Shown here piece after piece: positions 1 through 64,000 of a stretch of 64,000 nt of DNA (position 1 is its first letter; each line of letters starts with the position of its first letter). The DNA lies in assembly GCA_963709585.1 (NCBI GenBank), contig CAVPXI010000007.1, positions 192,001-256,000 of the forward strand, given 5' to 3'. Made by a program: the position numbers and the translations under genes. The notes beneath the pieces were generated by a model. The model made no database searches and was not told the DNA's origin. It was given only the letters and a program-made list of their open reading frames with translations. This DNA comes from Candidatus Dormiibacterota bacterium. Its GTDB lineage: Bacteria; Chloroflexota; Dormibacteria; Aeolococcales; Aeolococcaceae.

Positions 1-1
1 G

Positions 2-130
2 ATGCATCGCACCTTCGGCGAGGTCTGGGAGAGCGCCCACGAACACAACGTGTCACTCCGTCACGGCGCGTACTTCCAGGCGATCGAACGTGTTGCCGAG
101 GCCACGCTTGACCGCGGCATCTACCCCTGA
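2..130 (+). CDS. 3' end of a Glu/Leu/Phe/Val dehydrogenase (partial; begins before the window)
   Basis: Frame from nt 2 reads ...[38 protein letters not shown], resembling the C-terminus of glutamate dehydrogenases. Confidence 0.75.
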
Positions 131-134
131 GACC

Positions 135-1094
135 GTGGCGGAGCAGCGCGACGTCATCGGGCCGGTCGACGGGCGCGTCGTGCCTCGCTACACAGGCCTG
201 AGCACGTTCGCGCGACTACCGCGCATCGAGGACGTCGCACACGCCGATGTCGCGGTCGTCGGCGTCCCGTTTGATTCGGGGGTCAGCTACCGGCCGGGCG
301 CACGGTTCGGTCCGGCCCACATCCGCCAATCCTCCCGGCTGCTGCGTCCGTACAACCCCGCGCTCGACATCGGCCCGTTCGATGGGCAGCAGGTCGCGGA
401 CGCCGGCGACGTCGCCTGCAATCCCTTCAACATCGCCGAGGCGATCACCCAGATCGAGACGGCGGCGACGGCGCTTCTCGAACGCGGTGCGCGCCTCATC
501 ACGCTCGGCGGCGACCACACCATCGCCCTCCCGCTCCTGCGCGCCATGCACAAGCGGCACGGGCCGGTGGCGGTGCTTCACTTCGACGCCCACCTCGACA
601 CGTGGGATACGTACTTCGGCGAACCGTACACGCACGGAACGCCGTTTCGGCGCGCGTCCGAGGAGGGCCTCATCGATCTCGGACACTCGATGCACATCGG
701 CATTCGCGGGCCCCTCTACGATCGAAGCGACCTCGTCGACACCGAGCGTCTCGGCTTCACCACGATCAGCTGCGTCGAGATCGAGGAGCTCGGTGTCGCC
801 GGGACCGTCGCACGCATGCGCGACCGTCTCGGCCGAGGTCCTGTGTACGTCTCGATCGACATCGACGTCCTCGATCCCGCCCACGCGCCGGCGACCGGGA
901 CGCCCGAGGCCGGAGGGATGACCAGCCGCGAGTTGCTCGGCGTCATCCGCGGCATCGCCGGTCTGCAGGTCGCCTCCGCCGACATCGTCGAGGTCGCCCC
1001 ACCCTTCGATCACGCCGAGATCACCGGCATCGCGGCCGCTCACGTCGTCTATGAGCTGCTGTCAGTCATGGCACCAACCCACGGAGGAGAGTAG
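135..1094 (+). CDS. speB: Agmatinase / ureohydrolase family protein
   Basis: GGDH, HFDAHLD, HGTPF and SIDIDVLDP Mn-binding motifs. GTG start chosen just after the upstream stop. Confidence 0.88.
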
Positions 1095-1099
1095 ACACC

Positions 1100-2560
1100 A
1101 TGGCAACCGAAACCGCCCACCAGGCGCCACCGCGCGGGCTCGAGGTCCGATCGATCGATTACGTGCCGCTCGCCGAGCGTCACGGCAAGCTCTGGCACCT
1201 CGGACCGCTATGGTTCATGAGCAACGCGCAGATCGCGACGCTCGCCGTCGGGCTGGTGAGCATCACGACCGGCGGCAACGTGATCTGGTCCCTGCTGGCG
1301 ATCCTCGCCGGGGTCCTCTTCGGCACCTTTTTCATGGCCTTCCACTCAGCGCAGGGTCCGCAGCTCGGACTGCCCCAGATGATCCAGTCGCGCCCGCAGT
1401 TCGGCTACATCGGCGCGCTGCTGGTGTGGCTGTTCGCGTACCTCCAGTACGCCGGGTTCAACGTCTTCAACACCATCCTGGCCGGTCAGGGTGTGGCCGT
1501 GACCGTCGGCGGCGACCCGAGGATCTGGATCGTCATCGCCACGGTGCTCGCGCTCATCGTGGCCCTGGTCGGGTATGACCTCATCCATCGCGTCGAGCGG
1601 TTCTTGACCTACGCGTTCATCGTGCTCTTCGGGCTGTTCACGATCGTGGTCGTTCTCAAGGTCGGGCTCCCCGCGGACTCCTTCAACCTTGGCCATTTCC
1701 AGGCGACCCCGTTCCTGGCGCAGTTCGGCGTGGTGGCGGGCTACCAGATCAGCTGGGCGATCTACGTGTCCGACTACTCACGCTACCTGCCCCCCAACGT
1801 CACCATCAGCCGCACCTTCTACTGGACGTACGGCGGGTCCGCACTCGGTGCCTTCTGGCTCATGGCTCTCGGCACCCTGCTCGCCGCGTCGCTCAAGACC
1901 GGGGCGATCTTCGACACCATCGGGTCGATCCATAACGCGGGCAACCTGCTGTTCAACGGCTTCGGCGGCATCATCCTCATCTTCTCGGCGCTTGGACTCA
2001 TCTCAGTGACCGCGCTGAACATGTACGGCGGATCGCTGACACTCATCAGCGCCATCGACTCCTTCGTCAAGATCCGCCCGACGCTGAGCGTCCGTGCGAT
2101 CACCATCACCATCACCGCCGCGCTCGGGTTGATCGGAGCGCTGATCAGCTCGCAGGACTTCCTCAACAACTTCACCAACTTCCTCCTCCTGGTGCTCTAC
2201 TTCTTCATCCCGTGGACCTCGGTCAACCTCGTCGACTACTACATCGTGCGGCGCGGGCACTACGCGATCGAGCAGATTTTTACGCCCGACGGCATCTACG
2301 GTCGCTGGGGCTGGCGTGGGATCGTGAGCTACCTCATCGGCTTCGCCGCGATGACCCCCTTCTTCAGCACCGGGTTGTACGAGGGCTTCGTCGCCAAAGA
2401 CCTCGGGGGCGCAGACATCTCCATCTTCATCGGGCTGCCGGTGGCCGCGATCCTCTATTACGTGCTCACCCGCTCGCTCGACACCGCACACGAACGCGCG
2501 GTTGCGGCGCAGACGGACGTGAATCTCGAGCAACTCGCCGAGGCGCACTCGCGGACCTAG
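1100..2560 (+). CDS. NCS1-family (purine-cytosine) permease
   Basis: About 12 hydrophobic segments, GPQLGLPQMIQSRPQFG and SDYSRYLP motifs, GGAGGAG RBS. Confidence 0.9.
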   Translation: MATETAHQAPPRGLEVRSIDYVPLAERHGKLWHLGPLWFMSNAQIATLAVGLVSITTGGNVIWSLLAILAGVLFGTFFMAFHSAQGPQLGLPQMIQSRPQFGYIGALLVWLFAYLQYAGFNVFNTILAGQGVAVTVGGDPRIWIVIATVLALIVALVGYDLIHRVERFLTYAFIVLFGLFTIVVVLKVGLPADSFNLGHFQATPFLAQFGVVAGYQISWAIYVSDYSRYLPPNVTISRTFYWTYGGSALGAFWLMALGTLLAASLKTGAIFDTIGSIHNAGNLLFNGFGGIILIFSALGLISVTALNMYGGSLTLISAIDSFVKIRPTLSVRAITITITAALGLIGALISSQDFLNNFTNFLLLVLYFFIPWTSVNLVDYYIVRRGHYAIEQIFTPDGIYGRWGWRGIVSYLIGFAAMTPFFSTGLYEGFVAKDLGGADISIFIGLPVAAILYYVLTRSLDTAHERAVAAQTDVNLEQLAEAHSRT

Positions 2561-2565
2561 ACGGC

Positions 2566-4014
2566 ATGACAACGGACGCATTCGCTGCCGACGCCTTTGC
2601 GTCGGCGGCCTCCGTCCGTGCGGGCGAGGTGTCGGCAGCTGAGCTGGTCGAGGCGTCGCTCGATGCGATCGCTCGCGACAACCCTGCGATCAACGCGTTC
2701 ACCGTGGTCCTGGCGGACGAGGCGCGCGCGCAGGCTCGCGACGCCGATGCCGCGGTCAGTCGCGGCGAGCAGGCGCCGCTCCTCGGCGTTCCGATCACCA
2801 TCAAGGACCACATCTGGATGCGTGGCGCACCCGCGACCAACGGATCGCTCGCATACCGCACCTTCGTCCCGGACGTGGACTGCGAGGCGGTCGCGAGGCT
2901 GAGAGCCGCGGGCGCGATCATCGTCGGCAAGACGAACAACCCCGAATTCTGTTATCGCGGGACCACCGACAATCGCGTGTTCGGTGTGACCCGCAACCCG
3001 TGGAACCTGTCGCGGACCCCGGGCGGCTCGAGCGGCGGCGCCGGCGCATCCGTTGCCGCCGGGATGACGCCGATCGCGCTCGGGACCGACGGTGGTGGCT
3101 CGGTTCGGATCCCCGCGTCGTTCTGCGGAGTCGTTGGCCACAAGCCGACCTTCGGCCTGGTGCCGAAGGAGCCAGGGTTCAAGGGCTGGAAGACGCTTTC
3201 GGTCGACGGTCCGATCACGCGCTCGGTGCGCGACGCCGCCCTCGCGCTCTCCGTTCTGGCAGGCCCCGCCGCTGCCGACGACATGACCTATCCCGTCCCA
3301 GCGCAGGACTATGTCGCGGCCGCCACCGAGGAGCGCGACATCAGCTCGCTTCGCATCGCCTACAGCGTTGACATGGGATTCGCTCCGGTCGACCCCGATG
3401 TGCGAACCGCTTTTGCCCGCGCCATCGACACGCTCTCAAATCTCGGGTGCAACCTCACCGAGGTCTATCCGTCGACGGACAACCCGATCACGATGTGGAA
3501 CCTCTTCGCCCTCTGCGAGGGTTACGCATCGGAGGGGCCGCTGCTCGCGGAATGGGAGTCGCAGATGAGCCCGGGAACAGCGGAGATCATCCGCGCCGGG
3601 CGAGATCTCGCCGGGTGGGAATACGTCGATGGCCTGCATGCACGTGGCGCGTACACGCGAATCTGGTCGGAATTCTTCACCGGCTACGACCTGCTGGTCA
3701 CGCCGTGCATGCAGCTCACCGCCTTCGACATCGACATCCTGTCGCCGGCATCGATCGACGGCCAGCCCGTCGATCCGTTCTTCGACGACTGGTGCAGCCT
3801 CATGCTCCCCGCGAACCTCACCGGGCAGCCCGCGATCTCTATCCCGATGGGTTTTGGAGACGACGGACTTCCGGTCGGCCTGCAGGTGATGGGGCGCCGC
3901 TTTGACGACGCGACGGTGATCGCGCTGGCTGCCGCGTTCGAGCGGGCGGCACCCCGGAAAGGCCTTGTGGACGTGGGATCGGGGTTCGAGTACCCTCGGG
4001 TCATCGAGCGCTGA
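2566..4014 (+). CDS. Amidase-signature family amidase
   Basis: GVPITIKD, PGGSSGG and GTDGGGSVRIPASFCG. ATG 5 nt after the permease stop. Confidence 0.9.
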   Translation: MTTDAFAADAFASAASVRAGEVSAAELVEASLDAIARDNPAINAFTVVLADEARAQARDADAAVSRGEQAPLLGVPITIKDHIWMRGAPATNGSLAYRTFVPDVDCEAVARLRAAGAIIVGKTNNPEFCYRGTTDNRVFGVTRNPWNLSRTPGGSSGGAGASVAAGMTPIALGTDGGGSVRIPASFCGVVGHKPTFGLVPKEPGFKGWKTLSVDGPITRSVRDAALALSVLAGPAAADDMTYPVPAQDYVAAATEERDISSLRIAYSVDMGFAPVDPDVRTAFARAIDTLSNLGCNLTEVYPSTDNPITMWNLFALCEGYASEGPLLAEWESQMSPGTAEIIRAGRDLAGWEYVDGLHARGAYTRIWSEFFTGYDLLVTPCMQLTAFDIDILSPASIDGQPVDPFFDDWCSLMLPANLTGQPAISIPMGFGDDGLPVGLQVMGRRFDDATVIALAAAFERAAPRKGLVDVGSGFEYPRVIER

Positions 4015-4038
4015 GGAGGTCTATTTCGGGCGACGGCA

Positions 4039-7000
4039 GTGAAGGAGCGCACCCTCTGCCCGATTCTGGTCGGCCGTGAATCCGAGCTGGCTGCCCTGGA
4101 AGACGCCCTGATCGATGCCGCCCGTGCTGACGGGCGCTTCGTGGTCATCGCCGGCGACGCCGGGATGGGCAAGACGCGGCTCACCAGCGAGGCTCAGGGA
4201 TGCGCTGCCAGGCTCGGCTTCACGACTCTTCGCGGTGGCTGCGCACCGATGGACGTCGCCATCCCGTATCTGCCGTTGCTCGAGGCGGCCGGCAACGGGC
4301 TCGCACGCTCCGACCTCGCCCGCGTGCGTGCCTGGGTGGGACCCGCGGCCGCTGAGCTGGGAAGTCTGTTTCCGCAGCTGGAGGATGACACGCAGCCAGA
4401 GGCGCGCAACGCCGGAGGCGAGGGCACGCTGCGCCTCTTCGAGTCGGTGGTCATGCTCCTCAGCGCCCTCGGCGAGGGCGGTCCCCTGCTCTTCATCATC
4501 GAGGACCTGCAGTGGTCTGACCCCGCAACGCGCGACCTGGTCGACTACCTCGCCCGCCGCGCTCCGAGCCTGCCGTTGCTCGTGCTGGCGACGTATCGCA
4601 GTGACGAGCTGCACCGCCGCCACCCACTCCGTTCGACCGTGCACGGGTGGCGGCGTGGTGGACTCGCTGAATTCGTCGAACTCGCGCCGTTGAAACGTGA
4701 GGACGTGAGCGCGATGTCGCAGGCGATCCTCGACGACGAGGTGTCCGAAGAGTTTCGCGATTACATCCACGATCGAACCGAGGGGAGCCCGCTCGCGCTC
4801 GAGGAGATGCTCCGCGAGGCGATCGATCGCGGCGACATCTTTCGCTCCGCACGTGGTTGGGATCGCAAGCCGCTCACCCAGCTCCGGATTCCGCGGGCCG
4901 TTGCCGAGGTCGTCCTGTTGCGCCTGGATCGGCTCGACGAGCAGAAGACGTCGGTTCTGAGTGCGGCGTCGGTGCTCGGACGATCCTTCAGCTACGGCGC
5001 GCTCGCGGCCATCACCGCCCTGATCGACTCGACGGTGCGTGGCGCGCTCGAGGAATTGGTGAAGGACCAGATGCTCGAGCCCGACGCCGACGTACGGGGA
5101 TCCTTCCGCTTCCGGCACGCGCTCATCCAGGAGGCCGTGTACGACCAGATCCTCTCGCCACATCGTGACGACCTGCACCTCCGCGTTGCCGGCGTGCTGC
5201 GCGACGCGAACGCGCCCGGGGTGGAGGTGGGAAGTCATCTCCTCCGTGGCGGGCGAATCGACGAGGCAGTGCCGGTGCTGCTCGTGGCCGCGGACGAAGC
5301 GATGACCAACTTCGCGGCGCGCACGGCAGTCGAGGTCTACATGCGCGTGCTGCCGCACATCGGTGACTTTGCGCTTCGGGGACGCGTGCTCTGCCGGCTC
5401 GGCGAATCGTTGTGGCGGAGCAGCCAGGTCACGGCTGCCGAACGTTGCCTGCGCGACGCGATCGCGGTCGTCATGCCCGGCGACGACCCGGCACTGGCGG
5501 CGCGCTGCAGACACCTGCTCGGGGCATGCCTGCACGATCAGGGCCGCACCGACGAGGAAGAGGCGGAGTACCAGGCCGCACTCCTGATGCTCGCGCCCCT
5601 GGGTCCCAGCGAGGACCTCGCCACCGTGTATCTGCGGCTTTCGCGACTGCGATGGAGCCGGTGCGACGACGCCGGAACCATCGCGATGGCCGGCGACGCT
5701 ATCAACGTTGCGGAGATGGCCCATGCCGATGCGGTGCGCATCTGGGCAGGGACGTACCTGGGCGCGGCAACCGCCGACCAGGGTGATACCGACGCCGGGC
5801 TCGAGGTGCTGCAGCGCTGCTGCGATGAAGCGGTCGTCAAGCAGATGTACTGGATTGCGGCATCCGCGCTACGTCTCGAGATGGACGTGCTCATCCGCGC
5901 CCTGCGCCACCGCGAGGTTCCCGCCCTGCTCAGCAAACTCCGAGCGGTGCCCGGGATGTCTCCCGCCGATGAGGCGGTCGCGGGGTGCATCGAAGCAACG
6001 GTCGCGTTCGAGCAAGGCGATGTGGTGAGGTGCGTCGTGCTCGTCGAGGACGCGCAGAAGATGGCTCGGCGCGCCGGCCAGGAGCACATCGCTGAGGGTG
6101 CGACCCTGCTGCTCGCGGCTGCTCATCTTGCGAGCGACGAGCTCCTCGCCGCACGCTCACTGCTCTCCCCGATCGAGTTTTCGAGTTCCGCGTTGTTGGA
6201 GTTGCTCCTCCCGACAGCGGTGACTCTCGATATCGTTGAGAACGATGCTGCGGCTGCGGCGAGCAAGGCGCAGGTCGCGCTCACTCGTCTCAGCGATACA
6301 GAGGTGGGCGCGATCATCTCCGAGGCCGCCGTCCGCGCCTTTGTTGCAGCCGGGCGGATCGACGAAGCCGAGCGCCTGCTTTCCAGCGCCCACAACTTTG
6401 CGGGGCCCGCACGCGAGCCGTACCTGGAGCGTGCCGCTGGCGCGATCGCGCTGGCAGCGGGACGACCTGCCGACGCAATCGGTGTGTTCGAACGCGCCGC
6501 GGCGACGTTTGCGCGAGCCGGGTCCAGATGGGAGGAACTGTGGACTCGGCTGTTGCTTGCGCGCGCTCGCGCCGCTGCCGGCGATGCGGCGGCTGCGGCC
6601 GACGACCTCGCGAACGCGTCTGCTGATGCCGAGAGGTCGGGCATCCGGCTGATTTCGCGCATCGCCAGGGAGATCCACACGGAGCTCAACCTTCCGGGCC
6701 CGGAGCGCGCAGCCGCCGGTGCGGCTCCCAGCGCGCCGAGCGACGACGCGACCGACTTCGACGCATCAGGTGGGACGGTGAGTGTTGTTGCCAGGGCAAA
6801 CGGCGCCCGCACCTCTGACCGTTGGCGGGCGTGGGGCAGGCGCGAAGCGCAGCGCCTGCACGGTGTCGTCGACGGCGCCCCTGGAGCGGTCACCGCGATA
6901 TTCGCCGGCGTGGGGGCGGATGATGCCTGGACCAACGCGCTTCGCTTCGCACTCGGGCTACGCGACAAGGGAACCCTCCTCGGCATGCCGGTCAGCGCGG

Positions 7001-7815
7001 GCGTTGCGGGCACCGCGGCCGATGCGATCCGTTTGCTCGCGGCAACCGCCTCGAACGACATCCTGGCAGGTGAGGAGATGTCGACCCAGGCGCGCGCGTG
7101 GCTCGATGCCCGGCAGCTCATCGACAGCGACCCCGCAACGGGAAGGTCGGTGCGTCTGCGCGCGCGCGTCGCCACGTCGCGGGCGGCACCGGTCGCGGCG
7201 CGGAAGGCCGCCGACGCGGCTCCTTTCGTGGAGGAGAATGAGCTCGTCCTCGAAGGTGACTTCTGGTCGGTGCGCTACGCCGGGAGGACGGTCCGCCTCA
7301 GGGACACCAAGGGATTCCACGACATCGCGCGACTGCTCGCGGCGGGCGGAACCGAGGTGGCGGCGGTGGATCTCATCGGAGCCCGCAGTCCTGCAGGTGC
7401 GAGCCTCAGCGGCATGCCGAGTTAGGGGTTCGGCATCGAGCGGGACGCGGGCGGCGTGCTCGATCCCGAGGCACGCGAGCAGTACCGGTCACGCCTGCGT
7501 GAGCTCGAACTCGAACTCGAGGATGCGGCTGCGGCCCACGACCCGGTGCGCGAGGAGCGAGCCCGGGACGAGCGCGAGTTCCTGCTCGCTGAACTGCGGT
7601 CGGCGGTCGGATTACACGGGCGCACGCGGCGCGCCATCGACCCTTCGGAGCGCGCGCGCAAGGCGGTGACCTGGCGGATCCGCGACGCGATCACCCGCGC
7701 CGAGGCGGTACACCCCCCGCTCGGGCATCACCTGCGGCGATCGGTGCGCACCGGGACCCTGTGCGTCTACGACCCCCCGGAGCCCACCCTGTGGACTTTC
7801 GTCAGCGGGGAATAA
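4039..7815 (+). CDS. AAA_16/STAND-like ATPase transcriptional regulator, interrupted by an in-frame TAG at 7423-7425
   Basis: Walker A GDAGMGKT, Walker B IIEDLQW, FRFRHALIQ, helical repeats, C-terminal ERARKAVTWRIRDAI domain. ORFs 4039-7425 and 7456-7815 share one frame. Confidence 0.75.
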
Positions 7816-8059
7816 TCCAATCCTTGACCCAGAGATGGCAGGTGTCGCACAGGCAAAAGCCCTGCACGTACTGGGCGGCCTCCTGGTGGCCCGGCGAATC
7901 CTGATGGCCGCTAGGGGGGTGCGGATGTCCAGCGAAAAAAACGCACCGCCCAGGGCATTTCGGATCCGCATTAGGAACGTTCGGATTCGCCTCCCGGTGA
8001 TAGTGGGGACAGCGTGGGCCTGGCGCCACGACCGCCGCCACATCGGGGCCGTTGGACAT
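7802..8059 (-). CDS. Small Cys/His-rich hypothetical protein (85 aa)
   Basis: GGAGG RBS 7 nt before ATG 8059; 6 Cys including CPGRC and CLCDTC. Confidence 0.55.
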   Translation of the reverse strand: MSNGPDVAAVVAPGPRCPHYHREANPNVPNADPKCPGRCVFFAGHPHPPSGHQDSPGHQEAAQYVQGFCLCDTCHLWVKDWIIPR

Positions 8060-8106
8060 ATCTCTTCCTCCGGCTCCCGATGATAGCGGCGTCCCCCCTG
8101 CTTGTG

Positions 8107-8328
8107 TCAGAGCGTCGAGCGCGACGCTGAGACGTTGGGCATCTGCGACACCTTCCTGCCAGGCCGGAACCACGAGCTGAGCGGGCGGCGAGCGCCGGTC
8201 AGCGCAGAGTCCGCCCTGCGCTCCTCGCGCGCGGCGGCTTTCGCCTGCTGCACGAGCCGGTGCCGCTCGGCTTCGCGAAGTCGATCCGCCATGCGCTCCT
8301 TCGCCATGTCGTAGGTGATCGGGATCAT
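8107..8328 (-). CDS. Small basic helical hypothetical protein (73 aa)
   Basis: GGAGG RBS; MIPITYDMAKERMADRLREAERHRL pattern. Confidence 0.65.
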   Translation of the reverse strand: MIPITYDMAKERMADRLREAERHRLVQQAKAAAREERRADSALTGARRPLSSWFRPGRKVSQMPNVSASRSTL

Positions 8329-8440
8329 CGCCTTGCCTCCGTAGGTACTCACCGGTTCAGCCGGTGCTCACCCATCACGGCGCGAGGAAGACCCTGGCGA
8401 TGCGAGGCACCGCCGCGCGAGTTCGCCGCCGCCCTAGACC

Positions 8441-8860
8441 TCAGCGCGGAAAGGGCTTTGTCTGCCCAACCTCGATCAGGTGCCCATCGGGATCACGGAT
8501 GTAGGCACGGATCTCGCGTTCGTGATCCTTCGGCTCGGTGAGGAACGTCGCGCCCTTGGCGGACCACTCTGCGTACGCCTTATGGATGTCGGCGACGCGC
8601 ACGTTGAGGAACGCGCTGGTGCGGTCGGGATCGGACGGCGTCGTGAGCGTGACCGTCGGCTTGTCGTCGGTGGGGCCACCGCCGACATTGAGGATCAGCC
8701 ACGTGTTCGCCACCTTCAAGATCACCGGATCTCGCTCCAACACGACCGTCGCGTCGAAGAGCGTCCGGTAGTACTCGCGCGACCGATCCTGGTCGGACAC
8801 GACCAGGAAGTGGGTGATCACGAAGCCGCTGGCCGGAGCGGGCAGATCGTCAGGATTCAT
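8441..8860 (-). CDS. VOC/glyoxalase family protein
   Basis: THFLVVSDQDRSREYY and IRDPDGHLIEV; GAGG RBS. Confidence 0.88.
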   Translation of the reverse strand: MNPDDLPAPASGFVITHFLVVSDQDRSREYYRTLFDATVVLERDPVILKVANTWLILNVGGGPTDDKPTVTLTTPSDPDRTSAFLNVRVADIHKAYAEWSAKGATFLTEPKDHEREIRAYIRDPDGHLIEVGQTKPFPR

Positions 8861-8988
8861 CGGCCGACACCTCAATTGCTGGTTGATCTCCACGGTACGC
8901 CGAGCTACACCCCCGTGCACCGCGCTTTGCCTACGATGGCACCGCCGGCTCACGAACGGCACCGACTGTCAGCGAGACCGTAGGAGAA

Positions 8989-9339
8989 ATGCGCATGCGG
9001 TATCTGCTCCTGTTCGCGGGAGACCAAGTGGCCTTCAACGCGATGCAACCCGTCGACACGCAGGCGATGTACTCCGAGATCGGTCGCTGGTGGTCCAAAC
9101 ACTTAGAGGGTGGAACCCTCGTCAGCGGCGAACAGCTCGAGCCGCCGAAGACAGCGACGACGGTGCGGCACGAGGGTGGCGACAGCTATGTCGTCGATGG
9201 TCCGTTCATCGAGGCCAAGGAGCACATCGGCGGGTTTGCCGTCGTCGAAGTCGGAACTCTCGATGAGGCGTTGGAGCTCGCTCGCACCTGGCCTGCGGGC
9301 GGCAGCGTGGAAGTACGGCGGGTCGTCGAACGGGGCTGA
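8989..9339 (+). CDS. YciI/DGPF-domain protein
   Basis: VVDGPFIEAKEHIGGF and GSVEVRR; AGGAG RBS. Confidence 0.9.
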   Translation: MRMRYLLLFAGDQVAFNAMQPVDTQAMYSEIGRWWSKHLEGGTLVSGEQLEPPKTATTVRHEGGDSYVVDGPFIEAKEHIGGFAVVEVGTLDEALELARTWPAGGSVEVRRVVERG

Positions 9340-9399
9340 GGACGAGGCGCGAAAGCGTGGCCCTCGAGGGATTGCGCCAACGTTTTGCGGACGCGTATC

Positions 9400-9419
9400 A
9401 TTCAACCCTATGGTTGAAT
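9400..9419. promoter_or_regulatory. Inverted-repeat operator over the ArsR start codon
   Basis: Perfect ATTCAACC-N4-GGTTGAAT, next to TTGCGC-18-TATCAT promoter-like elements. Confidence 0.75.
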
Positions 9420-9742
9420 ATGAGCCGAGGTTGGACGGAACATTTGCAGCGTTGAGCCACCCCGTGCGACGAGAGATGCTCACCGCACTTCGTGGCGGGC
9501 CGATGCGGGTGACCGAACTCGCCGAACCGTTCACCGTCTCGCTCGCCGCATCCTCCAAACACATCAGGGTCCTCGAGCACGCGGGGCTTGTCGCCCGCAG
9601 GATTTCAGGGCGCGATCATTTGCTCGCCCTCGAAGCGCTTCCGCTTGCGGGGGCAGGGCACTGGATCAATGCCTACCGTCAGTTCTGGGAAGACCGCCTC
9701 GACGCCCTCGATGCCCAACTCCGCCGGAGATCACGCGGATGA
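9410..9742 (+). CDS. ArsR/SmtB-family regulator
   Basis: FAALSHPVRREML and SKHIRVLEHAGLV; coupled to SRPBCC genes. Confidence 0.9.
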   Translation: MVEYEPRLDGTFAALSHPVRREMLTALRGGPMRVTELAEPFTVSLAASSKHIRVLEHAGLVARRISGRDHLLALEALPLAGAGHWINAYRQFWEDRLDALDAQLRRRSRG

Positions 9743-10218
9743 CCGAGGCGCCGCGGCCGGCATCGGCCAACGCCGTTCGCGTTGAGCGATTGCTCCCAGC
9801 CCCGATCGACGAGGTCTATGCGGCCTGGACTGATCCGGAACAGATGGCGCCATGGCTGGCCCCGACCGGCCATGCCGAAGTCGAGGCGGACGTGCGAGTG
9901 GGGGGCCAGTTCCGCGTGACCATGATTGACGGCGACTTTCGCCTCCTGCACACCGGCGAATACCTGGTGGTTGAACCACCCCGCCGGCTCTCGTTCACAT
10001 GGCGCTCGCCATACACAGGCCCCGATCCCAGCCAGGTCGACGTCATCCTCACCGCGCGCGGGTCGGCGACACTTCTGGTTCTTCTGCACGACCGGCTGCC
10101 GGACGAGACGAGGTCATCGCACGAGGGTGGTTGGGCGACGATTCTCGATCGCCTGACTGCGTCGTTGGAGCGTCGGATCACGGCTACGCCCGAGCGAACA
10201 GAGGGAGTGACTCAGTGA
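9739..10218 (+). CDS. SRPBCC/AHSA1 domain protein
   Basis: VYAAWTDPE, DVRVGG, EPPRRLSFTW, HEGGW; ATGA overlap. Confidence 0.88.
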   Translation: MTEAPRPASANAVRVERLLPAPIDEVYAAWTDPEQMAPWLAPTGHAEVEADVRVGGQFRVTMIDGDFRLLHTGEYLVVEPPRRLSFTWRSPYTGPDPSQVDVILTARGSATLLVLLHDRLPDETRSSHEGGWATILDRLTASLERRITATPERTEGVTQ

Positions 10219-10682
10219 CCGTCGATGTCCGAACCGAAATCGACATGGACGTTCCGCGTGAGACGGTTGCGGCATACGCGATGGACCCCGACAACGCCAC
10301 GATCTGGTACGAGAACATCAGGTCCGTGACGTGGGAGACGCCCAAGCCGCTCGGCATCGGCTCACGTTTTGCGTTCGTCGCCCGATTTCTCGGCCGCCGG
10401 TTTGCCTACGTCTATGAGGTCAGGGAATTGGTGCCCGGCCAGCGTTTCGTGATGTCCACCGCCCAGGGACCTTTCCCAATGGAGACAAGCTACGAATGGG
10501 AGGACACCTCGACTGGCGGGACTCGAATGACGATCAGGAATCGTGGTGAGCCATCGGGCTTCTCCAAAGTCGCCGCACCGATGATGTCCCGAGCCATGCA
10601 CCGCGCTAACAACAAGGACCTGCACCGCTTCAAGGTCATCCTCGAGTCGGGCACGGCTCAGTCGATTTCGAAAGCGGGCTAA
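10215..10682 (+). CDS. SRPBCC family (polyketide cyclase-like) protein
   Basis: GTGA overlap; AYAMDPDNATIWYENI and GPFPMETSYEW. Confidence 0.85.
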   Translation: MTVDVRTEIDMDVPRETVAAYAMDPDNATIWYENIRSVTWETPKPLGIGSRFAFVARFLGRRFAYVYEVRELVPGQRFVMSTAQGPFPMETSYEWEDTSTGGTRMTIRNRGEPSGFSKVAAPMMSRAMHRANNKDLHRFKVILESGTAQSISKAG

Positions 10683-10732
10683 GGCGCTCCGAGCGTTCTG
10701 CGAAGGACCCTCCGGGCGTCAGTCAGAGCGTT

Positions 10733-11155
10733 TCACACTTGGCCGATCTGCTGCAGGAAGGCGTGCCGATCGAAGTACGCCGCTTCCTCAACGATCTTGC
10801 CGTCGACGACATGATCGATAAAGACGATCTCCTGCGTGACCGTTCGGCCGGTCGGGGCGACATGTTCCCCGGTCGCCAGGGTCAAGTCCCCATTGTGCTG
10901 GGTAATGTCGCGCCATTCTGTGATGACGTAGTCGCCATCAACAAACTGCTGCAGGACCTCTGAATGTCCACTGTCATACGCACCGAGGAGCGTCGCAAAC
11001 ATTGTGCGGGCGGCATCAGCGCCCTCAGCACGCATCCCGGCGGGGCCGCGTATCACGACGTTGTCCGCGTACCTCGCCATCACACCGTCCAGATCCTTCC
11101 TGTCCCAGGCTGCGAACATCTCTGTCACCACCGTCCGCGGATCGGGTTTCGCCAT
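10733..11155 (-). CDS. SnoaL-like/ester cyclase (NTF2-like) protein
   Basis: APTGRTV and DGKIVEEAAYFD; AGGAGG RBS. Confidence 0.85.
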   Translation of the reverse strand: MAKPDPRTVVTEMFAAWDRKDLDGVMARYADNVVIRGPAGMRAEGADAARTMFATLLGAYDSGHSEVLQQFVDGDYVITEWRDITQHNGDLTLATGEHVAPTGRTVTQEIVFIDHVVDGKIVEEAAYFDRHAFLQQIGQV

Positions 11156-11219
11156 GGTCCACCTCCTGCCTTTGAACCACCGAGCATAGCCTCAGCGCAC
11201 GGGCTACCTCCTGAATGGG

Positions 11220-11975
11220 CTAGCCGCGCACCGAAGGCGTCCCTGCGCCATGGAAGGCGATCACCGCCCTCCCGATGACCCCGTCAAGCTCCGACTTGAT
11301 CACCGCGTAGCACTCGCACGCGACCGCTTCGAGGCCAGGGCGATCGGTGATGGTTACCCGACCACTCCGGACGGTGATGAGCCGACCGGCTTGAAGATGC
11401 TGCGCAGCCCGCCTCACGGTGGCCTCCCCCGAACCGAGCAAGTGGCCCAGGAGCTGGTGGGTGATGGCGAACTCGTCGGTGGCGAGGCGATCGCTCCCGG
11501 ACAGCAGCCAGCGCGCGAGGCGTTCTGTCGTTGAGTGCAGCCGGTTGCACGCGACAGCCTGGGAGAGCTGGTTGAAGACGGACCGGAGATAGTCGTTCAC
11601 GACTTCGTGCAGATCGACGTCCCTCTCAACCTCGCGAGTGAAGGCGATTGCCTCAATACGGTCGATCCAGCCGCCGAGGGAGCAGATTGCCTCAACCGCT
11701 AGCGAGCCTCCGAGCACCACCGGCACCCCGACGATCCCTTCGTTGCCGACCGAGGCGACCTCCACGCTACTGCCGTCATCGAACGTGGTGATCAGCGAGA
11801 CCACACAGGTGCGCGGGAAGTCGACGACGTCGATGCGTTGACCGGCGTCGAAGAGCACGGTGTTGGGTTCAAGCCGCACGTGGCTGACCGCTGCCATGAG
11901 GCGATTGCGTGGAGCGTCGGGAAGGCTGTCGAGCAGGCGGTTAGTCCCGCCAGAGACTCCGCTGCCGCTGTTCAC
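11220..11975 (-). CDS. Crp/Fnr-family transcriptional regulator
   Basis: NRLLDSLP, EVASVGNEG, ACNRLH..ERLARWLL, HTH and C-terminal ACECY. Confidence 0.9.
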   Translation of the reverse strand: MNSGSGVSGGTNRLLDSLPDAPRNRLMAAVSHVRLEPNTVLFDAGQRIDVVDFPRTCVVSLITTFDDGSSVEVASVGNEGIVGVPVVLGGSLAVEAICSLGGWIDRIEAIAFTREVERDVDLHEVVNDYLRSVFNQLSQAVACNRLHSTTERLARWLLSGSDRLATDEFAITHQLLGHLLGSGEATVRRAAQHLQAGRLITVRSGRVTITDRPGLEAVACECYAVIKSELDGVIGRAVIAFHGAGTPSVRG

Positions 11976-12123
11976 CCTGGGTTTCCCCCAGTCGCAACCC
12001 GCGCCGAGCGATGGTGACGGCCGGCCTGTCCGTCGCCTCGCCCCCCGATGCTACTCGCCCGGGCTCGCGGTGTCCACGACAGATTCTTGCCGCGTCGAAG
12101 TTGCTGAACTTGTTACGCCCTGA

Positions 12124-12330
12124 ATGTCACTCTCACCGGATGACGACGAGAGATGGGTGATGGCGCCGCCATCGGGGGAGGACACCCTCCAGGTTCGACA
12201 AACGTATCTGAGGAGACGTCGCGCGCGCCATGTCGGCACCTGGCAGCGCACCGCGATCCGCGTCGTCGTGGCCGCGACCGTGTGCTGGCTCTGCATCGCC
12301 GGCTTCACCGTCTTCGTCTTCGGATCCTGA
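12124..12330 (+). CDS. Small single-pass membrane hypothetical protein
   Basis: Arg-rich stretch followed by a C-terminal hydrophobic helix; start uncertain. Confidence 0.4.
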   Translation: MSLSPDDDERWVMAPPSGEDTLQVRQTYLRRRRARHVGTWQRTAIRVVVAATVCWLCIAGFTVFVFGS

Positions 12331-12396
12331 TGGATTCGCCCACCCACGCAACGCAAACCACGGTGAATTAGCCCAATACAAGGAGGCGAACAAGAG

Positions 12397-12708
12397 ATGG
12401 TTGCACTGGTTTCGGTCACTCTCGATCCGGGGTCGATCCTGGTCTGGGCTCTGATTGGCCTGATTGCGGGCTTCCTGGCCAGCAGGGTCATGATCGGCCA
12501 TGGCTTGGGGTTGCTGGGGGACATCGTGGTCGGGATTGTCGGCGCAATCGCTGGCGGATTCCTCGCTCGCTACCTTGGCGTGACAACGGCGGCCACGAGC
12601 CACTCGATTGTTGCGGAAGTCATCATTGCGTTTGTGGGCGCGGTCATCCTGCTCGCGATCCTGCGTGTCGTCGGCGTGGGGAAGCGCCGCCGCAGCATGT
12701 TCCGGTGA
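12397..12708 (+). CDS. GlsB/YeaQ/YmgE stress-response membrane protein
   Basis: IGLIAGFLAS..GLLGDIVVGIVGAIAGG..AFVGAVILL; AAGGAGG RBS. Confidence 0.9.
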   Translation: MVALVSVTLDPGSILVWALIGLIAGFLASRVMIGHGLGLLGDIVVGIVGAIAGGFLARYLGVTTAATSHSIVAEVIIAFVGAVILLAILRVVGVGKRRRSMFR

Positions 12709-12825
12709 CGTCAGGGCACCCGTTGACGCTGTTGCTGCAATTGTTACTGCGCGGCACGGAGTGTCGCCTCATCTAATGACAGGCTGGACGGCGCCTGTTA
12801 CCTACGTCCAAACAGAGGGCTACAT

Positions 12826-13065
12826 ATGCTGGCGGTCGACGTCAGGGACTCCGATCTCGTACTGGCAATGCCCCACCGCCATGGCGGTGTCGCCCGCATA
12901 CTCGTGGCGCTCGAGGATGCCGGACTTGGCGTGAGCCGGATCGAGCCCCGAATTGGAGAGGCGGGGATGTACCGCTTGACAGTCAAGGGCAGCGCAGAAA
13001 TCGCCGTCAGAATCCTTGAAGGAATCGGGTGCCGGGTCACCCCGTCGCAGTACCCGCCGGCATAG
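12826..13065 (+). CDS. Small ACT-like domain protein
   Basis: MPHRHGGVARILVALEDAGLGV resembles the ACT beta-alpha unit; GAGGG RBS. Confidence 0.5.
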   Translation: MLAVDVRDSDLVLAMPHRHGGVARILVALEDAGLGVSRIEPRIGEAGMYRLTVKGSAEIAVRILEGIGCRVTPSQYPPA

Positions 13066-13204
13066 GGACAGCCATTGCCGAGCGGCCCGGAATGTCCGCG
13101 CCGACGATGTTGCTGCGAATGTTACGACCGGCGTCACAGGCTGATCAGATCTCAGCTCGACGACACACGCGGGCTGAATTAGACGAATCACTCAAGGGGT
13201 GCAC

Positions 13205-13360
13205 ATGATCGTTCTTGGCGTTCTGTTGTTGATCATCGGCTTCGTCGCGGCGATCCCGATCTTCTGGACTGTTGGGATCATTCTCCTCGTCATCGGGATC
13301 GTACTCGAGCTCCTGGGCACGGCCGGACACGCGGTGGCGGGTCGGCGGCACTACTACTGA
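13205..13360 (+). CDS. Small membrane protein, DUF6131-like (51 aa; not in the ORF track)
   Basis: MIVLGVLLLIIGFVAAIPIFWTVGIILLVIGIVLELLGTAGHAVAGRRHYY*; AAGGGG RBS. Confidence 0.8.
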   Translation: MIVLGVLLLIIGFVAAIPIFWTVGIILLVIGIVLELLGTAGHAVAGRRHYY

Positions 13361-13450
13361 GGCCTCGTTCGTTCACCGACTGTTCGAACTGAAGAGGCCG
13401 TTAACGTGGAGGAGCCCGGCCCGAAGGCCGACCGGTCCATGAGAGTCGGC

Positions 13451-13849
13451 TTAGCGCGACGCGACAGCCGCTAGTTCCTTCCAGGCGCTCTCGAGCGCCG
13501 AAATGTTCTCGCTGCCGAGCACCAGACGCGTGTCGGTCGCGAGGTACACGGTTGTCAGGTTGATGCCGGCGTCGGCGAGGCGACGGGTGACCTTGCCAAG
13601 CATGCCGGGATGATTGTCGATGCGCTCAACGATCACTTCGGTCTCGCGAATGACCTTGTAGCCGACCTTGGTGATGGCGCCGCTGGTTGCGGCCTTGTCC
13701 GTGGTCAGCAGGTGGAAGATCACGCTCCCGTTGTTCTCGACGGCGCACAGGCCCTCGATATTGATCTTCTCGCGGCCGAGCTCCTCGGCGAGCGTTGCAA
13801 GGCTGCCCTTGCTGTTCGGTACGACGATGGTGAAGTCATATGCGTGCAT
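13451..13849 (-). CDS. Tandem ACT-domain protein
   Basis: VPNSKGSLATLAEELGREKINI and DNHPGMLGKVTRRLADAGINL; AGGAGG RBS. Confidence 0.85.
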   Translation of the reverse strand: MHAYDFTIVVPNSKGSLATLAEELGREKINIEGLCAVENNGSVIFHLLTTDKAATSGAITKVGYKVIRETEVIVERIDNHPGMLGKVTRRLADAGINLTTVYLATDTRLVLGSENISALESAWKELAAVASR

Positions 13850-14080
13850 GACTGGCCTCCTGTATCGGGCGCCGACTATCTTCGGCTGGCCCACGACCCA
13901 CCCTGCGCGTGGTGTCACACGATATGCAACCGCTGCGAAGACCGCATTGCCGTCGCGCGACGCACACCGGTCGAAACCCTTGGCGTGAGCCTCGCAGCAC
14001 TCGGCGGAGTGAACCTGATGACTGCGGATGCGCGGATGGTTGAACTCAGAGCAACCCGCAGCCGCAGAACCGATGGGAAC

Positions 14081-14497
14081 TCAGCTGACAACGATTGTGC
14101 CGACCATCCCCGAATGGATGCTGCAGTGATATTGATAGGTGCCGGCGGTTGTGAACTTCACCTCCCATGTGGCACCCGGCTGGAGCGACGGATCGCTCAG
14201 CGATGGTTCGGTGTCGAAGGTGATCGTGTGCTCCACTGAGCCCGTATTGGTCCACTGAATGATGTCGCCGACGTGCGCCGTCTGCATCACCGGATCGAAC
14301 ATCAGCTGACCGGTGGCCGAGATCTTCACCGCGGCCGTTCCGAGGCTGACGGCGGCGATTCCCACGCTCACCGCAGGCGGTGAGGAACTGGAAGCTGGGC
14401 TGTTTGTGCTCCCACCGCCACATGCGACGAGGCCGAGGCTGAGGAGCAGTCCCATGGCGACTAGAGCGCGGCCAAACACGACAAGTCCTCCTCGCAT
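14081..14497 (-). CDS. Plastocyanin/azurin-family copper-binding lipoprotein
   Basis: Lipobox LVAC; type-1 copper ligands HTITF and YHCSIHSGM. Confidence 0.88.
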   Translation of the reverse strand: MRGGLVVFGRALVAMGLLLSLGLVACGGGSTNSPASSSSPPAVSVGIAAVSLGTAAVKISATGQLMFDPVMQTAHVGDIIQWTNTGSVEHTITFDTEPSLSDPSLQPGATWEVKFTTAGTYQYHCSIHSGMVGTIVVS

Positions 14498-14634
14498 AAA
14501 CGCCCGACCAATGGCAGCGGCGAAGTAAGCCGCCCCCTGTCAGTTGGGAAAGTCAAACAAGAAATACGGATGGGGGTTACGCGAGGGCGCGGTTGCGCGC
14601 GGGGAAACGGCCGTTCCGGCGTATAACTCGCGTC

Positions 14635-15222
14635 ATGGCTGACCAATTCGATGCGGCGTACCTGGAAGGATCGCCCCCATGGAACATCGGCCGCGCTCAG
14701 CCTGAGTTGGTGAAGTTGGCTGAGGCGGGCCGGATCACCGGGCGGGTCATCGACCTCGGCTGCGGCACCGGGGAGAACGCTCTCTACATTGCCACGTTGG
14801 GTCTCGACGTCGTGGGCGTCGACGGAGCGCCGGAGGCCATCCGCCAGGCACGCGTCAAGGCGAACACGCATGGGATATCGATGAAGTTCGACGTCGCCGA
14901 CGTCCTCGACCTCGGTGACTACCGCGAGAGCTTTGACACCGCCACCGACTCGGGCGTGTTTCATGTGTTCGATGACAAGGACCGTCCTCGTTATCAACGC
15001 AGCGTACGCGGAGTACTCCGCCCGGGTGGACATCTCTTCCTGCTGTGCTTCAGTGAGCGTCAGCCCGGGGACTGGGGCCCGCGGCGTGTTACGCAACGAG
15101 AGATCCGCGAGACGTTCTCCGACGGTTGGCATGTGGAAAGCATCGATGAAGCTCACCTCGAAACCAACCTCGATGACGCGCCGCAAGTGGACGCATGGCT
15201 GGCGGCGCTGACGCGTCTCTAA
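14635..15222 (+). CDS. Class I SAM-dependent methyltransferase
   Basis: PPWNIGRAQP, VIDLGCGTG, DSGVFHVF. Confidence 0.9.
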   Translation: MADQFDAAYLEGSPPWNIGRAQPELVKLAEAGRITGRVIDLGCGTGENALYIATLGLDVVGVDGAPEAIRQARVKANTHGISMKFDVADVLDLGDYRESFDTATDSGVFHVFDDKDRPRYQRSVRGVLRPGGHLFLLCFSERQPGDWGPRRVTQREIRETFSDGWHVESIDEAHLETNLDDAPQVDAWLAALTRL

Positions 15223-15367
15223 AGCGATCACTGCCGCCTTGTTTCTTGCACGCTGATGAGACCACACGGGCATGCGCGGACTATGTGACGTGTTTGCTCT
15301 GGTATAGGCGATTCGTACTTTGCTCTCCAGCAATGCGCAACGCTCACCTCAAAGGTCGGAAATTCAG

Positions 15368-17812
15368 ATGGCACACCGCGAAAAGCAAGGATCAGTCCGC
15401 GCAGCTGACGTCAATCTCGACGGCACCCGCGAGTACGGCACTGCTGCAGTTGCACCAGTCACCCCAATGGCTTTCACCAGCCTTGAGACGCCGCTGCCCG
15501 CAGCGAAAGTTCCTGTAGCTGTGGTGTCAGTCGATGACCCCGAGGTTCGGGTCAAGGCCGTCAGCCACGTCTGGATGCTGTATGCGGCCCTGGGGGCTGC
15601 AGCGATCCTGGTGTACTACCAGTTGCCCAAGGGCGGGGTTGCCCAGGGGATCCTGCTGACGGTTGCGAACGGGTCCGCGGTGGTCGCCGCGCTGCGTGCC
15701 GCGCTGCGCACCAGCCAGTTGAATCGACTTATCTGGATCGCACTGGCGGCGTCGATGGCGTTGTCGACTTTCGCAAATGGCCCCTACTATCTGTACCCGC
15801 ACATCAGCGGGCACGCGGTTCCCTTCCCGGGTCCGGTGGACATCCTGTGGTTGCTGACGTATCCGTGCTTTGTGGTGGCGCTGCTTGCCATCGGCAAGCA
15901 ACGGCAAGGTGGGCACCAAGGAGACCTGCTCGACGCCGCGATCATGACCATCGCCGGTGGAACCCTGATGTGGCTGTTTGTCATCGGTCCCAGCATCCGG
16001 GCGCCCGGTGAGTTCGTCTTTGAGCACATCGTGTCCGCCGCGTACCCGACGATGGATCTGATGGTCTTTGCCGTCCTGGTTCGCCTCTCACTTTCCGGCT
16101 TGAGCAAAAGCGGTGCGTCGCGCCTGCTGGTGGCGAGCTTTATCGCGCTCCTCGCCGCCGACATGGTCTACGCGCTCGGCATCCTCAACGGCACCTACGC
16201 GTTCGGCGGGCCAACCGACGGATTGTGGATGGCCTCCTACATGTTGATCGGCATCGCTGCGACACATCCATCAGCTCGCGCGTTCCCCCGGCTGCCGTCC
16301 ACGGCCCATGTCCAGGTGAACAAGAGCCGCCTGGGTTCCCTATGCCTGGCGGTGCTCGTCGGACCGTCGCTCCTGGTCTTCGACGGCAAGGACGTGGCCA
16401 TCGTCGCTGCGGCTTCGGGGCTCTCATTTCTGCTCGTCATGGCCCGCATGACCGGGCTCAACTGGAGCCTCGCTGCACTGGGAATCGAGCTGGAGGCACA
16501 AGCGACGACTGATGCACTCACCGGCCTGCTCAACCGGTCGGCATTCAACCATGCGATCGCCGCCGCGTTGAAAGATCACCACGAGCGAGTGGGCATGCTG
16601 ATGATCGATCTGGACGACTTCAAACGCGTCAACGATCTTGCAGGACACTCGTCAGGAGATGCCGTCCTCGTTGAAGTGGCGCAGCGCATGCGCAGCATCG
16701 GTCGTTCAACCGACGTCAGGGCGCGTCTGGGTGGCGACGAGTTCGCGGTGCTGGTCACCGGTCAGACCGACCCCACACGACTCGGAGAGCGCCTGATCGA
16801 AGCGCTGGCTGTCCGGTTCCTGGTTGGCGGACGCACCTTTTCCATCGGAGCCAGTGTCGGCTTCGTCATGGCCAGGGAGGGCATGGACCCAGAGCTCCTC
16901 ACCCAGGAGGCGGACATCGCGATGTACGCCGCCAAGGATCGAGGGAAGAACCGTCTGGTTGCATTCATGCCCTCGATGTACACGGATATCGTCGACGAGC
17001 AGGACTTCGCGCATGAACTCGAGGCTGCCCTCGACCGGAACGAGATCCGCTTGGAATATCAGCCGATCGTGCGGCTCGAGGACGAGGCGATAGTGGGCTA
17101 CGAGGCATTGGCGCGCTGGACACACCCTCGATTCGGTGAAGTTCCGCCGGATCGCTTCATCCCGGTTGCCGAAGTGTCAGGTGCGATCCTTCCGATCGGT
17201 CGATGGGTGCTCCGCACTGCACTGCACGATCTCACGCGGCTCGACGCGACGCGCGAGACCGGTCTGACAATGAATGTCAATGTGTCCGCGGTCCAATTGC
17301 TCGAGCCGGCGTTCGCATATGAGGTGGGGACGGCGCTGGAGAAGGCAGGAGTATCCGGCGAGCATCTGGTGCTCGAGATCACCGAGGGTGCGTTCGTCGA
17401 CGAGAAGAGCATCGCCGGCCAGCAGCTGCGCGATCTCCGCGCGCTCGGCATCCGGATCTCAGTCGACGACTTCGGCACGGGCTATTCGTCACTGGCGTAC
17501 CTCCAGCGACTGCCCGTCGAGGAGTTGAAGATCGCCCGCCTCTTTGTCGATGGGATCGACAAGGGACCCGCGGAGGGATCTGCAGCTCGCGCGATCATCC
17601 GGATGTGTGATGCCTTGAGCCTTCGGTGCATCGCTGAAGGCGTCGAGCGCGTAGAACAGATCGCCCCGCTTCGCGTGGCGGGTTGCGAGTTCGCTCAGGG
17701 ATTCCATTTTGGGCGGCCGATCCCCATCGAGCAGGTGCTGGAGTTGCGTCGACTGCGCCAGGCAGGAGAGGACGCCCACGGCGCCGACCTGCAGCTCGTT
17801 GGCGCTGCGTAA
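15368..17812 (+). CDS. Membrane-anchored GGDEF-EAL diguanylate cyclase/phosphodiesterase
   Basis: About 10 TM helices, DALTGLLNR, GGDEF, YEALARW, DDFGTGYSS. Start uncertain. Confidence 0.9.
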   Translation: MAHREKQGSVRAADVNLDGTREYGTAAVAPVTPMAFTSLETPLPAAKVPVAVVSVDDPEVRVKAVSHVWMLYAALGAAAILVYYQLPKGGVAQGILLTVANGSAVVAALRAALRTSQLNRLIWIALAASMALSTFANGPYYLYPHISGHAVPFPGPVDILWLLTYPCFVVALLAIGKQRQGGHQGDLLDAAIMTIAGGTLMWLFVIGPSIRAPGEFVFEHIVSAAYPTMDLMVFAVLVRLSLSGLSKSGASRLLVASFIALLAADMVYALGILNGTYAFGGPTDGLWMASYMLIGIAATHPSARAFPRLPSTAHVQVNKSRLGSLCLAVLVGPSLLVFDGKDVAIVAAASGLSFLLVMARMTGLNWSLAALGIELEAQATTDALTGLLNRSAFNHAIAAALKDHHERVGMLMIDLDDFKRVNDLAGHSSGDAVLVEVAQRMRSIGRSTDVRARLGGDEFAVLVTGQTDPTRLGERLIEALAVRFLVGGRTFSIGASVGFVMAREGMDPELLTQEADIAMYAAKDRGKNRLVAFMPSMYTDIVDEQDFAHELEAALDRNEIRLEYQPIVRLEDEAIVGYEALARWTHPRFGEVPPDRFIPVAEVSGAILPIGRWVLRTALHDLTRLDATRETGLTMNVNVSAVQLLEPAFAYEVGTALEKAGVSGEHLVLEITEGAFVDEKSIAGQQLRDLRALGIRISVDDFGTGYSSLAYLQRLPVEELKIARLFVDGIDKGPAEGSAARAIIRMCDALSLRCIAEGVERVEQIAPLRVAGCEFAQGFHFGRPIPIEQVLELRRLRQAGEDAHGADLQLVGAA

Positions 17813-17856
17813 CCGAAGACGCCTCCCGCGGCCGGTCGAGGCCGCCGGCACCGTTG

Positions 17857-19967
17857 CTATTCGACGCTGCCGAAAGCCTTGATCTCCTCGAGTTCTTGCG
17901 GCGACAGCTCACGGGGTTGATCGCCTTTCGCCACCTTCTCGGTCTGGACCTGGTGGCGGATGCTCTCGACGATCTCTGGATTTGCCAGCGTGGTCACATC
18001 GCCAACGTCGGTGAAGTTGGAGATCGAGGCGATCACCCGCCGCATGATCTTCCCGGACCGGGTCTTGGGCATGTCGGGAACGATCCACACGTTGTGCGGA
18101 CGGGCGATCTTCCCGATCTCACGCTCGATCGCATTGACGACCTTCTGCTTGATTTCGTCACTCGGTGGCACACCCGGTTTCAGCGCGATATACAGTTCCA
18201 CCGCTCGGCCGCGAAGCTCGTCGATGACCGGGACCGCTGCCGCTTCAGCGATCTCGTCGACCGTCAAGCACGCCGACTCAAGCTCCTTGGTCCCCAACCG
18301 GTGCCCTGCCACATTGATGACGTCGTCGACCCGACCAAGGATCCGGATGTAGCCATCCGCTGCCTGGACGGCGCCGTCACCCGCGAGGTACGGCCAGTCG
18401 CGCCAGTCCTTGCTCTCCGGGTCCCGGCAGTACTTCTTGAAGTAGGTGTCCACGAACCGCTCGGGTTGACCCCAGATCGTCTGAAAGATGCCCGGCCACG
18501 GGTTGCGGATGCAGATGTTGCCTGCGCGATTGCTCCCCGGCTCGACGACGTTGCGATCCTCGTCGTAGATCACGGGATAGATGCCGAGGACGCCAGGGCC
18601 GCAGCTGCCCGGTTTCATCTGGTCGAGTGCGGGAAGCGTGCTTCCAAGGAACCCGCCATTCTCGGTCTGCCACCACGTGTCGACAATCACCGCCTCGCCC
18701 TTGCCCACGACGCGGTGATACCAGCGCCACACCTCGGGTTCGATGGGCTCCCCGACCGTCGTCATGTGCTTGAAGTGGTAGTCGTACTTTGCCGGCTCAT
18801 CGGGGCCGAACTTACGAAGCATCCGGATGGTGGTGGGCGCGGTGTGGAAGATGTTCACCCCGAGGCGCTCCGCAATCCTCCACGGCCGGCCCGCGTCCGG
18901 ATAGAGCGGGACTCCCTCGTACATCACGCTCGTCGTTCCGAGCGACAACGGTCCGTACACGATGTACGAGTGTCCGGTGATCCAACCGATGTCAGCAAAA
19001 CACCAATACGTGTCTTCGGGATGGATGTCCTGGTAGTACTTTGAGGTACCGGTGACGTACGAGAGATAGCCACCCGTGCTGTGGACACAGCCCTTCGGGC
19101 GTCCGGTGGTACCGCTGGTGTACATCATGAAGAGCGGCGCTTCGGCCGGCATCGACACCGGCTCGACCATCTTGCCCGCGTAGTCCTTCATCAGCTCGTC
19201 GACGAAGAAGTCGCGACCTTCGACCATGGGAATCTCTGGAGCTGTACTGGCCGGGGTGGCGTCGCCAGACCAGTACCTTGTCCACCTCGAGACCCTGCTC
19301 GCGAGCCACCGCCACCGCTTCATCGGCCTTGGCCTTGTGGTCGATGAGTTCGCCGTTGCGGTAGTAACCATCCATGGTCACCAGGATGCGGCTCTCGGAG
19401 TCGGCCATACGGCCTCCACAGGCCGTCCCGCTGAACCCGCCGAACACCTGGTTGTGGATGACGCCGAGGCGGGCGCAGGCGAGCATCGAAACCGGGAGAT
19501 CCGGAACCATCGGCATATGAAAGGTGACGCGGTCGCCGACCTTCACGCCGCCGAAACCGCGCAGGAGCGCAGCAAACTCGTTGAACTCGTTTGTAGAGCT
19601 CCTGGTAGGTGATCGCCTTGGTCTCCTCGGCTTCAGGCTCGGGGACCCAAATCAGAGCCGCCTTGTTGCGGGACTTCGCAAGGTGACGGTCGACACAGTT
19701 GACACTTGCGTTGAGGCGACCACCGACGAACCACTTCCAAAACGGCGGATTGCTGGTGTCGAGCGTGGTGTGCCAGTACTTATCCCACGTGAGCAGGTCC
19801 GCGTACTCCTTGAAGCACTCCGGGAAGTTCTCCTCGCGGAACCGTTCGCGGATGCTCGGGTCGCTGGCATTCGCCTGTCCGATGAACTTCGGCGGCGGGG
19901 CGAAGTAATCCTCCTCGCGCCAGTGCACCGCGATCTGGGCTTCCGTGACCTGCACTTCCACTGCCAT
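17857..19967 (-). CDS. acs: Acetate--CoA ligase with two frameshifts (about 19585 and 19235)
   Basis: YTSGTTGRPKG, DTWWQTE and PKTRSGKIMRR. Three consecutive frames assemble a full-length Acs; GGAGG RBS. Confidence 0.9.
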
Positions 19968-20031
19968 TGGTCGACCTCCGAATACTCGCTGGACCCCCTC
20001 GCCACCGTTCCGAGATGAACGCCCCCGACTC

Positions 20032-20319
20032 TTAGCCCTCTGCAAGCAGCCTTGCAGAGACGGCGAACTCGCGAAGCTCAGCAGCCATCGTCGCCTGGGA
20101 GGCCAGGGCCTGGAGGTCACCTCGCGCAAGAGAGTCCCGGCAGAGCCCGCGGAGCAGATGGAGGGCCTGCAGGGCCAAGGTCGGCAGCATTTCAAAGGGC
20201 GCTGTCTCGGTCGCTGCGCGCAGCCGCGCGAACTCGAACGCGGACTTCTGGCTCGGAGCGATGGCCTCCAGTTGCACCAGCCGAACCGATAGCTCCCCGA
20301 TGATGTACTGCTCGGTCAT
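20032..20319 (-). CDS. Hypothetical helical protein
   Basis: MTEQYIIGELSVRL... ORF filling the gap between the EAL gene and acs, co-oriented with both. Confidence 0.55.
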   Translation of the reverse strand: MTEQYIIGELSVRLVQLEAIAPSQKSAFEFARLRAATETAPFEMLPTLALQALHLLRGLCRDSLARGDLQALASQATMAAELREFAVSARLLAEG

Positions 20320-20440
20320 TGCCAACTTAGTCCGGCTCTGCCGTGTGAGCGGATCCCGACGGCTTGTCCAGGTTCGGTCGCTCCACATGGTGCTCCGCCC
20401 CGCTGGGAAGGTCAAGCCAGCCTTCGGTTCCTCTCCGCTC

Positions 20441-23071
20441 TCAGCGAGCCCCAGGTGCTGGGGTCGCCGCCACCGCCGCAAACGCCATCGATGTGGTCGG
20501 CACCGCGACGTTGTGCGTGAGCAGCCTGCGCATCGCCAGCGGCGACAGCGGTTGCCCAAAGAGAAATCCCTGAGCCAGCTCGCACCCGAGATCGTTGAGC
20601 TCGCGGAGACACTCCTCGGTTTCGACGCCTTCGGCGATCACGCTCAGGCCGAGACCGACGCCGAAGTTGAACACGGAATGCGCAAAGCCGATCGACTTGA
20701 TGGGGCCGCAGAGCGAGGCCGTGAACGACCTGTCGATCTTCAGCACATCCACTGGGAAGTCCTGAAGCCTGCTCAGCGATGAATGCCCGGTCCCGAAATC
20801 GTCGAGCGCGATGCGCACGCCCAGTTCGCGAAGCGCATTGAGGCAGCCGATGATCGGCTCGGTGTCATAGATGATGTCCGCCTCGGTGACCTCGAGGATC
20901 AAGCGGCGCGCGTCGAGCCCGGTGTCCTGCAGGACGCTGCGGACGCTCTCGGCGAAGTCCGGCTCACGCAGCTGGCGCACGGCGACGTTCACGCTCACCG
21001 AGACCGGGTCGGCGCCGGCGACCTCCGGCCAGCCCTGCGCCTCTTCGCAGGCGCTGTGCAGGACCCATGCCCCGAGCTGTGTGATCAGTCCGGTCTCCTC
21101 CACCAGGCTGATGAAGTCGTCCGGCAGCACGGTCCCGCGAGTGGGATGTCGCCAGCGCAGCAGCGCTTCCGCGGCGACGATCGAGCAGGTCGAGACGCGC
21201 ACGATCGGTTGATACACCAGCTCGAATTCGACGGACTCCACGGCGTGGTAGAGATCGGCCTTGAGCCGGTGCCGGCGCTGCACCGCGGCATACATCGCAG
21301 GCTCGAACAGCTCCCAGCGCGACTTACCCGAACTCTTTGCGGTGTAGAGGGCGAGGTCGGCGTTCTGGAGCAGCTCCTGGCCGTCGCAGCCCGTGTCCAC
21401 AGCCGTTGCGATGCCGATGCTCGCGTGGGTCAGCACCTCCTCGGTGGCGATGATGAAGGGCTCGCGCAGTGCCTCGATCACCCGCTCGGCGATGCGTACC
21501 GCCGCCGCAGGGGCGTCGATTCCGATGAGCAGGACGGCAAACTCGTCACCCCCCAGCCGGGCGGCGACATCGCCGGGACGCAGGCACTGCCCGATTCTGT
21601 CGGCGATGGCCCGGAGGAGCTCATCGCCAGCAGCGTGACCGAGGCTGTCGTTGACCGTCTTGAAGTCATCGATGTCGATGAACAGCACGCCCACGTGCTG
21701 CCCGGTCTGCGCCAGCGCCTGCTCGACTCGGGAGCCGAAGAGCAGCCGGTTCGCCATCCCGGTCAACGGATCGTGCGACGCCTCATGGCGTAGCTGTTCC
21801 TGGAGCACGGTGAGCTGCGACAGCGAGTGCTGCAGCCTTCCCCGTTCGAGGATGACGCCGGTCTGATTGGCGAGCATCTCGAGCAGACGCAGATCCTCGT
21901 CATCGAATCCGGTGACCTCACCGAGGCGGTTGGCGATGAGCATGGTTCCCACCATGTTGTTCTCACCGCGCAACACCACGGCCATGGCATCGCGCAGCCC
22001 GCGCCGTTCCAGGAATCCGCTGGGATCGCTGTCGGCCTTGCCGTGGGCGCTCAGCAACAGCGGCGAGTTGATGAGGAGCCTGCTCATGAACTGCAGTTCC
22101 GCGTCGTCGAGGATGACGGGCGTCATGAACTGTGTCGTCTGCTCCTTGTCAAACGCCGTCCGCACGACAGCATCGCGTTCACGTGTGGGGAGGAAAGTGA
22201 TCTCCGCACGCTCCGCACGGAAGACCTCGCACGACTTTCGCAGCAACGCTGCAACGGCGTCATCGACGACTGCGGTGCGCTGCAGGTCCTTGCTCGACTG
22301 GTAGAGGAAGTCGACCTGATCGCGCTTCTCACGTTCGGCGACATAGAAGCGGTAGGCGATGAAGACGCCGAATGTCGGGATCGCGAGCAGCCAGATTTCG
22401 GCCGGATTCTCCCAGACGATGCGCACCCCGATCAGGGCAAGACAGGTGTTGACGACCGTGGCCGCCTGCGCGAACCCGAAGGTCGATGCGATACCGGCAC
22501 GATCGATACGCCCCTCGGAGAAGGAAATTGCGGCGAGGATCACCAGTGACTGGATCACCCCGCCGGCAAGAATCGCCACCAACACGCCGGCGAAGCTGAT
22601 CACGCTCAGTGGGTTCGTGTGATCGACGAGGTGCGTGAACAGCACCGCGACGACGCTGTTGGCGACCGTGAAATTGGCCAGGTTGAAGGCCACCTTCAAC
22701 GGCGACTGGCGGCGATGGATCGACAATGCGAAGGCGGTCCCGGCGACCATCGAGAGCACCACGACCAATGGCGGCGCGAAGAAGAATCCAACGACCAGCG
22801 GCAGCTCACTGAGCGAGAAGGAGTGAGCGTCGCGGCGGAACTGGATGTGGACCACGAACACCTCGGCCGCACAGAAGAGCGGGATGAGCATCCACCAGGG
22901 GGTCTGGCGCGGCGCCGGAAGTCCGTGAAGCCGGGCCACCACCTCGACCAGGAGGACCACGGCGGTCGCCGCGAGCACCAACGTCAGAAGGTGGACTCGG
23001 TGTCCCCTTCGAGCCGATGCCCCGTGTCCGGGATCGCCCGCAGATGCGGCGTCCTCGACCTCCTTGGCCAT
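20441..23071 (-). CDS. Membrane sensor + GAF + GGDEF-EAL protein
   Basis: About 7 TM helices (AEVFVVHIQFRRDAHSFSLSELP), GAF-like region, GGDEF, AEALLRW, DDFGTG. Confidence 0.9.
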   Translation of the reverse strand: MAKEVEDAASAGDPGHGASARRGHRVHLLTLVLAATAVVLLVEVVARLHGLPAPRQTPWWMLIPLFCAAEVFVVHIQFRRDAHSFSLSELPLVVGFFFAPPLVVVLSMVAGTAFALSIHRRQSPLKVAFNLANFTVANSVVAVLFTHLVDHTNPLSVISFAGVLVAILAGGVIQSLVILAAISFSEGRIDRAGIASTFGFAQAATVVNTCLALIGVRIVWENPAEIWLLAIPTFGVFIAYRFYVAEREKRDQVDFLYQSSKDLQRTAVVDDAVAALLRKSCEVFRAERAEITFLPTRERDAVVRTAFDKEQTTQFMTPVILDDAELQFMSRLLINSPLLLSAHGKADSDPSGFLERRGLRDAMAVVLRGENNMVGTMLIANRLGEVTGFDDEDLRLLEMLANQTGVILERGRLQHSLSQLTVLQEQLRHEASHDPLTGMANRLLFGSRVEQALAQTGQHVGVLFIDIDDFKTVNDSLGHAAGDELLRAIADRIGQCLRPGDVAARLGGDEFAVLLIGIDAPAAAVRIAERVIEALREPFIIATEEVLTHASIGIATAVDTGCDGQELLQNADLALYTAKSSGKSRWELFEPAMYAAVQRRHRLKADLYHAVESVEFELVYQPIVRVSTCSIVAAEALLRWRHPTRGTVLPDDFISLVEETGLITQLGAWVLHSACEEAQGWPEVAGADPVSVSVNVAVRQLREPDFAESVRSVLQDTGLDARRLILEVTEADIIYDTEPIIGCLNALRELGVRIALDDFGTGHSSLSRLQDFPVDVLKIDRSFTASLCGPIKSIGFAHSVFNFGVGLGLSVIAEGVETEECLRELNDLGCELAQGFLFGQPLSPLAMRRLLTHNVAVPTTSMAFAAVAATPAPGAR

Positions 23072-23209
23072 GCCCGAATCGTGCGTGACCTCAGGGTGAG
23101 CCGAACTCGCCGTGCCAGTCCTGTTGCCAAGCGGTAGCAGAGCTATCGGCGGTGCTGGCATCGGCTCGGAGAGGCGATGCCGACCAAGGGCACGACCATG
23201 GTCGCGGAC

Positions 23210-24973
23210 CTAAGTCCAGTCGTCTTCGGACCAGTTCGAAGCCGACCAGGATGCACCTGACCAGGACGCACCGGACCACGAGGCCCCAGACCATGAGGCG
23301 CCGGACCACGAGGCGCCAGACCAAGAGGCTCCCGACCATGAAGCCCCGGACCACGAGGCACCCGACCAGGAGGCGCCCGACCACGAAGATCCCGACCACG
23401 AGGAGCCGGACCACGACGAGCCGTTAAAGATCCCGCCGTTCCACGCGGAGGCATTCGCTTCGGACGAAGCCAGTGCCGACGTGCTCACCGCGTTGCCGAA
23501 GATGTCCCGCTCGCCGGTGAGCGCGTTGCCGTTGGCGTCGACGACGTGCTGTGAGCCACGCGATGCCTCGAGGCTGCCGGTGCCACTCGAGGTGGGCCAG
23601 GTCTGCGTGACGTTCGGTGTCGGCGCGTTGAGTACGGCGGCGAGGTTCAGCTCACCGCTGCCCTTGAGGGAGGTCGGGCCGTACATCGAGTGGGTGTGCC
23701 CGACCAGCAGTGCCTTCACCTGATCGGGACTGAGTGCGGGCCGCTGGCTGAGCAGGAGCGCCGCCGCGCCCGAGACGACGGCGGCTGCCTGCGACGAGCC
23801 GCTCCCGAGGAAGAAGCGGTTGCTCACACTTGCGGTGGCGCCGAATTGATCGTCGATGAACGATCCCGGATCCCGCAGAGAGACGACGTGGACGCCGGGC
23901 GCGGAGAGGTCGGGATTGCGTGTGCCGTCACCCTCGCTCGTGAAGCCCGCGGGGAAGTGATAGCGGACGGAGGTCGTGTTGTTGGTGTTCGACGCACCGA
24001 CGGCGATGACGTAGGGATCGATCGCCGGGTCGTCGAGGCCGTTGGAGTCGTTGCCCTGGTTGCCCGCTGCCACGACTACGACGATGCCGTGCAGCCAAGC
24101 CTGCTCGGCCGCGTAGGCGAGCGGATCGAGGACGTAGCTCTGTGGGCTGTCGGTGCCGTAGGAGAGATTAAGGACACCGATGTTCATGCCGTTGTCGTTC
24201 TGGTGCTGCACCACCCAGTCAATGGCGGCGAGCACCTGCGAGACATCGGTCTGGCCCGTCGCGTCGGCGACCTTCACGTTGACGATCTGCGCGTTCGGTG
24301 CCATGCCGAGGAAATGTGTGGAGTCGCTCGAGCTCACCGACGTCGCCTCGCTGTCGCGGCCGGCGATGATCCCCGCCATGTGCGTGCCGTGACCGAAGGT
24401 GTCGAGATACTCGAGCGACGGGTACTGCGATTCAAAGGAGAGATCGGGGCCGTTGACCACCTTTCCTGGGGTGCTCAGGCCGTTGACAGGGGACACGCCG
24501 GAGTCGATCAAGGCAACGCCAACTCCCTGCCCGGTATACCCCGCGTTCCAGTACGCATGGGCTCCGTCCATCTGCTCGATGTTGTACATGGAGTTGACGT
24601 CGGCCACGGGGTTGTACTGCGCGCCGGGCAGACCGTACGAGGAGCCGAGGAGTTGAACCGGGGCGTTGAGGGTGACCTGCGCGACGGCCGCCGAGGCGTT
24701 GAGCTCTGGGACGGAGTTCGCCGGGACCTCCGCGACGACGGCGTTGATCAGACTGATGTGCTGCTGGATATGGCCGCCAAGCGACGTGACCTGCTGATCC
24801 GCGGCGGCGCCCTGTCCGGGCTGCGCACGCACGATCACCGAGACGAGGTGCGCGCTGGCGTGGGCGGTGGTGGTCAGCGCGCCGGCGCTCAGGAGGACAG
24901 CAACGGCAGCCACCATCGCGCCCACCGTGCGGCGTTTGCGATCGTCCCAGCTGATGCCGTGTACCGGATCCAT
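23210..24973 (-). CDS. Secreted S8 (subtilisin-like) serine protease with C-terminal G(A/S)SWS repeats
   Basis: Signal peptide (AHA), I9-like prodomain, triad IDSG / HGTHMAG / GSSQA, oxyanion motif AAGN. Confidence 0.92.
   Translation of the reverse strand: MDPVHGISWDDRKRRTVGAMVAAVAVLLSAGALTTTAHASAHLVSVIVRAQPGQGAAADQQVTSLGGHIQQHISLINAVVAEVPANSVPELNASAAVAQVTLNAPVQLLGSSYGLPGAQYNPVADVNSMYNIEQMDGAHAYWNAGYTGQGVGVALIDSGVSPVNGLSTPGKVVNGPDLSFESQYPSLEYLDTFGHGTHMAGIIAGRDSEATSVSSSDSTHFLGMAPNAQIVNVKVADATGQTDVSQVLAAIDWVVQHQNDNGMNIGVLNLSYGTDSPQSYVLDPLAYAAEQAWLHGIVVVVAAGNQGNDSNGLDDPAIDPYVIAVGASNTNNTTSVRYHFPAGFTSEGDGTRNPDLSAPGVHVVSLRDPGSFIDDQFGATASVSNRFFLGSGSSQAAAVVSGAAALLLSQRPALSPDQVKALLVGHTHSMYGPTSLKGSGELNLAAVLNAPTPNVTQTWPTSSGTGSLEASRGSQHVVDANGNALTGERDIFGNAVSTSALASSEANASAWNGGIFNGSSWSGSSWSGSSWSGASWSGASWSGASWSGASWSGASWSGASWSGASWSGASWSGASWSASNWSEDDWT
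23243..23422 (-). repeat. 12 x 15-nt coding tandem repeat (3 GSSWS + 9 GASWS)
   Basis: Parsed from the DNA: 180 nt with invariant Trp codons and varying synonymous Gly/Ala/Ser codons. Confidence 0.95.
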
Positions 24974-25184
24974 CCCCTGTCAATCCCCCTACTCGTGCCG
25001 ACTTTGCGGCACCGTTCTCCCGCCTCTGATTCCCTGAGGTGAAGGCTAAGCGGGCTCTGCATCGTCGAATCCGCCCGCCATCGTTCTGCGACGCGGTGAT
25101 CCGATTTCGCCTGCGCAGATCCGATGTCGCCACGGGGCGGGGACGGGACGGCGAGGGACACCCCCGCCCTCGAGCGGGTACTCG

Positions 25185-27524
25185 CTAGACGGCGAGGACG
25201 ACGGGCGTCGCTGTCCGCATCCCGAGCTGGGCATGCAGATAGCGGCTCAGCTCCCTGGCCGGCAGTGGACGCGCGAAGTGGTACCCCTGCCCCAGGCGAC
25301 AGTGCAGGCGCACCAGCTCGTCGACCTGCTGGGGATGTTCGATCCCCTCGGCAACGATGTCGAGGTTCATCGTCCTCCCCAGCTCGATGATCCCGCGCGC
25401 GAGGTTGGCCTTCTCCGAGCCGGACGCGATGTCGTCGATGAAGGACTTGTCCACCTTGAGCACATCGATGGGGAAGTTGCGCAGGTGGCTGAGCGACGAG
25501 TAGCCCGTGCCGAAGTCGTCGAGGGCGATCCGTGCGCCGAGGGCGCGGAGCTCGGACAAACGCGCGCTCGTCGTGGTGGTGTCGTGCATCAGCGCGGTTT
25601 CGGTGATCTCCAGGGTCAGGTGTGCGGCGTCGAACCCGGTGGCGTCGAGCGCTTCGACCACCTGGGCGACGACGTCCGGTTGCTGGAGCTGGCGCGCCGA
25701 GAGGTTGATGCTCAGGTGCAACGCCGCGGCGTTGGGATGTGTCTGCTGCCATTCGCGCACATCGCGCATCGACGTGTGCATGACCATGCGACCGATCTGC
25801 ATGATCAAGCCCATGTCCTCCGCCACCGGAATGAACTCCGCAGGCGGCACCCACACGCCGTCGTCACGGTGCCAGCGAACCAACGCCTCGACGCCGACGG
25901 CCTCCCCGGACGCGAGCCACACAATCGGCTGGTAGTGCACCTCGAACTCCTCGAGCTGCACGGCCCGGCGCAATTTCCCTTCCAGGTGCGCTCGATCTGA
26001 CACGACCGCGTGCATGTCGGCCTCGTAGATCATGTGCTTGCCGAAGCCTTCGAGCTTGGCGCGATACATGGCCAGATCCGCATTGCGCAGCAGCGCATCG
26101 GCACCCGTGGCACCGGCATGGTCGACCACGACGCCGATGCTCGCCGTCACCGCCAGGTCATGGCCACCGATCTCGAACGGGTCGCGAAGCGTGTCGCTGA
26201 TCGCCTCGGCGAGGACCTCGGCACCCGCAGTCGAGGTGTTCTCGGCGAGCACTGCGAACTCGTCACCACCCAGGCGCGCCGCCAGGTCGGCGTCGCGCAG
26301 CGATGCGCGCAGCCGCTTGGCCACTGCCTCGAGCAGGCGGTCGCCCACGGTATGGCCGAGGCTGTCGTTGACCAGCTTGAAGCGGTCGAGGTCGAGGTAG
26401 AGGACCGCCAGGCTCGAGCCGACGCGGCTCGCGTTGGCCACAGCGCGAGCGAGGTGCTCGAAGAACAGCAAGCGGTTCGGCAGACCGGTGAGCGCGTCGT
26501 GATATGCGAGGTGACGCATCTGATCGACGGCCTTGGCGTCGTTCAGGGCGATGCTGGCGTGATGCGCGAGCGCGACCAGGGTCTCGCGCTCGGACTCGGT
26601 GTACGTGCGGTCGGGCAGGTACGTGGCCACGGTGATGCTGCCCACAGGCTTGCCGTTCTCATGGATGGGCGCGGCCAGGGCACTTTGCAAACGCGCGACG
26701 ACGAACTCCTCGACTGCCCCGTCGTCGTGCTGGTAGTTGTCGAGAACGACCACGCGATCCTCGACGATCGCCCGTCCCCCGGCGCCTTCTGAGACCAGCG
26801 CCCGCTTGGTGGCGGCCAGCACCGTGTGGGATATGCCCGCCGAGGACACGATGTTCATGTACCGAGGGTCGTCGCGGTCCACCAGGCGCAGGCCGACAAC
26901 CTCATCGCCGAGCAGCGCCTGCGCGCCTTCGACGACAGCATCGAGCACCTCCGGGAGCGGGGCGCGCTGCGCGATGGAGACCTGGATCCTGGCGAGTTGC
27001 TCCAAGACCGTCTGACGTTCCTGGAGCAGGCGTACGAGCCGGACGTTCTCCTGTGCGCGCAGTTCGCCCTCGGCGCGCAGGGCGCGTTCCTCCTCGAGCA
27101 TGCGCAGGGTCCGGAGCGTCATCGACAAGCTACGCCCCATCGCGCGCAGCAACCCGGTTTCCTCCGCCTGGAATCCGTCGCGCCCGGAGCGCGCCAGGAC
27201 CAGGTGACCGCCGATCTCCTCGATCGGGACGCTGATCGATCGGAGCTCACCGACACGGGGAAGACGAAGAAGGTGGGTCGACTCGCGTCCGGCCGCGAGC
27301 AGTGCAGCCACCGGTACCTGGTCCCTGGGGAAGCCGATCATCTTCACGACCGCCTCGTCGGTGACCACGGCAGCCACCTCCGCCTCCAACACCTCGGCAG
27401 CCCACTGCATCGCGCAGAGCATCGCCGCCGGCGGATCCGGACTGGCCGCAACCGCAACCAGAAATTCGGCCAGCTGTTGCGTGGACCAGCTGCTCGGCGG
27501 CGTGGTGATGTCGGACCTGCTCAT
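25185..27524 (-). CDS. Cytoplasmic GAF-GAF-GGDEF-EAL protein
   Basis: ATG 4 nt after the FIST stop; two GAF-like segments, DALTGLPNR, GGDEF, VEALVRW. Confidence 0.9.
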   Translation of the reverse strand: MSRSDITTPPSSWSTQQLAEFLVAVAASPDPPAAMLCAMQWAAEVLEAEVAAVVTDEAVVKMIGFPRDQVPVAALLAAGRESTHLLRLPRVGELRSISVPIEEIGGHLVLARSGRDGFQAEETGLLRAMGRSLSMTLRTLRMLEEERALRAEGELRAQENVRLVRLLQERQTVLEQLARIQVSIAQRAPLPEVLDAVVEGAQALLGDEVVGLRLVDRDDPRYMNIVSSAGISHTVLAATKRALVSEGAGGRAIVEDRVVVLDNYQHDDGAVEEFVVARLQSALAAPIHENGKPVGSITVATYLPDRTYTESERETLVALAHHASIALNDAKAVDQMRHLAYHDALTGLPNRLLFFEHLARAVANASRVGSSLAVLYLDLDRFKLVNDSLGHTVGDRLLEAVAKRLRASLRDADLAARLGGDEFAVLAENTSTAGAEVLAEAISDTLRDPFEIGGHDLAVTASIGVVVDHAGATGADALLRNADLAMYRAKLEGFGKHMIYEADMHAVVSDRAHLEGKLRRAVQLEEFEVHYQPIVWLASGEAVGVEALVRWHRDDGVWVPPAEFIPVAEDMGLIMQIGRMVMHTSMRDVREWQQTHPNAAALHLSINLSARQLQQPDVVAQVVEALDATGFDAAHLTLEITETALMHDTTTTSARLSELRALGARIALDDFGTGYSSLSHLRNFPIDVLKVDKSFIDDIASGSEKANLARGIIELGRTMNLDIVAEGIEHPQQVDELVRLHCRLGQGYHFARPLPARELSRYLHAQLGMRTATPVVLAV

Positions 27525-27528
27525 GCCA

Positions 27529-28736
27529 TCAGCCGAAGGCGAGCACCACCAGCGTCTGATTGTGGAATCCGCTGACGCCGCGAGTGCGCGCAATCTCGCC
27601 GTAGGTGTAGAAGCCGGCAACCGGCGACCCCTGCGAGAACGACCTGATCCGATCGACCTCCTTGCGAATCCCCGTGTCACCGAGAACACCGCGCCGCGCG
27701 ATGCAGTCGAACGCGAGGAAACCAAGCGGCGCGTGTCCCGACAGCCCGTCGACCGCCTGCGAGCAGGCGGTCGCGGTGGCTTGCAGGACCGAATCGGCGT
27801 CGCCCTCCATGATCCATGCCAGGCCGCCCTGTGGAACCTCAGCGATGCAGCCGATGGAGCGGTCGTCGAAATTCGCCTCGGCGATGAAGCGCACCTCCTC
27901 ACCGCTGCGCCTGGCGGAGACCGAACGGATGGGTGAGCGCGAAACGCGTGAACGCCGCGGGGTCGGTGCGCACATCCTCGGGAGCCTCGAGGCGTTCGAG
28001 GTAGACGTCGAGCGCCGGACGGTCGTCGAGCGCGAACACACGAGTTCCCGCTGCTCGAGGTCACCAGGAACGGCGCGCCGACGCGACCCCAGCCATGCTG
28101 GACGCCGATGCCGAAGGGTGCATCGGACGTGATCGCCGCGGCAAGGACGGAATCTTCGAGCACCTCGTCGTCGAAGAGCTGGAAGGTCTTGCGCATGGCG
28201 AGGTCGTCGCCCGCGCAGCCACCGACAAGCGGCACCGACCCGCCGACGACGCTGTAGGCGCCGCGCACCACCTCCTGCTGGTCGCCACCAAGGCCGTCGG
28301 TGAGGAGCAGGAGGATCTGGTTGTCGCCCGCAGCTCCGTTCTCGGCGCAGGTCGCGGCTGTCGCTCCAGCCCGGCGCAGGTCGCTCGAGGCATTGCGTGC
28401 GGCCTTGGTCGTCACCGAGTAGCCGGCGCCACCGATCGCGGTGACGACCACGCTGGCGTCGCTGGGGCCGTCGGTTGCGATCTCGCCAGCGGTGGAGCAG
28501 CCGATCAGCGGGGTGGCGGGCGCGACGCTGCGAATGCCGGTGAGCAGTGCCTGGAGATCGTGGACGGGGGAGACGAAGACGACGAGGAGCTTGGGATCGG
28601 GGCCTCGAAGCGCCGCGGTGGCGGCTTCAATGCCGGCCTGGCGCGAGGCCGTGTCGGTGGAAGAGCCGACGCCGATCCAGCGGTCGTCAGCGCTTGATTC
28701 GGCCGGCTCCACGACCGGTGCGGTGATTGTTTCCAT
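27529..28736 (-). CDS. FIST N/C (NosP-like) sensor protein with two frameshifts (about 28045 and 27918)
   Basis: LIGCSTAGEI, PLVGGCAGD, FDCIARR, GFYTYGEI, FHNQT; GGAGG RBS. Confidence 0.88.
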
Positions 28737-28978
28737 GGGGCGGACACCTCCAATCAGCGAAACCAGGCGCGGGGACTGTGCGGCCGATCCGAGGCGGGGT
28801 CGCCGTTCGGTGCCCACCCTACGGGGTGGTGGGTGCGATCGAGGCGCTGTTTACCGATCGTGACGGAAAGATTGCACGGCCTACCGCAATTCCGATGCAG
28901 ACCCGACTTCCCAATGCGTTGCTACCATTCGCGGCCGACGGAGCGTCAATCGAGCTCTGGCGAAATGGGAGCACAGAC

Positions 28979-29632
28979 ATGGACTTCACCAGGCTGCAGC
29001 AATCCGACGACTATCGGCGTCAGCGCGAGGAGCTGCGGGCTGCCGAGCTGGATCTGATTGACCACGCCGAGCGCGTGGCCGCGCTGCGGCGAACGCTGCC
29101 GGCCGACACTGTTGTCGACGACTACCAGCTGGTCGACGTTGCGAGCGGCGACCGGGTGCGGCTTTCACAACTGTTCAGCGCGCCAGACCGAGCGCTCATC
29201 CTGTACCACTTCATGTACGGCAAGGCTCAGACAGAGGCGTGCCCGTTGTGCACGATGTGGATCGACGGGTACAACGCCGTGACGCCTCACCTCACGCAGA
29301 ACGTCGATTTCGCCGTGGTCGCCGCCGCCGAGCCCGCTGCGCTCAGCGCTCACGCAGCATCGCGCGGCTGGAGCAACCTGCGACTGCTCAGCGCCGGCGA
29401 TAGCACGTTCAAATACGACCTTGGCAGCGAGGAGGCGGACGGCACCCAGACGGAGTGGATCTCGGTGTTCACCCGCAGAGGCGACGGCAGCGTGCGTCAC
29501 ATCTACTCGAAGGGCGCGCAGATGGCCGACAACCGACGCGAGCGCGGTATCGACCTGCTCAGCCCGGTGTGGAACCTCCTTGATCTCACGCCAACCGGCC
29601 GGGGCGACTGGTATCCCTTACTGCACTACTAG
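28979..29632 (+). CDS. DUF899 thioredoxin-like protein
   Basis: VAALRRTLP, YHFMYG..CPLCTMWIDG, WNLLDLTPTGR. Confidence 0.88.
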   Translation: MDFTRLQQSDDYRRQREELRAAELDLIDHAERVAALRRTLPADTVVDDYQLVDVASGDRVRLSQLFSAPDRALILYHFMYGKAQTEACPLCTMWIDGYNAVTPHLTQNVDFAVVAAAEPAALSAHAASRGWSNLRLLSAGDSTFKYDLGSEEADGTQTEWISVFTRRGDGSVRHIYSKGAQMADNRRERGIDLLSPVWNLLDLTPTGRGDWYPLLHY

Positions 29633-29726
29633 CCCAGCAAGCGGCCCTCGTCGCCGCAGCGATCGTTGCGCGAACGAGCACACGGCATGGGAAAGCGCAT
29701 CAGGCCCGGATTCCGGCACCCGTCGA

Positions 29727-32058
29727 TCAGGCAACCGCTGTGTCGGACTGCGTGCCAGCTTCGAACCCAGACGGTGAGAGGGCAAGGTCCTGTGCGGACA
29801 TCGGCTGGCCGATAAAGTAGCCTTGCGCTAGATCGCATCCAATCGCGGTGAGGAGGTTGAGTGCGTCAAGGTCCTCAATGCCCTCCGCAACCACGCGCAT
29901 GTTCAACTTGTGGCCCAGGGCGATGGTCGCTCGAACCAGGGCCAGATTTCGCTCCGTGTCCCCAGTGGCCAACCGTGTCAGGAAACTGCGGTCGAGCTTC
30001 AATTCGCTAACGGCCAGACTGCCCAGGTAGGCGAGCGACGTGACTCCGGCACCGAAGTCGTCGATCGAGACACCCAATCCGAGGTTCCGCAGCTGCTCAA
30101 TGACGACCTTACAGAGGTCGAAGTCTCTGATGATGGTGGTCTCGGTAATCTCGAGGATTAGTGACGAGGGAGCCATCTCATGGCGCGCGAGAGTGGCGAT
30201 CACGGACTCGCTGAATCCAGCATCGAGCAGGTTTGTCGCCGAAACATTGACGGAGATGGTCAACATCTCACCGGCGGCGTGCCAGGCAGCACATTGTTGA
30301 ACTGCCCGCTCAAGGACGAACGCGGTCAGCGATTGCATGAGCCCGGCTTCCTCGGCGAGAGGAATGAAGTCGAGTGGCGGGATGAGTCCCAGTCGCGGAT
30401 GCGGCCAGCGCACCAATGCTTCCATCGCTGACATCTTTCCGGTGATCAGATCGATCTGCGGCTGGTAGTGCACCTCAAGGTGACCACGGAGAATGGCTTC
30501 GCGCAACTCATCCACGAGGCGCAACCGGTTGCCGTCTTCATCGACGTCGTGCCGGTACACCTCGTAGGTCGATGGGCCGACCTTGGCGCGATACATGGCG
30601 AGATCAGCGCAACGTAGCAGTTCAATGCTATCGGTCGCATCTGTGGGTGCAGTGGCGATGCCGATGCTGGCACCGACGCGAACATTGAGCCGGTCGAGCT
30701 CAAAGGGCTGGTCAAGCTCGGCGATGAGGCGCTGTGCGACCGCCGCAGCATATTCGGAGTCGGTGTCCATGATGAGCACCGCCAATTCATCGCCACCAAC
30801 CCGCACCAGGACATCTGAATCGCGCAGGCGACTGATCAGGCGCGGACCCAGCTGCCTGAGGACTTCGTCGCCGGCTGAGTGCCCGAATGAATCATTGATT
30901 TCTTTGAAATGGTCCAGGTCGACATAGAGCAGGGACAAGCAGGCGGTCAACTGTGTCGGGGTTGGCGTAGTCGGCGAAGAAGGCGTCGAGAAGATTGAAA
31001 AGCTGCCTACGATTGCCCAATCCAGTCAACTCATCAGTAATCGCCTGACGGTGGCGCTTCTCGGTCAGGATTCTCAGCCCGCGCACAGAGAGCGCCAGTC
31101 GAACCCCGACTGCGATCAAGGTCGCTGTGGCAAGTCCAATGGCGACCGGGGTGACCTGCTGATGCAGCGTGTCGACCAACAGTATGGACAGGCCAGCGCA
31201 TGCACCGAGACCCGGGAGCAGAAATCCAGCGGTCCCACTGGTCGCCAATGGGCTGGTTCGCAGGGGACGCACCCAAACTGCACTCGAGATGAGCAAGATC
31301 GCGCATGGCCAGGCGATTCCATTGAGGATCGTCCCTACATGCGACGTCGATCCCGAGCTCGCAAAGAGATTGAAGGTATCGCCGATCGCGGTCAGGCTGA
31401 TGGCGCCGGCAAGCAGCAGCCACTGTGGATTCTTTCGTCCCGGCATGATCGCCGTGCCTCCGACCGCGAGCATGAGCAGTAGACCGTCACCGATCGGATA
31501 CGCAAGATCGGTCGCGACGGTTGTGGCGTTGCCGCCGACGGAATGGAGGATCGTGTTGAAGGCGAAGCAGGCGCACAATGCGGCGGCGCCCAGGCCTGCC
31601 ACAGCCCCGTCGAGCCATGTTGTTAGTCCCATTCGGTTGAGATGCTTGCGCGTGAGCAGTACCAGCGCGACGTATATCAGGGGGTAGAACCCCAACCAGA
31701 ACAGATCGGCGAGTGACGGAACAGGAGGTGTGCCTCCCCCCGCTGACTCAGCTGTAAGGACCGTGTCCCCGATGCTCCAAGAAAGTATCCCGAAACCCAG
31801 CATGAGCGGGACGATTCGGCGACGGGAGCTGAGCGCGCGACCGATACATAGTGCGCTCGCCGCTACCTCGAAGGCGGCGACGCCCCAGCCATCGACAAGT
31901 GTCACCGACTGATTGGGTCCCCTCAGAATCAGCGAGACGAAATAGACGAAGAGCAGTACCCCTAACGCGGCGTAGAGGCCGAGCACCCAACGCGGGACGC
32001 GACCAGCGGACGCGGCAATGCTTGCAGCTCGAAGCCGAGGATGCGCAGCGGACACCAC
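29727..32058 (-). CDS. Membrane-anchored GGDE(L)-EAL protein with a frameshift near 30940
   Basis: Multi-TM N-terminus and DELTGLGNRR, then a second frame with GGDEL, MEALVRW and DDFG. Confidence 0.85.
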
Positions 32059-32419
32059 AGCAGAGTAGGCCAGCCCCTCTGTCGTCGCGCAAACACTCGG
32101 TGGTCCATCGGTAACAGAACCGGTACGAACCGATGGTTACCCAGGTTAGATGTAGTGCCAAATTTACCGGTTTGTTTATGCCGCCGAAAGTGATCACCGG
32201 ATTCGTGTTTTGCGGTTGACCGGAGGGTGAGCCGGTACCCAGAGCGCATTGGCGACTGCCTTGCACGCGTTCATTCTTTCGATCGAGTCATCGAACGCTG
32301 TGGCCCCACATTGTAGGTCGAGACGATGACCGTCTCGTGAAAACAAACGCGGCGGTCGTCACGTCAGGACTTGACTGGTTGCAACCCCCAGGTGGCATCG
32401 GATGGGGTCGTGAGCGCGG

Positions 32420-35400
32420 TTACTGGAACCAGCCGTCGACGTCGAGGGCGGCGTCGATGCTGCCCGCGGCGTTGAAGAGGTCGATGTCACCGAGATTCGC
32501 GCCTGACGCCAGGCCCACCACCACCAGGTTGGGCACGGCGATGCCCGGGCGCACGTTGAGGTCCGAGGCGTTCGGCTTCGGGCTCATGCCGGCCGGATAG
32601 ACCGTGAGGTAGGTCATCTGGCTCCCGCTCACCGCGGTCAGCGTGGCGATGATCGCCACCGAGCCGCTCCCCGGGATCCCGCCCACGCCGGCAACGGCCA
32701 CGAGCAGGGTGCCGCCGGAGGTCAGTTGGTGCCCCGAGCACAGCGTGCCGGTTCCGCTCCGCGTGTCGCAGATCCGGGTCGGCCCGATCGCCTGATACTG
32801 CGCGCCGGTCGGCGGGGTCCCTGAGCTCGAACCGAACCAACCGCCGGCATCCAGGACGACGTTGATGGTCCCGGCAGCGTTATACACGCACACATCGGTG
32901 CTCGGCCCACCGCCGTGACCAGGGCCGAGCGGCACCATCACGCGATTGGCCAGGACCGCGCCGGCGGAGACATTGATGGTCGACGAGCCAGGAAAGCTGG
33001 TCAGGCAGGTGCCGTTGCTCTCGGTTGGAACGACGCTCAGCCACGTCGCTTGGCTGCCCGCCACCGCGGTCAGATTGAGCACCGCCGCTCCTGCGCTGCC
33101 ATTGGTTGGGATGCTCGCCGGCGAGCCGCTCACCCCGCTCGGGATGCCGCTCACGTTCACCCGCATGACCTGACCGGGACCCAGCCTATTGTCCGTGCTG
33201 TGCCCGAGGTTGCAGCCGTTGGCCGGCTGTCCAGCCCGGGTGTCGCAGACCCGCAGCGGCGCGATTGCGTGGAACTCCCCCGCCGGATTGCTCGACGCCT
33301 GGGGCACGAAGTACCCCTCGACATCAACCACGGCATTGAGCGTGCCCATCGCGTTGTAAATGTTGACTTCACGTTGGGCGTCGGAGACGTCGGTCTGGCC
33401 AAGCGCCACCGTGACGAGATTGGCGACGTTCACATGGGCGTTGAAGTTGAGGTTCGACGCGAGCGGACGTCCGGTACCGCTGGGGTAAACGGTGAGCAAG
33501 CTCGACGACGAGCCGTTCACCGCCAGAACGTTGAGCACCACCGCCGTCGCGTTGGTGGGGACCGACCCACCGGTGCGCGCATCGGTGTACCCGGTGACCT
33601 GGAGGCTGAGCGTCTGTCCAGTGCCGAGCGAGCCACACGTGTGGATCCCGCAGAGCCCCGAGCGCGTATCCAGGACCCGGAACGGGGTCAGCGGGATGTA
33701 GCTGCCGAGCCCGCTGTAGATGTACCCGGCGGCTGCGGTGAGCGCGCTCGCTCCCGCGACAGCGGTCACCCGAACCTGGTCGTACCCGGCGGTCTGTGCC
33801 GGCGTGGTGAAGCTGAACGAGGTGGCGGTCACCCCCGACGGGGTCACCGCAGTACCGCCGATGGTCGCGGTCATGCCGGCGACAAACCCGCTGCCCGCCA
33901 CCGTGACCACCTGGCCGCCGCTCACCGGCCCAGCCGACGGGGTCACCGCGCTGATCGTCGGCAGACGGCCGTACGTATAGTCGTCTGCCGACGTGAGCGC
34001 ACTCGCACCGATCAGGGTGGTCACCTGGACCTGGGCCGTCCCGGACGGTTCCGCCGGAGTGGTGAAAGTGAACGAGGTGGCAGAAACTCCCGAGGTCGTC
34101 ACTGCGGTGCCGCCGATGGTCGCGGTCATCCCCGCCGTAAACCCAGTCCCGCCGACCGTGACCGTCTGGTCGCCGGTCAACAGGCCTCCCGGCGGGGACA
34201 CCAAGCTGATCACCGGCAGGCTCCCGTACGTGTACTCGTCCGCCGCCGTGAGCGCGCTCGAACCGAATAGCGTTGTCACCTGGATGTCGACCTGCCCTGC
34301 GCCCTCCGCCGTGGTCGTGAAGGTGAACGACGTCGGCGTCACGGCCGCTGGCGTCACCGCGACCCCACCGACGGTCACCGTCATCCCCGCCTCAAACCCA
34401 CTCCCGGTCACGGTCACCACCTGACCGCCGCTCACCGCCAGGCGTCCGGCGTCACCGACCCCGTTGTCGGCCCGTTGCCATAGCTGTAGTCGTCCGCAGA
34501 GGTGAGAACGCTTGCCCCGTCCACGGTCGTTACCTGAAGCTGCACGAGGCCTGCCGGCGCGGCTGGAGTGGTGAAGGTGAACGAGGTGGCAGTCACGCCA
34601 GAGGGCGTGATCGCCGCACCACCGAGGGTCGCGGTCATTCCGGCTTCAAACCGAGTCCCCGCAACCGTCACCGTCTGGCCGCCACTCACGGGGCCCTCGG
34701 CGGGGGTCACCGACGCGATACCTGGCAGGTCGCCATAGGTGTAGTCGTCAGCCGCCGTGAAGCCACTCGCTCCGGCCCAGGTCGTCACCTGGACCTGGGC
34801 GATGCCTGCCGACTGTGGCGGAACTCGTGAATGTGAACGAAGTGGCAGAAACTGCCGAGGGCGTGACTGCGACGCCCCCAAGGGTCGCGGTCATCCCCGT
34901 CTCAAACGCGGTCCCCGTTACCGTGACCGCCTGGCCTCCAGCCACGGGGCCCTCCGACGGGGCAACGGAGTCGATGACCGGCGGATCACCGTAGGCGTAA
35001 GCGGACGCCGGCGTGGGCGTGCTCCTACCCTCGGAGGTTGTGACCTCCACTTGGTCGCTGCCAGCGGGCTCGGCTGGAGTCGAAAACGTAAACGATGTGG
35101 CAGAAACCCCTGAGGGTGTAATTGGGTTGCCCCCGATCGTTGCAGTCATTCCAAGTTCGAAGCCGGTTCCAGCGACCGTAACAACCTGTCCGCCACTCAC
35201 CGGGCCCTCAGCCGGGGTCAGTGAACTGATGACCGCCGGCCCGCCGCCAAATGCCGTGATCCCGTTCGGCGTGCCCAGCCCAGTCGGGCCGTCCCAGCCG
35301 ATCCCAGCGGTGCACAAGGCATTTCCTCCGCAAAACGCCCCAGACGACTGCCAGTTCGCATTTGAACCGCTCGTAACATCATTCAATCCCCCCGTGTCGC

Positions 35401-36532
35401 CATACAGGTAGGCAGCCGTCGTCGCCGACGCAGTGCCTGCCAGTGCCAATACCGAAGCGATGATCGGCGAGGCCGCACTCGTGCCGCCGTAGACCCCCCA
35501 CGCGGATGAGCCATTGCTGTCGTACACCGCCACTCCGGTGGTGGGATCGGCCACGGCCGAGACGTCAGCTACGGCTCGCATGGTGCAGCCGGTACCGCTG
35601 ATGTTGGCGTTCGCCGCCTGCCAGGCGGGCTCGTTCTCGTACGCGCTGCACCCGCTTCCGGTCGCGCCAGAGAAGTCGTTCCAGACACTCTCGCTCCACC
35701 CTCGGCTGTTGCTCGCACAACTCAGCGACGTGCCCCCAACAGCAATCACGGACGGCGACGAGGCCGGGTACAGGAGACCGTAGCCGTAGTCGCCAGCTGC
35801 CACCGTGACGGCAATGCCGGGATGAGTGAAGTAGGGGTCGTATGACGGCGCATAGGACCCCTCCGGACCGCCCCAGCTGTTGCTGATGGCAAAGACCCCC
35901 AGCGCTGCCGCCTCGTTGACCCCTAGCCCCAGATCGTACATCGAGTTACTGCTCGCCTCCACCAGCAGGATGTGGCAGTGAGGGCAGATCGCCGACACCA
36001 TGTCCACGTCGAGACTGATCTCCACCGACCAACCTGGGTCAAAGATGGGGTAGGTCGAACCGCCCGTCTCGTTTACTTTTCTGAAGCAGCCGTTGGCCGT
36101 CGTACAGGGGGGGAGCCCGAACTCAGTCCGATAGGCTGCGAGATCAGACTCCGCCCTGGGGTCGTCGTAGGCATCGACGATGGCCACAGTCTGCCCGCTG
36201 CCGGCGACGCTCGAGGGTAGATTGTAGGCACTCTGCAAGTCGGTTGGACCAAAACCACTGGGAGTCGTCCCGGTTAACGCCTGAGCTCCCTTCGCGTTCA
36301 CGACCTGGAGCGACAAGCAGCGAGCGAAACCCGCTGGCACCGAGCCGCACACCGCGTGAATGGACTCACCCCCTGCGGCGTCCGCGACGCTTGTTGTGGT
36401 CGGACCCCACGTGATCGCCGCCGACAAGAAGCTGGCGAGTAAGGAGACGCAGAGGATACGTCGGCCACGCGGTTCGCGATGGGTTCGGATGGAAAACACC
36501 TTCCTGACGTTCAGAGTTCTATCTACGTTCAC
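32420..36532 (-). CDS. Secreted S53 (sedolisin-like) protease + 6 IPT/TIG repeats + 3 C-terminal PxRxxDTR repeats; two frameshifts (about 34825 and 34438)
   Basis: EISLDVD, SNSWGG, AAGDYG, GGTSAASP; repeated PxIxSVxPxxGPxxGGQxVTVxG units. Confidence 0.85.
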
Positions 36533-37163
36533 ATCCTTGGCGATGCGTTGTGCCTAACGCCCCCACATCCGGTTACTAAAGGTGGCGAAGCGAGGTACGA
36601 ACAACCCGAGATTTGCAGCCGCTTCAGAACTCCCACCCGTGCCCGTAGAGCAGATGAGCTATTGAGCGTCGAGAAGAAGCTCTCCGCGGCGACGTCGTCC
36701 CAGCCGTTGCTCTTTCAGCCCGGCACCTTCGACGGTTGCCGTCCGAGAGGACCTCACCAATGACGGCCGGGTGATGCGCCAAGGCCGACGTCGATACCCG
36801 ATCGAGCCGACCCGCTTCAGAGGGTTGTCGCGTGAGTGTGACGAGCGCCTCTGGCAAATGCGAATGCCCTGGCGAGCTATGGCGATGTTGGGCACAAGTC
36901 ACGCACGGTCGCTCAGTGGTCACGAAAGTTCAAACGATGAGATACCTGGCACTCCAAAGGTCAGGGACGGAGAGATTCTGTGACCAGTCAGATGAAACCG
37001 AGATTGAAAGGGGACGCGCACATGGCTCCCGAACGCGCCGCCTCGACCCTGAACCCAGGAGGCGGTTTGCGGGAGTTGACCCGTTTCTTCGCGCACGTCT
37101 CGACGTTCCGAATCCACGACAAGTCGACCGCGCTGCGGGTCGTCTGAACCCGAGCGCAGCGTC

Positions 37164-40100
37164 ATGGAGGGGAGGGTCACGCCGGGGTCGACCGCATTGA
37201 GCGGAAGTCGGGTCAGATCTGTGAGCGCGACGCGTCATCGCGGCACGAGGGTCGTTCGCCAGGTCGGCGCGGCTCTCACCGCCGGGGCGCTCTCGCTGTT
37301 CTCGGGCGGGATCATCGGCCACGCCCTCTCGGCCTCGACCACGACGCTGACCTCAGGCACCAATCCATCCGTCTGGGGGCAGTCGGTCCTCTTCACCGCG
37401 ACGATCACCCCGGTCGCACCGGCGCCAACTGGGACAGTCACCTTCCAGGATGGTGGGACCAACATTGCCGGCTGCGTCAGCAGGGCGATCGCGGCTCGGG
37501 TTGCCACCTGCACGACCGCCGCCCTGGCGGTCGGATCGCACAGCGTCACCGCCGTCTACAGCGGCAACCCGACTTACGCAACCAGCACCTCAGCCCCTGT
37601 CACACAGATGGTCACGGTGGGATCCACAACGACGGTCGTCGCCGCATCCGTCAATCCGTCGGTGAGCGGGCAGACAGTGACGTACACCGCCACGGTCAGC
37701 TCGGTCGCGCCCGCCTCTGGGACACGTACCGGGACCGTGGCGTTTCAGGATGGCGGCGTCGTCATCGCCAGCTGCGCTGCCAAGGCTGTGGCGGTCAACG
37801 GCACGGCCACGTGCGCAATCGCTTACACAGGACCGGGGACGCACACCATCACCGCGATTTACAGTGGTGACGCCAATTTCACCACTTCGACAGCGTCAGC
37901 CATCACCCAGACTGTCAACCTCGGCCCGACCGCGGTCGCGTTGAGTTCGTCGGCCAACCCCTCGAGCACCGGGGCGAACGTGACGTTCACGGCCAACGTC
38001 ACGGCCACGGCACCCGCCTCGGGGGCGCGGACGGGGACCGTCGACTTTCAGGTTGGCGGCGTCAACATCGCGGGCTGCAGCGCGCAGGTCGTGCCGGCCT
38101 CGGGGAAGGCCACATGCGTCACGAACACTCTGACCGTCGGCGCGAACACGATCACGGCCATCTACAGCGGTGATGCCAACTTCGCGGCGAGCACATCGGC
38201 GCCCTTCCCGCAGACGGTCAACAAGGGCGCGACCACGACCAAAGTCGTGTCGTCGCTGAATCCATCGAGCACCGGTGTCACCGTAACCTTCACCGCGACC
38301 GTCACTGCGGTCGCCCCCGCATCGGGGACGCGCACGGGCACCGTCGCGTTCGAGGATGGCGGCATCGCCATCGCCGGCTGCGCGGGTCAGGTCATCGGAG
38401 CCGCAGGTACCGCGACCTGCGCGACCAACGCGCTCGCGGCCGGCGTACACACCATCACCGCGGTCTACAGCGGCGACGGCAACTTCACCACCAGTACGTC
38501 AGCGCCGCTCACACAGACCGTGCTCAGCGCGACGACGACAACAGTCACCTCCAGTGCGAACCCGTCGTTCTTCGGTCAGAGCGTTCAGTACACCGCGAGC
38601 GTCGCCGGCGGTCCGACGGTGACCGGCACGATCACGTTCCGCGACGGTGGCGCCAACATCGCCGGTTGCGTCGCTGTGGTGATGGCCGCCGGCTCCGCGT
38701 CGTGCACCGTGTCGCCGACCGTGGCGTCGCACGCGATCACCGCGGTCTACAGCGGCGACGCAAGCAACTCTGCGAGCACCTCTGCGGCAATGACCCAGGT
38801 CGTGACCGCCGACCCGACCACCACGGTGGTTACGGCGACGGTGAACCCGACGGTATTCGGCCAGTCGGTGACCTTCACTGCAACCGTGACCGCCAACGCT
38901 CCCGGATCGGGCACACCGACCGGCAAGGTGGCATTCGACAACGGCGCAGCCGCCATTGCGGGGTGCGGTGGGGTCACGTTGGTCGCCGGTGTCGCCACCT
39001 GCACCACTAACGCGCTGACGGTGGGTGTGCACTCGGTCACCGGCCACTACAACGGCAGTGCGAACTATGTGACCGGCACATCACCCGTCCTGACGGAAAC
39101 GGTGAACCAGGGGTCGACCACGACGATCGTCGGATCGTCGCTGAACCCGTCGGTGTCCGGTCAGTCGGTGACCTACACGGCGACGGTCACAGTGGTCGCG
39201 CCCGCAGCGGGCACAGCCACCGGCACGGTCGACTTCGAGGACGATGGCGTCGCCATCGCGGGGTGCGCCGCGAAGGTATTGACTGCCGCCGGGACCGCCA
39301 CCTGTTCGTTCACGTATCCCGGAACCGGGACGCACTCGATCACGGAGATCTATTCCGGTAACCCCGATTTCGCAGGCTCGATATCGCCCACGTTGACGCA
39401 GGCCGTCAACCAGGCGTTGACGTCGACTGCTGTCGCATCGTCGGTGAACCCGTCGGTCGCCGGACAGCCACTGACCATGACCGCGTCTGTGAGTGTGATC
39501 GCCCCAGGAAACGGGACGCCAACGGGGACCGTGATGTTCCAGGATGGCGGGGTCACGATCACGGGCTGCGCCGCGCAGGCCGTATCGGCCGCGGGCACCG
39601 CCGTGTGTGCGGCGTCGTTGGCCGCCGCTGGTGGGCACCCGATCACGGCTGTGTACGGCGGCGATTCCAACTTCAGCGGCTCGACGTCGCCGATTCTCAT
39701 CGAGACGGTCACCCAGGGCGCGACCGCAACGGTGGTGACCTCGTCGGTGGATCCATCGGTATCCGGTCAGACCTTGATCTACACGGCGATTGTCACCGCA
39801 ACCGCGCCGGCTGCTGGGACCCCGACTGGAACGGTGACGTTCATGGACGGTGCCACCACCGTCAGCGGCTGCGTAGCGCAACCGATGGTCGGCGGCGTCG
39901 CGCCCTGCACCAGCATGTACGCCGGAGTGGGGGGGCATGCGATCACCGCCGTCTACAACGGTGATGGCAACTTCACGAGCTCGACGTCTCCCATCCTCAC
40001 GCAGACCGTCAACCAGGGAGCGACCTCCACCCTGGTGACCTCGTCAGCGGACCCCTCGGTGTCCGGTCAGGACGTCACCTACACCGCGACCGTCACCGCT

Positions 40101-42557
40101 CTCGCCCCCGCGAGCGGCACACCCTCGGGCACGGCCAGCTTCATGGACGGCGCCACCACCATCGGCGGCTGCATCGCGCAGCCGTTGATCGGCGGGGTCG
40201 CGACCTGCAGCGTCGCGTACCCCGGAGTCGGTAGCCACGCGATCACAGCCGTCTACAGCGGTGACCTCAATTTCGCGGGCTCAACGTCACCAATCTTCAC
40301 ACAGACCGTCACCCCCGCTTCGACGTCGACATCGCTCGCGTCCTCGGTGAATCCGTCGGTGACCGGGCAGTCAGTCACCGTCACTGCGACGGTGAGTGTG
40401 GTGGCACCAGGATCTGGAGCCCCGACCGGCACCGTTGCGTTCCTGGACGACGGCGCGACCATCGCCGGGTGCGCCACCCAGGCTGTGACCGGTGCGGGCG
40501 TCGCAACATGCGACGACGCATTCGTTGCGGCGGGCGCGGTGACCATCACCGCCGTCTACGGCGGTGACCCCGACTTCAGCACCTCGACGAGTGCTGCCCT
40601 GACTCAGACGATCAATCAGGGCGCAACCGCTACCGCGCTCACCTCGTCGGTGAACCCATCGGTATCAGGTGAGTCGGTCTCCTACGCCGCTTCCGTGAAG
40701 GCCGTTGCGCCCGCCGCCGGCACCCCCTCCGGCGCAGTCGCATTCTTCGACGGCGCCTTCGGCATCGCCGGTTGCAGCGCGCAACCACTGGTCGCCGGGA
40801 CAGCATCGTGCAACGTGATTTACGCCGGCGTCGGCACCCATGCGGTCACCGCGACCTACGGCGGTGACCCCAACTTCACCGCCTCGACATCGCCGGTTCT
40901 GGCCCAAACGGTCAATCCCGGTGCGACCTCGTCGGCGGTCACATCATCGGTGAACCCATCGGTGTCCGGCCAGGACGTCACTTACACGGCGACCGTATCC
41001 GCCGTCACGCCCGCAAGCGGGACACCGACCGGGACAGTCGAGTTCCTGGACGGCGGTGCGGGCATCACAGGTTGTGGTGCGCAGCCACTGGTCGGTGGGG
41101 TCGCGTCGTGCGATGTTGTGTACACCGAAGTCGGCAGCCACGCGATCACAGTCATCTACAGCGGCGATCCCAACTTCATCGGATCGACATCTTCCGTCGT
41201 CACGCAGACCGTCACCCCGGCTGCGACCTCGACATCGCTCGTATCCTCGGTGAACCCGTCCGTCACCGGGCAGCCGGTCACGATTACGGCGACGGTGATC
41301 GTGACCGCGCCGGGTTCCGGCACGCCGACCGGCGCCGTCTCCTTCCTGGACGGCGGTGCGACCATCGCGGGTTGCGCGGCCGACCCCGTGATCGGTACCG
41401 GCATTGCAACGTGCGCCGACGCATTCATCGCGGCGGGTGCGGATGCGATCACCGCCGTCTACAGCGGTGACCCTGACTTTCTCAGCTCGACGTCTCCCAT
41501 CCTCGCGCAGACAATCAACCAGGGCGCGACCGCGACTGTGGTCGCCTCGTCGGTGAACCCATCGGTGTCGGGTAAGTCGGTCTCGTACACCGCCGCCGTG
41601 ACTGTCGTCTCGCCCGCCGCAGGGAACCCCACCGGCACAGTCGCATTCTTCGATGGCACCGCCATCGCCGGTTGCGGCGCCCAACCACTAGTCGCCGGGA
41701 CGGCGTCGTGCAATATGAACTATGCCGGTGTCGGCACCCATGGCATCACCACCGTCTACAGCGCTGACGCCAACTTCATCAGCTCGACGTCTCCCATCCT
41801 CACGCAGACAATCAACCAGGGCGCGACAGCGACTGTGGTTGTCTCGTCGGTGGACCCCTCGGTGGCCGGCCAGGGCGTTTCCTACACCGCCACCGTGTCC
41901 GCCGTCGCACCCGCCAGCGGGACACCCACCGGGACAGTCGCGTTCCTGGATGGCACATCGACCATCGCCGGCTGCGCGACGCAAGCGCTGGTCGCCGGAA
42001 TGGCGTCGTGCACCGCGACCTATGCCAGCGCCGGCAGCCAAGCGATCGCCGACGTCTACAGCGGTGACCCCAACTTCGCGGGCTCCACCTCGGCGCCACT
42101 AGACCAGAACGTCGTGCTGGCTGACTCGGCGACCACGGTGACCTCGCCGGCCAGCACCTGGGCGGCAGGTCAAGCCGGGACGTTCAGGGCGACAGTGTCT
42201 CCGGTCTGGCCGGCACATGTCACCCCAACCGGGACCGCTGTGTTCATGGACGCCGGTGCCCCCATCCCCGGATGCGCTGCACAGCCGGTCGCCTCGGGGA
42301 CCGCATCGTGCAGTGTCGTATTCACGGGCACCGGCACGCACGCGATCACGGCGGTCTACAAGGGTGACGCGGCCCTGGCGGGCTCCACGTCGCCAACGCT
42401 AATGCTGTCCGTGTACGACGATCCGCCCACGCCGGCCACTGGAGCGAATTCCACGCCATCGGCGAACTGGGAGTATGTCGCCGTCGTCGGCGGCGCCTTC
42501 CTGGTGATCCTCGTGGGGTGTGTGCGCCTCCGGCGCAGGGAGATCGACAAGGACTGA
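37164..42557 (+). CDS. Large surface protein/adhesin with 17 Big_3-like Ig repeats and a C-terminal anchor
   Basis: Repeats SSxNPSxxGQxVTxTATV..PTGTVxF.DG..IxGC..HxITAxYSGD; TPATG + TM + RRR tail. Start uncertain. Confidence 0.9.
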   Translation: MEGRVTPGSTALSGSRVRSVSATRHRGTRVVRQVGAALTAGALSLFSGGIIGHALSASTTTLTSGTNPSVWGQSVLFTATITPVAPAPTGTVTFQDGGTNIAGCVSRAIAARVATCTTAALAVGSHSVTAVYSGNPTYATSTSAPVTQMVTVGSTTTVVAASVNPSVSGQTVTYTATVSSVAPASGTRTGTVAFQDGGVVIASCAAKAVAVNGTATCAIAYTGPGTHTITAIYSGDANFTTSTASAITQTVNLGPTAVALSSSANPSSTGANVTFTANVTATAPASGARTGTVDFQVGGVNIAGCSAQVVPASGKATCVTNTLTVGANTITAIYSGDANFAASTSAPFPQTVNKGATTTKVVSSLNPSSTGVTVTFTATVTAVAPASGTRTGTVAFEDGGIAIAGCAGQVIGAAGTATCATNALAAGVHTITAVYSGDGNFTTSTSAPLTQTVLSATTTTVTSSANPSFFGQSVQYTASVAGGPTVTGTITFRDGGANIAGCVAVVMAAGSASCTVSPTVASHAITAVYSGDASNSASTSAAMTQVVTADPTTTVVTATVNPTVFGQSVTFTATVTANAPGSGTPTGKVAFDNGAAAIAGCGGVTLVAGVATCTTNALTVGVHSVTGHYNGSANYVTGTSPVLTETVNQGSTTTIVGSSLNPSVSGQSVTYTATVTVVAPAAGTATGTVDFEDDGVAIAGCAAKVLTAAGTATCSFTYPGTGTHSITEIYSGNPDFAGSISPTLTQAVNQALTSTAVASSVNPSVAGQPLTMTASVSVIAPGNGTPTGTVMFQDGGVTITGCAAQAVSAAGTAVCAASLAAAGGHPITAVYGGDSNFSGSTSPILIETVTQGATATVVTSSVDPSVSGQTLIYTAIVTATAPAAGTPTGTVTFMDGATTVSGCVAQPMVGGVAPCTSMYAGVGGHAITAVYNGDGNFTSSTSPILTQTVNQGATSTLVTSSADPSVSGQDVTYTATVTALAPASGTPSGTASFMDGATTIGGCIAQPLIGGVATCSVAYPGVGSHAITAVYSGDLNFAGSTSPIFTQTVTPASTSTSLASSVNPSVTGQSVTVTATVSVVAPGSGAPTGTVAFLDDGATIAGCATQAVTGAGVATCDDAFVAAGAVTITAVYGGDPDFSTSTSAALTQTINQGATATALTSSVNPSVSGESVSYAASVKAVAPAAGTPSGAVAFFDGAFGIAGCSAQPLVAGTASCNVIYAGVGTHAVTATYGGDPNFTASTSPVLAQTVNPGATSSAVTSSVNPSVSGQDVTYTATVSAVTPASGTPTGTVEFLDGGAGITGCGAQPLVGGVASCDVVYTEVGSHAITVIYSGDPNFIGSTSSVVTQTVTPAATSTSLVSSVNPSVTGQPVTITATVIVTAPGSGTPTGAVSFLDGGATIAGCAADPVIGTGIATCADAFIAAGADAITAVYSGDPDFLSSTSPILAQTINQGATATVVASSVNPSVSGKSVSYTAAVTVVSPAAGNPTGTVAFFDGTAIAGCGAQPLVAGTASCNMNYAGVGTHGITTVYSADANFISSTSPILTQTINQGATATVVVSSVDPSVAGQGVSYTATVSAVAPASGTPTGTVAFLDGTSTIAGCATQALVAGMASCTATYASAGSQAIADVYSGDPNFAGSTSAPLDQNVVLADSATTVTSPASTWAAGQAGTFRATVSPVWPAHVTPTGTAVFMDAGAPIPGCAAQPVASGTASCSVVFTGTGTHAITAVYKGDAALAGSTSPTLMLSVYDDPPTPATGANSTPSANWEYVAVVGGAFLVILVGCVRLRRREIDKD

Positions 42558-42695
42558 GCCTGCGCGAACGCTCGCGAACGGCCGGAGGGCATCGGCGCGA
42601 GGATAACTCTCGTTACACCCTCGCCACAAGCGCTGCAACGCGGCACTTAGCATGGTTCCACACCGACAGTCCGCTCGATCACGTAGGTCAAGAGA

Positions 42696-43637
42696 ATGCT
42701 GAGGTGGCGAACGGGAACGGTCGAGCAGCACCCCACTGCCGGCCGGGACGGCGCCAGGACGGACGACGACGTCTCTCGGCGCCCGGAGACCGCGCTGGGC
42801 AATCAACCCTGCTCCGCCCTCCGCTGCTCGTCGTTGGTGGGCATGCCGTGTGGCTACTTCGACCGGCGTGGACGTCGTTGTAAGACGGCATGGTGCCCGG
42901 CCGACCGCACGGTTGTGGAGGGAAAGATATATTGCGCGCTCCATGCCCATGCGATGCAGGCACTCGAATGGGAGTTCGGCGCCGCATCGCACCCGGACAT
43001 CGACAGCCGTACCGTGCCAATCCTGCAGTGGATCTCGTCAGCGGCGGCAGACGAGGTCATTGCAACCCTAAACGTCTTCTGCGCCCTGAACGGCGAGATG
43101 CTCGTCGCGGAACCGGTGCGCCGGAGGTTCAACCCGGTCGACCACAGTCGCGTCTGGGAAAAGCAGTGGAAGACGCTGTCACCGACGAGCGTCACCATCC
43201 GGGTGTCCATCAGCTCCGACGAAGCCCGCCCCACAGAGATTCACATTACCGTGAACGGACACGACGTGAACGTCGTGCCACCACCATTCAACCGTGAGCT
43301 CAGCACTCCGACAGCAGCCGACATACGGTGGCTCGACCAGGAGGTGCTCGCGCCCATCAGTGCGGCTGTCGCGCGCTGGATGGCGCAGGTGGCTGCGAGC
43401 AAGGACCTCGGCTACATCCCGGTCGGCGGCGGCATCGACGATGCCGATGCGCTACTCGTGGCGCGGCCGGTCGGCGGCGCCGAAATAGTCACGGCGTCAG
43501 CATCGAGGAACAGTGTCGACGACGCGGCGCTCGATGACGTGCTCAGAGCTCACTTCCTCTATGGGCTCGAGGAGATCCAGGCCATCGCCGCTCTATCGCC
43601 AGCTACTGCGCCTGCACCGGCTCGAAGCGCGCTGTGA
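42696..43637 (+). CDS. Hypothetical protein with N-terminal Cys-rich putative zinc finger
   Basis: C-x4-C-x7-C-x9-C-x4-C-x12-C-x2-H cluster. Confidence 0.55.
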   Translation: MLRWRTGTVEQHPTAGRDGARTDDDVSRRPETALGNQPCSALRCSSLVGMPCGYFDRRGRRCKTAWCPADRTVVEGKIYCALHAHAMQALEWEFGAASHPDIDSRTVPILQWISSAAADEVIATLNVFCALNGEMLVAEPVRRRFNPVDHSRVWEKQWKTLSPTSVTIRVSISSDEARPTEIHITVNGHDVNVVPPPFNRELSTPTAADIRWLDQEVLAPISAAVARWMAQVAASKDLGYIPVGGGIDDADALLVARPVGGAEIVTASASRNSVDDAALDDVLRAHFLYGLEEIQAIAALSPATAPAPARSAL

Positions 43638-44982
43638 AGTGGCGCAGCGCGGGCGACTCCTCGACGATCCGGTATCCAGGAAGGTCTCCGGCGTGCGTCG
43701 CCACCTCGCCGCACACCGCAATGACGTAGTCGATGTGGCTCTGAGTGTAGGTGCGCCGCGGGATCGCCAGTCGGACCAGGTCCATATCCGCTGGCCGCTC
43801 TGAGCCGTCAGGTTGCCGACCAAACATCACCGTGCCGATCTCACAGCTGCGGATCCCGCCCGTCTCGTAAAGGGCAACCGCCAGGGCCTGACCTGGATAT
43901 TGCAGTGGATTGATGTGCGGCAGCAACCGGCGCGCGTCGATGTATATCGCGTGCCCCCCAGGCGGCTGGACGATGGGGACACCGAGGCCGGTCAACGCCT
44001 CACCGAGATACGCCGTTGACCGAATGCGGTAGCGCAGGTAGTCGTGCTGCACCACTTCGTGCAGACCTTGGGCGATCGCCTCCAGGTCGCGCCCCGCCAG
44101 ACCACCGTACGTGGGGAAACCCTCAGTGAGGATGAGCAGGTTGCGACACCGCGCCGCGAGGTCATCGTCGTTCATCGCGAGCCAGCCGCCGATGTTGGCG
44201 AGCCCGTCCTTTTTGGCGCTCATGGTCATGCCGTCCACGAGCCCTGCCATCTCGCGCACGATGTCGCGCACTTCGCTGTCCTGCTGACCTGGTTCTCGCT
44301 CGCGGATGAACCACGCGTTCTCGGCGAACCGGCACGCGTCAAGAAACAGCGGAACGCCGTAGTGGTCGCACACTTGACGCACTGCACGCAGATTCGCCAG
44401 GGACACTGGCTGGCCGCCTCCCGAGTTGTTCGTGACCGTGATAAACACGACCGGAACGGAGCCTTTTTGAGCGTGGAGGAACTCGTCGAGCCGGTCGACG
44501 TCCATGTTGCCTTTGAACGGATGTTGTGCCGAAGGATCGTGGCCCTCCGCCACGAGCAAGTCGACCGCTTCTCCCCCTGTGAACTCGACGTTGGCGCGCG
44601 TGGTGTCGAAGTGCGTGTTGTTCGGCACACTCTTGCCTGGTCCGCAGATGGCGGTGAAGAGGATCTTTTCCGCGGCCCTCCCTTGGTGCGTCGGGATGAC
44701 ATGCCGGAACGGGAAGAGATCCTGGACGGCTTCGAGGAAGCGAAACCACGACGGGGAGCCCGCGTAGCTCTCGTCGCCGTGCTGAATGGCCGCCCACTGG
44801 TCGCGTGACATCGCGCCCGTGCCTGAGTCGGTGAGCAGGTCGATGAGCACGTCATCGGAATGCAACGCGAACAGGTTGTAGCCGGCAACGAGCACGGCCC
44901 GCTGACGTTCCTCCTTCGTCGTCATGCGAAGCGGCTCAACGGAATGGATGCGGAAGGGCTCGATGATGGTGTGGAGCGGCAT
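43603..44982 (-). CDS. tnaA: Tryptophanase
   Basis: EPFRI, IDLLTDSGT, THQGRAAE, PLP-lysine motif MSAKKD and LRHFTARF (tyrosine phenol-lyase has SGKKD and LRFF). Confidence 0.88.
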   Translation of the reverse strand: MPLHTIIEPFRIHSVEPLRMTTKEERQRAVLVAGYNLFALHSDDVLIDLLTDSGTGAMSRDQWAAIQHGDESYAGSPSWFRFLEAVQDLFPFRHVIPTHQGRAAEKILFTAICGPGKSVPNNTHFDTTRANVEFTGGEAVDLLVAEGHDPSAQHPFKGNMDVDRLDEFLHAQKGSVPVVFITVTNNSGGGQPVSLANLRAVRQVCDHYGVPLFLDACRFAENAWFIREREPGQQDSEVRDIVREMAGLVDGMTMSAKKDGLANIGGWLAMNDDDLAARCRNLLILTEGFPTYGGLAGRDLEAIAQGLHEVVQHDYLRYRIRSTAYLGEALTGLGVPIVQPPGGHAIYIDARRLLPHINPLQYPGQALAVALYETGGIRSCEIGTVMFGRQPDGSERPADMDLVRLAIPRRTYTQSHIDYVIAVCGEVATHAGDLPGYRIVEESPALRHFTARFEPVQAQ

Positions 44983-45147
44983 AGGCGGCATCATGCGCGC
45001 CGATGAGACCGGCCGGCCACGCTGGGACGCCGAACGGTAGTGGTCACCCCGTCTATGATTCCCGACACCGCCCTTGTATGTCGATGCGCTCACCACGCCG
45101 GGTCGCTCAATCGTGACGCGCCAGGCCGTAACATCGTCGGCGAGCGG

Positions 45148-45786
45148 ATGTTGACCTACCGGGAGGAGATCCGGCGGCTGGACAGCCTGGCGACACCAGC
45201 CCCCTGGGCCAGCGACGGAGAGCTCTACGGCGTGCGAGCGAGCGGCTCGTTCATGCCCCTCGGCTTCGCACCGCACCGCCCGCTGGACGGCCGCCTCATC
45301 GTGGTCTATCGGTCGGCCTTGATGCACCTGCTCGATGCCGTGGATGCCGTCGAAAGGCTCGCGCTGCGCGCGAGCGCGGACTTGTCGGTGCCGGCGGCCA
45401 TCGGCATCCGCCAGATCCTGACCATCCTCGACGCTACTGATGGCGCCAGGGCGTCCTTCCTGGAGAGCTTGGCGGAACTCGACCGCACGACGACGCCGCC
45501 GCCGTGGGATCCCGGACACCTGGTGCTCGGCATGGAGCTCGATGCCGAGCTTCGGTCATCGCTCGGAATTGCCACTCCCAAGGCCGGCGACTGTCAGCTC
45601 ATCGCCGTGGCCCGTGTCGCGGTGCCGCGGGCACTCGAGTTCGTCGCTTTCGCCGCGGCGGTTGTCTTGCAGCACGCGCATCGCGACGGCTCTCTCGGCC
45701 GCGAGGGAGCGGCGGTCATCGCGGCAGCGGTGTCTGCGTTCGACCAGCATCGCGCCAGCGAGGGACGTGGGACAGGCACCGTCTGA
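45148..45786 (+). CDS. Hypothetical protein with an internal duplication
   Basis: Two similar units, IRRLDSLATPAPW and LAELDRTTTPPPW. Confidence 0.55.
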   Translation: MLTYREEIRRLDSLATPAPWASDGELYGVRASGSFMPLGFAPHRPLDGRLIVVYRSALMHLLDAVDAVERLALRASADLSVPAAIGIRQILTILDATDGARASFLESLAELDRTTTPPPWDPGHLVLGMELDAELRSSLGIATPKAGDCQLIAVARVAVPRALEFVAFAAAVVLQHAHRDGSLGREGAAVIAAAVSAFDQHRASEGRGTGTV

Positions 45787-45876
45787 GGGTGCTTCGATAC
45801 GCCAAGGTCGAATGGCCATGACACAAGACGTCCTTCGGCTCTGGTCGCCCGTATACGCCTGAGCCATTCTGGGCAG

Positions 45877-46188
45877 ATGGATCACGATCACCCGATCGTC
45901 ATGCTTGATCCCACGACGGATCAGGTTCTCGCGGAATGCGACGGTCCGGATGCGAGCGGCCGGTGCCCGATGGCCGACCGCCCCCCTTACCTCTGCGCGG
46001 GGTTGCACCTCATCGGCACCGGGGATGGCTCCGGGCACGGGTCATTCATGGTCACGAAGATGGAGCCTGGGCGCTGTCCGATCGCCGTCGTCAACGAGCC
46101 TCGCGCGAGCCGCAAGGACGGAATGCTCGAGACCGAACCAGTGAGCCGGTTCGCACCGACCGCGACCGCTCGAAGAGGAGAGATATGA
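45877..46188 (+). CDS. Small Cys-rich hypothetical protein
   Basis: CDGPDASGRCP..LCAG..GRCP; ATGA overlap with the next gene. Confidence 0.6.
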   Translation: MDHDHPIVMLDPTTDQVLAECDGPDASGRCPMADRPPYLCAGLHLIGTGDGSGHGSFMVTKMEPGRCPIAVVNEPRASRKDGMLETEPVSRFAPTATARRGEI

Positions 46189-46630
46189 GTCCGGAGAGTG
46201 CGCAGATGAGTGAGCTTTACGAGCCCCACCTCACGACCCTCACGCGAGAGGAATGCCTTGAGCACTTGCGGGGAGCGGTCGTCGGCCGCATTGGTTACGT
46301 GGCAGACGGCATGGCGATCATCATTCCAGTCAACTTCGCGCTGTTGGGCAGTGACATCGTCTTCTGTACGGCAATGGGGAGCAAGCTCAGTTGGCTGAGC
46401 CTCCGCGAACGCGTGGCTTTTGAGGCCGATGAGAGCAGGCGGCCGATCATGAAGGCTGGAGCGTGCTTATCCAGGGTGTCGCCCGAGAGGTAACCCGTCC
46501 GGAGGAACTCGCGGTCCTCCGTCGTGGCCCCGTGCGTTCCTGGTTGCGGTCGCCGCACGAGCACTGGGTGCGAATCAGCATCGAAGCGATGTCCGGCCGA
46601 GCACTCCATGGTGCCCCAGCCACCGACTAA
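46185..46630 (+). pseudogene. Pyridoxamine 5'-phosphate oxidase-like flavin-binding protein, copy 1 (frameshifted)
   Basis: 1-nt deletion at about 46440 relative to copy 2 (aggcggcc vs aggccggcc); may be an assembly error. Confidence 0.7.
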
Positions 46631-46682
46631 CTCATGCGAGCCTGATCCCGAACGCGCGATGAGGATACGGACCCGCGGCGAG

Positions 46683-46940
46683 TCACGGCTTCCTGGTCAG
46701 GGCAACCAGCGCGTCGGTTCGCTTCCAGTTTTGGGCGTCGAGAAGATCTCGCCGCTGGTCGGCTGACATCTCATCCTGCCCGAGGCCGCGAACCCGGTCG
46801 AGCTCTAGATCTGCCTCAATCAGGTTCAGGACACCGGGGATGGCCTCCTGGATCGCTCGGAGCTCGGCGCCAACGGCAGCCGGGCTATCGCGCAGCCGCA
46901 ACAGCAATGAATGGGCCGATTCGGGATAGGGATGGCTCAT
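46683..46940 (-). CDS. Small hypothetical protein
   Basis: Strong GGAGGAGGTG RBS; 85-aa helical ORF. Confidence 0.55.
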   Translation of the reverse strand: MSHPYPESAHSLLLRLRDSPAAVGAELRAIQEAIPGVLNLIEADLELDRVRGLGQDEMSADQRRDLLDAQNWKRTDALVALTRKP

Positions 46941-47421
46941 CAACTCACCTCCTCCGCCGCCGGATCAGGTCGGGGTGGCACCTGGCTAAGGACACCGCCG
47001 GACGGCGTCCCCCACCAGGCCAGCCCGATTCGTACTGTGCCCCTCGACCCAAGGTCCGACCCAGGAATACCGCCAAAAAGAGAGTCCGAGTATGGGCGGC
47101 TGAAGACAGGAACTGGTGGTTCTGCCAACACCGACCATTCGCCGGTAGCGTCCGCGACCGTCATGGCCCATGAGGCCGTGGAACGTTTCGGAGGCCACGA
47201 CACTCGACAACGGAGAGTGGATTGGACCCTGTGATCGCCTCATCATACTAGCACGGCGGCGCAACAAATATCGGGACAACCTGCTACGTTGTGAGGGTCC
47301 CAGGACCGAGGCGAGAGCAGTCAAGGCGCCGGTCGGGGCGACCTTCTCAGGGGTTGTCAGCCAGTTCCTCCACGTTTCTTCTTGGCCCTCCAAACGCGCA
47401 CTCCGTTGGAGGAGCACCCAC

Positions 47422-48918
47422 ATGGCTGTTGCAACCCGCCCCACCGAGAAAACTCGGTTTTTCACGTCGTCGCCTCGCGCGCTGCTCATAAATGGCAAAT
47501 TCGAGCAGGCCGAGAGCGGCAAGACCTTCGACACGCTGAACCCGGCCACCGACACGGTGCTCGCCAGCGTCGCCGAGGGCGACGCACACGACATCGATCG
47601 CGCAGTGCGAGCTGCTCGCCGAGCATTCGAGAACGGCCCGTGGAGCCACATGACTCCCTCAGAACGCGGCCAGATCATGCACCGCATCGGCGACCTGATC
47701 ATGGAACACGCAGACGAACTTGCGGAGCTCGATTGCCTTGACAATGGCAAGGCGCTCGGCGTGGCCCGCGCTGCTGATGTTCCGCTCGCGGCCGACCTGT
47801 TCTGGTACATGGCAGGTTGGGCCACGAAGCTGAACGGCGGCACCATCAACCCGTCGGTGCCCTACCTCCCCGGCGCCGAGTTCCACGCCTACACACTGCG
47901 CGAGCCGGTCGGCGTTGTCGGCCAGATCATCCCCTGGAATTTCCCACTGCTGATGGCCGCATGGAAGCTGGGTCCGGCATTGGCGACGGGTTGCACCGTG
48001 GTCCTCAAGCCTGCCGAGCAGACACCACTTTCGGCCCTGCGCTTGGGCGAACTCATGCTCAAGGCCGGCCTCCCCGACGGGGTGGTCAACATCGTCACCG
48101 GATTCGGTGAGACCGCCGGCGCCGCGCTCGCTGCACATCCTGGTGTCGACAAGATTGCCTTCACCGGCTCCACGGAGGTCGGCAGACTGATCGCAACGGC
48201 TGCCACCGGCAACCTGAAGAAGGTCTCGCTGGAGCTCGGTGGCAAGTCGCCGAACATCATCTTTTCCGACGCGGACATCGACGCGGCTGTCGCCGGCGCG
48301 GCACAGGGAATCTTCTTCAACCAGGGCGAGGTGTGCTGTGCGGGGAGCCGTCTCTTCGTGCAGCAGGACCGCTTCGATGAAGTGGTGGAGGGCGTCGCCA
48401 AGGCGGCGAAGAAGATCAAGGTCGGACCTGGCATGGATCCGGACACGGATATGGGCCCGCTGGTCTCTCGCGAGCAGTTCGATCGGGTCACCGGGTACCT
48501 CGCCAAGGGTGAGCAGGCGGGCAACCGCGCGCTGGCCGGCGGCCACGCGCTCGACCGCCCGGGCTACTTCGTGGAGCCGACCGTGTTGGTGGACGTCCAA
48601 CCCAACGATGTCGTGCTGCGCGAAGAGATCTTTGGACCGGTGATTGTCGCGTTGCCGTTCAGCGACGTGGACGACCTTGCCCGCCAAGCCAACGACACCG
48701 TCTATGGACTGGCCGCGGGAGTGTGGACCAAGGACATCTCGAAAGCCCATAAGCTCGCCAGGCGCATCAAGGCAGGCACGGTATGGGTCAACACCTACAA
48801 CGTGTTCAGCGCGGAACTGCCGTTCGGCGGCTTCAAGCAAAGCGGCTGGGGCCGCGAGATGGGCGAGGAGGTCCTCTCCAGCTACCTCGAGACCAAGTCG
48901 GTGATCGTCCAGCTCTAG
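47422..48918 (+). CDS. NAD(P)-dependent aldehyde dehydrogenase
   Basis: IIPWNFP, FTGSTEVG, LELGGKSP, NQGEVCCAG, EEIFGP, PFGGFKQSG; GGAGGAG RBS. Confidence 0.95.
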   Translation: MAVATRPTEKTRFFTSSPRALLINGKFEQAESGKTFDTLNPATDTVLASVAEGDAHDIDRAVRAARRAFENGPWSHMTPSERGQIMHRIGDLIMEHADELAELDCLDNGKALGVARAADVPLAADLFWYMAGWATKLNGGTINPSVPYLPGAEFHAYTLREPVGVVGQIIPWNFPLLMAAWKLGPALATGCTVVLKPAEQTPLSALRLGELMLKAGLPDGVVNIVTGFGETAGAALAAHPGVDKIAFTGSTEVGRLIATAATGNLKKVSLELGGKSPNIIFSDADIDAAVAGAAQGIFFNQGEVCCAGSRLFVQQDRFDEVVEGVAKAAKKIKVGPGMDPDTDMGPLVSREQFDRVTGYLAKGEQAGNRALAGGHALDRPGYFVEPTVLVDVQPNDVVLREEIFGPVIVALPFSDVDDLARQANDTVYGLAAGVWTKDISKAHKLARRIKAGTVWVNTYNVFSAELPFGGFKQSGWGREMGEEVLSSYLETKSVIVQL

Positions 48919-48937
48919 TCTGGGTTTCCTCTGCGAA

Positions 48938-48971
48938 CGTCGCCGTCGGGTTTCCTAACCCGGCGGCGACG
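48938..48971 (+). terminator. 15-bp stem hairpin after the aldehyde dehydrogenase
   Basis: CGTCGCCGTCGGGTT-TCCT-AACCCGGCGGCGACG (one G-U pair); no U-tract. Confidence 0.65.
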
Positions 48972-49005
48972 CACTCGCGACCGAAGAATCGGGGTTCGCG
49001 CTTCC

Positions 49006-49615
49006 CGCCAAGGTCGAATGGCCATGACACAAGACGACCTTCGGCTCTGGTCGCCCGTATACGCCTTGGCCATGCTGGGCTCCAGGCCGAACCAATGAGC
49101 CGGTTCGCACCGACGGCGACCGCTTGAAGAGGAGAGATATGAGTCCAGAGCATGCGCAGATGAGTGAGCCTTACGAGCCCCAGCTCACGACCCTCACGCG
49201 AGACGAATGCCTTGCGCTCTTGCGGAGAGCGGTCGTCGGCCGCATCGGCTACGTTGCAGACGGCATGGCGATCATCATTCCAGTCAACTTCGCGCTCTTC
49301 GACGGTGACATCGTCTTCTGTACGGCAAGGGGGAGCAAGCTCAGTTGGCTGAGCCTGCGCGAACGCGTGGCTTTTGAGGCCGATGAGAGCAGGCCGGCCG
49401 ATCATGAAGGCTGGAGCGTGCTCATCCAGGGGGTCGCTCGAGAGGTAACCGATCCGGACGAGCTCGCGGTCCTCCGTCGTGGCCACCTGCGTTCCTGGTT
49501 TCGGTCGCCACACGAGCACTGGGTGCGAATCAGCATCGACGCGATTTCGGGCCGAGCACTCCATGCTGCCCCATCCACCGACCGAATCATGCGAGCCTGA
49601 TCTCGAATGCACGAC
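49006..49615 (+). repeat. Segmental duplication, copy 2
   Basis: Matches 45800-46660 but lacks about 255 bp encoding most of the Cys-rich ORF. Confidence 0.92.
49139..49600 (+). CDS. Pyridoxamine 5'-phosphate oxidase-like flavin-binding protein, copy 2 (intact)
   Basis: LTRDECLALL..VGRIG..IIPVNF..VAFEAD..GWSVLIQG; GAGGAG RBS. Confidence 0.88.
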   Translation: MSPEHAQMSEPYEPQLTTLTRDECLALLRRAVVGRIGYVADGMAIIIPVNFALFDGDIVFCTARGSKLSWLSLRERVAFEADESRPADHEGWSVLIQGVAREVTDPDELAVLRRGHLRSWFRSPHEHWVRISIDAISGRALHAAPSTDRIMRA

Positions 49616-49654
49616 GGGCGGGACGCCTGAGCTCTGGACTACGATGGTCCGACT

Positions 49655-50440
49655 ATGGCTGTCGTCGAGCCGGCCGCCAGCGAAGCGGAGACACCGCGCC
49701 TCTTCTCTGGAAAGGTGGCCATCGTCACCGGGGGCACGCGCGGCATCGGAGCTGCGATCACCAGGGAGCTCAGTCGTCACGGCGCGCATGTGGCCGCCGG
49801 GTTCAACAGCGACGCCGAGTCCGCTACCGCCTTGCGCGACGAGCTTTCCGCTCAAGGTGGCTCGATCTCCGTGCACCAGGGCAATGTCGGGATCACCGAG
49901 GACTGTACCCGCGTCGTCGACGAGGTCTTGACTGGTTACGGTCATGTCGACTTCCTCGTCAACAACGCCGGGATCACCGTCGACAAGACCGTCCGAAAGA
50001 TGTCGGTCGAGGACTGGCACGCGGTGATGCGGATCAACATCTCGGGCGCGTTCTACATGATGAAGGCCGTTCTCGACCATATGCTCGAACGCGGCAACGG
50101 TCGGATCGTCAACCTGAGTTCCGTGATCGGACAGACCGGCAACATCGGACAAGCGAATTACGCTGCCTCAAAGGCAGCGCTCTTCGGACTCACGCAGAGC
50201 CTCGCACTGGAGACGGCCCGCAAAGGGATCACCGTCAATTGCGTGGCTCCTGGATTCATTGCGACCGAGATGGTGACCAAGATCCCGCAACCGATCCTCG
50301 ACGGCATCATCGAGAAAGTGCCGCTCCGTCGACTTGGCCGGCCCGAAGAGGTTGCTCGCGTGGTTCGTTTCCTCCTCGAGGACGAGTCGTCCTACATCAC
50401 GGGAGCCATGTACGCGGTGAACGGCGGCCTGTTCATGTGA
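49655..50440 (+). CDS. phaB: Acetoacetyl-CoA reductase (SDR)
   Basis: TGGTRGIG, NNAGIT, GQANYAASK, NCVAPGFIATEM; directly upstream of phaC. Confidence 0.8.
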   Translation: MAVVEPAASEAETPRLFSGKVAIVTGGTRGIGAAITRELSRHGAHVAAGFNSDAESATALRDELSAQGGSISVHQGNVGITEDCTRVVDEVLTGYGHVDFLVNNAGITVDKTVRKMSVEDWHAVMRINISGAFYMMKAVLDHMLERGNGRIVNLSSVIGQTGNIGQANYAASKAALFGLTQSLALETARKGITVNCVAPGFIATEMVTKIPQPILDGIIEKVPLRRLGRPEEVARVVRFLLEDESSYITGAMYAVNGGLFM

Positions 50441-50447
50441 TCGGCTC

Positions 50448-52208
50448 GTGAGCACCGAAATGGGCGAGGACACGGCCTATGGGGCGCTGCTCGCCAAGGT
50501 GGACCAGAGCGATTTCGGAGGAGCCCTGCGCAGCGTCTTCCTCGATGACGCAATACGTCACCCACTGCACTTCGCGAAGGCCGGTCTGGATCTCTCGGCC
50601 GGGCAGGCGGGGGTAGCCGCGCGCGCGGCACGGCGCGCAGTTGGCCGTGGAAACGGTGACCTGGTTGCTCCGGGCGACAACCGCTTTGCGGACCGGACGT
50701 GGCAGGCGAACCCCGCCTTTCGAACCGTGGCCGAAAGCTATCTGAGCATGGTGCAGTGGGCGCAGCAGCTGGTCGATACGTCACACGCTCCCGCCGCCCA
50801 GCGTGAGAAGGCGCGGTTCGCGGTCAACCTCATGCTCGATGCGCTCGCTCCGACCAATGTGCCGTGGATGAATCCCGCGGTCTTGAAGGAGACGTTCGAA
50901 ACGGGTGGTCAGAGCCTCATCGCGGGCGCGAGCAACTTCGTCGACGACCTGCTGCACCATGGCGGACGGCCACGTCAGGTCGACACAACATCATTCAGCG
51001 TCGGCGAGAACCTCGCGGCAACCCCGGGGCGCGTGGTGATGCGCAACTCCTTGATCGAATTGCTCATGTATGAGCCACAAACCGATCTGGTCCACGCGCA
51101 ACCGATCCTGTGCAGCCCACCATGGATCAACAAGTACTACATCATGGATCTGGCACCCGGCCGATCCTTCATCGAGTACGCGGTGCAGCACGGCTTCACC
51201 GTGTTCTGTATCAGCTACCGCAACCCCGACGCGTCGATGCGGGAAGTGAGCTGGGACGACTATCTGCAGCTCGGGCTGATGGCGTCGCTCGACCAGGTCA
51301 GCGAGATCACCTGCTCACCAGTCGTGAACATCGTCGGTCTCTGTCTCGGCGGAACGATGTCGACGATCGGTTTGGCGCACCTTGCGGCCAAGGGCGAGGC
51401 CGCACGAGTGGGCTGGATGACCGTCACCAACACGCTGGTCGACTTCAGCATCCCCGGTACTCTCGGCGTCTTCGCCGATCGCAAGAGCGTGATGCGGCTC
51501 GAACAGAACATGAAGCAGCACGGCTACCTCGAAGCGTCCGCGATGGCGCAGACGTTCGACTGGCTGCGCGGCAACGACCTGGTCTGGAATTACATCATCA
51601 ACAATTGGTACATGGGCAAGACCCCACCAGCATTCGACCTCCTGGCGTGGAATGGGGACAGCACGAACATGCCGGCGGCGATGCACACGCAATACCTGCG
51701 AGCCTGCTACGTCGACAACCTGCTGATTCGCCCAGATGCGTTTTGGATCGCCGGCACCCCGATCGATCTCAGGAAAATCAAGCAGCCGATGTACGTTCTC
51801 GGCGCCGAGAACGACCACATCGCCCCGTGGAAGGGATCGTATCTGACCACCCAACACGTCGGCGGCGAGGTCCGCTACACGCTGACGTCGAGCGGACACG
51901 TTGCCGGCATCGTCAATCCGCCTGGCAACCCGAAGGCGGCGTTCTGGACTCGCCCGCATGCGGATCGCGGTGTCGATGCCGAGGCGTGGCGCGAGGGAGC
52001 AGAACGTGTGAGCGGGAGTTGGTGGGACGACTGGGTAGCGTGGGCCGCGGAACGCTCGGGGGAACTCGTCGTGCCCCCACGCGTCCCGCTCGGCGATCCG
52101 GCTCCTGGGAGCTACGCCAAGGGCGAGGAGGCTCGACCCTTCAAAGCGAGATCCTCGGCGCGCCGGTCCCAGCGTGCTCGAACCGGCGCAGCAGCGAAGC
52201 GTTCCTGA
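50448..52208 (+). CDS. phaC: Polyhydroxyalkanoate synthase
   Basis: GENLAATPG, PPWINKYYIMDL, lipase box GLCLGG, DHIAPW, SGHVAGIVNPP, GSWW. Confidence 0.93.
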   Translation: MSTEMGEDTAYGALLAKVDQSDFGGALRSVFLDDAIRHPLHFAKAGLDLSAGQAGVAARAARRAVGRGNGDLVAPGDNRFADRTWQANPAFRTVAESYLSMVQWAQQLVDTSHAPAAQREKARFAVNLMLDALAPTNVPWMNPAVLKETFETGGQSLIAGASNFVDDLLHHGGRPRQVDTTSFSVGENLAATPGRVVMRNSLIELLMYEPQTDLVHAQPILCSPPWINKYYIMDLAPGRSFIEYAVQHGFTVFCISYRNPDASMREVSWDDYLQLGLMASLDQVSEITCSPVVNIVGLCLGGTMSTIGLAHLAAKGEAARVGWMTVTNTLVDFSIPGTLGVFADRKSVMRLEQNMKQHGYLEASAMAQTFDWLRGNDLVWNYIINNWYMGKTPPAFDLLAWNGDSTNMPAAMHTQYLRACYVDNLLIRPDAFWIAGTPIDLRKIKQPMYVLGAENDHIAPWKGSYLTTQHVGGEVRYTLTSSGHVAGIVNPPGNPKAAFWTRPHADRGVDAEAWREGAERVSGSWWDDWVAWAAERSGELVVPPRVPLGDPAPGSYAKGEEARPFKARSSARRSQRARTGAAAKRS

Positions 52209-52239
52209 CCGACGATCCTCAGCGGGACTTCGGCTTCGA

Positions 52240-52674
52240 TTAGGCCGGCGCCGCTTTGGATGGCTTGGCTGCGGCGGCCGTCTTGCGCCCCGGGCGCGAC
52301 GGTGTCGCGCGATTCGCGGGCGGCTGCTGATTGGCGATCAGGCCCCGGTAGACCTGGATCAACGCCTGCTTGGCTTCCTGCGTGAGCCGACCGTCCACCC
52401 GGATGGCGTCCTCGACGGTCAGGACGGGGCGTTCTACCGAGTTATCCAGAAGGCCGGCCTCCCGGTACAAGGTCTCGGCAGACATGTCGAGCGCGTCCGC
52501 GATGCCCTTGAGCACCTGGGCTGACGGCGTGTACACACCGCGCTCGATCTGACTGAGATACGGATTCGACACCTTGGCCAGCCCGGCGAGCTGGCGCATC
52601 GAGAGTGACATCAGCTCCCGCTGCGTTCGGATGAAGTCCCCGACTGACTTGAACGGTGGCGTGGGCTCGGACAT
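52240..52674 (-). CDS. XRE-family HTH regulator (Rv0474/MLDSR-like)
   Basis: GDFIRTQRE..SMRQLA..VSNPYLSQIERG..PSAQVL..SAETLYREAG; Ala/Lys-rich tail. Confidence 0.88.
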   Translation of the reverse strand: MSEPTPPFKSVGDFIRTQRELMSLSMRQLAGLAKVSNPYLSQIERGVYTPSAQVLKGIADALDMSAETLYREAGLLDNSVERPVLTVEDAIRVDGRLTQEAKQALIQVYRGLIANQQPPANRATPSRPGRKTAAAAKPSKAAPA

Positions 52675-52680
52675 GAGCCA

Positions 52681-52748
52681 ATCCTAGCGCTTGGGGAGCC
52701 AAGCTGATGGAGGGTTGACATAAATAGCGACCGCTTGGTATACTAAGC
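52681..52748. promoter_or_regulatory. Divergent promoters with two GCTT-N8-AAGC operators
   Basis: TTGACA (52715-20)-18 nt-TATACT (52739-44). Operators GCTTGGGGAGCCAAGC (52689-704) and GCTTGGTATACTAAGC (52733-48). Minus-strand TAGGAT 6 nt before the regulator ATG. Confidence 0.85.
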
Positions 52749-52783
52749 GCCATACAGCAGCCTCGATGCAAAGGAGACCACCA

Positions 52784-53056
52784 ATGACCGACTACCAGAC
52801 CCATGTGACCGACCTGCAGAAGCAGTTCCTGACCGCGATCCAGAAGGTTGGCGAGGTTCAGGTCAAGCTCTTCGAGGCAGTTCGCGAGATGCCCGCAACC
52901 CTCGAGAGTGGCCAGCTGACTCCCGCCGAGATGGTGGAGAAGTCGTTCGACTTCGCGACCCAGGTGCTCGACACCCAGCGCGACATGACCCTTCGGCTCA
53001 TCAACGCCGCTGGTGGGCCAGCGACCAAGACCCGGACTGCCAAGCAAGCCGCGTAA
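52784..53056 (+). CDS. Putative phasin / granule-associated protein
   Basis: 90-aa amphipathic helical protein (TPAEMVEKSFDFATQVLDTQRD) with K/T/A tail, AAGGAG RBS, strong promoter, near phaC. Confidence 0.65.
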   Translation: MTDYQTHVTDLQKQFLTAIQKVGEVQVKLFEAVREMPATLESGQLTPAEMVEKSFDFATQVLDTQRDMTLRLINAAGGPATKTRTAKQAA

Positions 53057-53061
53057 TCCCT

Positions 53062-53093
53062 CGATACGGGTCGGGGCAACCCGACCCGTATCG
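53062..53093. terminator. Perfect 14-bp hairpin with GCAA tetraloop between convergent genes
   Basis: CGATACGGGTCGGG-GCAA-CCCGACCCGTATCG. Confidence 0.8.
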
Positions 53094-53144
53094 GATCCAA
53101 TGCCCAGCGACGAAGCCTGAACCTAACGCTCGGCCGTGACCCAC

Positions 53145-54468
53145 TTAGCGGGCGTGCGGGCGGCTGACGTTGGAGGCGACCGCAGCTTCAATATGCAGGG
53201 CCGCCGCCGCGACACCATTCCGGCTCCGGATTGTCTTGCCGATCTCGTCGAGGCGGATTCGCAGCGGCCCGTTGCGCAGGAGCCGGTCCAGCGCCTCGCC
53301 CATCTGCGCGTCGGTAAACGTGTAGGTATCGAGGCGGACGCCGAACCCGGCTTCGTGCACACGCTGGGCGTTGTCATGCTGATCCCAGAACAACGGCAGC
53401 ACCAGCATGGGCTTGCCGAAATGGAAAGTCTCCGTGACGGTGTTGTTGCCGCCATGAGTGATCACCAGGTCGACCAGAGGAATGACGCGCGTCTGAGGGA
53501 CGAGTTCCGCACCCCACATGTTTGACGCCAGCTCGTACTCGCCATGACGTGGACCCTTTGAGACGATATAGCGATGCGGGGTCCGCCCGAGCACATCGAC
53601 CAGGCGCCTCATGAGGTCGACATCGGCGCTCGCCAGCGATCCGAGCGAGAGGTAGATGAGCGCTGACCCGCGGTGGCGGTCGCGCATCTCGACGGGCAGC
53701 TCGAATGTGTCGTCCGTTTCCCGTACGCTCGAGTCGAGGCGGTGCCAAGTGGCATCCATCTGACGTCTGTCGATGTAGTCCATCACCTCCGGGTACACAT
53801 ACAGGTTCAGGAGGTCGGATGTGTGGATGAACTCGAGATCTGGAAGGGGCGGCGCGCCCTGCTCCTGCACCCACGCATTGAACGGTTCCCAGACCGGACG
53901 ATGCGTCCGTTCGTACTCGCCGCGAAACTCCATCCACGCGATGTGGTCGTCGCACCCGAGGCCGGAATAGGGTGGGGGTATGTCCGGCCCCCGGATCTCG
54001 AGTGGGTTGCACGAGACGATCCGCACGAAGGGCATCCCTGACGTCATCAGGGCTGGAAAGCACACCACGTTGTCTTGGACCACCACGTCCGGCTTGACAT
54101 CGGCAACGATCTCGCGAAGCTGAGGCTCGCAGAACCTCGCCCCGTCGATGAGCGCCTGCCACGTCGGCGCCATGAACGTCTCGAGCTGTTCGACCGTCGG
54201 CCGTCGGAACTCTTGGGCAGTGTCGCGAATGAAGTCCTTCCAGAACTGGCCGGCGTCCTGGGTTTCGGGATCTCCGGCTGGCGGGGCGAGGTCAACAAGT
54301 ACTTCGTCGAAACCAAGCGCGGCGAGCTTGCCTCTCCATGAGACCTCAGCTGCGAAGACCACGTGGTGCCCGCGCTGGCGCAGGAACTCGGCCGATGCCA
54401 ATGCAGTTGTTGGTCGGGCCATATGCCGACTCGGGCATCAAGAGAACTGTCATAGGCGACACGCTCAT
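53145..54468 (-). CDS. GT1/UGT-family glycosyltransferase with a frameshift near 54385
   Basis: AGGAGG RBS + MSVSPMTVLLMPESAYGPTNNCIGIG, then a shift to LRQRGHHVVF; YLSLGS, VPQ..ITHGGNNT..PLFWDQ. Confidence 0.87.
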
Positions 54469-54507
54469 GGACCTCCTGCCCGGTGGTGGTGATGCCTTGG
54501 CCGATGG

Positions 54508-55491
54508 TCAAACAACTCCTTTGCCAAAGGTCCCCTGCAACCCACCGACATGGGCAAGGTCGGCGCCGCGTGGTTTGGTTTGGCCATCCTGCGCTCGTGG
54601 CGCTGAGGTCAGCCCTCGAGAACGTCCAACCAAACCCAGCACACCCTCTGCCACCGGCCGAGCGGGAAGCGCGCGCAGCATGCGCCGGGAGACCTCCTCG
54701 ACTGAGCCGATTCCTTCGATCTCCGCGACCAGCCCTTGCTTGCGGTAGTGATCGAGCACCGGCAACGTCTTCTCCAGGTAGACCGCAATACGGCGCTGGG
54801 CGGTCTCCGGCCGGTCGTCCTCGCGCACGATGAGGTCCCTGCCGTCCGCCTCGCAGCCCAACGGTCGGGGCTGGTCAGCCTCGAACCCGTAGCTTCGTCC
54901 GCAGCCCGGGCAGGTCAGCCTGGTCGTGATGCGCCGGATCAGCTCAGCCTCGGGCACGTTCAGGTACAGGACGCGGTCGAAGCCAGTCGCCATCGACGCC
55001 GCCAGCGCGTCGAGCGCTCGGGCTTGCGGCACGGTGCGGGGGAAGCCGTCGAGTAGGAAGCCGTCCCGGCGGTCGCTCCCCCGTAGGCGCTTCCTGATGA
55101 TGTCGATCATCAGCGCGTCCGGAACCAGGTCGCCGCGCTGCATGTAGGCTTGGACGCGCAGCCCCAGCTCGGTCCGCTCGGCCAGCTCGGCGCGCAGGAT
55201 GTTCCCCGTCGCGATCGCGGGAATGTCGAGGCGCGCGGCTAAAAGGTCCGCCTGCGTCCCCTTACCACTGGCCGGCGCCCCGAGGAGCAGCAGATTCAGC
55301 CGCGGCCTGTCTCCGGCGACAAACGGTAGTGCTCGCTCCATCGGCCCGTCGCATTCGGTGGCACGAATTTCCGTATTGGGGAGTCCGGGCGCCTGGGGGC
55401 TGATGGCGGCTTCGACGACCAGCGGGGTTAGGACCGGTCGCTCCTCGACGATGAGTGCCGGCTTGAACCGGTGCACGACGGCAGCTTTCAT
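54508..55491 (-). CDS. adk: Adenylate kinase with an ADH-like N-terminal extension
   Basis: GAPASGKGTQA, GFLLDGFPRT, LID CPGC..CEAD, REDD. Confidence 0.85.
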   Translation of the reverse strand: MKAAVVHRFKPALIVEERPVLTPLVVEAAISPQAPGLPNTEIRATECDGPMERALPFVAGDRPRLNLLLLGAPASGKGTQADLLAARLDIPAIATGNILRAELAERTELGLRVQAYMQRGDLVPDALMIDIIRKRLRGSDRRDGFLLDGFPRTVPQARALDALAASMATGFDRVLYLNVPEAELIRRITTRLTCPGCGRSYGFEADQPRPLGCEADGRDLIVREDDRPETAQRRIAVYLEKTLPVLDHYRKQGLVAEIEGIGSVEEVSRRMLRALPARPVAEGVLGLVGRSRGLTSAPRAQDGQTKPRGADLAHVGGLQGTFGKGVV

Positions 55492-55619
55492 GGGGCAACT
55501 CCTCGCGAATCAGTTGGCTTCGTCCCGGCTTGGACGGATCCCAGTAAAACGCTTGTGGCCCTCACCGGACCAGGGCCGTTGGTCACGTGACCGGCGCCGA
55601 AGGTCTCGCAGTTTGAACA

Positions 55620-57154
55620 TCACCTGCCCGTCGTCGCCTCAAGGCGTCCCTGCTCGATGGCGGCGACGAACGCGGCGTAGTCCTCGTCGTTTTGGTGGGC
55701 GTACGCGGCGGCGAACGCGGTGATCGCGCGCACCAAGACATCAGACCGGCCAATGTACGCGGCGATCGCTACCGCGTCACCGGAGCGCGCGTGGCCGCGA
55801 GCAAGCGTCCACCCACACAGGAACGCGTAACCGGCAGCCTCGTTGGGCGCCAGGTGCTCGAGGTCAACTGAGCCTTTCCAGTCGCGGAGCTGGCGGACGT
55901 AGTAATCGGGCCGGCGGGGTCTCGCGTCCACCCCAGGAGGATGTCGCTCACGGCCTGCGTGAGACGCTGGCCCTCGACAACTCGCTGACCGTGATTCGTA
56001 TAACGGCTCGGCGCGAGATGCTCTTCGAGAACTGACGCCGCGGCCTCCTTCACCTGCAGGAAGAGAGGGTCGCCCTGGTCGCGTCCCTCTAGGAGCAGTA
56101 TGAAACAACGCGTGCCCACGCTCCCCACGCCAACGACCTTTAACGCAACGTCGACCGGTCTGAACCGATCGAGCACCACTCTTCGATCATCACCGATGGA
56201 TTGCTTATAGGATGTGAAGGCCGCGCGGACCGTGGCCTCGACTTCCGCCGTGTCGCCGAACTCGGGGATCTCCCGAAGGGGGAGCAGCAACGGCGGGTCG
56301 CTCCGGATTCGTGAGTGTCCCGCTTCCTGAACCGCCAGCCTTCGAAGGGCTTGCAGGTTGTCGCTGGATCGCGCGTGTTGCGCAAGTCGGCCGACCTGGC
56401 GCCGCATCGTCCGCTGCGACCACTCAGCGACTTCTCGCAGCTGATCGGCGGTGAGGTGGTCATACCACACGTCAAGCGTTCCCATACCGGCAGCCTCGGT
56501 CATCCCTGTGCAATATCCCTCCACCGCCCGCGCCGTCACCGACTCACATGTGGCTCGGTCGAACCTTCGATGGAGGCCGGCGATCATGCAGCTCGCTGCG
56601 AGGCGCTTGATGTCCCACTCCCACGGGCCAGGCAGCGTTTCGTCGAAGTCGTTCACGTCAAAAGCCAGCTGACGCTCGGGCGACGCGTAAACTCCGAAGT
56701 TCGCCAGATGGGCATCACCACATGCCTGGACCAAGAGTCCCGATGACGGTGTCGCTGCAAGGTCCGCGGCCATGATCCGTGCCGCGCCGCGATAGAAGGC
56801 AAACGGCGATACCCTCATGCGCCCATGGCGAATAGGTACGAGCCACGCAACGCGCCCGCGATTCTGCTCCTCGAGCAGCGTGACAGGATCTCGCCGTCTC
56901 GGCGCCGGGGCCCACTCCGCGTGATGCGTACGGGGCACCGCTTGACGCGCCGCATGTCCGTGCGCAAGCCGCTCAGCGGGGCTCAAATGCACGACAATCG
57001 ATTCCGTGCGCGTGTCTTCGGCGTGGACGCTCGTGGGGGCAGCAGCCAGGACTGCCGGTTGGCTCTGAGAGGCCTTGGGCATTGTCGGTAGATTGTTCAC
57101 TACCCGGGGGCTTTTCTGTTTGTCGTTGCGGGACTCACGTCGGCGTTCGAGCAT
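55620..57154 (-). CDS. DUF2252 family protein with a frameshift near 55915
   Basis: RHGRMRVSPFAFYRGAA, CGDAHLANFG, FDVNDFDE, KVVGVGSVGTR, YYVRQLRDWKGS. Confidence 0.88.
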
Positions 57155-57160
57155 GGACAC

Positions 57161-57895
57161 TCAATTGTTGCTGGGTCCTCCGCCGAGGCCGATCCTGTTC
57201 CATAGCCGATCCCTAAGCCGAAGCATCCAATGCGCGTCGCCGCTCCGCGCTTGCGCGCGCGCCATCTTCGCGGGGTCGCGCGTATATCGAAGTCGAGCCC
57301 AGGGCGAGGTTGGATGGGCAAGTCGAATCGACCCGACGATGGCGATCGGTGGGAAGAAGAACCCAAGGACACCCGTCGCCGGCTTGCCCTTCAACAGCGT
57401 GATGGCGACGAAGACGACGTTGACACCGACTGTCATCACGACCGTCAGCTGGCCGAGGGTGCCGGGATCGGACGTAATTCCGAGCGGGGCAATGCCGGTG
57501 ATGAGCAGAGCGGTGAAGAGGACCATCACCACCATGGCGTCGACGGACTGCCGCCCCTCGACCGACCAGTACACATCCTCCAGGTGAAGCAGGAGGGCGA
57601 ACTCGTCGACTGTCAATGCGGCGCCGATGCCGAAGACGACCGCAACAACATCCAGCCCAGGCTCCGAGAGCCGAAACGCGATTCCGACAATCCCCGCGAG
57701 GAGCATGGCGACCACGCCGAAGACGACATGGTGGATGTGGAGCCCTCCCGGCGCGATGTTGTGAAGGCCCCACTTGCCCTCGCGGATCTTCCGGGTGATG
57801 ACGCGCACGATCACGAAGGTCACGATCATCGCCAGCAGCATGAGAAGCGCTGGCAGTCGACCGCTGGCGACGATCTGGTCTACATATCGGCCCAC
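57161..57895 (-). CDS. Integral membrane protein
   Basis: GGLHIHHVVFG, GAALTVDEFALLLHLEDVYW..GRQSVDA; about 6 TM helices. Confidence 0.8.
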   Translation of the reverse strand: MGRYVDQIVASGRLPALLMLLAMIVTFVIVRVITRKIREGKWGLHNIAPGGLHIHHVVFGVVAMLLAGIVGIAFRLSEPGLDVVAVVFGIGAALTVDEFALLLHLEDVYWSVEGRQSVDAMVVMVLFTALLITGIAPLGITSDPGTLGQLTVVMTVGVNVVFVAITLLKGKPATGVLGFFFPPIAIVGSIRLAHPTSPWARLRYTRDPAKMARAQARSGDAHWMLRLRDRLWNRIGLGGGPSNN

Positions 57896-58095
57896 GGTGA
57901 CAGTGTGCGGGAGAGGTTAAGGATCCCATGCGAGGGCTGCTAGCCGGTCCCATCGCGTTGGGCAGGGATAGACGGGCGACGCACCGTGCCTCGCTGGCCT
58001 CGTAGCCACGTAGCTATGCTGAGGAGGATGACCATCCGGGCACAGGTGAACTCCCGTTTCGAGGTCATTGATGGCTACCAGGCGTCGGCAGCGCC

Positions 58096-59520
58096 ATGAG
58101 TCTTTTCGTGGTGCGCCACCAGCACTCCGCGGACCGGTGCCCCGCCGCCGACTTCGAAACGGGTGCCGGATTGCTCAACCATCTCAGCAAGACCAACGCA
58201 CGTCGCCACGGTGTGCGCATTCGCGGCGATGCCGTGCTCGCCGCCCACACGCTGCTGATCATCGCCGAAGCCGATAACGAGGATGTCCTGCATGAGTTCC
58301 TTCGGCCGTTCGAGGCAGCTGGTACCGTCAGCGTGGAGTCGGCGTCGACGTGCGCGCAGGTGGTGGCGGGGGGCGGATGTGAAGGGATCGCGCCTGCGCT
58401 CGACCCTGCGGTGCCGGCACTCGATCCTGAGGAAGCCTGCGAGGAGGCTCTCGACGCCGGCCTCGTCGTACACCGAGCCCACCCGCTCAACTGCGAGACA
58501 CCACTTCCTGCGCTGATGGGAGGTGTGGTCATGCCGAATGCCCGGTTCTACATTCGCAACCACTTCCAGATCCCAAACCTCAACTCGGCCACTTGGCAAC
58601 TCGAAATCAGCGGCCTGGTTGAGCGGCCGCTCTCGCTCGACCTTGCGCAATTGCGAGCCCTCCCATCCCAGAGCGCCGTCGTCACGCTGGAATGCGCCGG
58701 CAATGGTCGAGCCGGCTTCGAGCCGCGGGTGCCCGGCGAGCAGTGGGGTGTTGGCGCGGTGAGCACCGCAGAGTGGACCGGCGTTCTGCTGACAGAGGTG
58801 CTGGAACGGGCCGGTGTACAGCGCGCCGCCCGAGGCGTGGTGTTCCGGGGCAGTGACAGCGGTGAGGTCGAAGCACGCGTTGGCTCAGTGCACTTCGAGC
58901 GGAGCCTGTCCATCGATGAACTCACCACATCGGGCGCGCTCTTGGCGTATGCCATGAATGGCGAGCAACTGCCTGTACACCACGGGTATCCGCTGCGCCT
59001 CGTGGTGCCAAGCTGGTACGCGGTGGCCTCGGTGAAATGGTTGACCCACATCGAGCTGATCGACCGGCCCTTCGATGGCCACTTCCAGATCGACCGGTAC
59101 CACATCGACGGGGAGCCGCTGAGCCTCCTGCAGGTCCGAGCTCTCATCATTGAGCCGAGGCCGGGCCAGCCGGTCGAGCCGGGACAGGTGGTGATCCGAG
59201 GCGTCGCATGGTCGGGGGCCGCGCCCATCGAGCAGGTCGAGTTGAGCATCGATGGTGGCTCCTGGCAGCCGGCATCCCTGATTGGGGAGCGCCGCAGGCA
59301 CAGCTGGCAATGGTGGGAGCGGGCAGTGCGGCTCGACAGCATCGATGGGAACGTCGTGATTCGGGCCCGGGCAACCGATCTGGCAGGGCGGACGCAGCCT
59401 GACCACCCAAGCTGGAACCGGCTCGGCTATGCCAACAATGCTGTCCAGGAGGTGCACGTCACCGTGCGCTCATCGGTCGTATCAGCGGATCCGGCACAAA
59501 CTCAAGACGCAGATCGCTAG
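58096..59520 (+). CDS. Sulfite oxidase-family molybdoenzyme with an extra N-terminal domain
   Basis: FYIRNH, TLECAGNGR, HGYPLRLVVP, SVKWL, GVAWSG, RARATD..WNRLGY. Confidence 0.9.
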   Translation: MSLFVVRHQHSADRCPAADFETGAGLLNHLSKTNARRHGVRIRGDAVLAAHTLLIIAEADNEDVLHEFLRPFEAAGTVSVESASTCAQVVAGGGCEGIAPALDPAVPALDPEEACEEALDAGLVVHRAHPLNCETPLPALMGGVVMPNARFYIRNHFQIPNLNSATWQLEISGLVERPLSLDLAQLRALPSQSAVVTLECAGNGRAGFEPRVPGEQWGVGAVSTAEWTGVLLTEVLERAGVQRAARGVVFRGSDSGEVEARVGSVHFERSLSIDELTTSGALLAYAMNGEQLPVHHGYPLRLVVPSWYAVASVKWLTHIELIDRPFDGHFQIDRYHIDGEPLSLLQVRALIIEPRPGQPVEPGQVVIRGVAWSGAAPIEQVELSIDGGSWQPASLIGERRRHSWQWWERAVRLDSIDGNVVIRARATDLAGRTQPDHPSWNRLGYANNAVQEVHVTVRSSVVSADPAQTQDADR

Positions 59521-59546
59521 TACGCGCACTGAAAGGTCGGTCCCGC

Positions 59547-60077
59547 TCAAATCACCTCAATCGCGGCGGGATTGCGTAGACATTCAGCGTGGTCGTGATG
59601 GGCCGCGAAGGTCATGCCCGTGCCAGGCTCACCTGTACCAAAGAGGATCCCCGCATAACAAACGATGGCAACTCCCGTGGCCAGGGCCATGACGAGTGAC
59701 TCTCCATTTCCAGAGTCGCCAACAAACCGAGTTCCCGCCAGCCACGCGAGGAGGATGGCCAACAAGGCGGCGCCGGTGACCGTCATCAGCACTCCGCGCC
59801 GCAACAAACTCGCGCGCACAACCGCGGAGATGCCCGTGATCAGCAGCAATGTTCCCAGCAGTGCATGCAGAGTCAGCGCCACGGGTCCATTCGTTACCGC
59901 TGCGCCAAAAGCGGAAAGGAGAGTCTTACCGGCATCCGACGACGGAAGTGTTGAATACAGATTCACAGCAACACCGAGAGCAAACTCGATGACAAGCATC
60001 ACAACGGCTGCCAACGAGTTGGTGCGCAATCCGCTGATACGCGTTCTCTTGCTTGACGCGGGGCTAATCGCGCTCAT
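59547..60077 (-). CDS. 4-TM membrane protein
   Basis: ATGA overlap with the SDR stop; four hydrophobic segments. Confidence 0.7.
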   Translation of the reverse strand: MSAISPASSKRTRISGLRTNSLAAVVMLVIEFALGVAVNLYSTLPSSDAGKTLLSAFGAAVTNGPVALTLHALLGTLLLITGISAVVRASLLRRGVLMTVTGAALLAILLAWLAGTRFVGDSGNGESLVMALATGVAIVCYAGILFGTGEPGTGMTFAAHHDHAECLRNPAAIEVI

Positions 60078-60901
60078 ACCATTACCTTGCCACCGGCGAC
60101 GTCGAGTGTCACGCCGGTAATCCACGATGATGCATCCGATGCAAGGAAGAGGGTTGCTGCTGCGACATCTTCAGGCTGGCCGATACGTCCCAAAGGGAAA
60201 GAAGCGCCAAGGGCGATGCGCTGTTCTTCGGATACCCACGATCGCATCCGGTCGTTTTCGATTGCCGATGGTGCGATGCAGTTGACACGAATCCCGGCAT
60301 TGCCGAACTCGCCGGCCAGGTGGCGCGTCAACGCAATAACGCCGGCCTTGGCGGCCGCATACGCGGCGGAAGACTTCGCCGCTTGCCTCGCCGCCGACGA
60401 GGCCATCGTGATGATGACGCCGGAATTGCGCTCAAGCATGCCGGGCAGAAACGCCGACACGGTGAGAAATGTCGACGTGAGATCCGTCTCCACGACCTCG
60501 CGCCAGTGCGCACCATTCTCCTGCTCCGTGGCAACAGGCATGCCATTCCCGCCGGCAAACGCCGCGAGAATGTCTGCGCGTCCGAACTCCGCGCTGACCG
60601 CTTGTTGAAGCGCGCCGACATCGGTATCCACAGTGCAATCGGCAATCACACCGAGTGCTTGACCCCCTGACCTGCGAACCGCCCGAACGCTGTTGTCGAC
60701 GGCAGCCTTGTCACGTCCGACAATGACGACGGAAACGCCGTTCGCGGCCAGAGCCAAAGCGGCGGCGGCGCCGATTCCCCGAGACCCTCCGGTTACAACC
60801 GCGACTTTGCCGTCCAGATCCGGATAGGTTGCCGATTTGAGCTGTCGCGGAGCGACCACCGGCGTCACCGTGCTCCTCCGCGCGACGCCTCGTTCATTCA
60901 T
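60074..60901 (-). CDS. Short-chain dehydrogenase/reductase
   Basis: TGGSRGIG, YAAAK, IRVNCIAP, PLGRIGQPEDVA. Confidence 0.92.
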   Translation of the reverse strand: MNERGVARRSTVTPVVAPRQLKSATYPDLDGKVAVVTGGSRGIGAAAALALAANGVSVVIVGRDKAAVDNSVRAVRRSGGQALGVIADCTVDTDVGALQQAVSAEFGRADILAAFAGGNGMPVATEQENGAHWREVVETDLTSTFLTVSAFLPGMLERNSGVIITMASSAARQAAKSSAAYAAAKAGVIALTRHLAGEFGNAGIRVNCIAPSAIENDRMRSWVSEEQRIALGASFPLGRIGQPEDVAAATLFLASDASSWITGVTLDVAGGKVMV

Positions 60902-60938
60902 CCTTTACAGTATACACTGTGTAAGGTAGAATACAACC
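60902..60938. promoter_or_regulatory. Overlapping divergent leaderless promoters with a putative TetR operator
   Basis: Plus strand TTTACA-17-TAGAAT-6-ATG; minus strand TATACT-7-ATG; inverted repeat ACAGT-ATAC-ACTGT (60907-60920). Confidence 0.8.
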
Positions 60939-61571
60939 ATGTCCCCTCGCCCCTACCGGATGACGCGCCGCCAAGACCTGGTGGACTCGACGCGCGGCAG
61001 GATCCTGGACGCGGCTCTCGCGGTCCTCGTGAGCGGCAAGCGTTTCTCCATCGACGCGGTCGCACGAGAGGCCAAGGTGACCCGAGTGACCGTGTACGAC
61101 CGCTTTGGCACACGCGAAGCACTGGTGGAGAGCACGTTTGACCACCTCGCGGAGACCGGGGGGCTCACATTGTTGCCGCGAGCGTTCACGCCAGCGGATC
61201 CGCTGGACGCGCTCACGGACTTCGTCACCATCTTCTGCGGCTTCTACTCCGTCCACCGTGCCGCCCTTCGCCGGCTCCACGCACTCGGTGCCTTGGGACA
61301 GGACGCCGAACGGCACACGGATCGGAATACTCGTCGTCTGCGCGGCCTTCAGGTGCTTCTTGGACGAATCGCCGACGCGGGATTTCCTGGAGCACGTGAA
61401 CCCGAGGCGGCGCGCGTGGCACATGCACTGACCAGCTTTGCCTTCGTCGACGAGCTCGCCGGCTTCGCGCGCGACCCCGTAGAGGTAGCGCCAACCGTGG
61501 TGGCGCTCATCCACCACGCGGCTCACGTCGGTGATCGTGGCTCAACGCCGGTCCTAGAGATGAAGTCATGA
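60939..61571 (+). CDS. TetR-family regulator
   Basis: TRGRILDAA..SIDAVAREAKVTRVTVYDRFGTREAL. Confidence 0.92.
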   Translation: MSPRPYRMTRRQDLVDSTRGRILDAALAVLVSGKRFSIDAVAREAKVTRVTVYDRFGTREALVESTFDHLAETGGLTLLPRAFTPADPLDALTDFVTIFCGFYSVHRAALRRLHALGALGQDAERHTDRNTRRLRGLQVLLGRIADAGFPGAREPEAARVAHALTSFAFVDELAGFARDPVEVAPTVVALIHHAAHVGDRGSTPVLEMKS

Positions 61572-61978
61572 GCGCGACAGGCAAGAGCAAGAATGCATTG
61601 GCCAACGTCATTGTCGGCCTCCTCGTCGTGATGGCCATCACCCTTGCCACGGCCTCGACTATTCATTTCGGCGTGGCGGTCGCCGGCGTCGATGATCGGT
61701 TCCCAGGTGCCGCGTTGCCCGAGGCGATCATCTCCGTCGTGGTGCTGGCGGGCGCCGCAGTAGCAGCACTGCGCGTTTCGCACGCTTGGGGCTGGGCGTT
61801 GGCCGCTACGTTCGTCGCCATCGTGGGCTTTCTGGTGGGACTGCGTTTCACCCTTTTCGGAGGCCGCCCGGTGGTCTCCGGCGATGTCGCGTACCACCTC
61901 GCAGGACTGCTGGTCCTTCTCGCTATCGCTGGATTGCTCCTTTCCCCACGCGGGCGCGTGGCGCTTCGCAGAGCCTAG
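61568..61978 (+). CDS. 4-TM membrane protein
   Basis: ATGA overlap with tetR; four hydrophobic segments. Confidence 0.7.
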   Translation: MSATGKSKNALANVIVGLLVVMAITLATASTIHFGVAVAGVDDRFPGAALPEAIISVVVLAGAAVAALRVSHAWGWALAATFVAIVGFLVGLRFTLFGGRPVVSGDVAYHLAGLLVLLAIAGLLLSPRGRVALRRA

Positions 61979-62117
61979 GCATGTAACGAGTGCCTTCCAA
62001 TCACCAGTGCGCGAAGATCGCATGCCGAGAGGGATCTTGTGGAACTGCCTAGCGAGGTAACGTGAGAGCCGTGGCGCCTCTGTCAATGCAGCAATTCAGG
62101 CGCGCGTGGAGGTTGGC

Positions 62118-62732
62118 ATGACGAGCATTGCGGTCATCGGCTCAGGGAAGATCGGCGGAGGATTGGCGAAGAAGTGGGCAGCCGCGGGGCACGCGGTGAC
62201 CTTCGGAGCGCGTTCCCCGAGCAAGCCCGCGCTCGTGGATCTGGCGGAGAAGATCGGGGCCAAGCGCGATGAGATAGAAGGTGCCGTCCGGCACAGCGAG
62301 ATCGTGCTCTTCGCGATACCTGGCAACGAGATGGCGGAGACCCTGTCGCGTCTGGGGAGCCTGCTCAACGACAAGCTGGTGGTCGATGCTGCCAACAACG
62401 TGAGAGCCGAGCACATGCACAGTGCGGTCGCAGTTGCGGAGGCGGCACCCGGGGCAGCGTACTACAGGGCGTTCAGCTGCTACGGATGGGAGCAAATCGA
62501 GCGACCGGATGTCGACGGAACTCAGGCCGACGGGTTCTATTGCGGACCCGATGGCGCCCCTCGTGTCACGATTGAGCAGTTGATCGCCGATGTTGGATTT
62601 CGGCCTGTACGGGTGGGCGGTCCAGAGGATGTCGATGTCGTGGACGGGTTGCTCCGTCTTTGGTTCACGATGGTGATGAAGCACGGGCACAGCCGGCGTT
62701 TGGCCTTCAAGGTGCTCGAGGAGAGAGGCTGA
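62118..62732 (+). CDS. NADPH-dependent F420 reductase-like dinucleotide-binding oxidoreductase
   Basis: IAVIGSGKIGGGLA, VVDAAN, LIADVGF; GGAGG RBS. Confidence 0.85.
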   Translation: MTSIAVIGSGKIGGGLAKKWAAAGHAVTFGARSPSKPALVDLAEKIGAKRDEIEGAVRHSEIVLFAIPGNEMAETLSRLGSLLNDKLVVDAANNVRAEHMHSAVAVAEAAPGAAYYRAFSCYGWEQIERPDVDGTQADGFYCGPDGAPRVTIEQLIADVGFRPVRVGGPEDVDVVDGLLRLWFTMVMKHGHSRRLAFKVLEERG

Positions 62733-63108
62733 TCGCGGCCGAGGCTACGCCTTGGGTGCGCCCTCACGCACTATCGCCCTGGCCGACGCACGCCCGCGAA
62801 GCGCGGTTGGCTGATCCAGGATTCGAAGGCTTCATTCTGATTCGAACGCATTTCGTTGAACGGCGACTTCGATGCTCATGATCGAGTGCCTGATACCCAG
62901 CGGTGACTGAGGGTTTTCTGCCAAGCGTCGAGCGACTGGCTGACATCGATGAATGCCAAATTGTCCGCTCTACCGCCAGCGCCTGTCCAGGGGCCTGCTG
63001 AACTCCGGCGGGTGAGCTAACCCGACGACCCCGGTCTTGAGGATCGACTGATCCATGCACGCGGCGGTCATCGGCCTCCCAGGATGGCCACTCCCTGGCT
63101 CCGTGGCA

Positions 63109-63708
63109 CTACCGATGGGCAGCTGCCGCCGGGTCCTCGCCTGCGCCGCCCGCCGAAACCCAGTTCGAGGTGACGACGGTGGTCCGAGCGATGTCCGGAT
63201 CCGTGAAGACGTCGAGATCGTCACGGCTCTGCGTGGAGAACTCCGAGACGATCGCGCCGTCTGGTCCCGCCTGGAACCAGTGCAGCGTGTTCGGCGGGAC
63301 GAGGTGTTGCTCACCCGGCCGAAGGATCACCTCGTGCCAGACCGTGTACGCGCCCCGGTCTGCCTTTGCCGGCCAGCAGCTGGGCTGCTCCGCCGGCGGG
63401 CCCTCGAGGTAGAGGTACACCAGGCCCTTGCGGCATCGGAACGTCTCCTCCTTGCCGGGAGTGCCTTCGAAGGGGGGGTGGCGATGCTCGGGGCAGGTCT
63501 GTCCGGGGAACATCACGATCTCCTTGGCACAGACACGATCCGTGTTGACGTACACGACGACCTCCAGCCCCGTCTGATCCAGCTCTGAGAGGCCGAAGTC
63601 GGCCACCTCGATGCTGTCGCGCTCCAGGTCGGTGAGAACGAACCCCGCTTCGTCGAGCAGCTTCGCAGCTCGCCGCCGCGCGTCCTGGATCTGCTCGTGT
63701 GTCAACAC
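63109..63708 (-). CDS. D-lyxose/D-mannose family sugar isomerase (cupin)
   Basis: CAKEI..GQTCPEHRHP..GKEETFRCR..HWFQAG..VSEFST..DVFTDP. Confidence 0.88.
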   Translation of the reverse strand: MLTHEQIQDARRRAAKLLDEAGFVLTDLERDSIEVADFGLSELDQTGLEVVVYVNTDRVCAKEIVMFPGQTCPEHRHPPFEGTPGKEETFRCRKGLVYLYLEGPPAEQPSCWPAKADRGAYTVWHEVILRPGEQHLVPPNTLHWFQAGPDGAIVSEFSTQSRDDLDVFTDPDIARTTVVTSNWVSAGGAGEDPAAAAHR

Positions 63709-63722
63709 AGTTCGTGAATACC

Positions 63723-64000
63723 TTAGTGCGTTGCCATCTGCCGGAACACCTGCTGCCGATCCGGGATGCCAGCCGAGCAGCCCAGCGCGGTGCATGCGAG
63801 GGCGCCGACCTCACTTGCGAACATGAGTGACCGCTCCAAGGGCCAGCCCTCAAGGATGCCGGCGATCAGCCCCGCTGCGAACGCATCGCCGGCTCCTGAG
63901 CCGTCAACGACCTCCACGTTCGGAGCGGTGAGCTGCCGGCTGTAGGTCGCGGAGCGAACGAATAGCCCCTCTGAGCCCATCGTGATGACCGCGGTCTTGG
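63723..64000 (-). CDS. PfkB-family carbohydrate kinase, 3' end (partial)
   Basis: VVDGSGAGDAFAAG PfkB signature. Confidence 0.85.
   Translation of the reverse strand, partial: KTAVITMGSEGLFVRSATYSRQLTAPNVEVVDGSGAGDAFAAGLIAGILEGWPLERSLMFASEVGALACTALGCSAGIPDRQQVFRQMATH

What the first reader, a model, noticed from the sequence alone, without database searches (positions are those of the whole stretch)
20441..28736. Candidate signalling cassette: Trp-pentapeptide-repeat subtilisin between two c-di-GMP enzymes, headed by a FIST sensor
Seen: four co-oriented genes, FIST > GAF-GAF-GGDEF-EAL > secreted S8 protease with a G(A/S)SWS tail > membrane GAF-GGDEF-EAL. All catalytic motifs look intact. Established: GGDEF/EAL domains make and break c-di-GMP, and FIST/NosP proteins are ligand sensors. 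Inference: the protease may supply a signal (released Trp peptides or a self-assembling tail) that the adjacent membrane receptor reads, coupling extracellular proteolysis to c-di-GMP. I know of no characterised system with this architecture, but I cannot search the literature.
Basis: partly seen in the sequence, partly recalled or inferred. Interest (0 to 1): 0.85.

Follow-up and report, generated by a model that had tools for sequence, protein, structure and literature searches.

The report
Trp-tailed subtilase paired with membrane sensor
A secreted protease that ends in a string of tryptophan-containing five-residue repeats is encoded directly in front of a membrane-embedded signalling enzyme in many soil bacteria of two phyla, which points to an undescribed protease-plus-sensor signalling pair whose mechanism is still untested.

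Summary
The four minus-strand genes exist, but only two form a unit. The conserved unit is the S8 subtilase (23210-24973) with a (G[A/S]SWS)n tail, followed 48 nt later by an 8-helix membrane GAF-GGDEF-EAL gene (20441-23161).

- **Linkage:** the pair is adjacent in 33 of 33 genomes of the genus. It is adjacent at 39 of 45 assessable places in 12 other genera of this Dormibacteria family. It also occurs in Actinomycetota MAGs.
- **Paralogous pairs:** several genomes carry 2-3 pairs, and protease and sensor trees agree on who pairs with whom.
- **Output varies:** in some Acidimicrobiia the same membrane+GAF module ends in a histidine kinase. The protease therefore goes with the sensor's input side, not with c-di-GMP as such.
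- **Tail:** it is under amino-acid-level selection; nine identical units use nine different DNA spellings.
- **FIST and the first GAF-GGDEF-EAL gene:** these are a separate, movable neighbour. FIST carries two 1-base frameshifts in the window that independent contigs lack.

Whether released Trp peptides, a tethered tail or mere co-expression links the pair is not shown. No paper describing it was found. This scan noted the same pair twice before on other DNA (e1-1510756, e1-5136068).

The parts
23210..24973 (-). S8 subtilase gene (587 aa). It comprises a signal-like N-terminus, a pro-region with beta-alpha-beta-beta-alpha-beta pattern, a catalytic domain, a conserved pre-repeat region and a Trp-pentapeptide tail.
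   Evidence: ORF and translation. Peptidase_S8 at 134 bits against a cut-off of 21.8. Conserved H195, S394, N305 and D157. AF2 secondary structure.
23696..24532 (-). S8 catalytic domain (aa 148-426)
   Evidence: Pfam PF00082 stretch. Nearest solved chain is 3afg_A, E 3.7e-32, covering aa 139-428 only.
23423..23611 (-). Conserved pre-repeat region (aa 455-517: GTGSLEASRG...LTGE.DIFG...AWNGG.FNG). It is deleted in some same-genus relatives that keep the tail.
   Evidence: Alignment consensus. pLDDT 64-82. Deleted forms in L023, L024, L026, L027.
23213..23422 (-). Trp-pentapeptide tail: 3 x GSSWS, 9 x GASWS, ASNWS, EDDWT; Trp is the penultimate residue of the protein.
   Evidence: Unit table and synonymous spellings. 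TRF period 15. Pfam Pentapeptide 19.7 bits against a cut-off of 20.2. AF2 pLDDT 21-31.
23162..23209 (-). 48-nt spacer between the S8 stop and the sensor start; no terminator-like site was found here.
   Evidence: Sequence. Scan: (a consensus scan, which is weak evidence).
20441..23161 (-). Partner gene (906 aa): polytopic membrane domain, then GAF, GGDEF and EAL.
   Evidence: Orthologue follows S8 in 17 of 17 same-genus loci.
22322..22999 (-). Membrane sensor domain (aa 55-280). It has about 8 helices, short loops and conserved polar residues (E100, E119, N160, N238 of the protein). It is possibly a distant MASE9 relative.
   Evidence: Hydropathy. Alignment invariants. AF2 helices. No Pfam hit. 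Atlas MASE9-like clusters at 0.91-0.93.
21842..22267 (-). GAF domain of the partner (aa 299-440)
   Evidence: Pfam.
21320..21781 (-). GGDEF domain (aa 461-614); motif RLGGDEF, with RPGD five residues upstream.
20549..21256 (-). EAL domain (aa 636-871); EALLR, DDFGTG and EGVE present.
25185..27524 (-). Neighbouring, separate gene: cytoplasmic GAF-GGDEF-EAL enzyme (779 aa from ATG 27524). Not part of the conserved pair.
   Evidence: Present upstream of S8 in 2 of 17 same-genus loci.
27529..28736 (-). Neighbouring FIST gene. Its stop lies 4 nt before the start of the gene above. In the window it is broken by two 1-base shifts near 28045 and 27912.
   Evidence: Contigs without the extra bases. Intact relatives.

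Best explanation
**The unit.** The functional unit is a two-gene module, not the four-gene cassette. Gene 1 is an exported subtilisin-family (S8) protease. Its C-terminus is an array of about 9-30 near-identical five-residue units built around one tryptophan (W-[S/A/T]-G-x-x). Gene 2, directly downstream on the same strand, is a membrane-embedded sensor. It has about 8 helices and almost no extracytoplasmic loops, and may be MASE9-like. A GAF domain follows, then an exchangeable cytoplasmic output: a GGDEF-EAL pair here, a histidine kinase in some relatives.

**Proposed working (inferred).**
1. The protease is secreted and matures outside the cell.
2. Its uncharged Trp-rich tail, or the W-ending pentapeptides cut from it, sits at or in the outer leaflet of the membrane.
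3. That tail or its fragments is what the membrane domain of the partner reads.
4. The state or amount of the extracellular protease thereby sets synthesis versus breakdown of c-di-GMP inside the cell.

**Shown:** gene anatomy, conserved adjacency, co-diversification, output swapping, and amino-acid-level selection on the tail.

**Inferred:** export, the outside-in direction, and the tail (or its fragments) as the ligand.

FIST plus the first GAF-GGDEF-EAL gene are a second, independent c-di-GMP module that happens to lie next door.
For: **1. Adjacency**
- 17 of 17 fetched same-genus loci have the sensor orthologue right after S8.
- Coordinates (my manual cross-tabulation) give 33 of 33 in the genus.
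- In other genera of the family: 39 adjacent on the same strand, 2 convergent within about 3 kb, 4 without a sensor, and 12 not assessable (contig ends or unlisted rows).
- 19 of 22 further fetched loci were confirmed by domain-wise tblastn. The 3 exceptions had been picked as exceptions.

**2. Beyond the family**
- A degenerate DNA pattern for the tail found S8+tail followed by TM-GAF-GGDEF-EAL in L052, L061, L101 and L110 (Actinomycetota MAGs) and L054.
- It also found tails at contig starts followed by the sensor in L068 and L105.
- In a sample of 201 genomes of the class of L052, 18 tail loci were fetched. 6 have TM...GGDEF-EAL, 2 have TM-GAF-HisKA-HATPase on the same strand, and 1 has it divergently.

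**3. Chance is low**
- The genome has 29 GGDEF hits and 3 S8 hits in 3.5 Mb.

**4. Pairs stay together after duplication**
- G204 and G478 have 3 pairs each; G463, G487 and G455 have 2.
- Protease and sensor trees share the clades.
- Mantel r is 0.652, reached by 0 of 5000 permutations.
- The observed neighbour pairing ranks 1st of 48 possible within-genome assignments.

**5. No third partner**
- Only these two genes are shared among the flanks of 18 diverse loci.

**6. Tail under selection**
- 9 identical GASWS units are written in 9 different DNA versions, with a mean of 3.0 synonymous differences per 15 nt.
- Each tail is dominated by one unit, and units differ between paralogous pairs of one genome.

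**7. Direction**
- GGDEF and EAL motifs are intact.
- The output is replaced by a kinase in relatives.
- This fits an output domain downstream of a conserved input, not a second-messenger receptor.

**8. Literature on a related domain**
- Passages of bioRxiv 10.1101/2021.11.05.467447 propose that MASE9, a possibly related domain, binds its ligand within the membrane.
Against: - No experiment, and no expression data: no RNA run was found.
- S8+tail genes without a sensor exist. Examples are L036 and L037 (the next gene is a threonyl-tRNA synthetase), L086 and L112/L113, and 9 of 18 loci in the Acidimicrobiia-class sample, including tandem arrays of 2-3 S8 genes. The tail therefore has a role that does not need the sensor.
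- The sensor's outward loops are tiny.
- The repeat unit tracks the sensor better than its own protease domain (partial r 0.38; reached by 1 of 5000 and by 5 of 3000 permutations). It tracks GAF and GGDEF about as well as the membrane domain: partial r(unit, TM | GAF) is 0.15, reached by 316 of 3000 permutations. This is not evidence for a tail-membrane-domain contact and may only reflect shared descent.
- Related genomes are not independent, and operons duplicate as units by default.
- AF2 gives no confident structure for the tail.
- One sensor (L030) lacks EAL, and one same-genus sensor (G024) groups with another clade.
Confidence: 0.5

Rival explanations
1. Co-expression only. The protease is an ordinary secreted, nutritional or matrix-remodelling enzyme. 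The sensor gene merely shares its operon, so that both are made under the same conditions. The tail is a surface-retention or stability element with no signalling role.
For: - Sensor-less S8+tail genes and tandem S8 arrays exist.
- Segmental duplication keeps neighbours together without any interaction.
- The co-variation is not specific to the membrane domain.
Against: - Adjacency is kept at sensor identities down to 27-40% and across two phyla.
- The membrane+GAF part is kept while the output is swapped, which is what is expected if the conserved link is to the input domain.
- No other gene is co-conserved.
Confidence: 0.22
2. Inside-out control, as in LapD/LapG. The membrane protein senses cytoplasmic c-di-GMP, or a ligand through GAF, and holds or releases the protease at the cell surface through its tail.
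For: - Gene order of protease next to a membrane GGDEF-EAL protein resembles lapG-lapD (recalled).
- A weak NCBIfam LapD match of 157 bits.
Against: - The LapD model cut-off is 1020 bits.
- GGDEF and EAL motifs are intact, not degenerate.
- There is no periplasmic domain.
- Relatives carry a histidine kinase instead of GGDEF-EAL, which does not fit a c-di-GMP receptor.
- The nearest solved GGDEF-EAL chains are annotated as enzymes (5m3c, 4rnh; E 1e-97 to 1e-99), against LapD-type 3pjw at 9e-33.
Confidence: 0.08
3. The tail folds as a pentapeptide-repeat beta-helix with Trp at the central position. It serves as a structural module (binding wall, polymer or DNA-like surfaces), not as a ligand or a peptide source.
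For: - The unit A-S-W-S-G mirrors the A-[D/N]-L-S-G register of pentapeptide repeats (register recalled).
- Pfam PF00805 gives E 6.4e-4, 19.7 bits.
- Strict 5-residue spacing of the aromatic residue starts already at W511/F516.
- An earlier scan note (e1-1510756) reads it this way.
Against: - The score is below the Pfam cut-off of 20.2.
- AF2 gives pLDDT 21-31 and no strands for 521-587 (the alignment was shallow, 35 close sequences).
- Units such as WSNNS, WSGGG and WSGKS depart from the register.
Confidence: 0.15
4. One reading: FIST senses a ligand and heads one operon in which two c-di-GMP enzymes flank and use the protease.
For: - All four genes are co-oriented.
- The FIST stop lies 4 nt from the next start.
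- The same order is seen in the window, G504, G007 and G011.
Against: - FIST and the first enzyme are upstream of S8 in only 2 of 17 loci.
- FIST is found in 16 of 42 genus genomes, 5 of which lack S8. In G004 and G436 it lies downstream of the sensor, and in G003 and G509 elsewhere.
- A 211-nt gap separates the first enzyme from S8.
- G008 has other genes directly upstream of S8.
Confidence: 0.05

Closest known systems
LapD/LapG of Pseudomonas fluorescens (membrane c-di-GMP receptor controlling a periplasmic protease; recalled, not read here)
   Same: Neighbouring genes for an exported protease and an inner-membrane GGDEF-EAL protein. Proteolysis outside the cell is coupled to c-di-GMP inside.
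   Different: - LapG is a cysteine protease, and LapD has degenerate GGDEF/EAL plus a periplasmic domain (recalled).
- Here the protease is S8 with a Trp-repeat tail and the motifs are intact.
- There is no periplasmic domain.
- The NCBIfam LapD score is 157 against a cut-off of 1020.
- The output can be a histidine kinase.
Phr/Rap-type peptide signalling in Bacillus, with pro-peptides cut by subtilisin, Epr and Vpr, including tandemly duplicated pro-peptides (PMC11343458 and PMC3601957: search listing and abstracts only)
   Same: S8 proteases make short (penta- to hexapeptide) signals outside the cell. Repeats in the precursor can give several peptides.
   Different: - There the precursor is a separate small protein and the receptor is cytoplasmic after import.
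- Here the repeats are fused to the protease itself and the conserved partner is a membrane sensor.
- No release of peptides has been shown here.
Polytopic peptide-pheromone receptors of Gram-positive bacteria (AgrC/ComD type; recalled)
   Same: A multi-helix membrane sensor with very short outer loops, encoded beside the gene that supplies its signal. Variants form specificity groups.
   Different: - Those receptors are histidine kinases of another family, and their peptides come from dedicated small precursors.
- Here the membrane domain is unrelated in Pfam terms and is mostly coupled to GGDEF-EAL.
MASE9 membrane sensor domain (Pfam PF20972; bioRxiv 10.1101/2021.11.05.467447, passages read)
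   Same: An integral membrane sensor found with HD-GYP and GGDEF-EAL outputs. It has a short intramembrane hairpin, polar or charged residues in the membrane core and poorly conserved outer loops.
   Different: - The window's domain gives no PF20972 hit even at E 10.
- A relative's domain (L061) reaches only 17.7 bits against a cut-off of 24.3.
- The likeness otherwise rests on language-model features at 0.91-0.93.
Pentapeptide repeat proteins (Pfam PF00805)
   Same: Five-residue period with a small residue at -2 and a large hydrophobic residue at the centre.
   Different: - Trp takes the place of Leu/Phe.
- The score is just under the cut-off.
- No confident beta-helix was predicted.
Tk-SP-like subtilases (3afg_A, nearest solved chain)
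   Same: The catalytic domain aligns over aa 139-428, E 3.7e-32.
   Different: No solved chain covers aa 450-587, the pre-repeat region and tail.
FIST/NosP sensors beside c-di-GMP enzymes (for the neighbouring gene only)
   Same: FIST_N and FIST_C are both above the Pfam cut-offs, and the gene directly precedes a GGDEF-EAL gene.
   Different: - The NosP equivalog model scores 71 bits against a cut-off of 450.
- The gene is not linked to the S8 pair.

Membership tests
Peptidase S8 (subtilases) | Family profile match over the catalytic domain | tested here: met
   PF00082 at 134.2 bits against a cut-off of 21.8, aa 148-426.
Peptidase S8 (subtilases) | Asp-His-Ser triad in that order, plus the oxyanion Asn | tested here: met
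   D157 (DSG), H195 (HGTH), N305 and S394 (GSSQA). H195, N305 and S394 are invariant and D157 is at least 90% conserved in 35 sequences.
Type VII secretion mycosin (TIGR03921) | Equivalog model score above cut-off | tested here: not met
   136.2 bits against a cut-off of 278.75.
Pentapeptide repeat family (PF00805) | Profile score above the gathering cut-off | tested here: not met
   19.7 bits against 20.2, E 6.4e-4, on aa 442-587.
Pentapeptide repeat family (PF00805) | Right-handed quadrilateral beta-helix fold | tested here: inconclusive
   AF2 gives pLDDT 21-31 and no strands for aa 521-587; the alignment was shallow.
GGDEF diguanylate cyclases | Profile match and an intact GG[D/E]EF active-site motif | tested here: met
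   PF00990 at 153 bits; RLGGDEF at aa 537, with RPGD five residues upstream. Enzyme activity was not tested.
EAL phosphodiesterases | Profile match with the EAL, DDFGTG and EGVE motifs | tested here: met
   PF00563 at 228.6 bits; EALLR at 665, DDFGTG at 787, EGVE at 844. Activity was not tested.
LapD-type c-di-GMP receptor | Equivalog model score | tested here: not met
   NF045673 at 157.2 bits against a cut-off of 1020.
LapD-type c-di-GMP receptor | Degenerate GGDEF/EAL motifs and a periplasmic protease-binding domain (features recalled) | tested here: not met
   The motifs are intact. Loops between membrane helices are 13 residues or fewer.
MASE9 (PF20972) | Profile score above cut-off | tested here: not met
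   No hit for the window's domain at E up to 10. L061's domain scores 17.7 bits against 24.3. Atlas features of 0.91-0.93 to clusters where 11-24% of members carry MASE9 are a lead only.
FIST domain proteins (neighbouring gene) | FIST_N and FIST_C profile matches | tested here: met
   FIST_N at 145.9 bits and FIST_C at 76.2 bits, but in different frames of the window. Independent contigs remove both shifts.
NosP (NF041558) | Equivalog score above cut-off | tested here: not met
   71.1 bits against a cut-off of 450.
Peptide quorum-sensing systems (Phr/Rap, Agr) | A released mature peptide and a receptor that responds to it | not testable with these tools
   Needs secretome mass spectrometry and activity assays.

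The most novel reading that the evidence does not exclude
The protease is a self-contained pheromone factory.
- Its tail is a polyprotein of identical pentapeptides, each ending in Trp.
- The S8 domain cuts them off. Cleavage after a large hydrophobic residue fits general subtilisin preference (recalled).
- The uncharged Trp peptides partition into the membrane and are read inside the bilayer by the partner's MASE9-like domain.
- Paralogous pairs with different units (GSTWS, GQSWS and NNSWS in one genome) are private signalling channels.
- Sensor-less tailed proteases add signal to a channel. The sensor-less G204 C7 gene has the same GQSWS unit as the paired G204 C10 gene.
Probability: 0.15. 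Interest if true: 0.9.

Novelty: new variant of a known kind. Interest (0 to 1): 0.7.

Why it matters
Very few membrane-embedded sensor domains of c-di-GMP enzymes and kinases have a known input. This case offers a candidate input that is genetically encoded next door. It is easy to manipulate through tail length, unit sequence and the catalytic serine. It occurs in two phyla that are common in soil and largely uncultured.

If the protease or its tail is the signal, three things would follow:
- a new way of coupling extracellular proteolysis to second-messenger and two-component signalling;
- a first ligand class for a MASE-type domain;
- an account of a striking, strongly selected Trp repeat that no family model describes.

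If it is only co-expression, the Trp tail still marks an undescribed C-terminal module of secreted subtilases.

Tried and rejected
- **Complex prediction** of the sensor's membrane domain with the S8 C-terminal region: verdict 'no answer', score 0.00. It is not used either way.
- **AF2 of the whole S8**: the tail came out at low confidence, so no fold claim is made.
- **AF2 of the sensor, aa 51-620**: used only for the helix count. No fold search was run, because the GAF and GGDEF parts would dominate it.
- **Promoter and terminator scan**: 0 promoters and 1 terminator-like site inside the sensor gene, fewer than in shuffles. Uninformative.
- **Partial Mantel test for repeat-receptor co-variation**: positive against the protease domain but not specific to the membrane domain. 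It is rejected as evidence of contact.
- **Apparent S8-sensor fusion frame in L032** (1538 aa): the end of the tail reads as shifted (...SGSCCSAERIAWWW). It is treated as a frameshift, not a natural fusion.
- **Full-length S8 tblastn missed L028**; the catalytic-domain query found it.
- **Own-genome search for other Trp-repeat proteins**: only the S8 tail is in a real long frame.
- **Literature searches** found no paper describing the pair or the tail: 'Dormibacterota'+'c-di-GMP' gave 0, 'Dormibacterota'+'subtilisin' gave 0, and the listings of the other two held nothing relevant. Subscription journals are not covered.
- **The search of earlier findings by place**: nothing.

Full report
**What is in the window**

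The region 20441-28817 carries long minus-strand frames.

- Pfam places FIST_N, GAF, GGDEF and EAL in a 1210-aa frame (25185-28817).
- It places Peptidase_S8 in 23210-24973.
- It places GAF, GGDEF and EAL in 20441-23161.

The 1210-aa frame is not one gene. Its middle is Arg-rich nonsense. FIST_C is found in another frame (27529-28041), and about 45 codons that read like FIST lie in the third frame. The FIST stop (27529-27531) lies 4 nt before an ATG (27524) that starts a 779-aa GAF-GGDEF-EAL protein.

Contigs from independent sequencing runs lack one base at 28045 (run X1, depth 16). They lack one base at 27912 in runs X1, X3 and X5, which come from two studies. These are exactly the two shift points. 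X1 may be the source sample, so it is not independent support. Relatives have intact FIST frames of 404-526 aa.

Other genes in the window also look shifted. An acetyl-CoA synthetase is split at about 19320-19371, and a membrane GGDEF-EAL gene is split at about 30892-30950. I therefore read the FIST breaks as assembly indels or strain variants, not as a decayed gene.

**The protease**

The protease has 587 aa. Its parts are:

- a basic-then-hydrophobic N-terminus ending in AHA|SA;
- a predicted beta-alpha-beta-beta-alpha-beta pro-region;
- the D157/H195/S394 triad with N305;
- a conserved pre-repeat region;
- a tail of 3 GSSWS + 9 GASWS + ASNWS + EDDWT.

The nine GASWS units are written in nine different DNA versions. 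They differ at a mean of 3.0 of 15 positions, all synonymous. The array is therefore old and held by selection on the peptide, not by recent slippage.

Pfam's Pentapeptide model scores the tail just below its cut-off (19.7 against 20.2 bits). AF2 gives it pLDDT 21-31. In this genome no other real frame carries such a repeat.

**The partner**

The partner has 906 aa. It has about 8 membrane helices with loops of 13 residues or fewer. It has no Pfam match for that part. GAF follows, then GGDEF and EAL with intact motifs.

The membrane part keeps polar residues within or near the bilayer, while the outward loops vary. Language-model features put it near clusters that partly carry MASE9 (0.91-0.93). 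A relative's copy gives a sub-threshold MASE9 hit.

The authors of MASE9 proposed ligand binding within the membrane (bioRxiv 10.1101/2021.11.05.467447; passages read).

**Which genes belong together**

The organism is a Dormibacteria MAG, going by the names that sources give to near-identical proteins and by the record title of L076.

*Within the genus*

- In 17 fetched loci of the genus, the sensor orthologue (82-90% identity; 55% in one case) follows S8 in 17 of 17.
- FIST plus the first GGDEF-EAL gene lie upstream in only 2 of 17.
- FIST is present in 16 of 42 genus genomes.
- 5 of those 16 lack S8, and FIST sits at varying positions relative to S8.

*Across the family (117 genomes)*

- S8 is found in 73 genomes and the membrane domain in 104, at about 4 copies per genome. 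These tallies include three genomes flagged unpublished, which I did not otherwise use.
- Comparing the coordinates by hand gives 33 of 33 adjacent in the genus.
- Elsewhere there are 39 adjacent places, 2 convergent nearby, 4 without a sensor and 12 not assessable.
- The 9 genus genomes without S8 also lack the sensor orthologue; their best hits are paralogue-level. Since the genes are neighbours, this is not independent evidence.
- Domain-wise tblastn on 22 further loci confirmed 19 pairs. The other three had been chosen as exceptions.
- Only these two genes are shared by the flanks of 18 diverse loci.

**Paralogous pairs**

Some genomes hold two or three pairs (G204, G478, G463, G487, G455). 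Trees of the protease domain and of the sensor share the main clades.

The Mantel r is 0.652, reached by 0 of 5000 permutations. Among the 48 ways of assigning partners within those genomes, the observed neighbours rank first.

There are discordances. G024's sensor groups with another clade, and G463 C47 is placed differently in the two trees.

**Beyond the family**

- A strict tail pattern hit 7 of 401 genomes sampled from the GTDB-style phylum. Six were in this family, and one (G354) was a single hit that reads W-C-G-G-S rather than a tail unit.
Most single hits were other frames or other repeats.
- Among them, S8+tail was followed by the sensor in L052, L061, L101 and L110 (Actinomycetota MAGs), in L054 and in L076 (= G204).
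- Tails at contig starts were followed by the sensor in L068 and L105.
- S8+tail without a sensor was seen in L086 and L112/L113.

In 201 genomes of the class of L052, 33 matched the pattern. I fetched 18 tail loci:

- 6 have TM...GGDEF-EAL;
- 2 have the same membrane+GAF module ending in HisKA-HATPase on the same strand;
- 1 has that module divergently;
- 9 have no sensor, among them tandem arrays of two or three tailed S8 genes.

This confirms, for kinases, an earlier scan note that outputs vary. I did not look for phosphatase outputs.

**Reading**

- The conserved link is between the tailed protease and the membrane+GAF input part of the sensor. The output is exchangeable and here looks catalytically competent.
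- That favours outside-in signalling over a LapD-like inside-out receptor. The LapD model scores 157 against a cut-off of 1020, and the nearest solved relatives are annotated as enzymes.
- Tails are internally uniform, differ between paralogous pairs and nearly always end with Trp as the penultimate residue.
- The repeat unit follows the sensor's divergence better than that of its own protease domain. It follows GAF and GGDEF as well as the membrane domain, so I do not count this as contact evidence.
- Sensor-less tailed proteases show that the tail also works without the sensor.

I therefore commit, at about 0.5, to a protease-plus-sensor input module. Within it, the tail or peptides cut from it is the most likely thing read. 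Plain co-expression is the main rival.

**Novelty**

Four full-text searches found no description of the pair or the tail. NCBIfam and Pfam have no model for the tail or the membrane domain.

The scan itself noted the same pair twice before on other genomes (e1-1510756, e1-5136068). Those are unchecked AI notes, not independent evidence.

Noticed in passing
window 27900-28050: Two 1-base insertions relative to independent contigs (at 27912 with two adjacent substitutions, and at 28045) break the FIST gene into three frames. They create a false 1210-aa ORF.
   Followed up: yes
window 17857-20195 (-): An acetyl-CoA synthetase-like gene appears split. ACAS_N lies in 19320-20195, and AMP-binding (from profile position 152) lies in the overlapping frame 17857-19371. 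This is probably another indel in the assembly.
   Followed up: no
window 29727-32058 (-): A 388-aa membrane-like frame overlaps the start of a GGDEF(partial)-EAL frame (30892-30950). It is likely one shifted gene. With 15320-17812 (+) this makes four GGDEF-EAL genes within 17 kb. In G008 these two frames lie directly upstream of S8.
   Followed up: partly
window 32420-42557: A cluster of large surface-type proteins: two IPT/TIG proteins (671 and 594 aa; the second also gave a weak S8 profile hit) and a 1797-aa protein with 17 Big_3_5 repeats.
   Followed up: no
L210, L211, L213, L112/L113: In some Acidimicrobiia MAGs, two or three tailed S8 genes stand in tandem (units WSGST/WSGAT, ends ...WTGLTW) without a sensor nearby. 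In L210 an ABC exporter-type gene lies about 2.5 kb downstream.
   Followed up: partly
L036 (G204 C7) and L034 (G204 C10): The sensor-less tailed S8 of G204 has the same GQSWS unit as one of the three paired S8 genes in that genome.
   Followed up: no
L047, L048, L052, L068, L206, L207: A C-W-C motif (for example WAGSCWCG) sits at the start of the tail in one clade that spans Dormibacteria and Actinomycetota MAGs. It may form a disulfide.
   Followed up: no
L032 (G455 C130) 389-5005: S8 and the sensor read as one 1538-aa frame, because the end of the tail is shifted and the stop is lost. This is probably an assembly error rather than a natural fusion.
   Followed up: partly
L030 (G204 C16) 7145-8857: This partner ends after GGDEF and has no EAL domain.
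   Followed up: no
G006:C1:89866-90465: A 415-aa frame in a genome without the S8 gene gave weak matches to the Trp tail. It was not examined.
   Followed up: no
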